A DNA stretch of 64,000 nt from Minisyncoccota bacterium. Lineage in GTDB: Bacteria > Patescibacteriota > Minisyncoccia > JAHIHE01 > JAGLIN01. Each line of letters starts with the position of its first letter. Position 1 is the first letter of the stretch. Positions 1 through 64,000 of the stretch are shown one piece after another. The notes below the pieces were generated by a model that was given only the letters and a program-made list of their open reading frames with translations, had not been told where the DNA came from and searched no databases. A program made the translations under genes and the position numbers. The stretch is from contig JBAZUT010000004.1 of assembly GCA_041661265.1 (NCBI GenBank), positions 63,980 through 127,979 on the forward strand. Direction: 5' to 3'.

Positions 1-132
1 AATCAATTAATATGCGGAATGATGGATCGGCATAACCTTATTCGGAACTTGTGGCGGGAGTCGAATAGAATTAAACTGTAGAAAGTGACAAAGGTATTGG
101 AAAGGCGTTATTGCGTTATATCATTAAACTAT

Positions 133-1170
133 ATGGTTACTATAATAATTCCAACTTACAATAGACCTGATCGTTTAAAAAGACTCTTGGGCTATTTCAG
201 TGATTCCGGAATCCATGGTAAGATAATAATTGCGGATTCAAGCACTTCTGAAAATAAAAAGAGAAACAAAGCGATCGTTTCGTCTTATTCTGGAATGGAT
301 ATTTTGTATCTTGATCACTTCGCGCCTGACACTATTGGATGGGTTAAGTGGGGAGAAGCAATCGGCCGATCCAATAGTAAATACACGGTCATTTGCGCAG
401 ATGACGATTTTATTGTCCCGAAATGCATAGATGAGGCTGTGAGCTTCCTTGAAAAAAACTCAGATTTTGTCTTGGCGGATGGGGCTTATGTTTCTTTCGA
501 AGCAGGAAAGGGGGCAGAAGAAAAATCACGATTCTTGTGGCGGCCTATCTATCCTCATAAAACAATTGATTTTTCGGATCCGGCAACCAGGGTTGCTTTT
601 CATTTTGCCAATTATTATCCTACTTTGTTTTCAGTGCATCGTACCTATATTCTCGAAATGATCTTTAAACAAACGGTGAAATATTCTATGGAAAATGGAT
701 ATATGGGAGAGCTTTTTTGTTCAATACTATCTTTGATTTATGGCAAATCGAAAAGTCTTAATAGTCTATATTCAGCCAAAGAATCTATTTCTGATTCATA
801 TAGTAAAGTTCATGAAGATGTTGATGATTTGGTTGATAGGGGCAGCTATGGAGCGCTATATAAGAAATTCAAGCAAGGCTTGGTGATAAATTTATGTAAA
901 GAAGCGAGAATAAGCGAGGAAGAAGCTGGCAAGGTCATTGATGCAGGAATGAATATATATCTTAAGAAATATTATTTTAATTCCGGAGTCAGGATTAAAA
1001 AAATTCTGCGTGAGACAAAGTTACCGTTTGGACTGAATCAAGTATTGAGATCTATTTATGTAAAAATGCTAAAGCACAAACAGCCCAAAGGCTATTCGGA
1101 TGATTTGGCCAATAGCGAAAACTTTAAGAAAATTCATGAGGCAATTATGACATATTTAGATGATAAATGA
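133..1170 (+). CDS. Family 2 glycosyltransferase (GT2).
   Basis: N-terminal IIIPTYNRPDRL motif typical of GT2 and an acidic ADD/DDD region. The longest ORF begins at GTG 85; the ATG at 133 just before the IIPTYN motif is the more likely start. Confidence 0.75.
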   Translation: MVTIIIPTYNRPDRLKRLLGYFSDSGIHGKIIIADSSTSENKKRNKAIVSSYSGMDILYLDHFAPDTIGWVKWGEAIGRSNSKYTVICADDDFIVPKCIDEAVSFLEKNSDFVLADGAYVSFEAGKGAEEKSRFLWRPIYPHKTIDFSDPATRVAFHFANYYPTLFSVHRTYILEMIFKQTVKYSMENGYMGELFCSILSLIYGKSKSLNSLYSAKESISDSYSKVHEDVDDLVDRGSYGALYKKFKQGLVINLCKEARISEEEAGKVIDAGMNIYLKKYYFNSGVRIKKILRETKLPFGLNQVLRSIYVKMLKHKQPKGYSDDLANSENFKKIHEAIMTYLDDK

Positions 1171-1350
1171 GCACGAGCAATATTCGAAAGTGTTCCAAGA
1201 CCTATGGTTGAAAAGTAGAGCATAGTGAATATATTTATTTCAGGTTGGCGCCAGGGGGATGGATTTCTCATTAAAGCTTTTTCTTAATAAAAAAAGTGCT
1301 TTTTCTCTCGAATGAGATAAATAGGCAGTATATAGCTTAATTAAAATTAA

Positions 1351-2121
1351 TTGAAAAATAATATGCAAAAAGATCCAATTGAACAATTTCGAGTTGAAGC
1401 AATTGAAAGAGCGAAATCATATCAAAACAATGAAGAGCTTCAAAGAACTTGGCAAAATTTCCACAAACAGATCGTTAAGGCGAAATATGCTTATAACTTT
1501 TTTTGGCTTGGAGTGCCAATCATCCAAGCACCACAGGACCTTCAGGCGATGCAGGAGATCATTTGGGAGGTCAAGCCGGACTTGATAATTGAAACCGGCA
1601 TAGCATGGGGCGGATCTATCGTGTTTAGCGCTTCTATGCTTGCTATTTTGGAGGCATGCGGCAAGATTGAGCATGGAAAAGTTGTTGGCATTGATACCGA
1701 TATTCGTCCTCATAATAAAAAGGCCATCCTTGCTCATCCTTTGAGCAGTAAAATCACAATGATAGAAGGGTCGAGTACGGATAAGGCAATAGTGCGGCAA
1801 GTCATGGAGATCGCAAAGACCAAGAAGAGGGTTCTGGCTTGTTTGGACAGCAATCATACGCATGATCATGTACTTGGCGAATTAAGAGCATATGCTCCAA
1901 TGATAAGCGTGGGGAGTTATTTTGTCGTTGGGGATACGGGAGTTGAAGATTTGCCTTCTGGGACGACTGATAAAGATCGGCCGTGGGGCAAAGGAAATAA
2001 TCCTAAAACGGCAGTATGGGAATTTTTAAAAGAAAATAAAGATTTTGAGATTGACAAAAGTATTGATTCAAAACTTATAATTACCGGTTCTCCCGATGGA
2101 TATTTAAAGCGAGTTAGATAA
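1351..2121 (+). CDS. CmcI / cephalosporin-hydroxylase-family class I SAM-dependent methyltransferase (sugar O-methyltransferase type).
   Basis: LIIETGIAWGGS glycine-rich SAM-binding stretch, conserved GVDTDIRPHN and CLDSNHTHDHVL motifs typical of CmcI-like methyltransferases in glycan loci. Confidence 0.7.
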   Translation: MKNNMQKDPIEQFRVEAIERAKSYQNNEELQRTWQNFHKQIVKAKYAYNFFWLGVPIIQAPQDLQAMQEIIWEVKPDLIIETGIAWGGSIVFSASMLAILEACGKIEHGKVVGIDTDIRPHNKKAILAHPLSSKITMIEGSSTDKAIVRQVMEIAKTKKRVLACLDSNHTHDHVLGELRAYAPMISVGSYFVVGDTGVEDLPSGTTDKDRPWGKGNNPKTAVWEFLKENKDFEIDKSIDSKLIITGSPDGYLKRVR

Positions 2122-2327
2122 TGTAAAATGAATTTTAAGTTGAATGCAGTAGTATTTATCAAGGGAAAAAGGGTCAAGTCTTAACATTTCACTTTATTGC
2201 ATCGATGTTCGTTTTGAAATTTGTTATACGTTAAGATTTGACTCTGTATGTATTCTGTTTCACAGAAGCTCCGGTGCCAAAATTTTAGACATAAAAAAAG
2301 AGCAGGATACTTTTTTTCCAGCTATGT

Positions 2328-3194
2328 TTAGCGTAGAAGAATAAGAATTATTCCTGCCACTCCGGCTAAGAATCCCAGTTTTTCCGCTTTTGAAAGCGAT
2401 TTTTTTTCTTTGAACAGGAACCATCCGACTATTATCGGTATGGTTGTGACGAGAACGCCTTTTAGCGGGGAGACCAGGCTGATCGGTCCTCCAAGCTGAT
2501 ACGTCCAATATAGCGCGAACAGCGATCCGATTATGGCGAGGCTGAGAGGCAGAACGATCATAAGCGTTTTCTTTGACACTTTCAATGGATTCTGTTTCTC
2601 AAGCATCAGGATCGGTATCGAGCCCAGAAAGGCTCCGCCATACCATGCCATAAGAAATGTCTCACGGTTTACGGTATATGAGAACACTTTCAGCAGGAAA
2701 CTTGCTGTTCCGAAGATCATCACCATTCCGAGCGTATAGAACAGCCATTTCTTGTCCAGAGAGGACTTCTTTCCATTGTCATTCTTCGGCAATCGGAACA
2801 GCCACATAGCCATAAAGCAGAGTCCCGCTCCAAGGATCATCTGGAAGTTCCAGAGGCTGCCTTCTTTCAGAAATATTATCGCCAGAAGAACTGCCCAAAC
2901 TTCCATGAGAGGCAGGAATAAAACGCTTCTGCTCAGGCTGATCTCAAACGCGCGCCATTGGAAATAGTTTCCGAAAGCATTGATGAGGCCGACTATCCCG
3001 ACCCAAATAAGCATCGGACCCGGATCGTTATTTCCGCTGAAAACATACAGAAAGATCGCGATAATGGCGCAGAATAGATATTGATAGAAGATGCCGTTAG
3101 CTTTTTTGGGAGCGCTATCCGTCGCCACCTTGCTCAGGATCACGCTTGCAATGTTTATTACTGCGAGTATTAATAGTGCATATTGCCAGATCAT
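2328..3194 (-). CDS. Polytopic integral membrane protein, about 9-10 TM; tentatively DMT/EamA-like transporter or glycan-associated membrane protein.
   Basis: 288 aa, hydrophobic throughout with regularly spaced TM segments, short loops, no soluble domain. Convergent with the upstream methyltransferase gene. Confidence 0.55.
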   Translation of the reverse strand: MIWQYALLILAVINIASVILSKVATDSAPKKANGIFYQYLFCAIIAIFLYVFSGNNDPGPMLIWVGIVGLINAFGNYFQWRAFEISLSRSVLFLPLMEVWAVLLAIIFLKEGSLWNFQMILGAGLCFMAMWLFRLPKNDNGKKSSLDKKWLFYTLGMVMIFGTASFLLKVFSYTVNRETFLMAWYGGAFLGSIPILMLEKQNPLKVSKKTLMIVLPLSLAIIGSLFALYWTYQLGGPISLVSPLKGVLVTTIPIIVGWFLFKEKKSLSKAEKLGFLAGVAGIILILLR

Positions 3195-3573
3195 ATTTAT
3201 TTCCTCCTTTAATAAAGTAATTTTGTTTTATATACATTCTATATTTTCCAGGGACAGTATTCGGTCGATAATTCAATATTGACCAAGTATTGTCCCCGGA
3301 GACGATGTATGATGCATAATCGGCTTTTAGTATTCTAGCCTATTCCGATATTTATTCAAAGAGCGATCTTTTCGTGGTTTGATCAACAAGCAGTAATAAA
3401 TACTGACTAAGCAGCATAACATATCCGCCATCATTAGTCAATCCAGGAACTGATCTCGGGCGATTTTTGCTTTATTTGAATGTTTTTTTGAGAGGTTATT
3501 TTCTTGCCAAAAACGGTAGATTAATTTAATATTAAAGATGTGATATTTAAGTTATCGATAAAATTTATATAGT

Positions 3574-4686
3574 ATGATGATTCCCTTGTCTCAGCCGGAT
3601 ATCGGCGAGAAGGAGCGAAAGGCCGTGTTGGACGTTTTAAAAACGCCGTGTTTGGCGTTGGGGCCGAAGTTGACAGAGTTTGAAGAAAAATTTTCCCGCT
3701 ATATCGGGACAAAATATGCGGTTGCCGTAAATTCAGGAACCAGCGGATTGCATCTCATCGTACGCGCACTCGGTATCGGGCGCGAGGACGAAGTGATAAC
3801 CTCGCCATTCAGTTTCATAGCTTCGGCAAATTGCATTTTGTTTGAAAATGCGAAACCTGTTTTTGTCGATATTGATCCCGATACTTTGAATATCGATGCC
3901 GGAAAAATTGAAAAAGCGATCACAGACAGAACGAAGGCGATAGTGGCGGTGGATATTTTAGGCCATCCGCTGGATTGGGATCGGGTTACAAAGGTGGCAA
4001 GAAAAAATAAATTAAAGATAATAGAAGACAGTTGTGAAGCTTTTGGCGCCGAATACAGGGGAAGAAAATGCGGAACATTCGGAGAGGCGTCTGTTTTTGC
4101 GTTTTATCCCAATAAACAGATGACGACAGGCGAGGGAGGAATGATCCTGACTGACAGCCGAGAGATAAAAGATCTGTGTTCAAGCATGGCCAATCAGGGA
4201 AGGAAGGTTGAAAACGGGAAATGGCTGGAGCATGTCCGTTTGGGATACAACTATCGCATGTGCGATATCAATGCCGCTTTGGGAATAGCGCAGCTCTCAA
4301 GGATCAATGATATGTTCAAAAAAAGAGACAGGGTCGCAAAGCTTTATGATAAATATCTTGGTGGCGTCGATGGTGTAAGCGTTCCCTATGTCGCTCCGTG
4401 GGCGAAGATCTCATGGTTTGTTTATGTGATCAGGCTTTCTGGTAAATATGTCCGCAAGGACAGGGACAGGATCATGGAAAAATTAAAAGACGCCGGAATA
4501 CAATGCAGTAATTATTTTCAATGCATTCATCTTCAGCCGTTCTATAAAGATCTGTATGGTTATAAACGCGGCGATTTCCCGATCGCGGAAAATATTTCCG
4601 ATCACACGGTTGCTCTGCCTTTTTATAATAACCTGAGCGAAGATAAGATAAAGTACGTGGTCAAATCCCTGAAACGGATCATATAA
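3574..4686 (+). CDS. DegT/DnrJ/EryC1/StrS-family PLP-dependent sugar aminotransferase (PglE/WbpE-like).
   Basis: 370 aa. Motifs LSQPDIGEKERKAV, AVNSGTSGLHL, SFIASAN, EDSCEAFGA and SFYPNKQMTTGEGGM (PLP-lysine region) are characteristic of the family. Confidence 0.88.
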   Translation: MMIPLSQPDIGEKERKAVLDVLKTPCLALGPKLTEFEEKFSRYIGTKYAVAVNSGTSGLHLIVRALGIGREDEVITSPFSFIASANCILFENAKPVFVDIDPDTLNIDAGKIEKAITDRTKAIVAVDILGHPLDWDRVTKVARKNKLKIIEDSCEAFGAEYRGRKCGTFGEASVFAFYPNKQMTTGEGGMILTDSREIKDLCSSMANQGRKVENGKWLEHVRLGYNYRMCDINAALGIAQLSRINDMFKKRDRVAKLYDKYLGGVDGVSVPYVAPWAKISWFVYVIRLSGKYVRKDRDRIMEKLKDAGIQCSNYFQCIHLQPFYKDLYGYKRGDFPIAENISDHTVALPFYNNLSEDKIKYVVKSLKRII

Positions 4687-4722
4687 ACAAGATCAAATAT
4701 TTCAAATAATTATATTAAATCG

Positions 4723-6660
4723 ATGCAGCTGTTGGATCGTTTGGCAAAAAGCGATATATTCAAGAAAACCGCCGGAAAAAGAACAATGTTTTTTTTGATT
4801 TGTGATATAATATTCATAACCTTATCTTTCTATCTGGCATTTATTCTGAGGTTTGACGGGCAGATACCTTCGCAGTATTTTTTTGGAAATATCCAGTCGT
4901 CAATTTTACTTGCGCTCGTTGCCTGCGTTCCGATCTTTTATCTCTCCAAGCTGTACCATTTTTCTTGGTCATATGTCAGTACGCAAGAATTGATCGCACT
5001 TTTGAGAGCGGTATCTCTCGGGTTTTTGGTCATTGGCGCATCGTTGTTTATTTTCAGGGATTATAGCGCGTTTAGCGGATTTCCCCGCTCGGTTCTCGTG
5101 ATCAGCTATTTTTTGGTTTTGTTTTCAACCGGGCTGATCCGTTTTTCGAAAAGAATTTATTTGAATATTGCGAGCGGCAAGGGTGAAGCCAAAAATGGAA
5201 AAAGGACGTTGATCGTGGGGGCCGGAGACGCGGGGGAGCAGATCCTGCGGAGCATTCAAACGGGAAAACAGAGAATGTATCTGCCGATAGGGTTCGTGGA
5301 TGACAACCAGATGAAACAGAAAGTTATAATCCATGGCTTGAAAGTCTTTGGTTTTATCGATAATATAACTGAAATCGCAAAGACTGAGAATATCGAGGAG
5401 ATGATCATTGCGCTTCCATCGGCCGGATCAAAGACCATCAAGAGAGCGGTGGAACTTGGGAGAAAGGCCGGAGTAGGGAATATAAAGATACTTCCGTCGA
5501 TGGCGGAGTTGATCGGTGGAAAAGTTTCGATCGGGAACATCAGGGAAGTTGAAGTGGAGGATCTTTTGGGCCGGGAGCCCGTGTCGGTTGATACTGAAAA
5601 GATCGAAAGATTCATAAAGGATAAAACTGTCCTGATCACAGGCGCGGCAGGTTCGATCGGAAGCGAGCTTTCAAGGCAAGTTGCAAAATTCAGACCCCGG
5701 AAGCTTCTTATTTTGGACCAAGATGAAACGGGCATGTTCTATATAGCGAATGAGCTAAAGGCGAATTTTTCCAATTTACAGATTGTTTCAGTTATTGCGG
5801 ACATCAGAGATCCGAATAAAATAAATGAAGTATTCAAGCAATTCAAGCCGAATATTGTTTTCCATGCGGCCGCCTATAAGCATGTTCCTCTCATGGAAGA
5901 GAATCCCGAAGAAGCGGTGAAGAATAATATTTTTGGCATGAAGACCGTTTCGGAAGCTTCTTTGAAACATGGCGCCGAGAAGTTTGTTCTTATATCGACT
6001 GACAAAGCGATCAATCCCACTTCGGTCATGGGTGCAACCAAGCGGGTTGGAGAAATGATATCGCAAGTTTTGAATCAAAAGGATCACACCAAGTTTGTTT
6101 CGGTGCGATTCGGGAATGTCTTGGGAAGCAGGGGGAGCGTCATTCCCACTTTCAAGGATCAGATAAAGCGGGGTGGACCTGTGAAAGTGACGCATCCGGA
6201 TATGAAAAGATATTTTATGATCACTTCCGAGGCATGTCTTTTGGTCATGCAGGCGGCGGAAATGGGCGGCGGCGGAGAGGTTTTTGTTCTGGATATGGGC
6301 GAGCAGATCAAGATCGTGGATCTTGCAAGGGAAATGATCAAGCTATCCGGCTTTAAGCCCGATGAGGATATGCCGATCGTTTTTACAGGTGTGAGGCCGG
6401 GAGAGAAATTATATGAAGAGATCCTGACTCCAAAAGAGGGTACTGTGGCGACAAAGAACAACAAGATATTCATTGCAAAGCTTGCTGCAACGGATGAACG
6501 AAAACTTAATGATGGGATGGGAAAATTGAAAAACATCATGTATAATTCAAATGGTGCTGAAATTAAGCGAGTTTTGAAGGAATTAGTGCCAAGCTATAGT
6601 GGAGTGTCGAATGTCGAAAGTGGAAAGTCCATAAAGTCAGAAAATAATTCTGGATATTAG
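4723..6660 (+). CDS. Polysaccharide biosynthesis protein CapD / PglF / WbpM-like membrane-anchored UDP-GlcNAc 4,6-dehydratase.
   Basis: 645 aa. Four N-terminal TM segments, Rossmann LITGAAGSIGSEL, YxxxK (AAYKHV) and downstream SDR-extended fold motifs. The 3' end of the CDS lies inside composite repeat copy A. Confidence 0.88.
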   Translation: MQLLDRLAKSDIFKKTAGKRTMFFLICDIIFITLSFYLAFILRFDGQIPSQYFFGNIQSSILLALVACVPIFYLSKLYHFSWSYVSTQELIALLRAVSLGFLVIGASLFIFRDYSAFSGFPRSVLVISYFLVLFSTGLIRFSKRIYLNIASGKGEAKNGKRTLIVGAGDAGEQILRSIQTGKQRMYLPIGFVDDNQMKQKVIIHGLKVFGFIDNITEIAKTENIEEMIIALPSAGSKTIKRAVELGRKAGVGNIKILPSMAELIGGKVSIGNIREVEVEDLLGREPVSVDTEKIERFIKDKTVLITGAAGSIGSELSRQVAKFRPRKLLILDQDETGMFYIANELKANFSNLQIVSVIADIRDPNKINEVFKQFKPNIVFHAAAYKHVPLMEENPEEAVKNNIFGMKTVSEASLKHGAEKFVLISTDKAINPTSVMGATKRVGEMISQVLNQKDHTKFVSVRFGNVLGSRGSVIPTFKDQIKRGGPVKVTHPDMKRYFMITSEACLLVMQAAEMGGGGEVFVLDMGEQIKIVDLAREMIKLSGFKPDEDMPIVFTGVRPGEKLYEEILTPKEGTVATKNNKIFIAKLAATDERKLNDGMGKLKNIMYNSNGAEIKRVLKELVPSYSGVSNVESGKSIKSENNSGY

Positions 6661-6837
6661 ATGCTAATTGCCCTATTGTTATATTGTCCCATTATTGAAT
6701 TGTTCTTTGCTTCAGTGGATCATGCTTTCTCAGAGTACTGACCTCCTTGGGGAGGTACAGAGCTCTCCGAGTTCTTTCGTACGTTGCCTCAGAGGATCCG
6801 ACCTCTTGGGGGAGATACGGACCTCTTAGCAAAGAGG
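6601..6837 (+). repeat. Composite repeat, copy A. A 5' (A)AAGTC/GAAAGT oligomer array is followed by an AT-rich ATTGTT segment and two GC-rich hairpin units of form CAGAG-N-GACCTC-N5-GAGGT-N-CAGAGCTCT.
   Basis: 6601-6766 aligns at about 80% identity with 8140-8286 (copy B); the same architecture recurs at about 11960-12080 and 13596-13750. The second hairpin unit is 6790-6837. The 5' part encodes the last ~20 aa and stop of the CapD-like gene. Confidence 0.7.
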
Positions 6838-6856
6838 GGAATGAATACTATTGCCG

Positions 6857-6884
6857 TTGACAGTATTATATATGGTTGTATAAT
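6857..6884 (+). promoter_or_regulatory. Sigma70-like promoter (TTGACA, 16-nt spacer, TATAAT) upstream of the AAA+ ATPase gene.
   Basis: ttgaca at 6857-6862 and tataat at 6879-6884, about 50 nt upstream of ATG 6936. Confidence 0.5.
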
Positions 6885-6935
6885 TAATATAACAAAAAGA
6901 CGCATAATTGTAATGCAATAATTACACATAGCAAA

Positions 6936-8138
6936 ATGGAGAGTAATTTCAAGAAAAGGCTTATATTAAGCCAAATAGAGAAGCATATTGATCACAAGAA
7001 TGCCATTGTGATCACCGGAATGCGACAAGTCGGCAAAACAACGCTTATGCGGTGTGTTTTTGATAAAATTATCGACAAACCCAAACTTTGGTTCGATTTT
7101 GATAATCCCCTGGATCAAAAAATATTTGAAGATATTGAATATCGGAATATTTATGAAAATCTGAAAAATCAATCGAAAGCAGGGGACGACGAGAGAATTT
7201 TTGTTTTTGTCGATGAAATTCAAAACTTTCCTGAGATCACAAAGGTGATGAAGTTTCTGATAGGTCAGTATGGCGTGAAGTTTTTTGTGACAGGGTCATC
7301 AAACTTTTATCTAAAAAACCTTTTCCCGGAGTCATTAAGCGGGCGAAAATTTCTTTACGAATTGTCCCCCCTGTCATTTCGAGAATATTTATATTTTAAG
7401 GAGAAAATCTCATTTGAGGATGCGGAAAATTGGAATATCGATAAGGCCATTAAATCTTCAAATTTGATCGATTTCAAAAAGCTGGAAGTGGATTACACGG
7501 AATTCATTACGTTTGGAGGGTTTCCTGAAGTTTGCCTCACGAAGGATCTGGCGACAAAGCGAGAAGTTCTAAAAAACATATTTGTGTCTTTTTTCGAAAA
7601 AGATCTGAAAATTATTTCAGACTATAGGGATATCCGTGAACTTCGGGACCTCATTCTTCTTCTTGTCCCGCGGGTCGGTTCAATGCTTGATGTGACGAAA
7701 ATTGCTTCCGAACTGGGCGTAAACAGAGTGAAGATATATGAATACCTCGCTTTTTTGCAAGGCACTTTCTTCATAAAACTTATCCCAAAATATTCAAAGA
7801 GCATCGATCGCACGGTGGCTGGAGGGAGGCGTGTGTATTTTTCTGATACGGGCATTCTTAATTCGATTGGAAGCGTGAATGAAGGGCAGCTTTTTGAGAA
7901 TGCAGTTATCAATCAGCTGGACAGATTCGGAGAAATCCATTTTTATAGGGGAAAAAGCGGGTCGGAAATAGATGCAATATTGGATAAAAAAATTGCTTTT
8001 GAAATTAAAACTAAAGGAACAAAGGAATATTTAAGGGATCTGGAAAAGAGATCCGAAGGAATTGGAATTTCAAACAGTTATTTGGTAAGCAGGGATTATG
8101 CGAATATTCCAAAAACGATCTTTGGGTCGATGCTTTAG
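6936..8138 (+). CDS. AAA+ ATPase of the AAA_14/DUF4143 type (P-loop NTPase with C-terminal DUF4143-like region).
   Basis: Walker A ITGMRQVGKTTL and Walker B VFVDEIQ. 400 aa, the typical length and architecture of the archaeal-ATPase-like DUF4143 family. Unrelated to the flanking glycan genes and bracketed by repeat copies A and B. Confidence 0.8.
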   Translation: MESNFKKRLILSQIEKHIDHKNAIVITGMRQVGKTTLMRCVFDKIIDKPKLWFDFDNPLDQKIFEDIEYRNIYENLKNQSKAGDDERIFVFVDEIQNFPEITKVMKFLIGQYGVKFFVTGSSNFYLKNLFPESLSGRKFLYELSPLSFREYLYFKEKISFEDAENWNIDKAIKSSNLIDFKKLEVDYTEFITFGGFPEVCLTKDLATKREVLKNIFVSFFEKDLKIISDYRDIRELRDLILLLVPRVGSMLDVTKIASELGVNRVKIYEYLAFLQGTFFIKLIPKYSKSIDRTVAGGRRVYFSDTGILNSIGSVNEGQLFENAVINQLDRFGEIHFYRGKSGSEIDAILDKKIAFEIKTKGTKEYLRDLEKRSEGIGISNSYLVSRDYANIPKTIFGSML

Positions 8139-8139
8139 C

Positions 8140-8312
8140 GGAGTGTCGAACGTCGGAAGTAGAAAGTAGAAAGTCTATAAAGTCGGAGAAAGATTCCGAA
8201 TATTAGATACTAATTGTTAGATTGTTCTATTGTTGAATTGTTCACTTTCTCAGAGCACTGACCTCGCGGTCGAGGTGCAGAGCTCTGTGAAAAGGGGTGC
8301 AGACCCCTTGCG
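8140..8312 (+). repeat. Composite repeat, copy B, starting 2 nt after the ATPase stop codon.
   Basis: Direct repeat of 6601-6766 (GTCGAA/AGTAGAAAGT oligomers, ATTGTTGAATTGTTC, CAGAGCACTGACCTCGCGGTCGAGGTGCAGAGCTCT), followed by a second hairpin AAGGGGTGCAGACCCCTT at 8291-8310. Confidence 0.7.
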
Positions 8313-8347
8313 CTAAAGGTTTATATTTACTAAAATAAAACAATCAT

Positions 8348-9274
8348 ATGGAGGAAATCGGGAGAAAAGAGGGTGAGGAGGTTTATTTAATCGATTATGT
8401 AAAAGTGATGGTAAAAAGAAAAAAAGTGATCACGACGGTGGTCTTGAGCGTTGTTGTTTTGGCGACAATCGTCAGTTTGGTCATGAATAGGGTATACAAG
8501 ATCGAATCCGTGATTGAGATCGGTACGGTATCGGTCGGTGCGCCGATAGAGAGCCCGGAACAGGTGTTGCAGGGGATCAAAAGGGATGTCTATGGCGCCA
8601 TGGTCAGGGAAAAGCTTGATATTTCCGAAACGGATTTCCCTAAGATAAAGACAGGGAATACTTCCGGGACGAATTTGATCTCAATGGAAATTAATTCCAA
8701 TAGGGCTGATCAGGCGAAGAGTGTTTTGGATGAGTTGAGCAATCTGATCATAGCCGGTCATCAGGAAAAGACAAAAGACGCAAAAGCACTTCTGGAAAGC
8801 GAGATTGAGTTAAGGAAGAAGGATATTGAAACTGTCGGTAAGGACGTTGAAAGAGTGAAAGCTAAGATCGTTTTTTTGGAGGAAGAAAGAAATAATCTGG
8901 ACGCGAAAGTTGCAGCTTTGCAGAAAGTGCTGGTTTATCGGCAGGATGCAGGAAGTCAGTTCGCCCTTTTTGATACAAAAGAAAAACTGGCATCAAAAAA
9001 ACAGGAAATAGAGAATACTTATATAGAAGTCAATTCCTCGGAGAACAATATAAATGCAATAAATGGGCAGATTAATATACTGGAAAAACAGATCTCTGAT
9101 ATCCGCATGACAAAAGTGGTGAAAGGTCCGGCTGTTTCTGAGAAAATTGTCAGTCCGGATATTGTTTCCAATCTGATTATTGCAGTGATATTCGGGTTAT
9201 TCCTGGGCATATTCCTGGCTTTTGTGATGGAGTGGTGGGAGAAGAACGGCAAAGAAATGAAAAGTGAAAAATGA
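8348..9274 (+). CDS. Wzz-like polysaccharide co-polymerase (chain-length determinant family).
   Basis: 308 aa. N-terminal TM after a charged leader, long coiled-coil central region, C-terminal TM (LIIAVIFGLFLGIFLAFV): PCP-1 topology. Confidence 0.65.
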   Translation: MEEIGRKEGEEVYLIDYVKVMVKRKKVITTVVLSVVVLATIVSLVMNRVYKIESVIEIGTVSVGAPIESPEQVLQGIKRDVYGAMVREKLDISETDFPKIKTGNTSGTNLISMEINSNRADQAKSVLDELSNLIIAGHQEKTKDAKALLESEIELRKKDIETVGKDVERVKAKIVFLEEERNNLDAKVAALQKVLVYRQDAGSQFALFDTKEKLASKKQEIENTYIEVNSSENNINAINGQINILEKQISDIRMTKVVKGPAVSEKIVSPDIVSNLIIAVIFGLFLGIFLAFVMEWWEKNGKEMKSEK

Positions 9275-9297
9275 AAAGTGAAAAATGAAAAGTGAAA
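9256..9297 (+). repeat. Three tandem copies of a 14-bp unit (AATGAAAAGTGAAA) spanning the Wzz stop codon.
   Basis: Perfect tandem copies at 9256-9269, 9270-9283 and 9284-9297. The last codons (EMKSEK) and the stop at 9272-9274 are encoded by the repeat. Confidence 0.85.
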
Positions 9298-9433
9298 AAG
9301 TAAATAGCACAAAGTGAATAGTAAATCGTAAATGGTAAATCGAGTTTATTGGTTGATTGTTGAGAGAAGTTAATAAAAATCAAGCGAAACTGAGCAAGTG
9401 GCATTTCCTAAAACCGAGTTTGGGCCAGATGCG

Positions 9434-9476
9434 CCTAAAGCTTAGTTTTAGGAAAATCCTAAAACTAAGCTTTAGG
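9434..9476. repeat. Perfect 19-bp inverted repeat with a 5-nt loop (CCTAAAGCTTAGTTTTAGG aaaat CCTAAAACTAAGCTTTAGG), copy 1.
   Basis: The identical palindrome (loop ataat) recurs at 48400-48442. It lies 10 nt upstream of the ATG of the O-antigen-ligase-family gene and about 160 nt downstream of wzz. Extra CCTAAAAC half-site at 9410-9417. Confidence 0.85.
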
Positions 9477-9486
9477 AAGCAGGTCT

Positions 9487-11901
9487 ATGAGTAAAAGAAA
9501 GAAAAATAGATATAGACAGGATGATATTGTTAACAATCCCAAAAGGGACTATACGAAATATTATCTCTTTATTATAAAGGCAGGGATCGTCGCTTGTCTT
9601 TTTTTGCCGTTGCTCGTTGTTCATTCCCATATGTTTGCAATGCAGGTAGGAAAGGTTCTAGTGTTCCGGACTATTATTGAAATAATAGCCTTTTTTTATA
9701 TTATTTTGATTATCAAAAAAGAGGAGTATCGTCCGAAATGGGGTTTGTTCGAGCTTTCAATCGCGGCATTTATAATGGTTTATCTATTGACTTCTTTAAC
9801 GGGTGTGAACTTTCTCAGGAGTTTTTGGGGAACAACTGAAAGAATGGGTGGGTTTTTCACAATGCTCCACTTCTGGGCATATTTTATGATCCTGATTAGC
9901 GTGTTTCGAACAAAAAAAGACTGGAAGATACTTTTTTCTGTTTCGATCTTTGTGGCGGTCATTTCGTCAATGTATGCGTTCGGGCAGAGCGCATTTTTTT
10001 GGAGAGATATTCTTCCATGGATAAAATCCGAAAATATCAATATATATACGGAAATAGCCAGATATGTTACGACTGATAATTTTGTCATCATCAATGACTG
10101 GAGAACTTTCGGTATGATCGGGAATGCAGGGCCCTTTGCGGGATATATTATGTTTAATGTCCTTCTGGGGTTGTATGTTATCAGTTCGGCAAGAAGCATT
10201 AAAAATAAATTCAGTGGCATTATCGCACTCTTGTTTCTATTTTCCGCTTTGTCTGGTGCAGGCACGAGAAGTGCATACATCGCAATTCTGGCGGGATTTG
10301 CCGTTTTATCGGTTATAAATGTCATTTTGTCCAAAAAAAAGAAGATGAGGATCGTTTCCGTCTTGTTCATTCTATTATTAATTATTGGAAGCGGAATTGT
10401 TTGGGCTAATAAGAAAGAGGATTGGGTCAAAAATAGTACTATACTTTCGAGGATGGTTAGTATATCTTTTGAAAATAATGAATCCAGGACTATGACGTGG
10501 GAATCATCCTGGAAAGGATTTGCCGATAGGCCCTTATTGGGAGCGGGGCCCGAGAATTATAATGTTGTTTTTAATAAGTATTTCAATCCTCTGCATTTCA
10601 CGGGATATGGTTCGACTTCTTGGTACGACAAGGCTCATAATATATTTCTTGATATTTTGACGACTATGGGAATTGTGGGACTGTTGAGCTATCTTGGCAT
10701 CTTTGCCATAATTTATTGGTTCTTGATCAAAAACAGGAGAAAAGCGCGGGAGAATCTGCCGGCATTTGCGCTGATCGCTTCGCTTCCCGTTGCTTATTTT
10801 GTCCAGAATATGTTCTGGTTCGATGACTTTTCAAGTTATCTGATGCTTTTCATGTTTTTCGCATTCGTGAGCAATTTTTTCAACCATGGACTTGGGTTTG
10901 AATATAGTGCCGAAAAGGGAAAGAAAGTTACGGATTTTATCCGGAGGAAATTATCTCTCAAGGCTTCTGCTGCGGGCGGCGATAGCGGGAATATCATTAT
11001 CGCGGTTGCGGGAATTGTTTTAATTTTTTCCACTTATTCTGCCAATTTCAAAGCTTGGAGATTCCATGATCTGACAACCGTTGCTGTCGGGGCAATCTCG
11101 CTTAATGCAGATGATTCATTTCTGTGGTACAAGGAAGCTATGAAAAATTCGACTTACCTTGGGAGGCAGGAGCTTTATAAGCGTTTTGGAAATTACGCCA
11201 ATGCGAAATATGTGCTTTCTGATCCGGGAGATCGGCGCAAGACGGAAGAATTCCAAGCCAATCTGAAGTTTGCCATATCCGAGATGGAAAATGCGGTAGC
11301 GGAAAACAAAGAAGACGTGCAATTCTATTCGCTTTTGGGTGCGCTCTATAACAAATATTACAGCAATTTCAGGGAGCCGGAATATATAGACAAAGCCGAA
11401 AAGACTTTGCAAAGGGCGGTTGAGCTCAGTCCTGAGCGCGAGACTGTGTATTATGAATATGGCCAGGCTATGGTTTTCAAAAAAGATTACAAGAAAGCAA
11501 TCGAGTTATTTAAGAAGGGGGTTGACCTGAACCCTCCTGTTCCCATCTCGCATTGGTATCTTGGAATGGCTTATCTTAATGCAAAGGAATATGGTTTGGC
11601 GGATTCTGAGATCAGTGAGGCGATCAAGCTGGGGTATGGATATAAAACGATCAAAGATTTGCTCAGTATCACTCCGATCTATATCGAACTCAAGGACTAT
11701 CAAAGACTTGAGAAGATATATCTGGATGTTTTGGAACTTGATCAAAATAATCCTGAAATCTATGTATCTCTGGCGTTGGTCTATAGAGAGCTTGGTGACA
11801 AAACCGGTGCGATCAAGATGGCGGAAAAGGCTATATCTTTGGACGAATCATTCAGGGTTGAAGGGGAGAAATTTATTGATGAATTGGAAGGTGGGAAGTA
11901 G
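9487..11901 (+). CDS. Wzy_C/O-antigen-ligase-family polytopic membrane protein with C-terminal TPR repeats; candidate O-oligosaccharyltransferase (PglL/PilO-type) or O-antigen polymerase/ligase.
   Basis: 804 aa. About 12 TM segments with a large loop carrying the ligase-family signature (GAGTRSAYIAILAG, AHNIFLDILTTMGIVG) and a soluble C-terminal ~300 aa of TPR-like repeats. Confidence 0.75.
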   Translation: MSKRKKNRYRQDDIVNNPKRDYTKYYLFIIKAGIVACLFLPLLVVHSHMFAMQVGKVLVFRTIIEIIAFFYIILIIKKEEYRPKWGLFELSIAAFIMVYLLTSLTGVNFLRSFWGTTERMGGFFTMLHFWAYFMILISVFRTKKDWKILFSVSIFVAVISSMYAFGQSAFFWRDILPWIKSENINIYTEIARYVTTDNFVIINDWRTFGMIGNAGPFAGYIMFNVLLGLYVISSARSIKNKFSGIIALLFLFSALSGAGTRSAYIAILAGFAVLSVINVILSKKKKMRIVSVLFILLLIIGSGIVWANKKEDWVKNSTILSRMVSISFENNESRTMTWESSWKGFADRPLLGAGPENYNVVFNKYFNPLHFTGYGSTSWYDKAHNIFLDILTTMGIVGLLSYLGIFAIIYWFLIKNRRKARENLPAFALIASLPVAYFVQNMFWFDDFSSYLMLFMFFAFVSNFFNHGLGFEYSAEKGKKVTDFIRRKLSLKASAAGGDSGNIIIAVAGIVLIFSTYSANFKAWRFHDLTTVAVGAISLNADDSFLWYKEAMKNSTYLGRQELYKRFGNYANAKYVLSDPGDRRKTEEFQANLKFAISEMENAVAENKEDVQFYSLLGALYNKYYSNFREPEYIDKAEKTLQRAVELSPERETVYYEYGQAMVFKKDYKKAIELFKKGVDLNPPVPISHWYLGMAYLNAKEYGLADSEISEAIKLGYGYKTIKDLLSITPIYIELKDYQRLEKIYLDVLELDQNNPEIYVSLALVYRELGDKTGAIKMAEKAISLDESFRVEGEKFIDELEGGK

Positions 11902-11959
11902 AGAGTGGGTGGCGGTTAGTAGATTGTAAAGGGGGAAATCAATATATCTCCAAGTTCTC

Positions 11960-12080
11960 TAGAGAGGGGAACAAATTGTATATTGTAAATCGTTCCATTG
12001 CTGAGTTGTTATTGGTCAGAGGATCCGACCTCGTTGGCGAGGTGCGGACCTCTTCGTAAGGGAGTGCAGACCTCTTTGCG
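11960..12080 (+). repeat. Composite repeat, copy C (ATTGT-rich segment plus GC hairpin units).
   Basis: AAATTGTATATTGTAAATCGTTCCATTGCTGAGTTGTTATTGG then CAGAGGATCCGACCTCGTTGGCGAGGTGCGGACCTCT (12017-12053) and a degenerate second unit containing GTGCAGACCTCTTTGCG. A weak GAAGTAGAGAGT match extends into the ligase 3' end from about 11895. Confidence 0.6.
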
Positions 12081-12086
12081 ATAATT

Positions 12087-12115
12087 TCCGCCTTTACGGC
12101 GGGTTTATTTTGTGC
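12087..12115 (+). terminator. Candidate intrinsic terminator (CCGCC-tttac-GGCGG followed by a T-rich run).
   Basis: 5-bp GC stem plus gtttatttt, downstream of the ligase-family gene and repeat copy C. Confidence 0.4.
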
Positions 12116-12154
12116 TATAATTAAAATATCTCAGATAAAAGAAAACAAAAATAG

Positions 12155-13132
12155 ATGATCGGAGGCTTCAAAAACACATTTGGTTTTCAAAATTGCAAGG
12201 AATATAACTTGGGACTTTGGCAGTGCCCAACTTTTTTATTTGTCGTAATGGGCATAGTCAACATGTGCGCAATGGTTGGAGTGTATATTCTTGTCAGCAA
12301 CAACTATAATTCTCCGGAAATCATGGTGGGAAGCGTGAGCGGAGTGAGCATGCTGATATTCATACTTGGATCGTCGGTGATTACCGGGGTGGAGCAGATA
12401 GCAAAGGCGAATTATGCCAAGTCGGAATTCGTTTCGATCGCTTCGCACCAGCTCAAGGCGCCTCTTTCCGGCATGAGGTGGGCGACTGACGTGCTCCTCA
12501 GCAAGAAAGTTGGAGAAATAACCGGGAAGCAGGAGGAATATCTGAAGGACATTCAGGAGAATACATCGAGGATGATCAGGCTGGTGAACGATCTTTTGGA
12601 TGTTTCCAGGATAGATTCAGGAAGAATGAATATGAAAACCGAGCAGGTAAGTCTATGTGAGATTATCGAGGGGGTCATAAGAGAACTGGGTTCATTCGCT
12701 CTCGCGAACAATGTCCAGATTATATTCAAGCCGATGTCAAAGGCTTGTCTGATCAATACGAATCCTGTCCGTATCAAGATGGTTATACAGAATTTTATCG
12801 ACAATGCCATAAAGTATACAGGGAACAAGAGGGGTGTTGTCGAGATCATATTGAGAAACGAAGGAAAACAGATCTATTGCGCAGTAAAGGATAATGGAAT
12901 AGGAATTCCGGCCGAGGAAAGAAAGCACATTTTCGACAAATTCTTCCGAGGAAGCGGAATTGCGAAGACACAGACCATCGGGACGGGTCTTGGGCTATAT
13001 ATCGCAAAAGCGGCCATAGAAAGTTCCGGAGGGAAGATTGGATTTGATACGAAAGACGGCAAAGGAACCACATTTTGGTTTACGTATCCGGTGTGCGCGA
13101 AATGCGAGGATATCAAAAATAGTATCAAGTAG
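12155..13132 (+). CDS. Membrane-bound sensor histidine kinase (HisKA plus HATPase_c) with a minimal sensor.
   Basis: H-box SIASHQLKAPLSGMRW, N-box NAIKYT, G-boxes DNGIGIP and GTGLGLYIA; two N-terminal TM segments. The real start may be the internal Met at 12236. Confidence 0.85.
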   Translation: MIGGFKNTFGFQNCKEYNLGLWQCPTFLFVVMGIVNMCAMVGVYILVSNNYNSPEIMVGSVSGVSMLIFILGSSVITGVEQIAKANYAKSEFVSIASHQLKAPLSGMRWATDVLLSKKVGEITGKQEEYLKDIQENTSRMIRLVNDLLDVSRIDSGRMNMKTEQVSLCEIIEGVIRELGSFALANNVQIIFKPMSKACLINTNPVRIKMVIQNFIDNAIKYTGNKRGVVEIILRNEGKQIYCAVKDNGIGIPAEERKHIFDKFFRGSGIAKTQTIGTGLGLYIAKAAIESSGGKIGFDTKDGKGTTFWFTYPVCAKCEDIKNSIK

Positions 13133-13149
13133 CTAGTAGTAAGTATCAT

Positions 13150-13205
13150 GCTTAATACTCTCTACTTAATGCTTAATACTCTCTACTTAATACTTAATAT
13201 TTAAT
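13150..13205 (+). repeat. About 2.6 tandem copies of a 21-bp unit (GCTTAATACTCTCTACTTAAT) between the kinase stop and the regulator start.
   Basis: Two perfect copies at 13150-13170 and 13171-13191 plus a partial ACTTAATATTTAAT. Confidence 0.8.
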
Positions 13206-13209
13206 AAAC

Positions 13210-13590
13210 ATGGCAAAGAATAATAAAAAAATACTTGTAGTTGAAGATGAGGCGACACTTCAGAAAGCGCTCAATGACGTTCTTGTCGGAGAGGGGTTTG
13301 ATGTTGTGAGCGCGCTTGATGGAGAAAAAGGTTTTCAATTGGCAAAGGAGGAAAAGCCCGACATAATATTGCTCGATATAATTCTTCCCAAGATGGATGG
13401 TTTTGAAGTTCTTACCAATCTGAAAGCTACGGAAGAAACAAAAGAAATACCCGTGATAATTCTGACCAATCTCAGCGATCTTGAGAACATCCAGAAAGCT
13501 CTTGATCTTGGGGCGAATACATATCTCGTGAAGGCTGATTTCCATCTTGATGATGTGCTGAAGAAAGTTAAAGCGACGTTGAAGATGTAG
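13210..13590 (+). CDS. Single-domain response regulator (CheY-like receiver, no output domain).
   Basis: 126 aa. Acidic pocket VVEDE, phospho-acceptor in ILLDIILPKMDG, T at IILTNLS, K in TYLVKAD. Confidence 0.88.
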   Translation: MAKNNKKILVVEDEATLQKALNDVLVGEGFDVVSALDGEKGFQLAKEEKPDIILLDIILPKMDGFEVLTNLKATEETKEIPVIILTNLSDLENIQKALDLGANTYLVKADFHLDDVLKKVKATLKM

Positions 13591-13595
13591 GGAGA

Positions 13596-13750
13596 TAGTC
13601 TATCAAGTCAAAAGTCCATAAAGTTAAAAGTCCGTAAAGTCTATAAAGTCAAAAGTCAATCAAGTCGAAATCACTCATTCTTCTTTTTTGAGCAATTCCA
13701 GGCATATCTGTCATTGCGAGCCCTGTACTCGGGGCGCGGCAATCTCTGTG
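13596..13750 (+). repeat. Composite repeat, diverged copy D: AAAGTC/TAAAGT heptamer array followed by a GC-rich hairpin ending CTCTGTG.
   Basis: CAAGTCAAAAGTCCATAAAGTTAAAAGTCCGTAAAGTCTATAAAGTCAAAAGTC... then TGTCATTGCGAGCCCTGTACTCGGGGCGCGGCAATCTCTGTG, comparable to the ...GACCTCGCGGTCGAGGTGCAGAGCTCTGTG end of copy B. Confidence 0.5.
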
Positions 13751-13821
13751 TTTATGATGTAAGAATGATCTGTATTATTTTCTTAGCCGCAGTTTTGCCG
13801 TGTTATTATTAAATGGAATAA

Positions 13822-15615
13822 ATGAAAGTTGACGATCAACAGCTGAAAATATTTCTTATAGACACAAACCTTATTACTAAGGAAGATTTGGAAATTGCTC
13901 TGACCGAATCGAGGGATACGGGGACAAGTCTTGAGGATGTTGTTTTGAAGAAAAATCTGGTAACCGAGGAACAGCTGAACAAGCTCAAGGCTTATATCCT
14001 TGGGATACCTTATGTTGATCTGAAGAAAAGCGAAGTGGATCCGGATATCCTGAAGATCATACCCGAACAGGTCGCAAGGCAATATAATGCTGTTGCATTC
14101 GATAAACAGGGCAACCAACTGAAGGTTGCCATGACCGACCCGAATGATCTGCAATTCTTGGATTTTATAAGCAAAAAAACGAGCTATGAAATAATTCCCT
14201 GTCTGACGGACAGCGAGAGTATCAAAAAAGCGCTGAAACTTTTTCAGAAAAGCCTCAAAGCGGAATTCGGAGCCCTTGTGCAGGAAGTCGGTATCAAAGA
14301 GGGCGCGGAAGGAGAACCGCTGGTCATAAAGGCTGAGGGAGAGGCTGAAGGAGAAGGTATTGACCTGAAGAAGGCGGCGGAAGACCTTCCTGTCGTGAAG
14401 ATCGTAGATACGCTTCTGAAGCATGCGATCTTGCAGGGTGCAAGCGATATTCATATAGAACCTGAGGAGAATGATCTGGTTGTGAGATATAGGATCGACG
14501 GAGTTCTCCACGACGCCATGACGCTTCCCAAGATGGCTTTTGCGGGAATTGCGGCAAGGATAAAAGTCCTTTCGAATTTGAAGATAGACGAACACCGGCT
14601 TCCTCAGGACGGAAGATTTAAAGTTGAAACGAGCGATTACAGGGTGGCGTTCCGTGTTTCCATAATCCCTGTTTTTGACGGAGAGAAAATAGTTATGAGG
14701 CTTCTTGATGAATCGAGCGACAGAGTGCTGACCCTGGAGCAGATGGGTTTCAGAAAAAGAGATTTCGAAGTGGTGAAAAGGGGGGTGGAAAAACCAAATG
14801 GAATGATCCTTGTCGTAGGTCCGACAGGATCCGGAAAAACCACGACTCTGTATACGATCCTTGGAATGTTGAACACGCCGGATGTGAACATCAGCACGCT
14901 TGAGGATCCGATCGAATATAGGATGGCAAGAGTGAATCAATCCCAGATCAACGCCAAGATAAATTTCACTTTCGCGGCAGGCCTCCGGTCGCTACTCCGC
15001 CAGGATCCGGACATTATAATGGTGGGAGAGATCCGAGACAGGGAAACCGCCGAGCTTGCAGTTCATGCGGCCCTTACAGGACATCTCGTCCTTTCAACTC
15101 TCCATACCAGCAGCGCCGCGGGAACGCTTCCCCGGCTCACGGACATGGGAGTTGAATCGTTCATGCTCGCTTCGACCGCGAATATCATAGCATCCCAAAG
15201 GCTTGTGCGAAGAGTATGCCAGGACTGCAAGGGAGAGTTCAATATAGACAATGAGACATATGAAAGCTATTCCAAGTCTTTTGATACGGACCAGATCGCA
15301 GAATTATTAAAAAAGGAAAAGATCGTCAGCGGAAGCTTCAAGAACAACAAGGATCTGTGGCTTAGTATCAAATTTCAGAAGGGCAAGGGGTGCAACAAAT
15401 GCCGAAATGAGGGATATAGGGGAAGGGCCGGAATATATGAAGTTCTGGAAATAACCGAAAAAATAACCAAGCTTATCAATACGAATGCCACAAGCGACGA
15501 CATTGAGAATGAATCCAGAAAAGAAGGAATGACCACAATGATGGAAGACGGGCTGATCAAGGCTGTTATGGGAGTGACGACCATTGAAGAGGTTATGAGG
15601 GTTACGACGGAATAG
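13822..15615 (+). CDS. pilB: Type IV pilus assembly ATPase PilB (GspE family) with an N-terminal GSPII_E_N domain.
   Basis: 597 aa. Walker A GPTGSGKTTT, Asp box, His box, tetra-Cys motif CQDCK...CNKCRNEGYRGR and the N-terminal MshE/GspE-N-like region. Confidence 0.92.
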   Translation: MKVDDQQLKIFLIDTNLITKEDLEIALTESRDTGTSLEDVVLKKNLVTEEQLNKLKAYILGIPYVDLKKSEVDPDILKIIPEQVARQYNAVAFDKQGNQLKVAMTDPNDLQFLDFISKKTSYEIIPCLTDSESIKKALKLFQKSLKAEFGALVQEVGIKEGAEGEPLVIKAEGEAEGEGIDLKKAAEDLPVVKIVDTLLKHAILQGASDIHIEPEENDLVVRYRIDGVLHDAMTLPKMAFAGIAARIKVLSNLKIDEHRLPQDGRFKVETSDYRVAFRVSIIPVFDGEKIVMRLLDESSDRVLTLEQMGFRKRDFEVVKRGVEKPNGMILVVGPTGSGKTTTLYTILGMLNTPDVNISTLEDPIEYRMARVNQSQINAKINFTFAAGLRSLLRQDPDIIMVGEIRDRETAELAVHAALTGHLVLSTLHTSSAAGTLPRLTDMGVESFMLASTANIIASQRLVRRVCQDCKGEFNIDNETYESYSKSFDTDQIAELLKKEKIVSGSFKNNKDLWLSIKFQKGKGCNKCRNEGYRGRAGIYEVLEITEKITKLINTNATSDDIENESRKEGMTTMMEDGLIKAVMGVTTIEEVMRVTTE

Positions 15616-15729
15616 ATAAGCTTATCAGTTTGCAGCTTCTCGGCTATTTGAAGTATGGAGAAGCTCCGAGATGGAATGTTCGGATATATTTTTTATGAGT
15701 TAAACAGCTAAAAAGCTAAGAAGCTAATC

Positions 15730-16944
15730 ATGTCTCTATTATCCTACAAGGCGCGAACGATCAAGGGGGAGACGAAAAGCGGAAAATTGGTCGCAAAAGA
15801 CAAAAACGAACTGGCAAAAATGCTTCGGGCTCAGAATCTGATCCTGGTTTCAGTTGACGAAGAAAATAAGGGAGCCGGCATGCAGATCAAAATGCCTCAC
15901 TTCTTTCGGCGCGTCAAAGCAATGGACAGGATGCTTTTCACGAGGCATCTCGGGATCATGTTGAAGGCCGGACTTTCGTTTTCAAGGGCGCTGACTGTGC
16001 TTTCCGAGCAGACCGGAAATGCATATTTCAAAGAAGTGCTGGAAAAAGTGCAGGATGATGTGCAAAAAGGGAGCCAGCTCGGAGAGAGCCTTGAAAAACA
16101 TCCCAAAGCTTTTGATGAGCTTTTTGTGAACATGATAAAAGTCGGGGAAACCGGAGGCAACCTCGAAGAAGTTTTGGATCTTCTCTATGTTCAGATCAAG
16201 AAGAGCAATGAATTGACCTCAAGAGTGAAGGGCGCCATGATGTATCCGGCCGTGATCATATTCGCGATGTCCGTGGTGGGAGCTCTCATGATGACATTCG
16301 TTCTTCCTTCGATACTTTCGATCTTCCGCGATATGGATGTGCCGCTCCCGCTTCCGACCAAGATATTGATATTCATAAGCGATACCATTCAGAAGCACGG
16401 AGTATTGCTTCTTATCGGAATAATCGCTTTTTTCTCAATATTAATCTCGATTATCAGGACTCCAAGAGGAAAGAAGGGATTTGATTATATATTGCTCCGT
16501 TTGCCGACGATAAAAACGATAATAATGAAAATAAACATGGCCCGTTTCTGCAGGACGCTGAGTTCCATGATCGCCAGCGGTGTTTCGATCGTAAAGGCGC
16601 TTGAGATCGTTTCCAGAATATTGGGCAACACCTATTATAGGGAGGCTGTAGGCAAAGCTTCCGCCAGCGTTCAGAAGGGCACGACATTGAGCGAATTCTT
16701 TACGCAATATCCAAAACTATTCCATCCGATGATGGTTCATATGGTTGAAGTGGGAGAGGAGACAGGTACTCTCGAAGAAACCTTGAAGCAGGTTGCGGAG
16801 TTCTATGAAGAGGATGTAGAGCAGGTTACGGAGAATATGTCGGCTATAATAGAACCGATCCTTATGCTTGTGATAGGTGCCGCGGTCGGAGTTTTCGCGG
16901 TTGCGATCATTCAGCCGATGTATGGAATAATGGGGAAGATGTAG
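15730..16944 (+). CDS. pilC: Type IV pilus inner-membrane platform protein PilC (GspF family).
   Basis: 404 aa. Two T2SF repeats (each with GxxLxxAL, ExG/ETG and a GETGG-like motif) and three TM segments. Confidence 0.9.
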   Translation: MSLLSYKARTIKGETKSGKLVAKDKNELAKMLRAQNLILVSVDEENKGAGMQIKMPHFFRRVKAMDRMLFTRHLGIMLKAGLSFSRALTVLSEQTGNAYFKEVLEKVQDDVQKGSQLGESLEKHPKAFDELFVNMIKVGETGGNLEEVLDLLYVQIKKSNELTSRVKGAMMYPAVIIFAMSVVGALMMTFVLPSILSIFRDMDVPLPLPTKILIFISDTIQKHGVLLLIGIIAFFSILISIIRTPRGKKGFDYILLRLPTIKTIIMKINMARFCRTLSSMIASGVSIVKALEIVSRILGNTYYREAVGKASASVQKGTTLSEFFTQYPKLFHPMMVHMVEVGEETGTLEETLKQVAEFYEEDVEQVTENMSAIIEPILMLVIGAAVGVFAVAIIQPMYGIMGKM

Positions 16945-17049
16945 TGGAATAGTATAAAGTATTCAGTATTAAGTATAAAGCTAAATACTAAATACCAAAT
17001 TTCCAGATCAAGAGATAAAAAATTTAATTATATTTATCGCAATATTATC

Positions 17050-17937
17050 ATGTCTTACAGTTCAGTTAAATATAACCGTGGGTTCACATTGATCGAGTTG
17101 ATGATCACAATTGCGATCTTTTCGATAATTATAGGAGTTATGTTGCAACAGGGACGATCCATGAACACGACAGTGGAACTTGAGAATGCAAGCAGAAATA
17201 TAGATCTCAAAATAAAAACAGCAAAATCGAGGTCTATAGGCGCACTGAACAACACCAGCTATGGCGTGCATTTTGAAGCGTCCAAGGTCGTGATCTTCGA
17301 CGGATCGGGGTTGTATGTGGATGGAGCCGCATCGAACGAGGAGTTTATCTTGCCGACGGGCGTCGAGATTTACAGTATCAGCCTTGCGGGAGGCGGGACC
17401 GGATCGGATATTTTTTTTGAAAGACTTACGGGAAATACGGTTAATTTCGGAAGTGTTGTTCTGAGATCCGTCAGGGACACGACGAGGATGAAGACTATAT
17501 TCATAAATTCCAACGGACAGGACAGTTTTTCTTCTTTCAATATAAGCTCGGGGCCTGCCATAGCGAATGCGAGACACACTCATTTCAATCTAAACTGGGA
17601 TATAGGAAGTTCTTCGCAATTGATCTTGAAGTGGTATGACCTATCCAACAATCTGATACTGACCAAATCGATCAGTACGTCGGCATATTTCAATGCAGAT
17701 AAGTCAAGATTCAACTGGGAAAGTACGATAAGCGAAAGCGGAATAGATCAGACAATAACAATAAACAGCTGGCTGGACGCAAGCAATTATACAGTGCTTG
17801 ATGTCATAAGGCATAACACCGAGGCAGATAAGCTTGAAATATATTTTGATACGGAAAAAATCGCTACATATGCCAATATCGGAGGGGTGATAACCATTAC
17901 ACCCGGATCCAGCGTCATTTCGACAAATGAACTATGA
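17050..17937 (+). CDS. Prepilin-type protein (type IV pilin or minor pilin, class III signal peptide).
   Basis: N-terminal KYNRG|FTLIELMITIAIFSII with G-1 and Glu+5; 295 aa. Confidence 0.85.
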   Translation: MSYSSVKYNRGFTLIELMITIAIFSIIIGVMLQQGRSMNTTVELENASRNIDLKIKTAKSRSIGALNNTSYGVHFEASKVVIFDGSGLYVDGAASNEEFILPTGVEIYSISLAGGGTGSDIFFERLTGNTVNFGSVVLRSVRDTTRMKTIFINSNGQDSFSSFNISSGPAIANARHTHFNLNWDIGSSSQLILKWYDLSNNLILTKSISTSAYFNADKSRFNWESTISESGIDQTITINSWLDASNYTVLDVIRHNTEADKLEIYFDTEKIATYANIGGVITITPGSSVISTNEL

Positions 17938-17957
17938 TCGGAAATAATATCATATAA

Positions 17958-18467
17958 ATGAACAGCAATCAGCCAAATGGATATGGAATTATTGAAATAT
18001 TGGTCGCTTCGACCATAGGAGTGATCTTGTTTTTGAGCGTGAACGGTTTTCTGACCCTGTCGTTGAAAATGGCGATCGATGATATGCATAAGGTGGAAGC
18101 GATGAATCTCGTAAGGGCCACGCTTGAAGAGGCGAGGGCGGCGAGAGATGAGGATCAATCTACGCCCACTGTCGATCCCAAGCTCGGCTGGAATAATATC
18201 TATGCATTGACCCGGGATACGGCATATTATTTTGCGCAAAGCGGCACGGGACCCTATACATGGGGATCTGTTTCGGGTGCTCAGACAGTCGGCAGATATA
18301 CTGTCTGGTTCACGGTTTCGGATGTTACGAGAGCGAGCGATGGCGATATCGTAACCGGGGGGACGCTTGATCCCGGAACCGTAAAAATCACATCATATGT
18401 CAACTGGACATCATCTCGGGGTGCAGAGGAAATAAGTCTTTATGAATATCTTACAGACATAAAATAA
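17958..18467 (+). CDS. Minor pilin-like protein (PilV/PilW-like, non-canonical prepilin N-terminus).
   Basis: N-terminal NG|YGIIEILVASTIGVILFL, with Glu+5 if cleaved after the first Gly. 169 aa, between two pilin genes. Confidence 0.65.
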   Translation: MNSNQPNGYGIIEILVASTIGVILFLSVNGFLTLSLKMAIDDMHKVEAMNLVRATLEEARAARDEDQSTPTVDPKLGWNNIYALTRDTAYYFAQSGTGPYTWGSVSGAQTVGRYTVWFTVSDVTRASDGDIVTGGTLDPGTVKITSYVNWTSSRGAEEISLYEYLTDIK

Positions 18468-18473
18468 ACGATC

Positions 18474-19028
18474 ATGGCCGGAATAAAGGAAAACGATCCA
18501 ACACGAAAAAAAAACAGCTCGGGATTCACGCTTATCGAGATGGTTATTTATGTCGCTCTTTTCGGAATAATCATGGGGATGATATTCAACATGATATTGT
18601 TTGTCTATGGAATGAACAAAAGAATAACTTCCTATTCGAGCGTGACGGCGGACGCGCATTCGGCAATGGAGCGTATTGTATATGAAGTCACGAATTCCAA
18701 ATATTTCTATCTTCCTACCAGTAATTTCACTAATTATAATTATATTGCCGGAAAAAGCGGACAGCTTTCGATCGCAACGGAAAAATATGCCACTGTGGAC
18801 GACAGCATATCGTTCATGGATTTTTATGTTGAAGGCGGGACGCTTTTCTTGAATATGGACGGGTTTGATCCGGTGCCATTGACTTCGAGCAATGTCACAG
18901 TGTTCGATTTTGATCTCGATTATTTCAAAAATGGCCAGCGCGAATCGGTGAGGATCAGCCTCAAGGCGCGATCAGCGTCAGAGCCTACGATCATGATAGA
19001 TCTCATAAATACGGCTACTATAAGATAA
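18474..19028 (+). CDS. Prepilin-type minor pilin.
   Basis: NSSG|[16 protein letters not shown] with Glu+5; 184 aa. Confidence 0.85.
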
Positions 19029-19032
19029 AAAA

Positions 19033-21093
19033 ATGGGTCCGATAAAAATAGAAAACGACAATAGAGGTTATATCGCGCTGATCACGGTCGCTCTCATGAC
19101 GGGACTTATTTTGATCATTGTCATGGCTTTGACGAACATCGTGATCTCCAAAAGAAATATAAGCAAAAATATCGTATTTTCCGCACAATCTTTTTATTCT
19201 GCGGAATCCGGGCTGGAAGACGCTATATATAGGGAAATGACGCCCTATGATTCGCCTTCAGGTACGCTGACCCTGGACGGGGCTTCTATTGATCAGACCA
19301 GAAATTCGAGTGGTGATACGATCACGATCGAGTCTATTTCCGATTTTTCAAACAACACAAGAAAAATGACGGCAAAGCTCAAGGTTGCCGTTACGACAAA
19401 TGTTAAATTTCGCTATGGCGTGCAGGTGGGTGCGGGCGGATTGTTCATGCATCAAGGTTCCACTATCACGGGTAACTTGTATTCTGATGGCTCCGTGGAA
19501 AAGGGAAGCGGAAGCGCAGCCACGATCACCGGAGATGTTTTCGTCGCCACGGGCATAGAGTTGGACGGATCAGCAGGTAATTGGACTGGACAGACAACTG
19601 ACAAGAATTTTGGACTTAAACAACCTCCTAACACAGAAACCACTGATATCGCAATGCGCTATGTTCCCGAATTTCCTCCGGTGGCGATCTCAGGCGGCGG
19701 GGGATCGGGTGCCAAGGCTACTGCAATTGTCAGCGGAGGTGCGATAGCGTCGATTACTATCACCGCAGGCGGTACAGGATACACATCCCCTCCTGTGATA
19801 TCGATCGGCGGCGGATCGGGAGCGGTTTTTTCCGCTCCGACCATAAGCGGAGGTGCTTTGCAAAATGATATTACAGTCAGTGCGGGCGGAAGCGGATATA
19901 GTTCAACCAGCGGAAATTTATCGCAAGTTTCTTTCTATTTGAAAAGGACGAATACCGAACCGACCGACGGAATGATATATGTCACAGAGGATAATGGCAG
20001 CGGTTCTCCCATGACATCAGCGATCTCAGGCGGCAGTACGCAACTTATAGCTGAGAATATCGGTACCAGTTATAGCTGGGTCAGTTACAGCTTTGCCACG
20101 CCGCCGCTCCTGACAGCTGGATCTACTTATTGGATCGTGATAGATGCGCCTTCTTCAAGTTCGGCTACTAAATATTATTCTGTCGGAAGGTCGGCTGCCA
20201 ATTCGGATATTTCCAAATATAGCGCTCCAAATTGGACCAGTCCCTCCTGGACAACTGATACGGGCCAGGGATATGCATATAAAGCGTGGATCGGAGGGAA
20301 TCCGACTCATATTGATGGCATAACTGTGGGCGGAAACGCTAAAGCCAACACGATACTTAATAGTATTATCGCGGGAGACGCTTATTATAAAACGATAGAT
20401 GACGATACTACGGTCCGTGGATCCCAGTGCCTTAATGCATATTGCCATCCTGGCAGCGAGGATCCTCCTTTTGAAGCCTTGCCTGTTTCTGATGGTAATA
20501 TTACCGATTGGAAAGCGGATGCTTTGGCAGGAGGAACTTTTTCCGATGCGGCTCATTGCAATCCATCTGATGGCGCTGTGATTGGTCCGGCGGTTCTGGA
20601 TTGCGACCTTGTAATTTCTACGGGAAATACTGTGACTTTGGGTGGTACGATCTGGGTGAAGGGTAATATCACCTTCGATGGCAATTTGCAGCTGGATGGC
20701 GGATATGGGACGAAGAGCGGGCTTGTAATTGCCGATTCCACAGATCCTGCCAAGGGAATGATAGATGTCAGCGGTTATGTCTGCGGTTCGCAGGGATATA
20801 ATGGTTCAAATTGCGGCACCTCCAATGATACATATATCATGATGCTGTCAACTCATCCGGGAACCGCCGATAATGCAATTTATGGAGGCGCTCATAGCGA
20901 CGCTTCCGTATATTATGCTACCAATGGCAAGGTAACGATCAAAAATCAGGGTGATGTAAAAGAGGTGACCGGCTACATGCTGGAAATATTACAGAATGCC
21001 AACGTTAGCTATCAGACCGGACTCGCTAATGCCGATTTTACTTCCGGTCCCGGTGGAGGGTGGAGCATAAGCGGATGGAACGAAATTGAATAA
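19033..21093 (+). CDS. Large PilX_N-domain pilus-associated protein (candidate tip or minor pilin with C-terminal extension and Gly-rich repeats).
   Basis: N-terminal hydrophobic anchor plus [17 protein letters not shown] (PilX N-terminal-like motif, compare 35359..35778). Internal about 27-aa repeats [23 protein letters not shown] / [23 protein letters not shown]. 686 aa. Confidence 0.7.
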
Positions 21094-21330
21094 TGTGTTA
21101 TAATAATATTGTATCTGTGAGAAGAAATATGTATCAATAGATTATCGAATTGAGCTGAGGGTAAACTATTGTTACATAATTCAAAAATCAAAAAAGTTGA
21201 TTTTAGAGATTTTTAAATTTTGAATTGTAATTTTGAATTTTTAGTTTTGCATCTTTAATTTTCGCCGCAGACCAGCATTGAACCGCTGTATGCTTGATTT
21301 CGTAATGCGATGATAATTACACTAGAATAA

Positions 21331-22401
21331 ATGATCATGTCAATCTTCAACGACAACATAGCGGCTTTTGGAATGGATCTCAGCGACAGATCCGTCAAGG
21401 TGGCCCAGCTTGGCAAAAAGAACGGGAAAGTGCATCTTTTGTCTTTCGCGCGCAAAGATATTCCCAAGGGGTGGATCGAAGATGGGGAAATAAAGAAAGA
21501 GGATGAGGTTATTGACCTCGTCAAGAAGACCATGAGGGAGGCGAAACCGAGATCTATCAGTTCAAAATACGTGGTTTATTCGATTCCCGAAACAAAAGGA
21601 TTTATCAGGGTGATCAAGATTCCAAAGATAGAAGGAGATAATCTGGAGGAGGCTGTGAAATATGAAGCGGAGCAGTTATTTCCGATTGATATCAGCGAGT
21701 CGTATATCGATTGGCAGGTTCTGTCCGGAGAGGATGGTAAGGTCCTTGAGGTGCTGGTTGCCGCGGTTCCGATGAAGCTGGTGGATTCATATTCTTCGAT
21801 GCTGAGAAAAGCGGGTCTGATGCCGATCACTGCAGAGATCGAGTCTATAGCTATTTCCAGAAGCTTGATAAACGACAGACAGTCGGCGAGGCCGATATTG
21901 ATAATCGATCTTGGCAAGGACAGGACAAGCTTCATAATCTATAAGAATCCTACGGTACAATTCACTGCCAGTATTCCGGTATGCGGGAATGAATTCAATA
22001 AAGCCATATCTGAAACGCTGAACATGAGCGATAATGATGCGGAGGTGTTGAAAAGAAAGTGCGGCCTCAGCGCCAAAGGGGAATGCAAAGATCTGTATAG
22101 GGCGATACAGCCGTCTCTTCATGAAATGATCAAATATATAAACAAACTTTCGGATTATTACAAAGAGCATTACAAGGAAGAGTCAGATATCGCCAAAGTG
22201 ATCATATGCGGCGGAGAGGCGAGGATCCTGGGCATAAGTTCTTTTTTGTCGCTCCGGATAAAAAAAGAAGTGGAAAAGGGAAATCCGTGGGTGAATATAG
22301 TCTTATCTTCGGAAAAAGAGATCCCTCCGATCTCCAGGAACGATTCGCTCATTTTTGTTACGGTGTTGGGTCTTGCAATCAGAGGCATAAGCGAATCATA
22401 A
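21331..22401 (+). CDS. pilM: Type IV pilus assembly protein PilM (actin-like ATPase fold).
   Basis: 356 aa. FGMDLSDRSVKVAQL N-terminal acetate/sugar-kinase-like fold, ...IIDLGKDRTSFII..., C-terminal VIICGGEA. Confidence 0.88.
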   Translation: MIMSIFNDNIAAFGMDLSDRSVKVAQLGKKNGKVHLLSFARKDIPKGWIEDGEIKKEDEVIDLVKKTMREAKPRSISSKYVVYSIPETKGFIRVIKIPKIEGDNLEEAVKYEAEQLFPIDISESYIDWQVLSGEDGKVLEVLVAAVPMKLVDSYSSMLRKAGLMPITAEIESIAISRSLINDRQSARPILIIDLGKDRTSFIIYKNPTVQFTASIPVCGNEFNKAISETLNMSDNDAEVLKRKCGLSAKGECKDLYRAIQPSLHEMIKYINKLSDYYKEHYKEESDIAKVIICGGEARILGISSFLSLRIKKEVEKGNPWVNIVLSSEKEIPPISRNDSLIFVTVLGLAIRGISES

Positions 22402-22417
22402 ACATGATAATCGGAAT

Positions 22418-23053
22418 ATGATAAAAATAAATCTTGTATCAAAAGAGGACAAAGAAAGCCTGAAATGGGAGAAGATCAACAGGATCGCTGTTTCGTATGG
22501 CCTGAAAGTTGTTATTATCCAGGCATTTTTTGCAATTTCCTTGGCGGCTACGATGGTATATTTGAATTATGAAAGAGATATGGCGAAGAATCAGCTCACA
22601 ATGATTGAATCGACAAAGGAGACTCTTGAGATCAAGGAGATGGAGGACAGTTTGAAGAAATATGAAAAAAATCTTAAAGTTGTGACAAATATTCATCAGA
22701 ATCATATCAGATGGACTGATGTCATAGATGCGTTCTCTTTTCTTGTTTCAAAAGGTATAAAAATAAGCAGTATCAGGTTCAGGCCGTACGAACAAGAAGT
22801 GGCTGGAATAAGCAATAAGGCGAAAACTAAAGTGGTTGTTGACAAAGGCAGATATATTTTTGAAGTTACAGGCGAGGCTTTGAAAAGGGAAGATCTTGTC
22901 GTGTTTGAAAATCAATTGAACGAAACTAAAGTGTTTAATATTTTAGAAACAGGAGATCCGGCATATAATAAATATGTTAATTCGGAAAATATTGGTTTTA
23001 AGTTCAATTTTGAAGTTGCACGTGAAGATCTTGCTAAAATATCGGGGGAATAA
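22418..23053 (+). CDS. pilN: PilN-like bitopic pilus alignment protein.
   Basis: 211 aa. Short cytoplasmic N-terminus that could bind PilM, single TM, periplasmic coiled coil; directly follows pilM. Confidence 0.7.
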   Translation: MIKINLVSKEDKESLKWEKINRIAVSYGLKVVIIQAFFAISLAATMVYLNYERDMAKNQLTMIESTKETLEIKEMEDSLKKYEKNLKVVTNIHQNHIRWTDVIDAFSFLVSKGIKISSIRFRPYEQEVAGISNKAKTKVVVDKGRYIFEVTGEALKREDLVVFENQLNETKVFNILETGDPAYNKYVNSENIGFKFNFEVAREDLAKISGE

Positions 23054-23060
23054 ATATTTT

Positions 23061-23615
23061 ATGAACAAAAAAAAACAAAAAACATATATCAATATTGCGA
23101 TCCTTATTCTTGTTGCAGGCGGTATGTTCTATTTTATGAGTCAATACCTGTTGGCTTATATCGGAAACATGAGCAATGAGGTGGTTGTTGCGAAAAAGAA
23201 TACTGTGCTGATAACCGAACGGAATAAAAAGATCGATGAGGTCCGGCGCAACTATAATAACATCGAAAAAGAGATCGGTGTGATCTCGGATACTTTTGTG
23301 AAAAAGGATTATCAGAAAGTCGGAGAGATGTTCATGGAGTTGGAAGAAATAGCCCGGATGAATAATATTGTACTTATAAAAAATCCGGCGCAAAAACCTG
23401 AGGAAAAGATGGGAAACAGTATTTCAGCGGCATATTTCACTATGTCCTCGAATGGCGGATTTGACGACATGATGAGGTTCTTGCTTTATCTGGATAATTT
23501 CAGGTATTATATAGATCTGAATAATATTCAAATGTCTGGTACGGGCGAAGATCAAAACGGTATCACCCAGGTGGTAATGAACGCGGAGCTTCAGGTCTAT
23601 CTTGACAGTAAATAG
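23061..23615 (+). CDS. pilO: PilO-like bitopic pilus alignment protein.
   Basis: Start chosen at MNKKKQK (23061) rather than the overlapping 22974 start. Single TM, coiled coil, C-terminal ferredoxin-like region; follows pilN. Confidence 0.7.
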   Translation: MNKKKQKTYINIAILILVAGGMFYFMSQYLLAYIGNMSNEVVVAKKNTVLITERNKKIDEVRRNYNNIEKEIGVISDTFVKKDYQKVGEMFMELEEIARMNNIVLIKNPAQKPEEKMGNSISAAYFTMSSNGGFDDMMRFLLYLDNFRYYIDLNNIQMSGTGEDQNGITQVVMNAELQVYLDSK

Positions 23616-23623
23616 GAACAAAT

Positions 23624-24088
23624 ATGAAAAAAATCGAAATAAATTCGAGAACCTTGAATAAAATGGCGCTTTGGATAGTCGCAAAAAGAGGTGTTTTTTT
23701 GATCGTTTTTTTTGGCGCTCTTTTGATATATAGTTTCGATGTGATCTATAAAAATGCATATATCAAATTGGAATACATCGATTATTCGAATAGCGCGGTT
23801 ATCTTTGATGGAAGGAAAGAAAGCGCTGTGATCACAAAGATCACTGATAGTTTGCGGGAAAAAGATGCCATTATAAACAAAGCTTTAGATAAAGAGTATA
23901 AAGATATTTTCGTATATGAGGTTATTCAGAAAGCGGAGAATTCCGTGCCTCTGGAAACAGAATATAGCACAGAACGCCCTGTTTCCGAGAACGCGGATGG
24001 CTCAGCCGCAGGCGTGGGCGCAGCAGAGGGGGGCAATGCGGGAAGTCCGATAGATCCCGGCATAATAGTGGATGAAACGGTCAAATAG
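23624..24088 (+). CDS. Small bitopic membrane protein at the end of T4P cluster 1 (PilP-like position).
   Basis: 154 aa. N-terminal TM (LIVFFGALLIYSF); C-terminal low-complexity acidic/Gly tail. Family not recognised. Confidence 0.5.
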   Translation: MKKIEINSRTLNKMALWIVAKRGVFLIVFFGALLIYSFDVIYKNAYIKLEYIDYSNSAVIFDGRKESAVITKITDSLREKDAIINKALDKEYKDIFVYEVIQKAENSVPLETEYSTERPVSENADGSAAGVGAAEGGNAGSPIDPGIIVDETVK

Positions 24089-24166
24089 TACGACAGTGCC
24101 ATCCGATCAAATTATCATTGACTTTGAAATGATTTCCTGCTAGCATTCAAAGGAGATTATTTTTAT

Positions 24167-24238
24167 GTCCCCGTAGTTCAATGGATAGAACGGGAGCCTT
24201 CTAAGCTCTAGATGTAGGTTCGATTCCTACCGGGGATA
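24167..24238 (+). tRNA. tRNA-Arg (anticodon TCT).
   Basis: Cloverleaf read directly: acceptor GTCCCCG/CGGGGAT (one G-U pair), D-arm GTTC-aatggata-GAAC, anticodon stem GGAGC/GCTCT with loop cTTCTaa, T-arm GTAGG-ttcgatt-CCTAC, discriminator A; no encoded CCA. Confidence 0.85.
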
Positions 24239-24417
24239 CATAGAAAGTTAAAAATGCAAAGATCAAATATCAAAAATTTGGAATACGGTACATTTCAAAT
24301 GGGAGAAACCTTGACCTGTTTATTTGCCAAGAGGCGGATTTAGCGAGATGAGGAAAACGCGTGTCCGCCCACTGGCGGAGGATTCTTTCGAAAATGGAAG
24401 CATGATGCTGAAAAAAA

Positions 24418-24441
24418 GCGCAAAATTTTGCGGCTTTTTTT
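24418..24441 (+). terminator. Candidate rho-independent terminator (GCGCAAAA/TTTTGCGG hairpin plus T7 run).
   Basis: About 180 nt downstream of tRNA-Arg; short GC stem plus AT extension followed by ttttttt. Confidence 0.45.
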
Positions 24442-24453
24442 GATTTTAGGGAC

Positions 24454-24482
24454 TTGCGATAACGCGTTTTTTGTGGTATAAT
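24454..24482 (+). promoter_or_regulatory. Sigma70-like promoter with extended -10 (TTGCGA, 17-nt spacer, TGgTATAAT).
   Basis: tgtggtataat at 24472-24482, about 28 nt upstream of the preferred ATG (24510) of the HAMP protein gene. Confidence 0.45.
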
Positions 24483-24509
24483 TATCACATAAGCTGCTAT
24501 TCATCAAAG

Positions 24510-26036
24510 ATGGAAGCCCAAAACAAAGAAAAAACCGCAAGGCATCAAAATAAAATAAAATTCAGTTTCGGAAACCTGAAGATCAGAAATAAGATAATTT
24601 TTGGTTTTTTTATTGTATCGATAATATCCGGACTGGCCAATTATTACAGCAATTCTTTCATAGTCAATGAGTTCAGGGCGGTGAACAATACTATGCACAT
24701 GTTTCATAACATATTTGCATTGCAAAAGAAGTTGGAGATAATGGTGGAGGGATATGTTTCGTCGGAAACGAAAGAAAGCATACCGGATTCTGAATTTCAG
24801 GATATATATATGGAAATTGAGAAAGAATTCGGTGATTTTATGTCTTCCGGAGGTTCGTTTCTGAACGAAGACCTGACTGCAAGGTACACGAGTGAAAGCG
24901 CATCTTTCTTTGAAAAAGAATCGGATGTGGTAGAGGTTCATAAGCGGGAGATAGCAGCCAGAATTTCAATGATCCGGCTTCAGGCGGAAGAAAAAGAAAA
25001 AAGATATGTGATCAGGAGATACGTGGAGGATCTGGGTGACGGCGATATGTATACCGCATTTTTGTATTCCGAATACGTAAGTAAGGAAATGTTGTATCAG
25101 TATAAAGATACCGAACATGCAAAGCGATGGATCGAGGCTTTGGATAAAGTGAAAGAAGCCGCAGCTCAGAGGTTGATCGACATACCCGGATTTGATGATT
25201 ATCGTGATATAGCGCTCAAGACCTCGGAAGCGGTCGTGTTGCTTGAATCGATCGCCCGGGAAGAGCAAAAAAAATTAGATGATTTCAGATTTTCCATTGA
25301 AGGCTTGAACGACATACAGGACGAGCTCTCCAAAGAGCTCACAAACCAGAACCTGTCGGAGATCAACACGATCGTACTTATGGGAGTTTTTGTATTTATT
25401 TTCATATTGGTTTTTTTCACCGTGCTATTCGGATATATACTGTCGAGTTTTGTTTCAAGGCCTATCAGGGAACTGTCCGAATTCGCATTGATGGCCGCGA
25501 AAGGTAATTTCAAGCGAAGGATAGGCGTGGATACGCACGATGAGATCGGACAAGTGGCGGAAGCATTCAATTTAATGCTCGATAAGGTTGAAGAGTCAAC
25601 GCAGGTGCTCGAAGTGAAGGTTGATGCGAGAACAAAGCGGCTTGAGGAACTGTCCAGGAATCTTGAAGCTCAAATAGACAGCAAAACCAAAGAATTGAAT
25701 GAAAAAATAAATGAACTGGAAAGGTTTAATGACCTAGCGGTCGGGCGGGAACTCCGTATGATCGAACTTAAAAGGGAAATGGAAATAATAAGGCAGGGAA
25801 AGGGATCGGAAAAGGAAAAAAAGAAAGGTGCGGAAGTTTCAGGCGACAAAATAATGAATTGCTGGGATTTTTGGAAATGCGGGAAAGAAGTTCGTGAAAA
25901 ATGCCCGGCATATACAACGAAATCAGGAAGGGAATGCTGGCTAGTTTCGGCCGGAAAGTGTCCGCGTTCAAAAGAAAGGGGATTTGAGGATTGCAAAGAT
26001 TGCGGATGGTATAAGAAAATAAATAATATCGGTTGA
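24510..26036 (+). CDS. Membrane signal-transduction protein: N-terminal TM, sensor region, TM, HAMP domain, long coiled coil, C-terminal Cys/Trp-rich module (7 Cys); no catalytic output domain.
   Basis: HAMP signature RPIRELSEFALMAAKGNFKRRIGVDTHDEIGQVAEAFNLMLDKV; coiled coil VLEVKVDARTKRLEELSRNLEAQI...; tail CWDFWKCG...C...CWLVSAGKC...CKDCGWY. Start moved to ATG 24510 (the 24471 ORF start lies inside the putative promoter). Confidence 0.75.
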   Translation: MEAQNKEKTARHQNKIKFSFGNLKIRNKIIFGFFIVSIISGLANYYSNSFIVNEFRAVNNTMHMFHNIFALQKKLEIMVEGYVSSETKESIPDSEFQDIYMEIEKEFGDFMSSGGSFLNEDLTARYTSESASFFEKESDVVEVHKREIAARISMIRLQAEEKEKRYVIRRYVEDLGDGDMYTAFLYSEYVSKEMLYQYKDTEHAKRWIEALDKVKEAAAQRLIDIPGFDDYRDIALKTSEAVVLLESIAREEQKKLDDFRFSIEGLNDIQDELSKELTNQNLSEINTIVLMGVFVFIFILVFFTVLFGYILSSFVSRPIRELSEFALMAAKGNFKRRIGVDTHDEIGQVAEAFNLMLDKVEESTQVLEVKVDARTKRLEELSRNLEAQIDSKTKELNEKINELERFNDLAVGRELRMIELKREMEIIRQGKGSEKEKKKGAEVSGDKIMNCWDFWKCGKEVREKCPAYTTKSGRECWLVSAGKCPRSKERGFEDCKDCGWYKKINNIG

Positions 26037-26062
26037 TAAATATTAATTAATAACAAATAAAT

Positions 26063-27241
26063 ATGGGAATAAAAGCTGGAGTCGGGGTCAGTCTGAAGAC
26101 TGATTCAAAACAAGCCGGGATCGAGGCGTGCAATAATGCGTTAAATGGCGCATCTGATCCGGGATTGATGATCGTTTTTTGTTCCGTGAAGCATAATCAG
26201 GAGGAAGTTGTAGCGGGAGTGCGGGAGGTTAGCGGAAAGACTCCTCTTATTGGGTGCAGCAGCGCGGGCGAGATCACGAACGAAGGCGTATATGACGGCA
26301 GTGTTGCGGTTATGGCCATAGAATCCGACCAAATGAAGGTTGTTCTTGCGTCCGGCGGAGAGGTGAAACCGGGAGCCAGGCAAGCCGGAGCCAAACTTGC
26401 GGAAAATCTGAAAAGCCAGTATTTTTTTGACAGCAAATATGTTTTATTTCTCACTGACGTTTTGACCGGGAACGGAGCCGATGTTGTAAGGGGTATGAAA
26501 GACGTTCTCGGAAAAGATTATTTCATTGTCGGAGGAGCCGCAGGAGATGATTTTCTTTTTAAGGAAACGTATCAATATCTTAATGATAAGGTCTTAAGAT
26601 CTTCAGTGGTTGGGGCCGGAATATCGGGGAATACCGCGGTTGGTGTCGGTGTCAGGCATGGATGGTCGCCGATCGGCATTCCAATGAAAGTTACGAAATC
26701 AAAAGGAGCGGTACTCGAAGAATTGGATGGAAAACCGGCGCTTTCAATATATGAAGATTATTTCGGAAAAAAAGCGGAAGAGATCAAGAAAGAACCTTTG
26801 GCCAGGATGGCTATCACATATCCTTTGGGCATGGACGTTGAGGGAAATTCGGAACTTCTGATCAGGGATCCGATCACGGTGGATGAAAAGGGAGCTATAA
26901 CTTGCGCCGCGGAAATACCGCAAGGGTCCGAGATCAGGCTTATGATAGGGAGCAAAGAGGATGCAATAAAAGCCGCAAAAGATGCTGCGATGCAGGCCAA
27001 AGAACAGCTGAAGGGAAAAGAGGCGAAGGCTGTTGTTATTTTTGATTGCATCGCGCGCAAGAAGCTTTTTGGAAAAGATGCTTTTGACGAGATCAAGGCT
27101 ATAAAAAGCGTTTTGGGGGAAAATGTTCCGATATTGGGATTCTATACGTATGGAGAGATCGCTCCTCTCGGAGGAGATGTCTCCAGCTGCAATTCAAGTT
27201 TCCACAATGAAACTTCGGTTATTCTGGCCCTTGGAGAGTAG
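26063..27241 (+). CDS. Stand-alone FIST-domain protein (FIST_N plus FIST_C sensor).
   Basis: 392 aa. Gly-rich segments GCSSAGEI, VGGAAGDDF, GFYTYGEIAP typical of FIST N/C domains; no fused output. Confidence 0.7.
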   Translation: MGIKAGVGVSLKTDSKQAGIEACNNALNGASDPGLMIVFCSVKHNQEEVVAGVREVSGKTPLIGCSSAGEITNEGVYDGSVAVMAIESDQMKVVLASGGEVKPGARQAGAKLAENLKSQYFFDSKYVLFLTDVLTGNGADVVRGMKDVLGKDYFIVGGAAGDDFLFKETYQYLNDKVLRSSVVGAGISGNTAVGVGVRHGWSPIGIPMKVTKSKGAVLEELDGKPALSIYEDYFGKKAEEIKKEPLARMAITYPLGMDVEGNSELLIRDPITVDEKGAITCAAEIPQGSEIRLMIGSKEDAIKAAKDAAMQAKEQLKGKEAKAVVIFDCIARKKLFGKDAFDEIKAIKSVLGENVPILGFYTYGEIAPLGGDVSSCNSSFHNETSVILALGE

Positions 27242-27288
27242 CGACCTTTCCGGCCCCCGGTTTTGTTTGACTAAGTTCATATATTATT

Positions 27289-28701
27289 ATGCCCGAAAAG
27301 TATCTGCAAAAAAAACAATCGGATGAGAAGAATTATGAAAACCTGCTTATTGAAATGGATAAGACGGCTAAGCTTTTGGTCAGGCGCGATCTTGAATTGA
27401 ACAGGGTCAATGCAGAGCTTGATGAAACGATCTATCAGCTCAAAGAAGATGAGAAAAAATTGAAAGAAATGAATGAGGTCTTGGAGATCAGGCTTAATGC
27501 AAGAACGAAGGAGCTGAGGGAAAACATCCTGTCTCTCGACGGCCAGGTAAAAGAAAGGACGAGGAAGCTTGAAAACTCGAAGATCGCGCTTATGAACATA
27601 CTTGAAGATTTCAGGAGGCAAAAAATATTGACGGAAGACGAGCAGAAGAAGAATCTCGCGATCATCAACAATTTCCCGGATGGGCTGCTGATATTCGATA
27701 ATCACAACAAGCTGTCGATCATAAACAAAAAAGCGAAGGAATATCTTGGAATTTCCCAGCTCGATTATATCTATCATGAATCATGGGACGTTGAAAATGT
27801 GCTTGAATTCAAGAGCCTTATGAAAGTGATCGGCAGCGACATAAAGATCGTTTTTAAGGAAGAACTTGATATGGGCCCTGAGCTTATTCTCGAGGTTTCG
27901 GTTCAGGAATATTCGGAGATGAGCATGAGGTATGGAAAATTCGTCATTCTTCACGACATCACAAGGGAAAAAAAGGTCCAGTCGCTGAAAAGCGAATTTG
28001 TTTCAATAGCTGCGCATCAGCTGAGGACCCCGCTTTCCGCCATAAAGTGGACGCTGACCTCGCTTCTGGATGGAGATTTCGGAGCTCTCAGCGATGATCA
28101 GAGAAAATATCTCGGAAAAACCAATTTATCCAACGAAAGGATGATAAATCTGGTTGACGACCTATTGAATCTTTCGAGGATCGAAGAGGGCAGATATATA
28201 TACAAAACGTCCGTTGCTTCCATATATGACCTGCTAAATACGGTCCTGAAAGCGGTTGAACTTAAAGCGAACGAAAAAAAGATCAAATTAAGCACCAGTA
28301 TCGACAAACATCTTCCTGATCTGACGATCGATGAGGAAAAGATAAAACTGGTGATGCAGAATCTGGTCGAAAATGCGATAAACTACAGCCGCCGGGAAAG
28401 TTCCGTAAAGATTGAGGTTACTGATGATATAAATAAGAACGAAGTGATATTTTCCATAAAAGACAGCGGCATAGGGATACCGGAAGACCAAAGAGAAAGG
28501 ATCTTTACGAAATTCTTCAGAGCGGAAAATGCGGTAAGGGCGGAAACCGTAGGGTCGGGACTGGGGCTTTTTATTGATAAAAATATCATTGAAGCCCATA
28601 AAGGGCGAATATGGTTTGAATCGGAATTGGATAAGGGTTCGACGTTCTATTTCACCATACCTTATGCCAAAAAGGATGAGCAGTTTTTCGGTAAATTCTA
28701 G
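27289..28701 (+). CDS. Cytoplasmic sensor histidine kinase (coiled coil, PAS, HisKA, HATPase_c).
   Basis: No TM. Coiled coil VLEIRLNARTKELRENILSL... closely resembles that of the 24510 protein. PAS-like region then H-box SIAAHQLRTPLSAIKW, N-box NAINYS, G-box GSGLGLFI. Confidence 0.88.
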   Translation: MPEKYLQKKQSDEKNYENLLIEMDKTAKLLVRRDLELNRVNAELDETIYQLKEDEKKLKEMNEVLEIRLNARTKELRENILSLDGQVKERTRKLENSKIALMNILEDFRRQKILTEDEQKKNLAIINNFPDGLLIFDNHNKLSIINKKAKEYLGISQLDYIYHESWDVENVLEFKSLMKVIGSDIKIVFKEELDMGPELILEVSVQEYSEMSMRYGKFVILHDITREKKVQSLKSEFVSIAAHQLRTPLSAIKWTLTSLLDGDFGALSDDQRKYLGKTNLSNERMINLVDDLLNLSRIEEGRYIYKTSVASIYDLLNTVLKAVELKANEKKIKLSTSIDKHLPDLTIDEEKIKLVMQNLVENAINYSRRESSVKIEVTDDINKNEVIFSIKDSGIGIPEDQRERIFTKFFRAENAVRAETVGSGLGLFIDKNIIEAHKGRIWFESELDKGSTFYFTIPYAKKDEQFFGKF

Positions 28702-28793
28702 TGATGTTTTTTGGGCATTCTGAGTATAACCGAATTTGTAAGAATAAATTAAAAACTGTATAATATGAATAGTTAACAAATAAGTGCACAAAT

Positions 28794-29174
28794 ATGGCAA
28801 AGAAAATAATGCTTATAGAAGATGAAGAAATATTGTCGGGTCTTCTCAGGCGAAAACTTGAAGAAAATGGATATGAGGTTATAGTCGCATTTGACGGGGA
28901 GGAAGGCATCGAGATAATGAAAAAACAGAGGCCGGACCTGGTATTATTGGATATAGTTATGCCGAAAATGGGAGGATTTGAGGTGATGGAAGAAATGAAC
29001 AAGATACCCGAGTTGAACCTAAAAGATCTCCCTGTCATAATCGTTTCGAATTCAGGCCAGCCCGTGGAGATCGGAAAGGCGCAAGAATTGGGAATAAGGG
29101 ACTATCTGATAAAGACGCAATTCGATCCGCAGGAGGTTGTTGACAAGGTTAAAAAATATTGCCTGAACGAGTAA
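28794..29174 (+). CDS. Single-domain response regulator (CheY-like receiver).
   Basis: 126 aa. IEDEE, LVLLDIVMPKMGG, IIVSNSG, DYLIK. Confidence 0.88.
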   Translation: MAKKIMLIEDEEILSGLLRRKLEENGYEVIVAFDGEEGIEIMKKQRPDLVLLDIVMPKMGGFEVMEEMNKIPELNLKDLPVIIVSNSGQPVEIGKAQELGIRDYLIKTQFDPQEVVDKVKKYCLNE

Positions 29175-29194
29175 TTCACTATTAAAATAAAAAT

Positions 29195-29923
29195 ATGTTT
29201 CTACCGCTAACCGGCATCGTTCATCTTGTGAATTCGGCCATGATCTATATGTGCTATTTAAAGCTTAATAAAACATATAAGGACATGCAAATCAAGGATG
29301 AGGCGCTGAAATATCTGCTGTGGTTCATATTATATGTGGATATATTTCAGATTCTTGTCGGGATTGGCCATTTGCCGATATTGTTCGGTATGACGGATAT
29401 TTTTTATTATACATTCAACTTCGGGTATATCGTCGGGCATATTTTCCTTTATATGGCCGAGGCTTATATAGTTCTGGTGCCGATGTACCTATATTTTTCG
29501 AAAAGCGATTTTGAAAAATACGGCGTGAATTATTCCAGGTTTTTGCTGATATTCGGGGCCATCATAACGATCATTAATGTTATGATGCCCACAAATCCCG
29601 TATTTGATGAAAAGACGGGAGTTACTATTTTCAATGTGCCTTCTTTAGTGGCGAATCTTATTCCGATCATAACGATCATATCGGTTGGATTTTCGGGCAT
29701 ACTTTTTTTGGCGAAATCCGTTAAGCTTCAGGGAAGTGCAAAGGTTAAGGCGATAATCTTGGGAGTTGGGATGATCATGATCGTTATCGGGGGACCTATG
29801 CATGAGACTGCAAAGAACATATTCGAGTATTTTTTGGCCGATTTCCTGATCGTAGTCGCATTTTTCATCGTAATGCTGGGAATTTATTACGAGCAGTTCA
29901 GCTCCAAGGTGCAAAAGAAATAA
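29195..29923 (+). CDS. Polytopic membrane protein (about 6-7 TM), no soluble domain; paralogue-like neighbour of 29968..30708.
   Basis: 242 aa, hydrophobic throughout; embedded between signalling genes. Family not recognised. Confidence 0.5.
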   Translation: MFLPLTGIVHLVNSAMIYMCYLKLNKTYKDMQIKDEALKYLLWFILYVDIFQILVGIGHLPILFGMTDIFYYTFNFGYIVGHIFLYMAEAYIVLVPMYLYFSKSDFEKYGVNYSRFLLIFGAIITIINVMMPTNPVFDEKTGVTIFNVPSLVANLIPIITIISVGFSGILFLAKSVKLQGSAKVKAIILGVGMIMIVIGGPMHETAKNIFEYFLADFLIVVAFFIVMLGIYYEQFSSKVQKK

Positions 29924-29967
29924 TGTATCCGAATATTTCCACGATTAAAATAAGGTAGCAAATATTT

Positions 29968-30708
29968 ATGGTCATACCAATCGAAAGCATTGATAAATTA
30001 ATGGCGTTCTCTGTTGATTTTATATGCGGTATCTGGCTTTATTGCGCTTATGTTAAAAAAGGAAGATCGAATGAGAATTTGAAGAGCTTGTTTATTTTCT
30101 TTGTATTGATGTCGGCATATGAACTATTCGCGGCGGCAGGGATGTTGCTTCTGACGCTTGACGTGGCGGAGGTGTCCGTGCCATTGTATAATGCTTCATA
30201 TGTCATAGCGTATTTACTTTTATTTTTCGCATATGCTGAGTTAATATCCGTTGCATTAAGATTATATTTTGAAACGGCGGAATTAGTCATAAATGTCAGG
30301 AAATATTATCAGGCAATTATCGTGATATTCGGCCTTGTAATAATCATTGTAAGCGCTTTCTATCAGGCAAAGCCGTCATTCGATCAAGAAACTTTTTTGA
30401 TCAGTGCGAACCATGATCCGTTTGTTTATAAAATGATGGTGGCGATGATCCTGATCTCAATGTTTCCGTCTTCGCTTCTTCTTGCGGGAAGATCATTTTT
30501 TGCAAAACAAAATACTAGGGCTTATGTGATCATGGGGGCTGGTGTGGGGCTGTCACTTGTCGGGCAGCTATTAAACAATAACCTGCGGAGTATGGTTTAT
30601 GTGATGATTGCCGATGCGGCGGCAATAATAGGATTGATCATGTTATTCTATGGTGCGAATTTGACCGATGTTTTATGCAAACACCAAGTCAATTTAATTA
30701 AGAAATAA
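29968..30708 (+). CDS. Polytopic membrane protein (about 7 TM), no soluble domain.
   Basis: 246 aa; same size and topology class as the preceding gene. Possible 7TM sensor module (inference). Confidence 0.5.
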   Translation: MVIPIESIDKLMAFSVDFICGIWLYCAYVKKGRSNENLKSLFIFFVLMSAYELFAAAGMLLLTLDVAEVSVPLYNASYVIAYLLLFFAYAELISVALRLYFETAELVINVRKYYQAIIVIFGLVIIIVSAFYQAKPSFDQETFLISANHDPFVYKMMVAMILISMFPSSLLLAGRSFFAKQNTRAYVIMGAGVGLSLVGQLLNNNLRSMVYVMIADAAAIIGLIMLFYGANLTDVLCKHQVNLIKK

Positions 30709-30712
30709 GCAT

Positions 30713-31543
30713 ATGAATGAAAAGGTCTTGATAATCAAGGACAGCGAGGGGTGTTCCGAAAGCCTGAAGACGGGACTGGAAAATGAGAATTATGACGTTA
30801 TTGTGTTTGAGGATGGGGAGGGTGTTATGAAGGTGATCAGAGAATACAAACCCCAATTGATAATCCTGTTCGCGCTTTATAATAAGCTTACGGAATATTA
30901 TATCATAAAGGAGAAGCGGGAAATGCTTGATGAGGAGTCCATACCTCTTATGATAGTTACGAATACGGACAGGGGATCAGAGATCGAGGGTGTTTTTCAT
31001 TTCGGAGCCGTAAATTGTATTTTGAAGGGGGATTTTAATGCCAAAGAGATCGTAAATAATGTTAATGAATATTTTATGAGCCATAATACGGATAAAACTA
31101 TGCCAAAAAACAATATGGAAAATAAAACCATCAAAGAGATCGGCGAAGAAGTTAAAAACAAGGGTCTCAGGGTTCTTTTGGTGGAGGATGACGAGTTTCT
31201 GCGCGATATATGCAAGAGGAAACTGGAAATCGAGGGGTTTAATGTTTCAGTCGCGGTTGATGGAGCTCAGGCCCTGAAAAAAGTTGAAGAGGAGGATCCG
31301 CAGATGATACTTCTTGATGTAATTTTGCCGGGATTGGACGGATTTGAGATATTAAAAGCCGTGAAAGCGAATCCCGCAAGGGCAAAAACTCCCGTGATAA
31401 TGCTGACAAATCTTGGACAGACCAGCGAGGTTGAAAAGGGGCTGAGCCTCGGGGCGGATGAATATATTGTGAAGGCGCATTTTACGATCGGAGAGATAAT
31501 CGAAAAGATTAAAACTGTCATGAAGAGAAAGAACATAAAATAA
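30713..31543 (+). CDS. Tandem-receiver protein: degenerate N-terminal pseudo-receiver plus canonical C-terminal REC domain, no output domain.
   Basis: The second half has VEDDE, ILLDVILPGLDG, LTNLG, YIVK. The first half has receiver-like length and secondary-structure pattern but lacks the conserved acidic pocket and phospho-acceptor context. Confidence 0.75.
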   Translation: MNEKVLIIKDSEGCSESLKTGLENENYDVIVFEDGEGVMKVIREYKPQLIILFALYNKLTEYYIIKEKREMLDEESIPLMIVTNTDRGSEIEGVFHFGAVNCILKGDFNAKEIVNNVNEYFMSHNTDKTMPKNNMENKTIKEIGEEVKNKGLRVLLVEDDEFLRDICKRKLEIEGFNVSVAVDGAQALKKVEEEDPQMILLDVILPGLDGFEILKAVKANPARAKTPVIMLTNLGQTSEVEKGLSLGADEYIVKAHFTIGEIIEKIKTVMKRKNIK

Positions 31544-31570
31544 TAGTTCGAATATAAAAAAAGACAGGGG

Positions 31571-32983
31571 TCAAAATCCCTGTTTTTTTATTATTCCTCT
31601 TGCTGCAATGATGCCCGTAGCGGATGCATTGACTATATCCCTTGATAGACCAGCTCCATCTCCTGCGGCAAAAAGATTATTTATGGATGTCTCCATGTTT
31701 GTGTCGACTATCACTTCCATCGAATAGAACTTAACCTCAGGCGCGTACAGAAGCGTTGAATCTGCGGCCACGCCGGGTATGATCTCGTTCAATATCTCGA
31801 GCCCTTCTTTTATATCGGTTACGATACGATGCGGAAGCGCCATGGAGATATCTCCGGGAGTAACGTCTTTCAGCGTATTTCTTACGTGATTGTCCTCGAT
31901 CCTTTTTGCAGTGCTCCTTCTTCCTTTTTTGAGATCGCCCAGTTTCTGGATTATCGGTTTTTTACCGCCGATAGTATTTGCCAGTTTTGCGATCGAGCGC
32001 GCATATTTCAGAGTATTCTCTATTGGTTCGGTCAGTTCGACGTGGACGAGGAAGGCGAAATTCGTGTTCTCGGAGACCTGATTTGTCATCGAATGGCCGT
32101 TCGTCGCCACAAGGTCGTTGTATTCTTCCTTTACGACAAATCCTTTCTCATTCGTGCAAAAGGTCCTGACGAAGTCGTCGAATGTTTTTGTCCGAATGTG
32201 GAATTTCGGGTCGTGATTTATTTTTGTGATCGGGTCCATGGTCACGGCCTGAACTTCAACCCTGACGCCGACATCCGCAGGGGAATATTTTGCCTTAAGG
32301 GAATGCTTGTTTATGATCTCTTCGGTCCAAGATGCTCCGATCCTTCCCGGTGCAATGATGACATATTTGGACCTTATTCTGATCCTCCTTGCCCTGTTTC
32401 CCGCTGTTTTTTCTTTGATGATGACGCCTTCACAGGTCTTTTTTTTCACAATTATGTCGGCCACGCCCGTGTTGAATTTGAAGATCACGCCTCTTCTCTT
32501 CAAGTCTTCGATGAAATGTTTTATGACGACGGGCGCCTGATCCGAGCCGATATGTCTCTGTTTGATCTCTATGAATTTAGCTCCGAACGACGCGGCTTTG
32601 CGCTTCAGGTCCTCAACTTCTTTTCCTTTCGGAATGAACAGACGGTCCGGCGCGCCATATTTCACAAAGATTGTGTCGACAAGATCCACGAGGGTGTTTG
32701 CGTATATCTCGCTTCCTGTCTGCTTTGCCAGGTCTCCTCCGATATCGGGCCTCAAATTGAGAGTGCCGTCGGAGAATGTACCGCTTCCCCCCGCTCCGCT
32801 CATAATGTTGCAGATGCGGCATTTCGCGCACAGATTGCCGTTGTTTTTCATGATACACTTACGTTCATTTATGTCAGGCCCCATGTCTATGACAAGGACT
32901 CTGCATTTTTCAGCAAGCTCGTTTGCTGCAAAGATGCCTCCCGGGCCCGCACCGACTATTATTACGTCGAATTTATCTTCCAT
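31571..32983 (-). CDS. FAD-dependent oxidoreductase (COG2509-type uncharacterised FAD-dependent dehydrogenase).
   Basis: N-terminal dinucleotide-binding VIIVGAGPGGIFAANEL...VLVIDMG, Cys cluster CAKCRIC, C-terminal FAAGDGAGLSRDI FAD motif; 470 aa. Confidence 0.75.
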   Translation of the reverse strand: MEDKFDVIIVGAGPGGIFAANELAEKCRVLVIDMGPDINERKCIMKNNGNLCAKCRICNIMSGAGGSGTFSDGTLNLRPDIGGDLAKQTGSEIYANTLVDLVDTIFVKYGAPDRLFIPKGKEVEDLKRKAASFGAKFIEIKQRHIGSDQAPVVIKHFIEDLKRRGVIFKFNTGVADIIVKKKTCEGVIIKEKTAGNRARRIRIRSKYVIIAPGRIGASWTEEIINKHSLKAKYSPADVGVRVEVQAVTMDPITKINHDPKFHIRTKTFDDFVRTFCTNEKGFVVKEEYNDLVATNGHSMTNQVSENTNFAFLVHVELTEPIENTLKYARSIAKLANTIGGKKPIIQKLGDLKKGRRSTAKRIEDNHVRNTLKDVTPGDISMALPHRIVTDIKEGLEILNEIIPGVAADSTLLYAPEVKFYSMEVIVDTNMETSINNLFAAGDGAGLSRDIVNASATGIIAARGIIKKQGF

Positions 32984-33105
32984 TTATATTCACCTCGATT
33001 TTTAATGAGCATAATAACCCCACAAAGAGCCATTAGCCGACCTAATTATATATTAATTAAAAAAAAGAGCAAGCATTCAGCCCGCTCCGAAACATGCTAA
33101 AAAGA

Positions 33106-33327
33106 TCAATTGTCATTGCCTGTAGCAAGTGTGTCCTTGATCCTGTCATATCCATTAATGTCGAGGGTAACGCTGTTATTGCCAGCGCCGCTATCGCTGA
33201 TATTGAACACAGAATCGTTCATGTCCACAAGAAATCCGGTTATCAGAACAAAGCTGACGATCGTGATCATAATGATCGAAAGGCTTATGAGCGCGTATAT
33301 GTTATTTTTTATCTTGCTGCTGATCAT
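33106..33327 (-). CDS. Small bitopic membrane protein at the distal end of T4P operon 2.
   Basis: 73 aa with one TM (LISLSIIMITIVSFVLITGFL), co-oriented 10 nt downstream of pilO-2; competing + strand ORFs look less coding-like. Tentative. Confidence 0.35.
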   Translation of the reverse strand: MISSKIKNNIYALISLSIIMITIVSFVLITGFLVDMNDSVFNISDSGAGNNSVTLDINGYDRIKDTLATGNDN

Positions 33328-33336
33328 GTCCGGGCG

Positions 33337-33867
33337 TTACTTTTTTAAAAATATCGAAGCTCCGATCGTCATCAGGTCGGGAGCGGCATCGGTGTCCTGA
33401 GAATTTCTGATCTCGATCCTGTTTATTTTCGTAAGATGTGGAAGCTTGGAAAAACCATCGGTAAACCTAGAAAAGAATTCCTTCTTTCCCGAAAAAATTA
33501 CCGTGAAATTAAGTTTGTTCGTATTCGGGCTGAAAGATTCGGGGTTATTATCGAATTTGATCGTATTGCTTCCCCCAAGCTCGAGGGACAGTTTATCAAT
33601 CCTGTCAATGAGATCATCCATATCGTCTATTCCCGGAAACAGACTTCTTGCTTTTGGAAGGCCATCGCTTACTATCGCATAGTCCTTTTTCAGATTAACA
33701 AAATTGCTTTCCCGTTTATCGAGAGAAATAACCATGTTGCGCCTTTGGGAGATCTGGTTGACCTCTGCGGATATTTTGTCTTTCATTACAAAAAGCGCGA
33801 GCGTGGAGGAAATGGCCGCAATAATGACGAAAGCTGAGATCTTTATGATTGGCTTGGATATCGGCAT
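33337..33867 (-). CDS. pilO: PilO-like pilus alignment protein (cluster 2).
   Basis: 176 aa. N-terminal TM, coiled coil, C-terminal domain; follows the PilM-N gene in the same orientation. Confidence 0.65.
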   Translation of the reverse strand: MPISKPIIKISAFVIIAAISSTLALFVMKDKISAEVNQISQRRNMVISLDKRESNFVNLKKDYAIVSDGLPKARSLFPGIDDMDDLIDRIDKLSLELGGSNTIKFDNNPESFSPNTNKLNFTVIFSGKKEFFSRFTDGFSKLPHLTKINRIEIRNSQDTDAAPDLMTIGASIFLKK

Positions 33868-33870
33868 ATG

Positions 33871-35346
33871 TTATTTTATATACATCGTAAGATTGAAATT
33901 TATGTCGCTTTTTTTCGCAATATCCGATGAAGACAGAGAAGCGTTAAAAAAATCATCAGAAGCGGCTACAGTATTCTTGAAATACTTGTATCCTTCCCTG
34001 GATGATGATATTCCGGATATGTTTATCGTTTTTGCCAGGTCGTTTATGCTGATGTTCGAAAAGGATATTCCGGTCGTTGCGAGCCTGTTTATCTTTCCGA
34101 TCAGTTCGGAGTGATCAGTTTGCGACAGGGATCTGATGCTGCTGATATCGGAAATGTATCCGTTAAACTCTTTTGTGTCAGTTTCCATTTTGAGGTATTC
34201 TGCGGATATCGGGACACTGTTCTTTACATTCAGCTGATTTGTGAGGCCGGCTTCAAGCGATGTTATGAATATAAAGAATGCTATGAATATTGAAACGTAG
34301 AAGACCGATAAGGACGATATAAAGAAAAGTATTGATTTCGAAAAAGATATGGCTTTTTGGGTTTCGTACAGGCTTTCGGTCCCGACAGGGAGAAGGCTTA
34401 TTATGGTGTCGTCGCTTCTGGGTATGAAAGCTCTTGCGGCGGCGCCTGCAACAGGAAGCCAGTCGCTGTTTTCAAGGGATTTGATCTTGATACTCGTTTT
34501 TTCAATGGGGATCTGGATCTTCCCTATCTTTTTGATCAGGGCGTCTGTATTGAAACCCTGGCTGACAATAAGCGCTTTTTCTATGCCGATGGATCCGTTC
34601 TTGCTTTCGAAATACAGAGAGAGTGTGACGATCTTCGCTTTAATTACAGTTTTGAGATCGTTCAGGTTTTTTATGGGTTTTCCAGCTGATGCTTCCCGCC
34701 ATGTTTCAAATTGGCTGAAATAGGGCCGCTTGTTTTGATATATCGTGCTGCTTATGCCCTCGTCCGTGAGATGTATCAGGGCAATAGGGGACTCCGGCAG
34801 ATCAATCACTCTTTCCAGGCTGAGGAAGTATGTTTCGAGCGCGATAAGTTCGAATGAACTCGCCTTCAACGCTTCGATATATGCATCGATCAATGTTTTT
34901 TTTGCCAAAGAAACAAGGACCTGTTTTTTGCCGTTGATCTCGCCGACAATCTCCCAGTCAAAATAGCATGAAGACAGCGGGAATGGAAAGCTGTCGGATG
35001 CGTTCGTGGTGATCGCTTCGAGAAGCTGTTCGCTGTCGAGGATCTTCGGGAATTCCAGGATCTTGCTGTATATCCTGTTGGGCGGGATCGTGACCACTGC
35101 GAAGTTTGAAAGAAGTTTTTTCGGAGCGAACGTTTTTTTCAGCTTCTCCAGCGCCACAACCAGTTTTTTCTTGTCCGTGATCTCTCCTGAGGCGATTATG
35201 CCGTCATCGAGCTCAACCTCGGATCTTCCCTTGATGGAGATATTGCCATAAGCGTCCTGCTGCAAATAAAACATCCTCAGTTTCTCGCTGCTTATATCGA
35301 TCCCTACGATCTTTTCTTTTGGAACAAGGAGTTTTATCAGGTTCAT
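33871..35346 (-). CDS. pilM: PilM-PilN fusion protein (actin-like PilM domain plus TM plus PilN-like periplasmic domain).
   Basis: 491 aa. N-terminal PilM-like fold (IVGIDISSEKLRMFYL, ...IALIHLTDEGISSTI...), central TM (ILFFISSLSVFYVSIFIAFFIF), C-terminal about 130-aa periplasmic region. Confidence 0.75.
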   Translation of the reverse strand: MNLIKLLVPKEKIVGIDISSEKLRMFYLQQDAYGNISIKGRSEVELDDGIIASGEITDKKKLVVALEKLKKTFAPKKLLSNFAVVTIPPNRIYSKILEFPKILDSEQLLEAITTNASDSFPFPLSSCYFDWEIVGEINGKKQVLVSLAKKTLIDAYIEALKASSFELIALETYFLSLERVIDLPESPIALIHLTDEGISSTIYQNKRPYFSQFETWREASAGKPIKNLNDLKTVIKAKIVTLSLYFESKNGSIGIEKALIVSQGFNTDALIKKIGKIQIPIEKTSIKIKSLENSDWLPVAGAAARAFIPRSDDTIISLLPVGTESLYETQKAISFSKSILFFISSLSVFYVSIFIAFFIFITSLEAGLTNQLNVKNSVPISAEYLKMETDTKEFNGYISDISSIRSLSQTDHSELIGKINRLATTGISFSNISINDLAKTINISGISSSREGYKYFKNTVAASDDFFNASLSSSDIAKKSDINFNLTMYIK

Positions 35347-35358
35347 CGTTTTGTTTTG

Positions 35359-35778
35359 TTAGAATATCTCTTTTTTGGATAGCAGCGTCAGTCTGCCGTT
35401 GCTGTCCATATCAAAAGATGCTTGAATTTTTTTTGTGTTATTATCAAAAAGTCCGGTACTGGTTATTATGATCTGATTCGGGGGGGGGGAGCTGTCAAAA
35501 TCAATGGTCGCTGTGCCATTATTCAGCTGCAACGTATAGCCGGTATTATAGTTCTTGTCCCGTGCGACCTTTTCCAGCGCATCTCTTATTCCTGCTTCCG
35601 CGATATAGTAGGCGTTAAGCGCATTTTCGTTGTTCCTGATTATCTCGATCTTATTATAGCTTGCCAAGTTCATTGCCAGTCCGATCGCAAGCAGTGCGGC
35701 AGCAAGTATCAGAACAGTCGGAAGCGCGATTGCTCCCTTATCATGCAATGCGGTTTTGTTTGATATAAATTTGGTCAT
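35359..35778 (-). CDS. PilX_N-domain minor pilin / pseudopilin.
   Basis: 139 aa. N-terminal hydrophobic anchor plus ALNAYYIAEAGIRDALEKV (PilX N-terminal-like). Overlaps the upstream pseudopilin gene by 4 nt. Confidence 0.7.
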   Translation of the reverse strand: MTKFISNKTALHDKGAIALPTVLILAAALLAIGLAMNLASYNKIEIIRNNENALNAYYIAEAGIRDALEKVARDKNYNTGYTLQLNNGTATIDFDSSPPPNQIIITSTGLFDNNTKKIQASFDMDSNGRLTLLSKKEIF

Positions 35779-36356
35779 TTTGGTAAAACAGTTGTCTGGC
35801 TTGTTTGTCGATATACATAATCACGTCTTCCGTTATCATTATAGCTTATATTCAGCTTAATTTGAATAGAGCCGGCTATGTTTTTGAAGGTCGGATCATT
35901 CGGAGGATTTGATGCGGAAAGAGTGACTTTCGAGCTTAGAAGGTCCTGAGGCGTGCAGTCGGGGTCGGGGGTGGCGCAATCGATCTTGCACTCGCCCGAT
36001 GCCAGGCAGTTCGCTCCCAAAACACCCAAAGTTCTTTTGAGCGTTCCGTTTTGCGCATCAAATCGGAGCAGTATCTCGCCTGAATTCGATACGATATCCA
36101 AAATGTCTCCATTCGGATTTATATTGACGGAATCGGCTCCTTCCTGGCCTCTTGTGCCATTAACGATATTCTGCATGGCGAATTGAAGATTTTGCTGGAC
36201 CTCGGTTCTTGCCTCGCTTGATCCGGAGTTGATGGCAAAGATGGAAAAAACATTGGCAATGACCATCATGACTCCCGCCAAAAGCCCCATGTAGATGAGG
36301 AGTTCGAGGAGGGAGAATCCACCGCTATACTTATTTTTTATAGTTTTATCGGACAT
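35775..36356 (-). CDS. Prepilin-type minor pilin.
   Basis: YSGG|FSLLELLIYMGLLAGV with Glu+5; 193 aa. Confidence 0.85.
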   Translation of the reverse strand: MSDKTIKNKYSGGFSLLELLIYMGLLAGVMMVIANVFSIFAINSGSSEARTEVQQNLQFAMQNIVNGTRGQEGADSVNINPNGDILDIVSNSGEILLRFDAQNGTLKRTLGVLGANCLASGECKIDCATPDPDCTPQDLLSSKVTLSASNPPNDPTFKNIAGSIQIKLNISYNDNGRRDYVYRQTSQTTVLPK

Positions 36357-36371
36357 AATACTTATAATTTA

Positions 36372-36410
36372 CAATTCTCAATTTCCAATTTCCAATTTCC
36401 AATTTTCAAT
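36372..36410. repeat. Heptanucleotide tandem repeat (CAATTTC, 5 units, 3 perfect) starting 16 nt upstream of the pseudopilin start codon.
   Basis: caattct caatttc caatttc caatttc caatttt, in the 5' UTR/promoter region of the - strand gene 35775..36356. Confidence 0.85.
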
Positions 36411-36683
36411 GAATATTGATTAATTGAAAATTATTCCAGGAATGTAAAATGAAAAAATCAAAGATAAAAATTATGGTGTTTTTGTCTTCAGGCCAAAAAC
36501 AGATCTGAATCAATAAAGGAACCTCTGAAAAACTCCATTTTGTCATTCCTGTGAAAGCAGGAATCCACTATTTAAGCTAAACTTTATTTTACAAAATGTT
36601 ACATTCTGACTGTTTTTCAGACTTTCCTAAAGTTTGAAATCCGAGTTGTCATTTTCATTTTTTATTTAAAATTTACATTTGTT

Positions 36684-37961
36684 TCAGGGTGCCCAATTCA
36701 CGACAACGCTGTCAACTTGCGGATTGTTCGATCCGCTTATGGCGCAGCTCGGATCCGAGCATAGGATGATCTTGTATCGGAAATATTTTTTGTTGTTGTG
36801 ATCGTCATAGCACTTGATCTCCTGAGGGGCGCCGGATGCGTTCTCGTAGTATGTCGTGTCCAGACATCCCAACCCCTGATCGGGTCCGAGGTATGCCCAA
36901 TTGCCGCTGTCGTCACAGGCAGGAGGATTTGTTTTTCCGTTCGGGCAATTCGATGTTGCGAGCTGGAGTCTGACGCCCCCGCCGTTCAAAAGCCCAATCC
37001 ACATTATCGAATTATATGCGGCGCCTTTTGCGGATCCCGTGTCGAAGGTCGAGGATATCGAGTATCCGGTTATCGGATATGTGCCTTGTTCCGCGTGTTC
37101 GTAAGTCAGATAAAGACGGGCGCTCCAGGAGCTGACCGGTTTATCGGAAGTGAAGTGAAATGTATAATCTTTATTGTTGACGATGTCCATGTCGGATAAG
37201 GCATCATATCTTATCATGAATTTTGTCGTGCTTTGCGGACCAAGATCGATCGCATAAGACTTTTTATAGTTCACTGAAGCGCCCGAATTATAGAGACCTG
37301 CCTGAACCGTGCCGGCACCGGAGCCTTTGAAGACGCCGCCAATCTCGACAATCGCGCTTCTCAAAACGGGATTTGTTTCGGGAGCCGAGATCGAAAAATT
37401 TTTGGTGATCACTCCGTTTGCGGCAGTTTTGCTGTTTTCCTGTCCGACAAAGAATTCCGTTGTCTTGAGAAGAGTGCTTTGAACGCTGTCGTATTCATAG
37501 GTCAGGATCAGTTTTGCGGAAAATATGGAGAAATTACCCCCGGTTGCGCTTCCCGTCAGATTCAGGGTATAGGCAGCGGTTGTATTGAAAATTATGGATG
37601 TTGCATCGTAGTTTATATTGAATTCTTGTGCTTTGGTCGAAAGGTCGATCATATATGTTTTTGGATCAGAAGCTATTCCGCCCTGAAGGTCTGTTGTGAT
37701 GCTCTGAGATCCTGAGGTATTATATGAAATTCCGCTAATCTCGATGTGAGCTGTCTTGATCGTGACTGCATTTTCCGGGATCGTAACACTGAATGCGGAA
37801 GAATAGGGGGTTCCTGCCGTTTGAACGGCATTATCTTGTGCGGCAAAAAAAGTCACTGTCTTGGAAACCGTAAGCGCATTCAGTTTTTTTGAATATGAAA
37901 AAAATAGCGTTGTCAGCGGCAAGATCAAAAACATCAAAATAATTTTATTGCGCTTTTTCAT
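36684..37961 (-). CDS. Secreted protein: two copies of a ~125-aa beta-rich domain of unrecognised family plus a C-terminal 8-Cys domain; adhesin-like.
   Basis: Signal peptide MKKRNKIILMFLILPLTTLFFS. Domain copies end AKLILTYEYD and ARLYLTYEHA and share F[FV]AxQ, TIPE/SAPE, LRSAIVEI/KTAHIEI, YTLNL/YTFHF motifs; C-terminal Cys-rich ~130 aa. Confidence 0.7.
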   Translation of the reverse strand: MKKRNKIILMFLILPLTTLFFSYSKKLNALTVSKTVTFFAAQDNAVQTAGTPYSSAFSVTIPENAVTIKTAHIEISGISYNTSGSQSITTDLQGGIASDPKTYMIDLSTKAQEFNINYDATSIIFNTTAAYTLNLTGSATGGNFSIFSAKLILTYEYDSVQSTLLKTTEFFVGQENSKTAANGVITKNFSISAPETNPVLRSAIVEIGGVFKGSGAGTVQAGLYNSGASVNYKKSYAIDLGPQSTTKFMIRYDALSDMDIVNNKDYTFHFTSDKPVSSWSARLYLTYEHAEQGTYPITGYSISSTFDTGSAKGAAYNSIMWIGLLNGGGVRLQLATSNCPNGKTNPPACDDSGNWAYLGPDQGLGCLDTTYYENASGAPQEIKCYDDHNNKKYFRYKIILCSDPSCAISGSNNPQVDSVVVNWAP

Positions 37962-37970
37962 CTGATCGAA

Positions 37971-40900
37971 TTAGGGGGTGTAGGAATACGTTAAGATCAA
38001 TTTTGCGTTCAGGACATAAGTCGGTGTGGTTGTACCTTTCAGGAACAAGGTATAATTCTTGCTTCCGGCGGGGCCTGAGGTTGTGAGGTCCTGCATATTC
38101 TCCTGTCCGTTGCCCTGAACATTCAATGCGTCAAAAAGGATCGTGAACGGTGTGGGTCCTGAGGAAGAAGACTCGATCGTGAAATTGTCTCCTGCAGGCC
38201 CTGAGGGCTGATTTCCGCGCAGGAATCCCACGTTTATGGTCTGATCGGACGCAGAGGCTCCGGACACGCCATTCAGTTCTATCATTGCGGATCTCAGGGA
38301 TACGGTGTTATTCGGGTTTTCGGGGATGGTAACAGAAAAATTAAATGATCTGGCTGTTTCCACAACAGACCCTTGCTCCTGGGCAATAAACATCTCAACG
38401 GTCTTTATGGGCATGGCGGCTCCGGTGGCGAAAGTGCAGTTTGCAGAAAAGCCTTCGTTTCCAAAAAAGTCTTTCGAACGGGCCCTTAACACATAACCCG
38501 ATCCGGGCGAAAGATTTGAAAGGCTGATCATATGAATTCCGCCTGCTCTGGGATTCGGGATCGCCGGAGAAAAGTTTCCGGGAATGGACCATGTTTCGGC
38601 ATCTGTACCGATCTTATATTCGACTTGAGCTGTGGCGAAATCTTCTTCTCCCGGAGGATTGGCGTCGTTCGTATTCCAATCGATCATAGCGGATGTATCG
38701 GAAATATTCGATGCCGGGCAGACTCCTGCAAGGAGAGGGGGAGTGTTGTCGAGATAGAGGTCCGTGTTTGTCGCCTGAGGCGCGGTTCCGAATTCGGTCC
38801 ATGGGCCGATCTTTCCGGCTGAATTCGTCAGTCTTATATGCCAATGATAATTCCCGTCATTTGCTGCGGTTATACCGCTTACGTTCAGGAAGTCTCTGAT
38901 CATTATTCCGGAATAGGGGAACGATCCCTGAACAAAGAATCCGGAGGTCCGTTCAGGACAATTCGGGAGTATGCACTGAAAGCTTATTCCTATCGGCTGC
39001 ATTTCAAATTCTGGCGTGATCGTTTCCCCCGATGTCTTGTTGGAATCCATATCCAGTCTGAAATACGCCGATGATTGATTCCCGAGCCCTCCTCCTTCCG
39101 CAATGTCCAAGGTCGGGGGTTGGGCAAGATCAGTGTTGGCTGCGAACTGAAAAATGTTTGAGATTGCCGAATTTATGGTTAAGCTGCTGTAGCTTCCCGA
39201 TAGGCCGCTAGAGGGATTAGTTACGACGACAGTCCATGTGCCGACTTTTATTTCTGTAAAATCAAAAGCTCCTCCGTTCAAAAGTGCGGCACTTACTCTT
39301 GTAAAGGGAGTGGAAGGTGTTAGATCGGTTTCTCCTGCCATGGTAAGTTTTATAGTAGGACTTAAGTCAAAATTATTTCCATTTATTGAAATGCCCGACA
39401 GTAGTTCAAAATCAAATCCATTTGCGGGAGAGATTCCTGTAATACTTGGTCCGTTCGGATTTACAGTAAGGCATCCCCCGCAGGTGCTTACAAATCCGTC
39501 CATGTTTGTAAGCTCGAGGTCCCATGCTCCGTCGATGGCGCTGGATAAGTCAAATGTTGCGTACACATTCTGATATGCGGTTGTAACGCCATAGGCAGCT
39601 CCGACATTGTCTCCCTGAATGGAAGTTTGACCCGTTTTCTTCAGCCGGAAAACCGGTCTCGTGTCGGTGGGCATTGTGTCAGAATCGATCCCGAAACCAT
39701 TGAAATGTATGACGACACCTGTCTGTCCGCTTGTAACCGGAGATGAAGAGGAGCTGGTTATGAGCGGAGGGTCAATAGTAAAATTTCCTGCCGGATATTG
39801 ATTACTGGTTTTTGCGTCTGAACGAGTTAGCTGGATTTTGCCGGTCGTGACACCAACTCCCTGCTGTCCGGGAATTCGAACTGTCAGACTAGTTTCACTC
39901 CAACCTCCGATCAGTGCGGCAGAATTATTGATTACAGTCACGCTGCCGGTGCTTGTTCCAAAATGATCGCCGGAGATTACGATATTCGAGCCGATCTGTC
40001 CGTTTGCCGGTGCGGAACTGATATTCGGGTAAATATAAAAATCCAAAGGCGTGCTGTCGGGAGCTCCTGCGCTGACTACTTGCAGGGAAACCAGTCCTCC
40101 GTATGAGGCGAGATTGGCATTAACCGCAAATGTAATGGACGAGTTTGACCAGGCGGTTACATCGGCGTCAGTCACTGTGGCATTGCCACCCACGATAAAT
40201 CTCACGCATCCCGTTCCTGCGCCTCCCGCACAGTTTGCCCTGGAGCCTGCCAGCACCGTCCCAAAATTGGAGCCGGTTATGATGGCGCTATAGCCGCTTC
40301 GCGCTCCATCACCGCCGATCTCATAAGAAACGGAGGTTGCATCCATCACCGCCGCATTGATCGTAATCATGCCTGGAGAATAATCGCTGACATCAGGGTT
40401 GACGCCATCAGTGGCGATCCCATAAATATAATAATTTCCGGGAGTAATCCCTGTCGTGTCCCATGAACAAATGGCGCCGGAACCCTCAGCTTGATTCTGA
40501 CAGGTTGGAATTGCTGTATATCCATTTCCGCTATTGGTATCGCTGTCATAATAGAAATTAACCGTAGCCGCGTCTTCTGCGTCGGAAAGATCATACATGA
40601 TGTTGTATGGATCGCCAACAGCCACAGTGTCACTTGTGCCGTCGGGCTGGATGACAGAAAGTACGGGTGCAGTGTTAGGCTGTTTTTTTATAATAAACAT
40701 TCTGCCTGCGCCGGCCTGCGTGGTACCTGTAGTGGTAATCGTTTTGGCGGTTATGGTCTGGCTCGCGCCGGATGAATTCAATCCGGTTTGCACGACCGCT
40801 CCGGCATCGGTTCCCAAATTAGTATTGGCGGTAGTTCGCACCGCCCAGGTAAGCGAATTTCCCGAAAGCACGGTCTGGCCGGTAATATTTTCAAATCTGC

Positions 40901-41588
40901 CACCAAACACCACGGCCATGTCTCCGTCATTAACTGTGGCTATCGCCGGCGCGGCTATCGGTCCGATATTAAGCGATGATGCCCAGTTGGAAAGAGAGGC
41001 GGTGTAGTTGACGATCGGATTTATTGTATCTGTTCCCCTGTAAGTTTGAATGAATTCAATCACGGTTTCACCGGAATTACCTGCCGTGTGATTGGTGATA
41101 CTTGCCTGAAATGTTCCATCACCAGCTTGCTTCATTCGCCAGCCAACCGCAACCAGACCCCTACTTACCGTTACTGAACTGAAAACGGGAGTAAAGCCTG
41201 CAGGGAGATTTACGGTTTCATTTCCGCCTGTAGCGCGGGAATAGTGGTAGAAAACCAACAGATCGCCGTCTGAGGTGGAAGCGTTCGGAGTTATCGCGCC
41301 CGGTGCGCCTCCATTAGTATAAATTATGTTGGAGTTGCCGATATAACCGGCTGCCGCACGCGCTTCCTGAACTTTTATTCCCTCGGCCAAATTTCTGTAT
41401 GAATTGAATTTATCGACCACATTCTCGTCTTTTGAAATGTGAAAAGCCTTATCGACGATATCGCGCGAAGCGAGATAGGAGTTGATAACTGAATCGATAA
41501 CATAAAAAGGACCGTTGGAAAATGATATTCCCAAGATCGCTGTAAAGATCAGAAAAGATCTGAGGATTTTATTAATTATTTTCTTCAT
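37971..41588 (-). CDS. Giant secreted cell-surface adhesin-like protein (1205 aa) with multiple Ig/FN3-like beta modules; C-terminus is a third copy of the ~125-aa domain.
   Basis: Signal peptide. Gly/Thr/Ser/Ala/Asn-rich beta-strand-like composition with repeated about 90-100-aa modules. C-terminal ...FIAQEQG...TIPENPNNTVSLRSAMIELNG...YTLFLKG...AKLILTYSYTP matches the domain in 36684..37961. Higher local G+C than neighbours. Confidence 0.8.
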   Translation of the reverse strand: MKKIINKILRSFLIFTAILGISFSNGPFYVIDSVINSYLASRDIVDKAFHISKDENVVDKFNSYRNLAEGIKVQEARAAAGYIGNSNIIYTNGGAPGAITPNASTSDGDLLVFYHYSRATGGNETVNLPAGFTPVFSSVTVSRGLVAVGWRMKQAGDGTFQASITNHTAGNSGETVIEFIQTYRGTDTINPIVNYTASLSNWASSLNIGPIAAPAIATVNDGDMAVVFGGRFENITGQTVLSGNSLTWAVRTTANTNLGTDAGAVVQTGLNSSGASQTITAKTITTTGTTQAGAGRMFIIKKQPNTAPVLSVIQPDGTSDTVAVGDPYNIMYDLSDAEDAATVNFYYDSDTNSGNGYTAIPTCQNQAEGSGAICSWDTTGITPGNYYIYGIATDGVNPDVSDYSPGMITINAAVMDATSVSYEIGGDGARSGYSAIITGSNFGTVLAGSRANCAGGAGTGCVRFIVGGNATVTDADVTAWSNSSITFAVNANLASYGGLVSLQVVSAGAPDSTPLDFYIYPNISSAPANGQIGSNIVISGDHFGTSTGSVTVINNSAALIGGWSETSLTVRIPGQQGVGVTTGKIQLTRSDAKTSNQYPAGNFTIDPPLITSSSSSPVTSGQTGVVIHFNGFGIDSDTMPTDTRPVFRLKKTGQTSIQGDNVGAAYGVTTAYQNVYATFDLSSAIDGAWDLELTNMDGFVSTCGGCLTVNPNGPSITGISPANGFDFELLSGISINGNNFDLSPTIKLTMAGETDLTPSTPFTRVSAALLNGGAFDFTEIKVGTWTVVVTNPSSGLSGSYSSLTINSAISNIFQFAANTDLAQPPTLDIAEGGGLGNQSSAYFRLDMDSNKTSGETITPEFEMQPIGISFQCILPNCPERTSGFFVQGSFPYSGIMIRDFLNVSGITAANDGNYHWHIRLTNSAGKIGPWTEFGTAPQATNTDLYLDNTPPLLAGVCPASNISDTSAMIDWNTNDANPPGEEDFATAQVEYKIGTDAETWSIPGNFSPAIPNPRAGGIHMISLSNLSPGSGYVLRARSKDFFGNEGFSANCTFATGAAMPIKTVEMFIAQEQGSVVETARSFNFSVTIPENPNNTVSLRSAMIELNGVSGASASDQTINVGFLRGNQPSGPAGDNFTIESSSSGPTPFTILFDALNVQGNGQENMQDLTTSGPAGSKNYTLFLKGTTTPTYVLNAKLILTYSYTP

Positions 41589-42543
41589 GATAATCTCTTA
41601 TATAGGCGTAAGTTTTTTCTGAAACATCTTCCATTTTTTCCATGGCCATCTTTTCATTGTTGTCTCTTATCATTATGGTCAGCAAGTATGGCCTGTTTTT
41701 AAAATATATCAGTCCGGAATCCAAATAAATTTCTTTTTCCCGATCTATGCCGATTTTATGCGAAAAAATGATATCTTGGGGCAGTGCGCTTTGGATATAA
41801 TCTTTAAACGGCGATTGAGACAGGAAGTTAAGCAGTTTTTGCGAATTCTCGTCGGATAAATAGGAGGAATTATACAGCGTTCTAAAAATAACCGAATATC
41901 TTTTGGCGCTAAGATTGCCGTTCGTAGAGAGAAAACCTTTCAATCCCATGTGCTCATACACATCGTCGATTTCCTCCGTTTCCAAATTCCTAACCAGGAT
42001 AAAGTGTGCCGTGTTGTCAGAATCGGCAAGAGAACGTCTTACGAGTTCTTCTATGGTGAATGTCGATCCGGTAGATTCTTTGTGCAATGATCCGAATTTA
42101 TCATCCCTATCCGAAGACATGAGCACCAGCTTGTTGGTCCATTTCCATTCGCCTTTTTCTATTTTTTTTGCAACGGCCATAGCCGCTGGAACTTTCAGTA
42201 AGCTTGCCGGATAGAATTCGGCGTCTTTGTTTGTTGCGATACTGGCACCTGTCGGCAAATACTCAAAATAGATCGAAACATTCAAATCTTTTTTATATTT
42301 TTCGTCTAAGTATTCGCGGAGCGGCTGTACATTGATTATCAAGTCTTGTTTATCAATTAGTTTCCTGGCGGGATCAAGAAATTCGAATTTTCCGCTCGCA
42401 GACTCTTTCGAAATATTCGTTTCATCCGGCGCATAAACGAAAAATGTCCACAAGTTTGTTATCGTCAAAATCGCCGTCAAAATCCCTAATGCGATTACAG
42501 TTATATTTTTATCATTGTTTTTCTTGTTCCCGATTTCTTTCAT
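41572..42543 (-). CDS. Membrane-anchored class-A beta-lactamase-fold serine hydrolase (penicillin-binding-protein-like).
   Basis: N-terminal TM. SxxK (ASLLK), SDN (DSDNTA) and KxG (HKIG) motifs in the correct order and spacing for class A / PBP-like enzymes. Overlaps the adhesin gene by 17 nt. Confidence 0.65.
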   Translation of the reverse strand: MKEIGNKKNNDKNITVIALGILTAILTITNLWTFFVYAPDETNISKESASGKFEFLDPARKLIDKQDLIINVQPLREYLDEKYKKDLNVSIYFEYLPTGASIATNKDAEFYPASLLKVPAAMAVAKKIEKGEWKWTNKLVLMSSDRDDKFGSLHKESTGSTFTIEELVRRSLADSDNTAHFILVRNLETEEIDDVYEHMGLKGFLSTNGNLSAKRYSVIFRTLYNSSYLSDENSQKLLNFLSQSPFKDYIQSALPQDIIFSHKIGIDREKEIYLDSGLIYFKNRPYLLTIMIRDNNEKMAMEKMEDVSEKTYAYIRDYHEENN

Positions 42544-42558
42544 AAAATATATAATTAA

Positions 42559-43146
42559 CTAAATTTCCGCATTAACCGTATGGCTGCCTTTTGGAAAGAA
42601 GATCGTCCAGATGAATTTTTTAGCTCCAGCATCATAATGCATCGATAGGCTTGTGATCTCAGGATTTTCCGGATAAGTCGAGAAGAATGTTTTTGCGACA
42701 AGCGTAGAATCCACAAATTCTCCTTTCAGTGTCTGAAGAGCTTTCACCGATTCTTTTTCTTCTCCGCCCCGCGATTCTCCGTCTTTAACGACGATCTCAT
42801 AGAGCATGTTCTTCGCCTGTGAATAGAAAACGAATTTCCAGCCATTGGACTTTCCTTCGGCCGTGAACTTTTTGGAAAAAAGGGTGATCTCGGAAAGATA
42901 TGAATCTTCTGACCAGGCCAGGGCATCCTGATCTGCAAGCCGCAGAGCTTCTTTCGCCGTAAGGTCGGCCTGAACTGTTTCTCGTTCGATCAATTTATTG
43001 TCATTTTTTTCAGAAGGAACATCGTTTTGCAGATTGATGGTCTTTGTTCCGGATAGGGGTCCTGGTTTCAGCGTATAGCCAAGCGCAAGACCCGTGAGGA
43101 ATGCGAGGATGATCGCAAGACCTGATAAAGCTTTACCATATTTCAT
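42559..43146 (-). CDS. Membrane-anchored or lipoprotein-like hypothetical protein.
   Basis: 195 aa; N-terminal hydrophobic segment ALSGLAIILAFLTGLALG then a soluble domain. Inside T4P operon 2. Confidence 0.55.
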   Translation of the reverse strand: MKYGKALSGLAIILAFLTGLALGYTLKPGPLSGTKTINLQNDVPSEKNDNKLIERETVQADLTAKEALRLADQDALAWSEDSYLSEITLFSKKFTAEGKSNGWKFVFYSQAKNMLYEIVVKDGESRGGEEKESVKALQTLKGEFVDSTLVAKTFFSTYPENPEITSLSMHYDAGAKKFIWTIFFPKGSHTVNAEI

Positions 43147-43164
43147 ATTCTTTTTATTAGAAGG

Positions 43165-43878
43165 TTATTTAAATTTCAGCGAGCCCGCACCGGTGTCCAG
43201 TTTACCGCTGCCATTATCCAGGTCGCTATAGGAATCCCATCCATTCTCATTTGCGGGGTTATCCAATCCTGCGGTGCAAACGGACAATGCGGCGTTCCAT
43301 GTTCCCGAAAGCGCCTCGCATCCGGCCTGATCGGCGGGAGCGGGGGATCCCCAGCCGTCCTGTTTCATTATCCTGTTCTTCCATCGTGTGACATATTGTT
43401 CCAGAATAGCGTCTTTCCCGTCGGCATAGGATATTACTATCTTTATTTTCTGCGTTGACGGATCTTCGGACCCGGATGATATCGAGATGTTTCCGTTGTC
43501 GCGATTGACGTTGTCGATGATTATCTTTCTCGTATAGACCTTGTTGTTAAGCGTGATATCGCAATCGGACGCGACGTCGGTGAGCAGCCAGGAGGATGCG
43601 TCATTCTTCAAGCAATAAACGAAACTTTCGCCCTTGTTGTTCTTGCTGCCGTTTCCGTCCGGAGGAAGATAAATGCTGTGCCAGGAGCTTTCGCTTATGG
43701 ATTTGACAGCTTCCATGCCTTCTTGGGCGAGCATCAACGCATCAAATCTGCTTTCCGTGAACTTTCCTTCTTTCATGTTCACGAAAAAGAGGTTTGAGAC
43801 CGCGATCACGATAATCGCAACCACCATTATGGCAACGAGCATTTCTATTAAAAGCTGGCCTTTTGAATTTAATTTCAC
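43165..43878 (-). CDS. Prepilin-type minor pilin.
   Basis: NSKG|QLLIEMLVAIMVVAII with Glu+5; 237 aa. Confidence 0.8.
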   Translation of the reverse strand: MKLNSKGQLLIEMLVAIMVVAIIVIAVSNLFFVNMKEGKFTESRFDALMLAQEGMEAVKSISESSWHSIYLPPDGNGSKNNKGESFVYCLKNDASSWLLTDVASDCDITLNNKVYTRKIIIDNVNRDNGNISISSGSEDPSTQKIKIVISYADGKDAILEQYVTRWKNRIMKQDGWGSPAPADQAGCEALSGTWNAALSVCTAGLDNPANENGWDSYSDLDNGSGKLDTGAGSLKFK

Positions 43879-43902
43879 TTTATTTCCTGAATTATCTCTG
43901 AT

Positions 43903-44388
43903 TTAAGGCATGCCGACAAATCCGGAAGTTCTTATGGATATATCTATATACAAGCTGGTATCTGCGAAGTCCTCTATCCTGATAGTGCAGTCGCGCGTTG
44001 TTTCTGCATTGGGCCGCGAGAAAATGATCTCATTACATCCGCCCAAAAGCGAATCGGCATTGATCTTCAGGGTGTTCGGCAGATAATCTTCCTTGACCGT
44101 GGTTTTTGTCGTGCCGTCATCGCTGAACGTCGAGATCTTGCCGCTTGCCGCATCAAATGAAACTCCCCAATTCTTTGCTTCGTTTCCGCTTAGGGCTTTC
44201 GCCTGAGCGCTCCGGAGCAAGCTGATGATTATCCTTGAAGAAGAATCGAGGTCTGCCGATTTTTTATACCCTCCCAGCCAGAGCGAAATTCCGGAAGCAA
44301 AAACAGCAAGGATGGCGATCGATATCAGAAGCTCGATCAGGCTGAAACCATGCTCAGTATCAAGTATCAAGTATTTTGTATTTAGCAT
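43903..44388 (-). CDS. Prepilin-type pilin.
   Basis: DTEHG|FSLIELLISIAILAV with Glu+5; 161 aa. The leader peptide is encoded by a 9-bp tandem repeat (see 44355..44443). Confidence 0.85.
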   Translation of the reverse strand: MLNTKYLILDTEHGFSLIELLISIAILAVFASGISLWLGGYKKSADLDSSSRIIISLLRSAQAKALSGNEAKNWGVSFDAASGKISTFSDDGTTKTTVKEDYLPNTLKINADSLLGGCNEIIFSRPNAETTRDCTIRIEDFADTSLYIDISIRTSGFVGMP

Positions 44389-44443
44389 TAATATATGGAA
44401 TCAAACAGTTAGTATCTAGTATCCAGTATCTGGCATCTAGTAT
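44355..44443. repeat. ATACT(T/A)GAT-type periodic repeats (9-nt period) spanning the 5' UTR and leader-peptide codons of the pilin gene 43903..44388.
   Basis: Within the CDS (- strand sense): atacttgat atacttgat actgag encodes KYLILDTE; upstream (sense) tatactagat gccagatactg gatactagat actaa. Plus-strand coordinates 44355-44374 and 44410-44443. Confidence 0.7.
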
Positions 44444-44487
44444 AAATTCTAATACCATATATCACATACCATATACTATGTACCGAT

Positions 44488-45699
44488 TCATCCCACCGTC
44501 CCGACGATCTGATATATGGGAACGATGATCGAGAACGCGATGCCTCCGACGATCAGCCCCATCACAAGGATGAGCAGAGGTTCTATCAGGGAGATGACAT
44601 TCTTGAGTCCGTTATCAACTTCTTCCTCATAAAAAGCGGCAAGATCTTTCAGGACCGAATCCAGTTTTCCGGTTTTTTCTCCCACTGAAACCATGTTTAT
44701 CACGAGGTAGGGGAAATCCTTCTTTCTTCTTCGCAGTGACATTCCCAGCGATGATCCCTGGCTGATCTCGGTGTTGATCTCCTTGAAGTCGTTGCGATAT
44801 CGGTTGTATCCGAGGACTTCGCTTGATATGTCAATGGCCTTGAGGATGCTGACTCCGCTTGAAAGAAGGATCCCCAATGTCCGCGTGAATCTCGCCAGCA
44901 CTATTTTCCTATAAAGGTCCGAAACGACGGGCGTCCTCAGCATCAGCGATGAACTGAAAAACTGGAATGAAGGCCGGTTCTTGACAAGCATGAATGTTGC
45001 AACGGATGCAATAAGCGCAATTATGATGACAAGGATATTCTTTCCCAGAAAATCGCTGACGCTCATTATGAATTTTGTGCTCCATGGAAGATTCAGGTTG
45101 TTCTGAAAAAAGACCTTGGTCAGCCGGGGGATCACAAGGACCATGAGGATCGTTATGACGCCGAGGGATGCCAGAACAAGGATCGCCGGATATATCATCG
45201 CATTTTTAACCTTCTGCCTCATCTTATAATCCTTTTCGATCTGGATCCCGAGATAATCAAGAGATCTTTCCAAGGTTCCGGACACTTCTCCGGATTCGAG
45301 GATCGCGATGAATACTTTTGAAAAGAAATTCGGATATTTTTTGAAAGTATAGGACAGCGGCTGTCCTTTTTCCAGGTTTGATTTCGCTTCAGTGAGGATC
45401 CTGATGAGGATCTTTTTTCTTGCGTCATTAAGAAGTGTGTCCAGCCCTTCCTTTAGGCTGAGGCCGGCTTTGATTATTATGGAAAGATGTTTCGTGAGCA
45501 TGAGCTTGTCGACTGCAGACGGCGCCGAATGACCAAAAAGCGAAAGCCTTCCCATGGGATTCTGCTTTTCTTTTATGGAGACGACCGTCAGATTCTGACG
45601 GTTGAGATAGCCGAGGGCGATATCCTTGTTCTGAGCCTCTGTCTCCCCGTTGGTTATCTTTCCCTTGCTGTTTACCGCGGTATATATGAATGTGGACAT
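44488..45699 (-). CDS. pilC: Type IV pilus platform protein PilC (GspF family), second copy.
   Basis: 403 aa; two T2SF repeats, three TM; same architecture as 15730..16944. Confidence 0.9.
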   Translation of the reverse strand: MSTFIYTAVNSKGKITNGETEAQNKDIALGYLNRQNLTVVSIKEKQNPMGRLSLFGHSAPSAVDKLMLTKHLSIIIKAGLSLKEGLDTLLNDARKKILIRILTEAKSNLEKGQPLSYTFKKYPNFFSKVFIAILESGEVSGTLERSLDYLGIQIEKDYKMRQKVKNAMIYPAILVLASLGVITILMVLVIPRLTKVFFQNNLNLPWSTKFIMSVSDFLGKNILVIIIALIASVATFMLVKNRPSFQFFSSSLMLRTPVVSDLYRKIVLARFTRTLGILLSSGVSILKAIDISSEVLGYNRYRNDFKEINTEISQGSSLGMSLRRRKKDFPYLVINMVSVGEKTGKLDSVLKDLAAFYEEEVDNGLKNVISLIEPLLILVMGLIVGGIAFSIIVPIYQIVGTVG

Positions 45700-45936
45700 T
45701 GAAGTAAATTCAAAAATAAAAAATCAAAATGTAAAATGACAGATCAAAATGATAAAAGTTTGCATTTAATAACTGATGACCGGGAAACAAACGCCAAACA
45801 AGTTTCAATCACCGAATGAACAAAGTACGAGCATCTGATTATTACTCGCCTGCAGGCAGACAGATATTTTGATGTTTGGATATTTTAAGCTTTGCATTTT
45901 CACTTTGATTTTTGATATTTAAATTTTACATTATCA

Positions 45937-47637
45937 TCACTCCCTTATCACCCTCAATATCTCCGAAATGGTAGTGAGCCCTTTCTGCACTTTCTCAAGT
46001 CCGTCCTCGAACATAGGGACCATGCCTTCTTTTTCCGCGGTATCCCTGATCTCGCTTCCCTGGGCTTTTCTCAGGATCAGCTTTTTTATTTCGCTCGTGA
46101 TGTTCAAGAATTCAAATATGCCGATCCTTCCGCGATACCCGCTTTTTCCGCAGATCTCGCAGCCATTCGCGCTGTATATAGTGTCGAAGGTGCCTATATT
46201 GAACTTGGAGTGCGGATTCTGAGACAGCTGGCTCTTGATGATCTCAAGCGTTTCGGCGTCGATCTTTCCGCTCGAAAGGCATTTGGTGCAGTTCTTCCTG
46301 ACCAGCCTTTGCGCTATGACAAGGTTCAGCGTGGAAGCGAGAAGGAACGGTTCAGCTCCCATGTCGATCATTCGGGGGATCGCAAGAGACGCGCTGTTCG
46401 TGTGGAGGGTTGCAAGGACGAGGTGTCCCGTGAGCGAGGCCTGGATCGCCATATTAAGTGTTTCTTTATCCCTTATCTCTCCGACCATGATGATGTTCGG
46501 GTCCTGGCGGAGGAATGACCGGAGTCCGTCCGCAAAAGTGATGCCGGTCTTTTTGTTGACCTGCGTCTGGTTTATCCTGGCTATGTCGTATTCGATCGGA
46601 TCTTCAATGGTGCAGATGTTGACCTCCTGTTTGTTCAATATGTGCAATATGGAATAAAGAGTGGTTGTTTTTCCGCTTCCGGTGGGGCCTGTCACGAGGA
46701 TCATTCCCTGAGTTTTCATGATGTTCGCATAAAGCGATTCATGGCAGTTCTCGGATAGTCCCAGTTCGGCGAAGCTGACGGGTCCGAGGGATCCTGAAAG
46801 TATCCTGAGCACGGCTTTTTCTCCATGGAATGTCGGCATGATGGAAACTCTGACCGAAATATCCCTGTCTTGAGATCTGAATTTGAACCGGCCGTCCTGG
46901 GGCGCTCTGTGTTCATCGATCTGCAGGTTCGAAAGGATCTTGATCCTTGCGATAAGGGCGGAATGAACGATGGCGGGAAGTTCCGTGATGTCATGCAAAA
47001 TGCCGTCGATCCTGAATCTCACAACGACCTTGTTCGCAAATATCTCAAAGTGGATGTCGGACGCGTTGCCATAGGCCGCATAGTCCAGGATCGTGTCCAT
47101 GATGGAAATGATCGGGATCTCCTGGGCGATCTTTGCGGGATCATCCTGGCTCGTTTTTGCTTTTTCGATGTTGCTTTCGATTATATCATAGAATTCCTTT
47201 CCGATATCGCGCTTGTAGTTTTTCATCGCCTTTTTCAGCTTTTCTTTTCCGGCAATATATATTTTGACCGGCATGCCAGTCGTTATTTTCACATATTCTA
47301 TGGTTTCAAGGTCCAGGGGATCCTGCATGGCAATCTTCAGGAATCCTTTTTCTTCCCCGAATGCGATGAGCTGTTTTTTTTGGGCCATGCTTTCGCTTAT
47401 TCTGGAAAGTACCTTCGAATCGATCTTTTCTTTGGAGGGATCGGCTTCGGGAACATCAAGATATTCCGAAAGAAGTTCGGTGAGATAGTTTTCGGTCAGC
47501 ATGTTGCCGCCGATGAGCACATCCGCTATCGATTCTCCGGACCGGATGGACTCTTCTTTCGCTTTTGCAAAATCGGATCCGTCGATAATTCCGGAATCCA
47601 GGATTATTTTTTCCAATGTTTTTTCGGGGAGAAGCAT
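45937..47637 (-). CDS. pilB: Type IV pilus assembly ATPase PilB (GspE family), second copy.
   Basis: 566 aa; Walker A GPTGSGKTTT, tetra-Cys CTKC...CEICGKSGYRGR, N-terminal GSPII_E_N-like domain. Confidence 0.92.
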   Translation of the reverse strand: MLLPEKTLEKIILDSGIIDGSDFAKAKEESIRSGESIADVLIGGNMLTENYLTELLSEYLDVPEADPSKEKIDSKVLSRISESMAQKKQLIAFGEEKGFLKIAMQDPLDLETIEYVKITTGMPVKIYIAGKEKLKKAMKNYKRDIGKEFYDIIESNIEKAKTSQDDPAKIAQEIPIISIMDTILDYAAYGNASDIHFEIFANKVVVRFRIDGILHDITELPAIVHSALIARIKILSNLQIDEHRAPQDGRFKFRSQDRDISVRVSIMPTFHGEKAVLRILSGSLGPVSFAELGLSENCHESLYANIMKTQGMILVTGPTGSGKTTTLYSILHILNKQEVNICTIEDPIEYDIARINQTQVNKKTGITFADGLRSFLRQDPNIIMVGEIRDKETLNMAIQASLTGHLVLATLHTNSASLAIPRMIDMGAEPFLLASTLNLVIAQRLVRKNCTKCLSSGKIDAETLEIIKSQLSQNPHSKFNIGTFDTIYSANGCEICGKSGYRGRIGIFEFLNITSEIKKLILRKAQGSEIRDTAEKEGMVPMFEDGLEKVQKGLTTISEILRVIRE

Positions 47638-47639
47638 GG

Positions 47640-47735
47640 GCGAAAGTCAAAAGTTAATAGTCCAAAGTCAAAAGTCGTAAGTTTAAAACCAAAAGTCAAA
47701 AGCTTAAAGTCTAAATCAAAATCAAAATTATAGAA
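47640..47735 (+). repeat. (A)AAAGTC / AAAGTT heptamer-type oligomer array between the membrane-protein gene and pilB-2.
   Basis: gcgAAAGTCaAAAGTTaatAGTCcAAAGTCaAAAGTCgtAAGTTtaaaaccAAAAGTCaAAAGCTtAAAGTCtaaatcaaaatcaaaa; same unit as the 5' part of the composite repeat (copies A, B, D). Confidence 0.75.
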
Positions 47736-47738
47736 TCA

Positions 47739-48344
47739 TTATGATACCAGCTTCAGCTTGTCGAGGCCCAGTCTGTCGCCGAAATATAGCGAGAGGGAAA
47801 GGACGGTGATGGCCGCTATGATCATATATGGCGCGATGGGTATGAGCTCTCTTTTTTGAAGTGCGTAATAATTGAAAATTTGCTTTATGACCAGAAGCCC
47901 GAAAACGGCAAAGACATAGATGATAAAATTCGGCCAGCCGGCGATGAGCGCCGTGAGAAAACCCAGATAAACTTCCTTTTCATCCAGGAAGCGTCTGTTC
48001 GAATATTTGCAAAGCAGCATGAGATAGAAAGCCCAGGCGAGAGCTATTGCGACGTCAAGGACATAGGGGAGCCAGAAGCGATATATTGCATAGTTATAGA
48101 AATAGTCGATCGAGCGGAAAGGGGGGAGGATAAATTGGCTCAAGGGATCTTTTTCCCAGACCTGGAATTGGATCGACGTCGAAAAGCACGCGGTCATAAT
48201 AAAAACAGACATCAAAAATAGGATGCCGAATTTAACAAAGCCCGCGCTGACCCTTTTGTTTTTCACATAATCGTATAGCAGCAAAAACATCCATAGGAAG
48301 GATATTGCAAGCTCGGATATTTTTAATGCAGGAAGAATTTGCAC
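47739..48344 (-). CDS. Polytopic membrane protein (about 6 TM) between the major pilin gene and pilB; possible A24-like prepilin peptidase, very tentative.
   Basis: 201 aa; GTG start. Position (pilA, this gene, pilB, pilC) is where pilD often sits and there are Asp residues in predicted membrane segments (YVLDVAIALAW; YFGDRLG), but the canonical A24 motifs are not clearly recognisable. Confidence 0.5.
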   Translation of the reverse strand: MQILPALKISELAISFLWMFLLLYDYVKNKRVSAGFVKFGILFLMSVFIMTACFSTSIQFQVWEKDPLSQFILPPFRSIDYFYNYAIYRFWLPYVLDVAIALAWAFYLMLLCKYSNRRFLDEKEVYLGFLTALIAGWPNFIIYVFAVFGLLVIKQIFNYYALQKRELIPIAPYMIIAAITVLSLSLYFGDRLGLDKLKLVS

Positions 48345-48399
48345 AGTGTTTTGTTTAGAATATTTTTGTGAAGAATTTGTTTTTGTTTTGCTCGGCGAG

Positions 48400-48442
48400 C
48401 CTAAAGCTTAGTTTTAGGATAATCCTAAAACTAAGCTTTAGG
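48400..48442. repeat. Perfect 19-bp inverted repeat with a 5-nt loop (CCTAAAGCTTAGTTTTAGG ataat CCTAAAACTAAGCTTTAGG), copy 2.
   Basis: Identical arms to 9434-9476. Lies between the major pilin gene (about 100 nt downstream of its stop) and the GTG start of 47739..48344 (56 nt upstream). Confidence 0.85.
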
Positions 48443-48500
48443 GCACAAGGCGCTGAAGATTTAATTTGCTTTAAGACCCATCGATCTAGCAGCCATTATG

Positions 48501-48526
48501 GATAGATCGTTTTTTAACGATCTATC
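48501..48526 (-). other. Perfect 9-bp stem-loop (GATAGATCG-ttttttaa-CGATCTATC) 16 nt downstream of the major pilin stop codon; candidate attenuator, terminator or mRNA-stabilising hairpin.
   Basis: Read directly. No clear U-tract on the pilin-sense strand, so the terminator assignment is uncertain. An overlapping second imperfect hairpin (CGATCTA...TAGATCG) lies at 48484-48510. Confidence 0.35.
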
Positions 48527-48541
48527 GAAATGAGTGCTAAC

Positions 48542-49216
48542 TTAGAAATCTGTTCCTCCACCCAAAATTGTCAGACTAGTTCCGGTTTCGTATAAATCCG
48601 GGTTATTGCCGCCGTCCGATACTGCCTTCGCACCGAATTCGGTGCTTTCGAGTTTGGCATCTATCTCATAAGTTAAGCTATCTCCGCAAGCATATCTATA
48701 AACAAGGTCTGAATTGGCCACGCCTGCAGCAGTAACTGTATTGACCGGGTCAACTGGAAAATTCGATATTGGAGAGCCTCCCGCTAGACTGCTTATATTA
48801 ACGGGAATCCATCCATTTCCGGTCGTAAGCCCGATATTTGCTGCGGTTACCTGACCAGCGCCAGCTGTTCCTGTGAAAGTGGTTCCATCCAGTATCATAT
48901 CCGAAATATCGGTGGTATCGCTTGGAACGCTGTAATATATCTTACCACTGGATTCTTCTCCTACCCAGGTTGCTCCCACTTTGCAGGAACCATTGCTTCC
49001 CATGTCCATGGCAGGGGTCGTACTATTTGTAAGATATAGTCCGATGGCTGTTTTAACTGTTGAAAGATCGGTCATCCTTTGAGTGTCCCTGCTTTTCTTC
49101 ATCGTTTCTGCCGGATTTAGCACCAGGATCAGGGCCATAGCCAAGATTGATAGTATTGCAATGACTATCAAAAGTTCCAGAAGCGTAAATCCTTTTAATT
49201 GTTCTTGTTTAGTCAC
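48542..49216 (-). CDS. pilA: Type IV major pilin (PilA-like).
   Basis: EQLKG|FTLLELLIVIAILSILA with Glu+5, conserved pilin alpha1 helix, 224 aa; first gene of operon 2, followed by a strong hairpin. Confidence 0.85.
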   Translation of the reverse strand: MTKQEQLKGFTLLELLIVIAILSILAMALILVLNPAETMKKSRDTQRMTDLSTVKTAIGLYLTNSTTPAMDMGSNGSCKVGATWVGEESSGKIYYSVPSDTTDISDMILDGTTFTGTAGAGQVTAANIGLTTGNGWIPVNISSLAGGSPISNFPVDPVNTVTAAGVANSDLVYRYACGDSLTYEIDAKLESTEFGAKAVSDGGNNPDLYETGTSLTILGGGTDF

Positions 49217-49481
49217 AATTTTTCACCCCCTTTCAAAATTAGTTATTATATGTTAGTTCATTTGATTCATCAATAAAAAGTCCGGCATTGCCAAAATCAC
49301 AAACAACAAACAAAAATCATTTGTGTTTTGGACACTGTAGTTTGTTCATATATTTTCATTTGTGATTTGTTTTTTTGATATTGATTTGAAATTTGCCATT
49401 TGAGCTTTGACGTTAAGGCTTTATTCATCCTATTGTTTCATTCGTCGCAGTAACATTGAGCTTATCGCTATTCTGTCCAAA

Positions 49482-49859
49482 CTATCCGATGTGCTTATTT
49501 ACGAACTCGATTATATTATCCAGAGAATAATCCGCCTTGATGAGATATTCTTTCGCTCCGAGAGAGAGCGCTTTGTCTTTGTCGCTTTGCTGTCCAAGAT
49601 TGGAAAGAATGATGACCGGAATGTTCTTTATTTTTTCATCTTGCGCCATCCTCTTCAGGAATTCAAAACCGTCGATCTTCGGAAGCATCAGGTCCAGAAG
49701 GATCAGCTTGGGCAATTCGCTCTTTGCCTGGTCCAGCCCGGAAACTCCGTCCATAGCCGTGACGACATTGAACCCTTCTTTTGTGAATTTGATGTTGTAG
49801 GCCTTGATCAAAAATTTGTCGTCTTCGACTACCAAGATCTTTTTTCCGTTTTTTGCCAT
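49482..49859 (-). CDS. Single-domain response regulator (CheY-like).
   Basis: 125 aa; VVEDD, ILLDLMLPKIDG, IILSNLG, EYLIK. Tandem paralogue of 49944..50321. Confidence 0.88.
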   Translation of the reverse strand: MAKNGKKILVVEDDKFLIKAYNIKFTKEGFNVVTAMDGVSGLDQAKSELPKLILLDLMLPKIDGFEFLKRMAQDEKIKNIPVIILSNLGQQSDKDKALSLGAKEYLIKADYSLDNIIEFVNKHIG

Positions 49860-49943
49860 GTTTTTTTGCGGTAATGTTTAATTCGTTCTATGCAATCATT
49901 TTTGCCCGGACGACCGTGGTCTTTTTCGGGGAATGGAAGGGGG

Positions 49944-50321
49944 TTATTTGAGGTATTCCTTGATCCTGTCAACAATATCTTCCAGCTTATATTCCGTTTT
50001 GATGAAATATGCCTCTGCACCGAGCGCGAGAGCCCTTTCCTGGTCGCTTTTCTGGCCGAGAACGGAAATGGTCAGAACCGGTATACCCTTGAGCTCATCG
50101 TCCGCTTTGATCTGTTTCAGGAACTCGAATCCATCGACTCTCGGAAGAAGCAGGTCCAGAACGATAAGGTCCGGTTTTTTTTCTTTAGCCATGACCAGCC
50201 CGTCTTCGCCGTTCGCGGAAAGGAGTACATTAAAACCCGCATTCTTTATTTTTATGGAATACGCTTTCGTGAGGTATCTGTCGTCTTCAACTATAAGTAT
50301 AGTCTTTTTTTTCTTTGCCAT
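49944..50321 (-). CDS. Single-domain response regulator (CheY-like).
   Basis: 125 aa; IVEDD, IVLDLLLPRVDG, LTISVLG, AYFIK. Confidence 0.88.
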   Translation of the reverse strand: MAKKKKTILIVEDDRYLTKAYSIKIKNAGFNVLLSANGEDGLVMAKEKKPDLIVLDLLLPRVDGFEFLKQIKADDELKGIPVLTISVLGQKSDQERALALGAEAYFIKTEYKLEDIVDRIKEYLK

Positions 50322-50392
50322 ATGTTTTTGTTGTTACAGGATGATTATAGCACAAAATAAGCGAAATTTGAACAATCTCCGGAGAACTGCGG

Positions 50393-53017
50393 TCAGATCA
50401 GCATTTTTTTGTCATTTTCATCGATCTCGCAGACCATATTTTCGATTGGAATCGTGAAATAGAATGTCGTGCCCTTGTTCTCAACGGATTCGAACCAGAT
50501 CTTCCCGCAGACCATATTTATGATCGATTTCACTATATAGAGGCCCAAGCCAGTTCCATTCGCTTCATATCTGATGGCATTGCTTGCCCGCGCGAACTTT
50601 CTGAAGATCTTCACCTGTTCATCTTCGGGGATGCCTATGCCATTGTCTTTGATCTTAAACAGCACGAAATCTTTGTTATATCTGCTGACCTGAAGCTCGA
50701 TGATCCCTTTTTGCGGAGTATATCTCGATGCGTTGAGCAGGACGCTGCTCAGGACATTCCGGAGGAGGTTCTTGTCGGTGTTTATCTCAAGGTCTTTGTC
50801 GGCGATGCAGTTATATGATATCTTCTGTTTCTTTTCCGTGAAAAAGGGCTTGATCTCTTTCAGAAGTTCGCTTATAGTCTTGCAAAGTTTTATTTTCTCG
50901 ATGTTTATCGCGAGGCGCCGGCTTTCGATCCTGGATACGTTGAGCATTTGGTTCACGAAATTGATCATATTCTTGTTGCTTTCATGTATCTCGCTGACGA
51001 CATCTTTCTGTTCTTTTTTGAGAGCTCCGACATCTCCGTCAAGAAGGATCTCCAGGAACCACTTCATTGCCGAAAGGGGAGTTCTCAGCTGGTGTGAAAC
51101 GATCGAGATGAAATCTGTTCTCATTCTTTCCGCTTCCCTTTTGAACGTCACGTCTTTGAAAATTATGATGCATCCGATAATGACGCCTTTGTAGTTCTTG
51201 ATCGGGGCGGCATTTATGTCGACAAGGACCATTTTTCCTTTTTTATTCAAAATGGCGAGATCGTCCAGCTCCACTTTTTCACCTTTCAAAAGGACCTTGT
51301 CGATAAAATCCTCCTTGGTCTTTTGGGTCTCTTCTTCAATGAACTTGATCTTTTTGCTGAATGTTTCTCCTTCGAATTCATCCACTCCAAGTCCCGTGAT
51401 CTTTTCTGCGACCGGATTGAATGCGATCACTTTTTTCTCTTCGTCGATCGCAAGAACCGCGTCGCCCATGCTGTTGAGAAGCGCTTCGAGCTTGTCTTTC
51501 TCTTCCTGGACGTTGTCGCGCTCTATGTATATGCTTTTTAAAACGCTTTCAAGGTTTTTTCTTGAAAATTCCCGTTCTTCTTCTATCAGTTTCATTTCCG
51601 TTATGTCCTTGAACACAACAATCGCTCCGGTAGAATTTCCGCTTTCGATGGGTGCTATCATGATCTCGACGGGGAAGATCCGTCCTTCTCTTGTTTTGAA
51701 ATAGTATTCATCGTTTAATTTCAGCGAGATGGACCTTCCGGTTTTGAAAACATGCTCGAACGGCCACTTGTCGCTGGGCACCATGTCCATGTTGTGCAAT
51801 ATTTCGAGGGTTTCTTTCAGATTCTTTCCCTGCAGATCTTTTGAAGCGGTTCTGGTTATAAGCGAAGCCGCGGTGTTTGCGAGGAGTATGTTGTATTTCT
51901 CGTCGATCAACAGCAGTCCTTCGCTTATGGAGGAAAGGAGAGTCTTCAGCTGCAGGCTTTCTTTTTTGAGACGGACATTTTTTTCATCTATGCTGTCGAG
52001 CATCTTGTCGAATGTGTCGGAAAGGTATCCCATTTCGTCATTTGATCTTATCCTTGCTCTGACAGACAGATCTCCTCCGAGTATCTTTTTTGAAACATCG
52101 ATCAGGCTCAATATCGGCGCTGTAGTCTTTCTTGAATATATTGCAAGCATTATGCTTCCGAAAAGAAGCAGGAAGAATATGAAGAAGATGGATCCCAGTT
52201 TGAAAACATTATTGCTTTGCCGGACTCTGCTGATCATCGAATCAATATATTCTTTTGTTTTTGCATTCCGTACCCGATTCTCGAGCGACACATTATCTAT
52301 TTTTTCCAGATAATATCCGTAATTGAGGTCAAGATCGATCAATGAATTTTTTTCAATAATGGACCGATCGGCAATTCCCGCATATGTTGCCACAAGCCCC
52401 GAGAACTCATCCGACTCTTCTTTTTTTGAGGCGGCTTCCAGATCTTCGATCAATGCCAGCCACTCGTCCGAATGTTCTTTGTCTTCAAATTGGAAATTAA
52501 ATTCTTTTTCGCTGTAACCCACTTGCGTCAACAGCAGTTCCATATCGGCCGTTAACTTGCTGTATTCTCCGATGCGTCCTTCTCTTGTTTCCTCAAGGTC
52601 GGAAAGGGTGGCGCTGTGTGCCAAGTTCTGTTCGTAACGGGATTTTCTGTTCAAGGAGATCTTCTGTGCAAGGTCGAGATATTGATCTTTGATCTTTTTG
52701 ATGCTTGAAATATAGTCATGCAAATTGGGATCGTTTTGCATAACCTCTATGGCATGGTCAAAATGTGAAGCTGAAAATGTCATTTCGGACCGGAGCGAGT
52801 CGTATTTATCGGGGCTCAACGTCGAATATGAATACGCGACCTTGGAAAAATCTTCCGAGTGAGTTATGATGTCGTCTACCGCTTTTCCGAGGGATGACAT
52901 GTTTTCTATCGAACTCCCCAGTTTTTCAATATAAATGATCGCAAAGCCGGTGCTTATGCAGAGAAAAACCGCATTAGTCAGGAAGAAAAGGAAAAGTTTT
53001 GTTTTGATCTTGAGCAT
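50393..53017 (-). CDS. Large membrane sensor histidine kinase (extracytoplasmic sensor, TM, HAMP, about three PAS domains, HisKA, HATPase_c).
   Basis: 874 aa. N-terminal TM plus a ~250-aa external region, TM IFFIFFLLLFGSIMLAIY, HAMP (ILGGDLSVRARIRSNDEMGYLSDTFDKML), PAS-like blocks, H-box SIVSHQLRTPLSAMKW, N-box NASRYT, G-boxes DNGIGIP and GTGLGLYIV. Confidence 0.9.
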   Translation of the reverse strand: MLKIKTKLFLFFLTNAVFLCISTGFAIIYIEKLGSSIENMSSLGKAVDDIITHSEDFSKVAYSYSTLSPDKYDSLRSEMTFSASHFDHAIEVMQNDPNLHDYISSIKKIKDQYLDLAQKISLNRKSRYEQNLAHSATLSDLEETREGRIGEYSKLTADMELLLTQVGYSEKEFNFQFEDKEHSDEWLALIEDLEAASKKEESDEFSGLVATYAGIADRSIIEKNSLIDLDLNYGYYLEKIDNVSLENRVRNAKTKEYIDSMISRVRQSNNVFKLGSIFFIFFLLLFGSIMLAIYSRKTTAPILSLIDVSKKILGGDLSVRARIRSNDEMGYLSDTFDKMLDSIDEKNVRLKKESLQLKTLLSSISEGLLLIDEKYNILLANTAASLITRTASKDLQGKNLKETLEILHNMDMVPSDKWPFEHVFKTGRSISLKLNDEYYFKTREGRIFPVEIMIAPIESGNSTGAIVVFKDITEMKLIEEEREFSRKNLESVLKSIYIERDNVQEEKDKLEALLNSMGDAVLAIDEEKKVIAFNPVAEKITGLGVDEFEGETFSKKIKFIEEETQKTKEDFIDKVLLKGEKVELDDLAILNKKGKMVLVDINAAPIKNYKGVIIGCIIIFKDVTFKREAERMRTDFISIVSHQLRTPLSAMKWFLEILLDGDVGALKKEQKDVVSEIHESNKNMINFVNQMLNVSRIESRRLAINIEKIKLCKTISELLKEIKPFFTEKKQKISYNCIADKDLEINTDKNLLRNVLSSVLLNASRYTPQKGIIELQVSRYNKDFVLFKIKDNGIGIPEDEQVKIFRKFARASNAIRYEANGTGLGLYIVKSIINMVCGKIWFESVENKGTTFYFTIPIENMVCEIDENDKKMLI

Positions 53018-53022
53018 AATGA

Positions 53023-53898
53023 TTAGAAATTCATGATTTTTTCAACTTCCCTGAAATCGCTATTGCTTGTTTTGATAAACCGGTCGATGTCCATGTTTTC
53101 CAGGACCAGCCTTCCCTCCTCGGAATTGTTCATGGTCAAAAGAAGGTTTTGTATTTTGGCAGCCGTTTGATCGTCTAAATCGACGCTCAGCATAAAAGTG
53201 TTGTTTGGATAAGACCCCCCTTTTTCAATCACATTGATCTTGTCCTGGATGCCGGGATCTTTTTCGATCAAAGCTAGCAGATCCAAGCTTTTCACTGCGC
53301 CGCCGTCGAAATTGCCGGAAATGACCGCATCGACTACGTTTGATGTGGTTTTGAGGAAAGAAGATGCTCTGAAAAAAATATCGGGGTCATGGCCCAATGA
53401 CCTCAGGAGATATGCCGGAAAAAGATATCCGGACGTCATATTTATGTCGACATATGCGAATCTTTTGTTTCTCAGGTCCTCAATGGATTCTATCCCACTG
53501 TCTTTTTTCGCTATGACGTAGGCATCATATGTGGATATTCCGTTCTGTTCACCCCTTGCGACGGGAAAGCCAAGGTTATTCTTTATTATGCGATATCCCA
53601 CGGCGCTTCCGACGAACGCGCTTTTTATCTTGTGATTTTCTATCTGTTCAATAAAAGACCCCGCATCTTTGACTGGTACGACATACCATTGGACGCCGGA
53701 GTATTTATTCAGATAGTCTGCAAAGGCTTGATATTGAGCGATGACTTTATCGTCCGAGGTCAATATTCCCATTGCGACGGTGGAGATCTCCGGTTCGACA
53801 GTCGATATCCTGTTCCGGATGAAAAACACATATAACATTGCGCAAAAAACAAGAAGCAAAGTTATGGCCGACACTATGAAAATGTTTTTTAGTTTCAT
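53023..53898 (-). CDS. Membrane-anchored PhnD/SsuA-like periplasmic-binding-protein-fold protein; candidate co-sensor for the downstream kinase.
   Basis: 291 aa. N-terminal signal anchor, then a type-2 PBP-like fold (…YVVPVKDAGSF…, …AYVDINMTSGYLFPAYLL…, …GNFDGGAV…). 5 nt upstream of and co-oriented with the kinase gene. Confidence 0.65.
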   Translation of the reverse strand: MKLKNIFIVSAITLLLVFCAMLYVFFIRNRISTVEPEISTVAMGILTSDDKVIAQYQAFADYLNKYSGVQWYVVPVKDAGSFIEQIENHKIKSAFVGSAVGYRIIKNNLGFPVARGEQNGISTYDAYVIAKKDSGIESIEDLRNKRFAYVDINMTSGYLFPAYLLRSLGHDPDIFFRASSFLKTTSNVVDAVISGNFDGGAVKSLDLLALIEKDPGIQDKINVIEKGGSYPNNTFMLSVDLDDQTAAKIQNLLLTMNNSEEGRLVLENMDIDRFIKTSNSDFREVEKIMNF

Positions 53899-54138
53899 TA
53901 TTTTTAAATTGATTTGATATTATTATAACATAGAAATGAAAAAAAACGAAATGATACTGATATGCCTTTCGGTCAAAGACATTCTGCCTTGTGCGATATT
54001 GACGATTATGGCATATCCTGGTATCATGACGTGATGTTTACATGCCCCGAAAGCATGTTATATCTGAAATATAACGTATTTTCGGGACAGGTAAATCCGG
54101 GAAAATATTAAGCCCGAATTCTTTGTCCGATTTGAGAG

Positions 54139-55224
54139 GTGATATATATGGAAAGTAAAGAAGAATTGAAAGAGCTATATGCAAGACTGGCGCTCTTTTC
54201 GAATGCATGCGGCACATCGGGAAACGAGACGAGAGTAGGAGAACTTTTGTCTTCAGAACTTCTCAACTTTGCCGGCGATGTAAAAACGGACAGCATGGGG
54301 AATCTCATCGCGACAAAAGCGGGAAACGCTCCAAGGATCATGATCGCCGCCCACATGGACGAGATCGGACTTATGGTGCAGAGCATAGACGCAAGGGGAT
54401 TCATAAGATTCATAAAGACAGGAGGATGGTATGATCCGGTCGTGCTGGCGCAAAGAGTTGTCCTGCACGGTTCGAAGGGAGACGTGATCGGAGTTATCGG
54501 ATCCAAGCCTCCGCATGCCATGCAGGATGATGAAAAGAAAAGAGCTGTGGACGCAAGCAGCATGTTCATCGACATGGGTGCGGGCACAAAAGATGATGTG
54601 CTGAAGTGCGGTATAAACATAGGCACATCCATAACGATCGAACGCGAGCTTTCATATCTTGGCGGCAGCGAGTATTTGGTCACGGGCAAGTGCCTGGATA
54701 ATCGGGTGGGCGTCATCGAGATGATCGAGGTCATGAAAAGGCTCAAAGACACGAATCTGGAAATTTCGGCCGTAGGCACCTGCCAGGAAGAGGTCGGCTG
54801 CAAAGGCGGAGGGGTCAGCGGATTCAGGGTTAACCCCGATCTTGCGATCGTACTTGATACGACTGCAGCAGGCGGAAATCCCGGCATGGGAAGCGCGATC
54901 ACTCCGCTTAAAATAGGCGAAGGTCCTGCGATCGTCATTGCAGACAAAGAAGGCAGGGGATTCATTGCCCCGATGCATATGGTCGAGAGGATAAAAAAGA
55001 TCGCTGAAGAGAACAAAATAAAATATCAGCTCCAGGTGTCATCTTTCGGCACCACGGACGCGTCCGAGATCCAGCTGAGCCAGAGCGGCATTTTGACGGT
55101 TGCCATAAAAAATCCCGCGAGATATATCCATTCTCCGGTGGAAGTTGCGGATCTTAGGGACATGGAAAGCGCAATAAGGCTTGTTGTCGCTCTCATAGGC
55201 GATATCGAGAAAAATGGATTATAA
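54139..55224 (+). CDS. M42-family metallopeptidase (FrvX / glutamyl-aminopeptidase / 'endoglucanase'-like).
   Basis: 361 aa. HMDEIG metal-binding motif, DNRVGV, EEVGCKGG, ...FGTTDAS...; start may be the ATG at 54148. Confidence 0.85.
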   Translation: MIYMESKEELKELYARLALFSNACGTSGNETRVGELLSSELLNFAGDVKTDSMGNLIATKAGNAPRIMIAAHMDEIGLMVQSIDARGFIRFIKTGGWYDPVVLAQRVVLHGSKGDVIGVIGSKPPHAMQDDEKKRAVDASSMFIDMGAGTKDDVLKCGINIGTSITIERELSYLGGSEYLVTGKCLDNRVGVIEMIEVMKRLKDTNLEISAVGTCQEEVGCKGGGVSGFRVNPDLAIVLDTTAAGGNPGMGSAITPLKIGEGPAIVIADKEGRGFIAPMHMVERIKKIAEENKIKYQLQVSSFGTTDASEIQLSQSGILTVAIKNPARYIHSPVEVADLRDMESAIRLVVALIGDIEKNGL

Positions 55225-55230
55225 ACACAC

Positions 55231-55254
55231 AGACTGGAACCCCGGTCTTTTTTT
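55231..55254 (+). terminator. Rho-independent terminator (AGACTGG-aacc-CCGGTCT plus T6).
   Basis: 7-bp stem (one G-U pair), 4-nt loop, tttttt; 7 nt after the peptidase stop codon. Confidence 0.6.
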
Positions 55255-55348
55255 AATGCAAATTATTAACTTTATGGGAAAAATAGTGTAAAATAAATAT
55301 ATGAATTGCGGTTATAAGATGTAAAATAATAATATACTAAATACAAAA

Positions 55349-57628
55349 ATGAAAACAAATTTCGCCTATGAAATTAAAAAAACGGTCTCAAGAAACTTTG
55401 CCGTGTTTTTTTGTTTCGGCGTGCTTGTGCCATTGGCTTCGGCCGATACCGCATTGGCCGCTGTTGCAGTCACCAAGAGGGTGGTCAGCATTGATTCTTG
55501 CGTAGATTCGGATGGCGGCATAGCTTACTACACCAAAGGAACGGTCGATACGGCTGATGCCGGTTCCAGAGGGCACTATATCGATATTTGCTCCGACGGA
55601 AAGAACCAGCTGCATGAATGGTATTGCAAAGGTATGCAGCCTGCGGAAATCACCAAGGATTGTCCGAATGGCTGCCAGGATGGCGCGTGCCGGGACAGCG
55701 GCATCGGTCCGGAATTTTCGCTCGAGATCGGCAAAAGGATATATTCGATCGGCGATGAGGTCATGATCCGGGCCAATTTTCAGGATATCGACCAACAACA
55801 CAGATCTTTTATAAAAGGGGTGGTCGTTGCTCCGGACGGATCGTTCGAAACGTCATATTTCTATAAACAGCATCTGTCCGGCGTCGAGACATCATCTGCG
55901 TTGATCAAGGGTTCGAACCTGGTCAGCGGCAGGTCCGGGAGCGCTTTCAGTTTTGACGGAAACACTTATATAGGAGATCTCCCGGGGTTCGGAAAAAAAG
56001 ACGATGTGACCATTAGCATGTGGTTCAAAACCAAAGTCGGAGGAAAATTCTATGAAGCCGAATATTATAAGGACTCGGGAGACCACTTCGCGCCGAAGTT
56101 CAGCATCAGAAAAGACAACGGGACGGTGGAATATTTCGCTTTTGTAAATAATAACGGAACCAGGAACGACCTTTCCGTTTCGACTGACGGTTCATATGAC
56201 TACCGGGATGATAAATGGCACCTCTTCACGGCTGTTTTCCGCGGCGGCGATTTTCCCAAGGGCGAACTTTATGTCGATGGAAAATTTATCGGAGAGGACG
56301 TTGATACACCAATGTCGAATTTCGACTGGGACGCTCCGGATATGAAGAACGTCAATCTTGGTTATGCCTGCGGATATCATTATAGGAATTGCATCGATTG
56401 GTCGGACGGTTTTGTCGGGGATATCGATCAGGTCCGGGTCTATAAAAGAGCCTTGTCTCAGTCCGAGGCAGGAGCTCTTTATTCGGATATAAACGTGAGC
56501 AAAAAAAACCTGGAAGTTCTCTGGGATTTCGAAAGGACGGAAAAAGAGATCGTGTTCGACAGCAGCGGAAATGGAAATAACGGCGTGTTCCATAACGCAA
56601 GCGAAGTCGGGGGCGAGAACGTGATATATGTGAACGCGATGCAGGAGGGGGTATATAGGATAACGGCAACTGCCGACTATCAGGGAAAGACTGGTAATTC
56701 ATACGCGGAATTTACGGTCGGCATCGCCGCGATAGAAGATTGGGACGTATCGGTCAATTTCGATGTCGCCAATAAAGGATCTTTCTATCCGTTTTCTTCA
56801 GCGACCGGAGTTGTCGGAAACAAGTATTATGCGAAATTAAATGCAACAGATGATCTTTACGATGAATATATCGGAAGAGAAGCCTGCACAAGCAGTTATT
56901 GGGGAGATATTTTTGAGGCGGAGCAAGCCAGGAGAGCAAAGGGATGGTATGCGGAAAGAAAAAGGATGGATAACGGGGACTACAAGATACTTATAAGGGG
57001 CACTGCTCCGGCCGATTGCGGCTATTCGTCTCCCGGGGAATCAAAAGGAGAACTGACAGTGAATCCGTATTCCGACTGGAAAATAAAAGAAGTTGTGAAA
57101 TGCAATGCGCAAGGAAGCAACAAGGGTCAGGAGGTGAAATGCGAGTCGGGCGACGGATATATTGAATTTTCGGCGGGAAGCAATTGCGGAGGATGCTGCG
57201 CGTGCGCCGACAGCGGAAGTCTGGATATAGAGGTGATCCTGGGGAAAAATGGCGGCTCGTCTCCGGTAAAACCGCAAGGATCATGCACCGATACGGACGA
57301 AGGACAGGATGTTTTCAGAAAAGGCGATGTGGTGTATATGGGAAAAACCAATTCCGATCAATGCGTATCGCAGGATACGCTGAAGGAATATTATTGCGAA
57401 AAAGATGGCAGAGGCAAGGCCGCCGATCACGTTTGCGAGAACGGATGCGAGGATGGGGCGTGTATTAAAACAGATGGTGCAAGCGATAACAATGCGAATG
57501 ATGATGCCTTGGCGAAATTTAATGAGGAAATAGAGAATTCCGGCTTGAGCGGTGTGATCGTTGCTGTTTTGGGAGTGGTTCTCAGCATAATCATCATTAT
57601 TGCAGTCGCGCTCAGCAAGAAAATGTAA
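55349..57628 (+). CDS. Cell-surface protein: signal peptide, N-terminal Cys-rich module, LamG/ConA-like lectin domain, Cys-rich segments, C-terminal TM anchor.
   Basis: 759 aa. LamG-like block ...FSFDGNTYIGDLPGFGKKDDVTISMWFKT...WHLFTAVFRGG...GELYVDGKFIGE...DQVRVYKRALS; paired Cys (CxDGAC, CxNGCxDGAC) at both ends; C-terminal hydrophobic VIVAVLGVVLSIIIIIAVAL plus KKM. Confidence 0.8.
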   Translation: MKTNFAYEIKKTVSRNFAVFFCFGVLVPLASADTALAAVAVTKRVVSIDSCVDSDGGIAYYTKGTVDTADAGSRGHYIDICSDGKNQLHEWYCKGMQPAEITKDCPNGCQDGACRDSGIGPEFSLEIGKRIYSIGDEVMIRANFQDIDQQHRSFIKGVVVAPDGSFETSYFYKQHLSGVETSSALIKGSNLVSGRSGSAFSFDGNTYIGDLPGFGKKDDVTISMWFKTKVGGKFYEAEYYKDSGDHFAPKFSIRKDNGTVEYFAFVNNNGTRNDLSVSTDGSYDYRDDKWHLFTAVFRGGDFPKGELYVDGKFIGEDVDTPMSNFDWDAPDMKNVNLGYACGYHYRNCIDWSDGFVGDIDQVRVYKRALSQSEAGALYSDINVSKKNLEVLWDFERTEKEIVFDSSGNGNNGVFHNASEVGGENVIYVNAMQEGVYRITATADYQGKTGNSYAEFTVGIAAIEDWDVSVNFDVANKGSFYPFSSATGVVGNKYYAKLNATDDLYDEYIGREACTSSYWGDIFEAEQARRAKGWYAERKRMDNGDYKILIRGTAPADCGYSSPGESKGELTVNPYSDWKIKEVVKCNAQGSNKGQEVKCESGDGYIEFSAGSNCGGCCACADSGSLDIEVILGKNGGSSPVKPQGSCTDTDEGQDVFRKGDVVYMGKTNSDQCVSQDTLKEYYCEKDGRGKAADHVCENGCEDGACIKTDGASDNNANDDALAKFNEEIENSGLSGVIVAVLGVVLSIIIIIAVALSKKM

Positions 57629-57638
57629 CACATAGGTC

Positions 57639-58418
57639 ATGACTACCAGAAAAATCGTGCGAAATGCCGGCAGGGGAAGAGACGGAGCCTTGCGGCCTGA
57701 ATTTAAAAGCTATATAAAAGCCCAAATACAACTTCCGAGAAATGAGTGGGATGCAGCTTTCGGGAATTATGTAGAGAAAAAAAGACGCGAAGCCGTGGAA
57801 ATGCTAAGCGATGATTCGCCGGAGGTTTTTAACGACAATGCATGCAAAAAGAGATATAATATCTATCTTAAATATCTTTGCGTTACCGGAGGAGACAGAT
57901 ACTTTTCCGGGAAAGATGTCATTGATCTCGGATGCGGCGAAGGAGAATTCATCCTTGAGTGTCTGAAGAGGGGCAAGGTGAAAAGCGCATATGGCCTGGA
58001 CCTCGAAATAAGAAAAGAGCTTTCAGATGGAAAATACGGAAAAAATTTTATCAAGGGGGATTATACAAAAAAGTTGCCGTTTTCGCGCGCGGATATAATA
58101 GTTTCGAATGGAGGAGCCAGCACGCTTTTTTTCGAGAGGGACGGGAAGCGAAAATTTGAAAAGCTGATCAGAAATTGCATCAGGATCCTGAGTGCAAATG
58201 GAGAAATAAGGATCGCCCCGATCAATTGCTGCTATAGTTCGAAAATCAGGCTGGTTGGCATCGATAAGAGCATCAAAAAATTGGCCAATGTATTGAAAAA
58301 ACTTTCAGGGGAAAAGCTTATCGATCACAGTTTTGAACCGATCGATATTCAAGTAAGCGGATGGGAGTTCCGGGATGTTTTTCTTTGGCAGGCCTTGATC
58401 ATCAAAAAACGGTCTTGA
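57639..58418 (+). CDS. Class I SAM-dependent methyltransferase.
   Basis: Motif I VIDLGCGEGEF and the following acidic beta2 (GLDLE); 259 aa. Confidence 0.7.
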   Translation: MTTRKIVRNAGRGRDGALRPEFKSYIKAQIQLPRNEWDAAFGNYVEKKRREAVEMLSDDSPEVFNDNACKKRYNIYLKYLCVTGGDRYFSGKDVIDLGCGEGEFILECLKRGKVKSAYGLDLEIRKELSDGKYGKNFIKGDYTKKLPFSRADIIVSNGGASTLFFERDGKRKFEKLIRNCIRILSANGEIRIAPINCCYSSKIRLVGIDKSIKKLANVLKKLSGEKLIDHSFEPIDIQVSGWEFRDVFLWQALIIKKRS

Positions 58419-58509
58419 CCGGAGGGTAAAATTGGTGTATAATTATAGTATAGAATTTGATATTTAGGATAAAGGGTGAAAGGCCCTTTGTTTTATTTAT
58501 AGCCGGAAA

Positions 58510-59523
58510 ATGCAGACAAAAACACAAACAAAAATGCAAATATGCTCAAAAAACACAATAATTAAGATCGGCGCAATCGTCTCCCTGATTGCCATCTTTA
58601 ATGTCGGCGTTGTCGTCGCTTTTGCTTTTGAAAAACATGAGATCGCCCCCGAGATCATGCTGGAACTTACCAACAGGTCCAGGGAAGCAAACGGGGTACC
58701 GGAACTTAACATGAATACGCAGCTCGTTTCGGCCGCTGAGGCAAAGGCGAATGACATGTTCAAATCTCAATATTTTAACCATGAAAGCCCGAACGGGAAA
58801 ACTCCATGGGAATTCATCAGATCGGCCGGATATGAATATTTATTCGCCGGAGAAAATCTGGCGATGGATTTCGTTTCTGCGGAAGGAGTTCACAAGGCTC
58901 TGATGGATAGCAGCTCGCACAGGGAAAATCTTTTGAATGCGAATTATTCCGATGTAGGTATTGCAGTAAAGAGGGGAATTTTCGATGGAGCGGAGACTGT
59001 TATAGTCGTGGAAGAATTCGGTTCGCCGCTCGCCAGGAAGAATGCCGTTGAATTCCAAAAGGCGGAAGTGCAGGTCGAGACAGACGGGCCGACATCCACG
59101 GAAACAGATAAAGTTCAGGCGCCAACGGCAGTTCGGGTTGTGCCGGAGCAGGACAGCGCCGCGATCAATGATCCTGAGAACGATGATTCCTGCAATTCGG
59201 CAGGCGTTGAACTGGAGGAAGAAAATACACCGGAAGCCGCAGGAAATATACCCATTCGTATATCAGATACGCAATATACATTTTTCAAAGATTTCTATAT
59301 TTGCAGCTCCGATATCGATGATGAAATAGAGAATATCCCGGATGTATATGTCGCGGATATAAAAGGGGAACGGAGCGGAATGATGTCTGCTGAGGGGCCA
59401 TTGAAATATCTCGCAGTCATCGATTCATTCGAAAAAGAGATAATGCTGATACTTCTTTCTTTTGCGGTTTCGATGAATCTTTACTATATCTCGGATGAAG
59501 ATCTTCGGAATGATGACGGATGA
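58510..59523 (+). CDS. Membrane-anchored CAP/SCP/PR-1-domain protein (YkwD-like) with an acidic C-terminal extension.
   Basis: N-terminal signal anchor. CAP motifs ...ELNMNTQLVSAAEAKANDM..., HRENLLNANYSDVGIAV, and the GEN / HxxN pattern; C-terminal ~150-aa acidic low-complexity region. Confidence 0.75.
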   Translation: MQTKTQTKMQICSKNTIIKIGAIVSLIAIFNVGVVVAFAFEKHEIAPEIMLELTNRSREANGVPELNMNTQLVSAAEAKANDMFKSQYFNHESPNGKTPWEFIRSAGYEYLFAGENLAMDFVSAEGVHKALMDSSSHRENLLNANYSDVGIAVKRGIFDGAETVIVVEEFGSPLARKNAVEFQKAEVQVETDGPTSTETDKVQAPTAVRVVPEQDSAAINDPENDDSCNSAGVELEEENTPEAAGNIPIRISDTQYTFFKDFYICSSDIDDEIENIPDVYVADIKGERSGMMSAEGPLKYLAVIDSFEKEIMLILLSFAVSMNLYYISDEDLRNDDG

Positions 59524-59611
59524 TTCCCGGTTCTGTTCATAGAAAGTGCAGCTTAATTCGTATATAAAATAAAATACCCAACTGATGCCGGGTATGTTTT
59601 TATAATGACTA

Positions 59612-59812
59612 TTATGCAACGCTGATCTTTTTAACCGATCCCAACCCGGTGATAATGTAATTTGTCGATATTGATACAGCGATTATTATCCATCCGGATA
59701 ACATGATAAATATCTTCTGGGTCGGCTCATTTCCGCTGAAATATGCAATTGGCGCAACTGCAACCGCATATGATATCAGCACTGCAACTAAGAATACCAT
59801 TGGTCTTTCCAT
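59612..59812 (-). CDS. Small 2-TM membrane protein (hypothetical).
   Basis: 66 aa, two hydrophobic helices; co-oriented downstream of 59947..60570. Could be spurious. Confidence 0.3.
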   Translation of the reverse strand: MERPMVFLVAVLISYAVAVAPIAYFSGNEPTQKIFIMLSGWIIIAVSISTNYIITGLGSVKKISVA

Positions 59813-59946
59813 AATATTTCCTCCGATTCGTATTATAATATATTTATATAATTTGTCAGGTGTTTGGCTTTGTCTATTCTTTGCGGATGGAAGCCTGGAT
59901 TCTTCGGCAAAAAATAAAAAGAGGAAAGTATCTTCGGTCTTTTGAC

Positions 59947-60570
59947 CTATTTTTCTTCCTCTCTGGTTTCAAATTCTTTGTCTCTTGCGATTGACAGCAT
60001 CTTGATTATCAAGAAGAGAGTCGTGCCTCCGCCCAATGTGGTGAATATTACGATCATGGCTTTTCCGAAGTATATATCGGAATATTCTTCATCAAATATT
60101 ATCCCCCTTCCATCTTCCGTTGGCCTTGGATTGGAAAAAAACATTCCGTCTCCAGGTTTTTTCGGTACTGGCGCCAATTCGGTGGAATATAGGTCCCATC
60201 TGGCTGATATATTGTTATATGCCAGCTCGGGTTCATATCCGTACAGCTTGACGCTGTGGTCTTTGATTACGTATCTAACTTTCTCGATCTTTCCTGTCTC
60301 AACTTTATACAGGAACAGTGCGCTGCTGATCGGGCTCTCTATTGTCTCCCGTTCCGTGTCTATCCATGGAAATGGGCGGACACTTACATCATATGATGTA
60401 AGATTTTCCCATCCGGGGTTGATTTTGACAACATTTGATTCTGCCCAGCTTGGTACTGCCATTGTTTCCGGCAGGGTAGTGAACATCAGGTATGAGCCTA
60501 GGCCAATAACTGAGCTCATAAACAACAAAATAATCAATGCTACTTTTTTACTTCTTTTCTTCTCTGACAT
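59947..60570 (-). CDS. Hypothetical membrane protein (N- and C-terminal TM flanking an about 140-aa external domain).
   Basis: 207 aa; KK-rich N-terminus then TM ALIILLFMSSVIGLGSYLMF; C-terminal TM MIVIFTTLGGGTTLFLIIKML. Family not recognised. Confidence 0.5.
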   Translation of the reverse strand: MSEKKRSKKVALIILLFMSSVIGLGSYLMFTTLPETMAVPSWAESNVVKINPGWENLTSYDVSVRPFPWIDTERETIESPISSALFLYKVETGKIEKVRYVIKDHSVKLYGYEPELAYNNISARWDLYSTELAPVPKKPGDGMFFSNPRPTEDGRGIIFDEEYSDIYFGKAMIVIFTTLGGGTTLFLIIKMLSIARDKEFETREEEK

Positions 60571-60965
60571 AATGTGAACCTCCCAGTTCTTGTATCGTCA
60601 CTTTAATAAGTGGCTTCAATTGGCCATTAATACTCAATAACCAGTTAAAGCCACTCAAATCCATGTTATAAAAGGTCATTATTAATCACAATTATATTAT
60701 AGCACAAAAACAGTAAACTGTCAATATGAGCACATATGGAATGTCTGGCAGTCGGAAACCAATATAAGTGTTTTTAAAAGTATTTGAGCGTAAATAGCCG
60801 TATTTGATATGACTATTTGTCCATCCGATAAAATTGACATGGATATCTTTATGCATGGAGGTAAATGAATGCTAAACTTGCATATTTTCGGAATGGATGA
60901 AAATACTGCCGGCGAGGTCAAAAAAACAAGGTTGGTCATCCGATCAAGCACCTTTTTTTATTTGA

Positions 60966-60994
60966 TTGACATGGAAAATTCAATGATATAATAT
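60966..60994 (+). promoter_or_regulatory. Near-consensus sigma70 promoter (TTGACA, then TATAAT at 15-nt or TAATAT at 17-nt spacing) with a strong Shine-Dalgarno (AAAGGAGGTG) 7 nt before the ATG at 61021.
   Basis: ttgaca at 60966-60971 and tataat at 60987-60992. The RBS aaaggaggtg at 61004-61013 is the strongest SD in the window. Confidence 0.5.
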
Positions 60995-61020
60995 GAATCC
61001 AGTAAAAAGGAGGTGCGTCA

Positions 61021-61443
61021 ATGGAAATTGCGAAATCCGGCGGGATCATGCTGTTCATAATAGACAGGATAATTGCCAGAACAAGAGAAAGAAAATGGAT
61101 AAAAAAGAAATGGGTTGAAAAAAAAACACTCGAAGATCTTTTCGACGAACTTGACCGAAAAGGGGTCAGGAATATTTATACGCATGTTGATTTTGATGAA
61201 CCATGGCCGACTTTTGACGGAGATCTGTCTTTGTTCGTCGAGGTCGGATGGATAGAGGTCGAATCCTTTATCGTTCAAGTGTCGTCAAAAGAGACAGGCA
61301 CGGATATTGGCCTGGAAGAAAGGGTATTTATATGTCTGACTGAGAGAGGAAGAAAGGCAATTGAAGGCAGCACTCTTTATTTTCCGGAGCATCAAAAGAT
61401 CATAGAAGAAGTCATAAGCGGCATTGCTTTGAATAAAAATTAG
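61021..61443 (+). CDS. Hypothetical 140-aa soluble protein (family not recognised).
   Basis: ORF with strong promoter/RBS context; mixed charged composition, no TM. Confidence 0.5.
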   Translation: MEIAKSGGIMLFIIDRIIARTRERKWIKKKWVEKKTLEDLFDELDRKGVRNIYTHVDFDEPWPTFDGDLSLFVEVGWIEVESFIVQVSSKETGTDIGLEERVFICLTERGRKAIEGSTLYFPEHQKIIEEVISGIALNKN

Positions 61444-61583
61444 CAATGTCTTTTTTTATCGGGACGCAGGGTCCGTGAGGGATTTCCGAAGAGCGTTTTT
61501 GGCTTGGATCTTTCGGGGCTAAATCCTTTACTTTCCATATATTTCATGCTAGAATATCCTGGTAATTTATATCTTTCATAATA

Positions 61584-63035
61584 ATGGCAGATTCAGAGGT
61601 AGTGCTTCGGTTCGACGAAGTGTCATTCGAATATCAATACAAAAAGCCCCTTTTGGACGAGGCCAGTTTCAGCGTGAGGAACGGTTCGAAAATAACATTG
61701 ATGGGGCAGAACGGGGCGGGCAAGAGCACCATGTTCGGACTCATAACCGGAGCGATCAAACCAAAAAACGGGAGGATCTCAGTTTCAAATGGCGCGACTA
61801 TTGCGACCTCGAAGCAGGTTATGGACAGGGGAGATCTAGCGCTTACGGTTCTGGAATACTTCAAAAAGGCCTATAGGGATGTGCCGTATAATATTCCGGT
61901 AAAGATCAAGGAAGTTCTGGAAGCGGTCAATCTTAATGTTCCTGTTGAAAAGAAAGTCAGCGACCTTTCGGGCGGTCAGCAGGCCAGGTTGCTCCTTGCT
62001 TTTGCGCTTATTCAGAATCCCGACATCCTGCTTCTTGATGAACCGACGAATAATTTGGATGAAGATGGCATTGCCCATCTCATCAATTTTCTGATGATGT
62101 ATGAGAAGACTGTTATTGTCATATCACATGATGCCGATTTCTTGAACTGTTTTACCGACGGCGTTGTCTATCTTGATGTGTTCACTCATAAAACGGAGCA
62201 ATATGTCGGCGATTATTATACCGTGGTGGAAGAGATCAAAAACAGGATCGAGCGCGAGAAAAAGAAGAATGCCCAGCTGGAAAAGAACATAATTGACAGG
62301 AAAGAAAAGGTCAACTTTTTTGCCCATAAGGGAGGCAAGATGAGGCGTCTTGCGAAGAAGCTCAAAGAGGAGGTTACGGAAGACGAGGAGAATATGGTTG
62401 ACGTGAGGCGGGAGGATAAGACGATCAGGAGTTTTTCCATTCCAAGCCAGGATATCGCGGGAAAGATAGTCGAGATAGCGGCGGTGAAAGCCCTGAAGAA
62501 TGGCGAGGAAGTCGAAAAAAAACTGGAGATGGTCCTGCGCAGGGGAACTCATATGCTTGTTTCCGGCCCCAATGGTGTTGGAAAGAGCACATTCCTCCGC
62601 TCGCTCGTGTCCGGCAATTCCCCCGAGCATAAGATCATGGAAGGAGTCCGGGTCGGATATTATAGCCAGGATTTTTCTTCGCTGGATTTCGATCAGACAG
62701 TATATGATTCTCTTTTTGGTGCCATAATCGAAAATGATGTCCAGGAAATGAGGTCCATCGCCGCGGGATTTTTGATCACGGGCGAGCTGATGGGCCACAA
62801 GATCTCCGATCTTTCTGAAGGACAAAAGGGGCTATTGAGCTTCGCGCGCCTGGTTCTGATGAAACCGGGGCTTTTGATCCTGGATGAACCGACGAATCAC
62901 ATCAATTTCAGGCACATTCCGGTAATAGCCAAAGCTATTGATGAATATGACGGAACGATGATCATGGTGAGTCATATGGATGAGTTCGTTCGCGAGATCA
63001 GGATCGATGAAACGCTTGATCTTGGAAAGTTGTAA
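61584..63035 (+). CDS. ABC-F family ATPase (two tandem ABC ATP-binding domains, no TMD; Uup/EttA-like).
   Basis: Walker A GQNGAGKST and GPNGVGKST; ABC signatures LSGGQQARL and LSEGQKGLL; Walker B LLLDEPTNNLD and ILDEPTNHI; linker between the domains. Confidence 0.88.
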   Translation: MADSEVVLRFDEVSFEYQYKKPLLDEASFSVRNGSKITLMGQNGAGKSTMFGLITGAIKPKNGRISVSNGATIATSKQVMDRGDLALTVLEYFKKAYRDVPYNIPVKIKEVLEAVNLNVPVEKKVSDLSGGQQARLLLAFALIQNPDILLLDEPTNNLDEDGIAHLINFLMMYEKTVIVISHDADFLNCFTDGVVYLDVFTHKTEQYVGDYYTVVEEIKNRIEREKKKNAQLEKNIIDRKEKVNFFAHKGGKMRRLAKKLKEEVTEDEENMVDVRREDKTIRSFSIPSQDIAGKIVEIAAVKALKNGEEVEKKLEMVLRRGTHMLVSGPNGVGKSTFLRSLVSGNSPEHKIMEGVRVGYYSQDFSSLDFDQTVYDSLFGAIIENDVQEMRSIAAGFLITGELMGHKISDLSEGQKGLLSFARLVLMKPGLLILDEPTNHINFRHIPVIAKAIDEYDGTMIMVSHMDEFVREIRIDETLDLGKL

Positions 63036-63115
63036 TAATATAAATACGTTTATATATAGAAAATAGCCGTTGTCTAGGACGGATATTTTTATACAAAAAA
63101 ATAGAGCCGATCCAT

Positions 63116-63688
63116 TTATTGAACCGACTCAATTAATTCTTTTTCGCAATTTTTCCGAACTTCAATTATCACTCCTTCGTTGTAGGGCAGCGTAGTGCCA
63201 ATATCTTCGGCGTAAAACGTATGAATATTGTCATCAAATTTGATCGCTATGCTCGATGACGGCTGAAAAATATGCGTGGGGTCATTCGCATTGTCGTTTA
63301 CATTGCCTATGGAATAATTTCCCCATGATCTATCTATATTTTTCAGACAAATGATTACTACGGGATAATCTTTCTCTTGAAAGTCATATACCCGAATACT
63401 TGATATATTATTTTTTGTTTTGGCCGCAGTTTTAACGGGAGCCCTTGTTTTTGCCGGCGTGATGTTTGCCTTAGTCATATTGCCGGTATTTTCATGAATG
63501 ATTCCATTTATGTCTATCGATGTATTATTGTTATGGTTCGAGTCGGTGGAATTATTTCCATTTTTCTCCAAACAGCCCGAGGTTATCAACACTATTATTG
63601 CGAGTATAAAGAACATTTTTAATTTTGTCATAGATCCTCCGTGAAGCCACAAACACTGCTTCAGAACAAATGCCAAAATATCACTCAT
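63116..63688 (-). CDS. Secreted hypothetical protein (signal peptide, Asn/Thr-rich N-terminal region).
   Basis: 190 aa; MTKLKMFFILAIIVLITSGCLE (lipoprotein-like Cys after the hydrophobic core). Family not recognised. Confidence 0.5.
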   Translation of the reverse strand: MSDILAFVLKQCLWLHGGSMTKLKMFFILAIIVLITSGCLEKNGNNSTDSNHNNNTSIDINGIIHENTGNMTKANITPAKTRAPVKTAAKTKNNISSIRVYDFQEKDYPVVIICLKNIDRSWGNYSIGNVNDNANDPTHIFQPSSSIAIKFDDNIHTFYAEDIGTTLPYNEGVIIEVRKNCEKELIESVQ

Positions 63689-64000
63689 GGCATCCGATCT
63701 GAAATAGTGTTTATGTTTTGAGATAAACCGTCATTTGTTTTGATAATTTATATTTTCCAGATCTACAAGATATTTATAGGCTTGGAAAAAATAAGGAAAG
63801 GCAGTTACATTATTTGATTCCTATGATAAGGATATTCATAACTGACTTTCCCTCTGGAAACCAGATAGTGCTGCCGTCTGACTGCCAAAAGGAGCCGACT
63901 TGTTCCGATCCGTTGATCAGAGAGAACCTGAAAATCCTAAAGTCGGCGCTTTGATCCGCCGGGTCCGTCAAGTTGTTCAGCTCTTCCGCGGAGCCATTGA

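Follow-up and report, generated by a model that had tools for sequence, protein, structure and literature searches.

Among described systems, the closest to the enzyme analysed here is PBP-A, a cyanobacterial family of class-A-beta-lactamase-like DD-peptidases, and its member Tll2115 from Thermosynechococcus elongatus (PDB 2J7V, 2J8Y and 2J9O) gave the best or near-best structural match. Experimentally, PBP-A was shown to be both a DD-carboxypeptidase and a DD-endopeptidase, and a PBP-A that was given the omega-loop Glu still stayed five orders of magnitude under a natural beta-lactamase (PMC11189452). Three further class-A-like proteins, 3CJM from Enterococcus faecalis V583, 4EWF from Sphaerobacter thermophilus and 4HES from Veillonella parvula, are uncharacterised; since they come from structural genomics and have been given no function, they carry no mechanistic information on the enzyme.

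Several lytic transglycosylases that cleave peptidoglycan, such as VirB1, BfpH, EtgA and FlgJ, are encoded in secretion or pilus gene clusters. They resemble the logic proposed below, namely wall cleavage that acts locally from the operon of a large envelope structure, although they have another fold and chemistry and cut glycan strands, not peptide stems, and we know of none that is coupled one-to-one to a giant partner with a conserved N-terminal module. Sortase/pilin and other sorting-enzyme/sorting-signal pairs likewise have a dedicated enzyme gene beside a surface-protein gene, and a short terminal signal stays conserved whatever variable cargo it is joined to, whereas in the pair described here the signal is N-terminal instead of C-terminal and a serine enzyme of PBP fold takes the place of the cysteine transpeptidase. 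For Pam pili, the published model puts a subunit carrying the C-terminal acceptor domain at the distal fibre end, and a PBP- or lactamase-like component is absent from that description (bioRxiv 10.64898/2026.03.03.709456); the type IV pilus (T4P) loci of Saccharibacteria TM7x are also described without such an enzyme gene (PMC11623550). In the literature searched, CPR pilus operons were nowhere described as containing a PBP- or lactamase-like gene.

The window, which is the whole 64,000-nucleotide stretch of the Minisyncoccota contig JBAZUT010000004.1 that was analysed, contains a gene for a PBP-A-like, class-A-fold serine enzyme of 323 aa (41572-42543, minus strand, ATG start). A transmembrane anchor was predicted at residues 13-37 (42433-42507, minus strand), where the Kyte-Doolittle profile stays above 1.6 with a 19-residue maximum of 1.99, and the AlphaFold2 (AF2) model (pLDDT 82.8) has a helix at residues 11-37 that is followed by a low-confidence linker. 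The N-terminal tail is rich in Lys and presumably cytoplasmic, so that, by the positive-inside rule, the catalytic domain would face outside. This Beta-lactamase2/penicillin-binding domain covers residues 90-291 (41671-42276, minus strand) and is matched by Pfam PF13354 with an E value of 7.3e-36 and 124 bits, a match which indicates that the SxxK/SDN/KxG triad is not due to chance. An earlier note had described a membrane-anchored 323-aa protein with these motifs in canonical order, overlapping and translationally coupled to a giant adhesin gene inside a T4P operon, and had pointed to the Beta-lactamase2 model and to structure prediction as checks; in all of these respects its account agrees with the ORF, the translated coordinates and the models.

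The active-site motifs were located by translation and family alignment, all on the minus strand. The SxxK motif, S114-L-L-K117 (42193-42204), provides the acylating serine and its lysine and lines up with the SxxK of PBP-A and 3CJM; of the 71 unique family members, all have S114 and 70 have K117. The SDN motif, S175-D176-N177 (42013-42021), is kept at all three positions in every one of the 71, and its spacing from S114 (61 residues) equals that of PBP-A, where the two sites are numbered 61 and 122 (PMC11189452). The equivalent of the KTG box is H-K-I-G at residues 262-265 (41749-41760), with K263 and G265 each kept in 70 of the 71 members, while the middle position is occupied by I in 55, by T in 12 and by V in 2. 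The window enzyme and its subfamily thus carry Ile where the KTG box has Thr or Ser, the residue that in PBPs and class A enzymes normally contacts the terminal carboxylate of the substrate. From SDN to KxG the distance is 88 residues in the enzyme, whereas PBP-A has 97 and standard class A numbering gives 104. In the profile alignment, Leu158 of PBP-A, at the Glu166 position, falls in a stretch that is deleted from the enzyme family, and no conserved acidic residue was present at positions 201-213 across the 71 unique members, the window protein having S206 and N208. The Glu166/Asn170 equivalent is therefore absent and the omega region is about nine residues shorter than that of PBP-A, suggesting that the substrate could differ from that of PBP-A.

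With regard to classification, the missing Glu166 equivalent and a score of 66.7 bits with the NCBIfam model bla_class_A, far under its cut-off of 200, put the enzyme on the PBP (DD-peptidase) side and rule against a true class A beta-lactamase; a member of the second subfamily scored 88.8 bits with the same model. Class A beta-lactamases such as TEM, CTX-M, PER and TLA have the fold and the three acylation motifs in common with the enzyme, which differs from them in having no Glu166/Asn170 deacylation machinery, in staying under the curated cut-off, in its membrane anchor and in its place in a pilus operon. Of the double label in the earlier note, class-A beta-lactamase or PBP fold, only the PBP half is thus upheld, and the Pfam families Peptidase_S11 and S13, which it had named beside Beta-lactamase2, were rejected (S11, 14 bits where 27.6 are needed; S13, no match). 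The nearest structures were PBP-A and 3CJM. PBP-A has the same SxxK/SDN/K(T)G layout and also has no catalytic omega-loop Glu, and with an identity of about 19-20% (phmmer E 2e-08, profile E 7e-14) the enzyme is, as far as alignments can tell, a distant relative of PBP-A that stands outside that clade. Unlike PBP-A, it has an N-terminal transmembrane anchor, a conserved 40-residue extension (residues 53-88), a shorter omega region and Ile in the KTG box, and it is confined to Patescibacteria, where its gene is tied to that of a giant protein within pilus operons; to our knowledge, no comparable partner protein exists for PBP-A. The enzyme may accordingly be described as a predicted bitopic membrane protein whose extracytoplasmic domain would be a PBP-A-like, class-A-fold acyl-serine enzyme, and it can tentatively be classed as a low-molecular-mass PBP of the DD-carboxy/endopeptidase type, not as a beta-lactamase.

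The partner of the enzyme is a giant surface protein of 1205 aa (37971-41588, minus strand) with Pfam TIG and Pur_ac_phosph_N (FN3-like) domains. The two genes overlap by 17 nt (41572-41588, minus strand, ATGAAGAAAATAATTAA), with the giant ATG at 41588-41586 and the enzyme TAA at 41574-41572, and homologues of the giant have conserved N-termini that back its start codon. In relatives, a large protein is encoded at this position in nearly all loci, and the junction usually lies between -26 and +10 nt, start/stop overlap being the rule. An alignment of 37 unique partner N-termini, obtained by a forward search from the enzyme, defined a conserved N-module at residues 1-80 (41349-41588, minus strand). 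In all partners this module is about 80 aa long and consists of a signal or transmembrane segment, NIVDK..NVVDKF and A.AA; in the window giant it is a hydrophobic signal/anchor ending FSN.PF, then DIVDKAF...ENVVDKF, with EARAAA at its end. D46, V58, D59 and A78 are invariant among the 37, and the partner sequences diverge exactly where the module ends, at A.AA. The giant was the single ORF in the window that matched the N-module HMM (E 9.6e-31), a homologue search with the first 100 residues of the giant gave nothing above threshold, and AF2 of the module only (120 aa, single sequence) returned low-confidence helices (pLDDT 42.7). At the other end, the giant carries a C-terminal domain of about 150 aa (37974-38420, minus strand), of which BLASTP found two copies (E 7e-12 and 2e-08) in the conserved downstream neighbour, a 425-aa protein (36684-37961, minus strand); the HMM of this domain had matches in 49 ORFs of related loci.

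The pair is placed within a T4P operon on the minus strand. The upstream half (43165-47637; Pfam and NCBIfam) encodes the PilB ATPase (45937-47637; T2SSE, E 2e-128), the PilC platform (44488-45699; T2SSF, E 1e-56) and two prepilin-type proteins (43903-44388 and 43165-43878; N_methyl, with GspH-like and PilV-like NCBIfam matches), and another prepilin-type protein was detected among the flanking genes, at 48542-49216. The downstream half (33337-36356) contains two minor-pilin-like proteins (35775-36356 and 35359-35778; weak N_methyl), a PilM-like protein (33871-35346; PilM_2, E 1e-13) and a PilO-like protein (33337-33867; PilO, E 2.6e-4). Genes for a histidine kinase and response regulators flank the enzyme-bearing operons. 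A second, separate T4P cluster lies on the plus strand (13822-24088; T2SSE, E 3e-131; T2SSF, E 2e-63; ORF translations) and contains PilB2, PilC2, pseudopilins, a 686-aa protein, PilM and PilN/O-like genes. No second copy of the enzyme or of the N-module giant was found within the window by tblastn and the N-module HMM, so that this second cluster serves as an internal control, suggesting that pilus passage as such does not need the enzyme.

The arrangement was found to be widely conserved. Relatives at least 46% identical to the enzyme, from many Parcubacteria lineages, keep the order PilB-PilC-pseudopilin(s)-[enzyme]-giant-425aa-minor pilins-PilM (loci L003-L009, L012-L023, L026, L027, L041, L043 and L046, and also metagenome loci), and this synteny was present in 5/5 long contigs examined and in about 22 distinct GTDB species loci. 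In the reverse search, which was built from subfamily-1 N-modules and covers subfamily 1 only, the enzyme was directly upstream of the module gene in 45/45 assessable loci, the 46th being left out as too short, owing to an inserted gene. The earlier note had raised the prospect of an unrelated hitch-hiker absent from homologous operons; synteny and reverse search rule this out, as the gene is kept there. The slot upstream of the giant is also kept where the neighbourhood has changed, that is, with other upstream genes in L001 and L003 and outside T4P operons, in a Pam context, in L025 and L028-L040, and over 69 pairs each enzyme subfamily goes with its own type of N-module, even where cargo or pilus context was swapped (L025, L042). 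The family comprises 815 clusters (50% identity) at E≤1e-30, and the mean column identity of the enzyme is 66%, with about 60% identity between distant Parcubacteria lineages.

In a subfamily that is 39-45% identical to the window enzyme, enzyme and giant are likewise paired, here within pilus operons of the Pam (donor-strand-exchange) type. Together with one 53% member (L025), these enzymes adjoin Pam-type pilins, and their giants have the C-terminal domain of Pam pilins at their end, which in L034 and L025 matched NF058581 (CPR_Pam_pilin_C; 56.9 and 79.9 bits, cut-off 55) and is like the acceptor domain of the tip pilin PamT. The window giant and its 425-aa neighbour had no match to the Pam models NF058579 and NF058581, and homology between the C-terminal domain of the giant and the Pam pilin C-domain was rejected, as hhalign also gave a probability of only 0.6%. 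A third subfamily, about 30% identical and from Saccharimonadales, adjoins other giant surface proteins (Kelch, Laminin_G_3) encoded on the opposite strand, and no N-module partner was found beside it. Because the pair recurs in Pam-type operons and is missing from the second T4P cluster of the window, the enzyme appears to be linked to the N-module of the giant and not to T4P as such. Judged by gene order, the enzyme and the N-module giant form a conserved two-gene cassette that is usually translationally coupled, and which in the window sits in one of two T4P operons.

The enzyme is probably a dedicated helper of the giant protein, not an antibiotic-resistance gene, and it is best read, at a rough probability of 45%, as a DD-peptidase of the PBP type that is dedicated to this pilus-associated giant. 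The enzyme would be made just ahead of the giant and inserted beside it in the membrane, where it might associate with the conserved N-module, and it would cut D-Ala-D-Ala ends or DD-cross-links of the organism's own peptidoglycan; the local loosening of the wall might then let the adhesin-like giant and the pilus-tip complex thread through. In L025 the cassette adjoins ftsI and murF, suggesting that such organisms make peptidoglycan with D-Ala-D-Ala ends, so that the substrate would be at hand. Points against this reading arise from the low identity with PBP-A, from the Ile in the KTG box, from the shorter omega region and from the second T4P cluster of the window, which manages without the enzyme. 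In addition, the strict adjacency to one protein, together with a module that ends at A.AA, is the pattern of an enzyme-substrate or sorting pair, not of general wall remodelling.

That pattern is the basis of an unlikely but substantive alternative, in which the PBP-fold enzyme is a maturase or sorting enzyme that recognises the N-module and acts on the giant itself. It might cleave after A.AA, so that the giant adhesin would be freed from its N-terminal anchor and could ride the pilus tip, or it might fix the giant covalently to the wall, the acyl group coming from a peptidoglycan stem peptide and being passed to an amine in the module, so that a PBP scaffold would do what a sortase does. 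The obligate pairing of genes that usually overlap or lie a few nt apart, the end of the conserved module at A.AA with its invariant A78 and the co-inheritance of module type with enzyme subfamily across cargos and pilus systems are consistent with such a role, as is Ile in place of the carboxylate-binding Thr, and the distal tip position of the Pam-context giants would be hard to square with a retained N-terminal membrane anchor. However, the known PBP-fold peptidases of the clade are D-stereospecific, and we know of no class-A-fold enzyme that processes ribosomal L-peptides. Since the hydrophobic segment of the giant spans only about 13 residues, with small residues (SFS|N) after it, its removal could also be left to ordinary signal peptidase I and would need no dedicated enzyme. 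In addition, the enzyme is very highly conserved, as would suit a substrate that does not vary, for instance peptidoglycan. In its broadest form, which we consider somewhat less likely still, this would be a new protein-sorting enzyme using the acyl-enzyme chemistry of DD-transpeptidases to free adhesins for T4P or Pam tips or to link them covalently to peptidoglycan, with a portable "enzyme + leader" cassette serving unrelated pili.

Compared with a DD-peptidase dedicated to the giant, a housekeeping low-molecular-mass PBP, i.e. a DD-carboxypeptidase that regulates cross-linking and works independently of pilus and giant, is improbable. The DD-peptidase fold and motifs, the identity between distant Parcubacteria lineages, which is as for a core wall enzyme, and the rsmH-ftsI-murF genes that the L025 cassette abuts would all suit it; against it stand the retention of the slot upstream of the giant in altered surroundings and the presence of the enzyme upstream of every assessable N-module gene, as a rule with start/stop overlap, since a pairing that survives so much rearrangement argues against random residence of the gene in the operon. 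The odds are similarly poor for a quiet scaffold or sensor, in which the PBP-like domain would bind stem peptides or the module and either position the giant or pilus base or signal wall status. BlaB, which is class-A-like and non-hydrolytic, provides a model for this, the missing deacylating base would make a long-lived acyl-enzyme possible, and the flanking histidine kinase and response regulators fit with signalling, but all acylation residues stay invariant over three subfamilies whose identity has dropped to about 30%, which looks like the signature of maintained catalysis and not of mere binding. Finally, a resistance-conferring class A beta-lactamase, as CPR homologues are counted in resistome surveys, is very improbable indeed: although SxxK, SDN and KxG are present, some sources label homologues "beta-lactamase class A" and CPR class-A-like proteins, which may be outside the enzyme family, had "some beta-lactamase activity" in vitro (PMC9145738), the family-model score, the absent deacylation residues and shortened omega region, the predicted membrane anchor of a protein that is not secreted and the pilus and adhesin genes of the operon all oppose it.

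Among the approximately 1,600 CPR sequences that resistome surveys count as "class A beta-lactamases", some may consequently not be resistance genes, though they may lie outside the enzyme family. The ultra-small CPR/Patescibacteria are thought to need pili and giant surface proteins for finding and holding host cells, and the enzyme ectodomain and the 80-residue module offer a testable handle on adhesin deployment in these organisms, most of which resist cultivation, with a genetic lock between enzyme and giant that holds in two unrelated pilus systems, T4P and Pam. If it were true that the enzyme acts on protein and not on peptidoglycan, this would be new chemistry for protein sorting.

Directly upstream of the enzyme, a poorly conserved, membrane-anchored protein of 195 aa is encoded at 42559-43146 on the minus strand. 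It had no Pfam or NCBIfam match, and among the related loci compared a homologue was present in L017 only; in relatives its place is taken by a pseudopilin-like protein of about 200-250 aa.

The enzyme gene (41572..42543, minus strand) begins with ATG and encodes 323 aa, and translation of the exact coordinates placed SLLK (S114-K117) at 42193-42204, SDN at 42013-42021 and HKIG at 41749-41760, all on the same strand. This triad is not a chance occurrence, since Pfam Beta-lactamase2 matches residues 90-291 with an E value of 7.3e-36. Residues 13-37 form a hydrophobic helix (Kyte-Doolittle maximum 1.99), which spans residues 11-37 in the AlphaFold2 (AF2) model built with 50 homologues as input (pLDDT 82.8). 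A Lys-rich tail lies N-terminal to this helix, from which we infer type II membrane topology, the catalytic domain facing outward. The stop codon overlaps by 17 nt (ATGAAGAAAATAATTAA) the start of the gene for a 1205-aa putative surface protein, the giant (37971..41588, minus strand), and the surrounding minus-strand genes encode PilB, PilC, four prepilin-type proteins, PilM, a PilO-like protein and a major-pilin-like protein. As the reading frame, motifs, fold, membrane helix, overlap and pilus neighbours were all found by translation, Pfam, Kyte-Doolittle and AF2, the description in the earlier note was right wherever it could be checked.

NCBI lists a MAG protein of identical sequence (100%) under the name 'serine hydrolase [Candidatus Paceibacterota bacterium]'. 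The window protein scored 66.7 bits against the NCBIfam model for class A beta-lactamases (cut-off 200), and HMMER gave no membership in Peptidase_S11 (Pfam), a family that the earlier note had proposed for comparison (14 bits, with 27.6 needed). Conservation was counted over 71 unique family sequences from three subfamilies, with 29-100% identity. S114 and the S175-D-N motif were kept in 71/71, and K117, K263 and G265 each in 70/71, so the catalytic Ser and Lys motifs are present on alignment. The region expected to hold Glu166 is shortened, with 88 residues from SDN to KxG (PBP-A, 97; class A numbering, 104), and the profile alignment revealed a gap opposite PBP-A Leu158. No acidic residue at 201-213 was conserved among the 71 family sequences, the window protein having S206 and N208. 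Among known structures, PBP-A and the uncharacterised 3CJM come closest to the AF2 model. PBP-A, a penicillin-binding protein of class-A-like type, has been shown to act as a DD-carboxypeptidase and DD-endopeptidase; the omega-loop glutamate to which class A enzymes owe their beta-lactamase activity is missing from it (PMC11189452). Judged from the alignment, the PBP-type acylation machinery is conserved and the deacylating Glu is absent. Because the acylation residues are kept and the shortened Glu166 region holds no conserved acid, the enzyme is best classed as an acylating PBP-type enzyme; of the two identities first proposed, the PBP-type fold and motifs were upheld and the beta-lactamase was not. 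A departure from the norm is the Ile that replaces the Thr/Ser of the KTG box in the subfamily of the window enzyme.

Of 510 proteins found by the homologue search, the best 120 have 57-69% identity; among these 120, every homologue with a named source was labelled Patescibacteria or Parcubacteria. A full HMMER scan yielded 815 clusters (50% identity) at E<=1e-30. Synteny was analyzed in five long-contig look-ups and 47 GTDB species loci, using tblastn with the operon proteins of the window. A large-protein gene was located directly downstream of every homologue with at least 46% identity and enough flanking DNA, and about 22 distinct loci carry the order PilB-PilC-pseudopilin(s)-[enzyme]-giant-~425aa-minor pilins-PilM. 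Their labels include Yonath-, Azam-, Nomura-, Wolfe-, Doudna-, Taylor- and Falkowbacteria, though several TPA assemblies bear unreliable organism labels: 'uncultured Gammaproteobacteria', for example, is the title of some loci whose genes are of Parcubacteria type. The earlier note had allowed for a hitch-hiker absent from homologous operons; tblastn found the gene present in them, and its kept position rules out hitch-hiking. Two Saccharibacteria loci (UBA1050/UBA6664), L053 (9845-10785) and L052, contain a PBP-like gene apparently split into two ORFs (123 + 163 aa), suggesting a frameshift or pseudogene. Two tandem PBP-like domains were observed in homologous proteins of ~600 aa (P0168, P0185, P0198, P0227, P0241, P0242 and P0253).

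The giant partners are highly divergent beyond a common ~80-residue N-terminal module (N-module), which runs from a short hydrophobic segment to FSN.PF, through NIVDKxW....D.NVVDKF and then a stretch to A.AA, after which the sequence likeness among giants stops. In 37 unique partner N-termini carrying the module, D46, V58, D59 and A78 were invariant. The enzyme-giant junction is kept although the upstream genes differ (a P-type ATPase in locus L001, LepA in L003), with a distance typically of -26 to +10 nt and occasional insertions of a PemK toxin gene or a Bro-N-like gene; pairs with such a mobile-type insert have lost the overlap but kept the adjacency. Inserts of this kind, a PemK-family toxin and a Bro-N-like protein (the latter judged from its translation), were located exactly between the pair in L001/L002 (10955-11350), L083-L085 and L087 (1-890). 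The reverse search from the N-module, covering type-1 modules (the version in the window) in metagenome contigs, found 47 loci, 45 of them with the enzyme directly upstream; one of the other two has only 31 nt upstream, and the other is a short contig where an inserted gene fills the available 890 nt. The 64-kb window itself has a single copy each of the enzyme gene and the N-module gene. By these gene neighbourhoods, the enzyme is more tightly linked to the giant gene than to the pilus operon. The loci compared show an obligate, usually overlapping pairing with an N-module giant, and a pair portable between pilus systems.

Two unrelated systems, T4P and Pam, were found to harbor the pair, as judged from gene content. 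Pam pili are recently described, CPR-specific and formed by donor-strand exchange (bioRxiv 10.64898/2026.03.03.709456); the preprint makes no mention of a lactamase- or PBP-like component and reports homologues mainly in Saccharimonadia and Microgenomatia. Loci L028-L040, whose enzyme homologues have 39-45% identity, lie outside T4P operons, and their enzyme genes overlap the gene for a ~1100-aa protein with a type-2 N-module (IVDKIY...NVVD...A.AA). The C-terminal domain of this giant fits NCBIfam CPR_Pam_pilin_C (56.9 bits, cut-off 55), and two ~365-aa proteins that follow score 69.5 and 67.2 bits. The module type follows the enzyme subfamily in 69/69 pairs (56 type-1 and 13 type-2). The agreement extends to swapped contexts: in L042 a type-2 pair lies within a T4P operon, while in L025 the enzyme and module are both type-1 and the cargo is Pam (79.9 bits). 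Also in L025 (3970-8219), the cassette comes immediately after the cell-division/wall genes rsmH, ftsI and murF, with a 523-aa protein of no assigned family between. A third subfamily (~30% identity, Saccharimonadales) lies beside other giant surface proteins with no N-module partner, and the second complete T4P cluster of the window (13822-24088, plus strand; PilB2, PilC2, three pseudopilins, a 686-aa pilin-like protein, PilM and PilN/O-like proteins) has neither a PBP-like gene nor an N-module giant. Pam-type pilins above the CPR_Pam_pilin_C cut-off were observed in the Parcubacteria-type loci L028-L040 and L025 (e.g., L034:10926-16605 and L025:10944-14873), together with ~900-1100-aa proteins made of six ~190-aa repeats fused to the Pam pilin C-domain. 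These loci may extend the range of the system and add a candidate giant tip subunit.

The predicted position of the enzyme is extracytoplasmic and membrane-tethered, and by homology to PBP-A its substrate would be the D-Ala-D-Ala or DD-cross-linked stem peptides in the wall of the cell itself; genes for MurF and FtsI are present in L025. The reading we favour, at a probability of roughly 45%, is that the N-module of the partner would position the enzyme, which as a DD-peptidase would loosen the wall at that site and let the adhesin-like giant emerge with its tip complex. The AF2 model of the N-module is of low confidence. The main rival, which we consider unlikely, holds that the enzyme acts on the N-module itself, cleaving at A.AA or transferring the giant to peptidoglycan; the pairing in the style of an enzyme and its signal, the module boundary at A.AA and the tip-pilin-like C-terminus of Pam-type giants favour it, but PBP-fold enzymes are D-stereospecific and the hydrophobic segment of the giant resembles an ordinary signal peptide. 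We give little credence to a housekeeping PBP, for an enzyme so regularly found beside a giant gene, and equally little to a non-catalytic scaffold or sensor, for a family with the nucleophile kept throughout. A true beta-lactamase is highly improbable for a protein without a Glu166 equivalent.

Compared with PBP-A, the fold and probable chemistry are alike, but the relationship is distant (~20% identity) and the window enzyme differs in its TM anchor, N-terminal extension, shortened omega region and KIG box. A similar operon logic is seen in secretion and pilus systems that have specialised wall-cleaving enzymes, though these are lytic transglycosylases and not PBPs. Surveys have listed CPR 'class A beta-lactamase' homologues among resistance genes with no mention of a pilus or giant context (PMC8651080, PMC9145738). 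No description of the enzyme-giant cassette or the N-module was found in the literature on CPR pilus systems. We read the case as a PBP-A-like enzyme that was probably recruited to serve giant pilus-associated proteins as a dedicated accessory.

The ~130-150-aa domain that ends the giant (37974-38420, minus strand) also occurs in the 425-aa protein downstream (36684-37961, minus strand) as two tandem copies (aa 30-157 and 165-291), an arrangement that recurs in most related loci; searches of Pfam and NCBIfam gave no match to this domain, and homology to the Pam pilin C-domain was not detected. A 201-aa polytopic membrane protein (47739-48344, minus strand) is encoded between PilB and the major-pilin-like gene; conserved in position in related operons (29-35% identity) and with no Pfam match, it is a candidate divergent prepilin peptidase. 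Two bAvd / 23S_rRNA_IVP genes, accessory genes of diversity-generating retroelements (DGRs), were observed inside the T4P operon of a relative, L007 (6569-6988 and 8850-9242), and hint that DGRs may diversify pilus-associated proteins. Immediately upstream of the pilus operon of the window, a PAS/HAMP histidine kinase adjoins a phosphonate-binding-type solute-binding protein (50393-53898, minus strand), and the upstream regions of L005-L007 likewise contain histidine kinases or response regulators, which suggests two-component control of the cluster.
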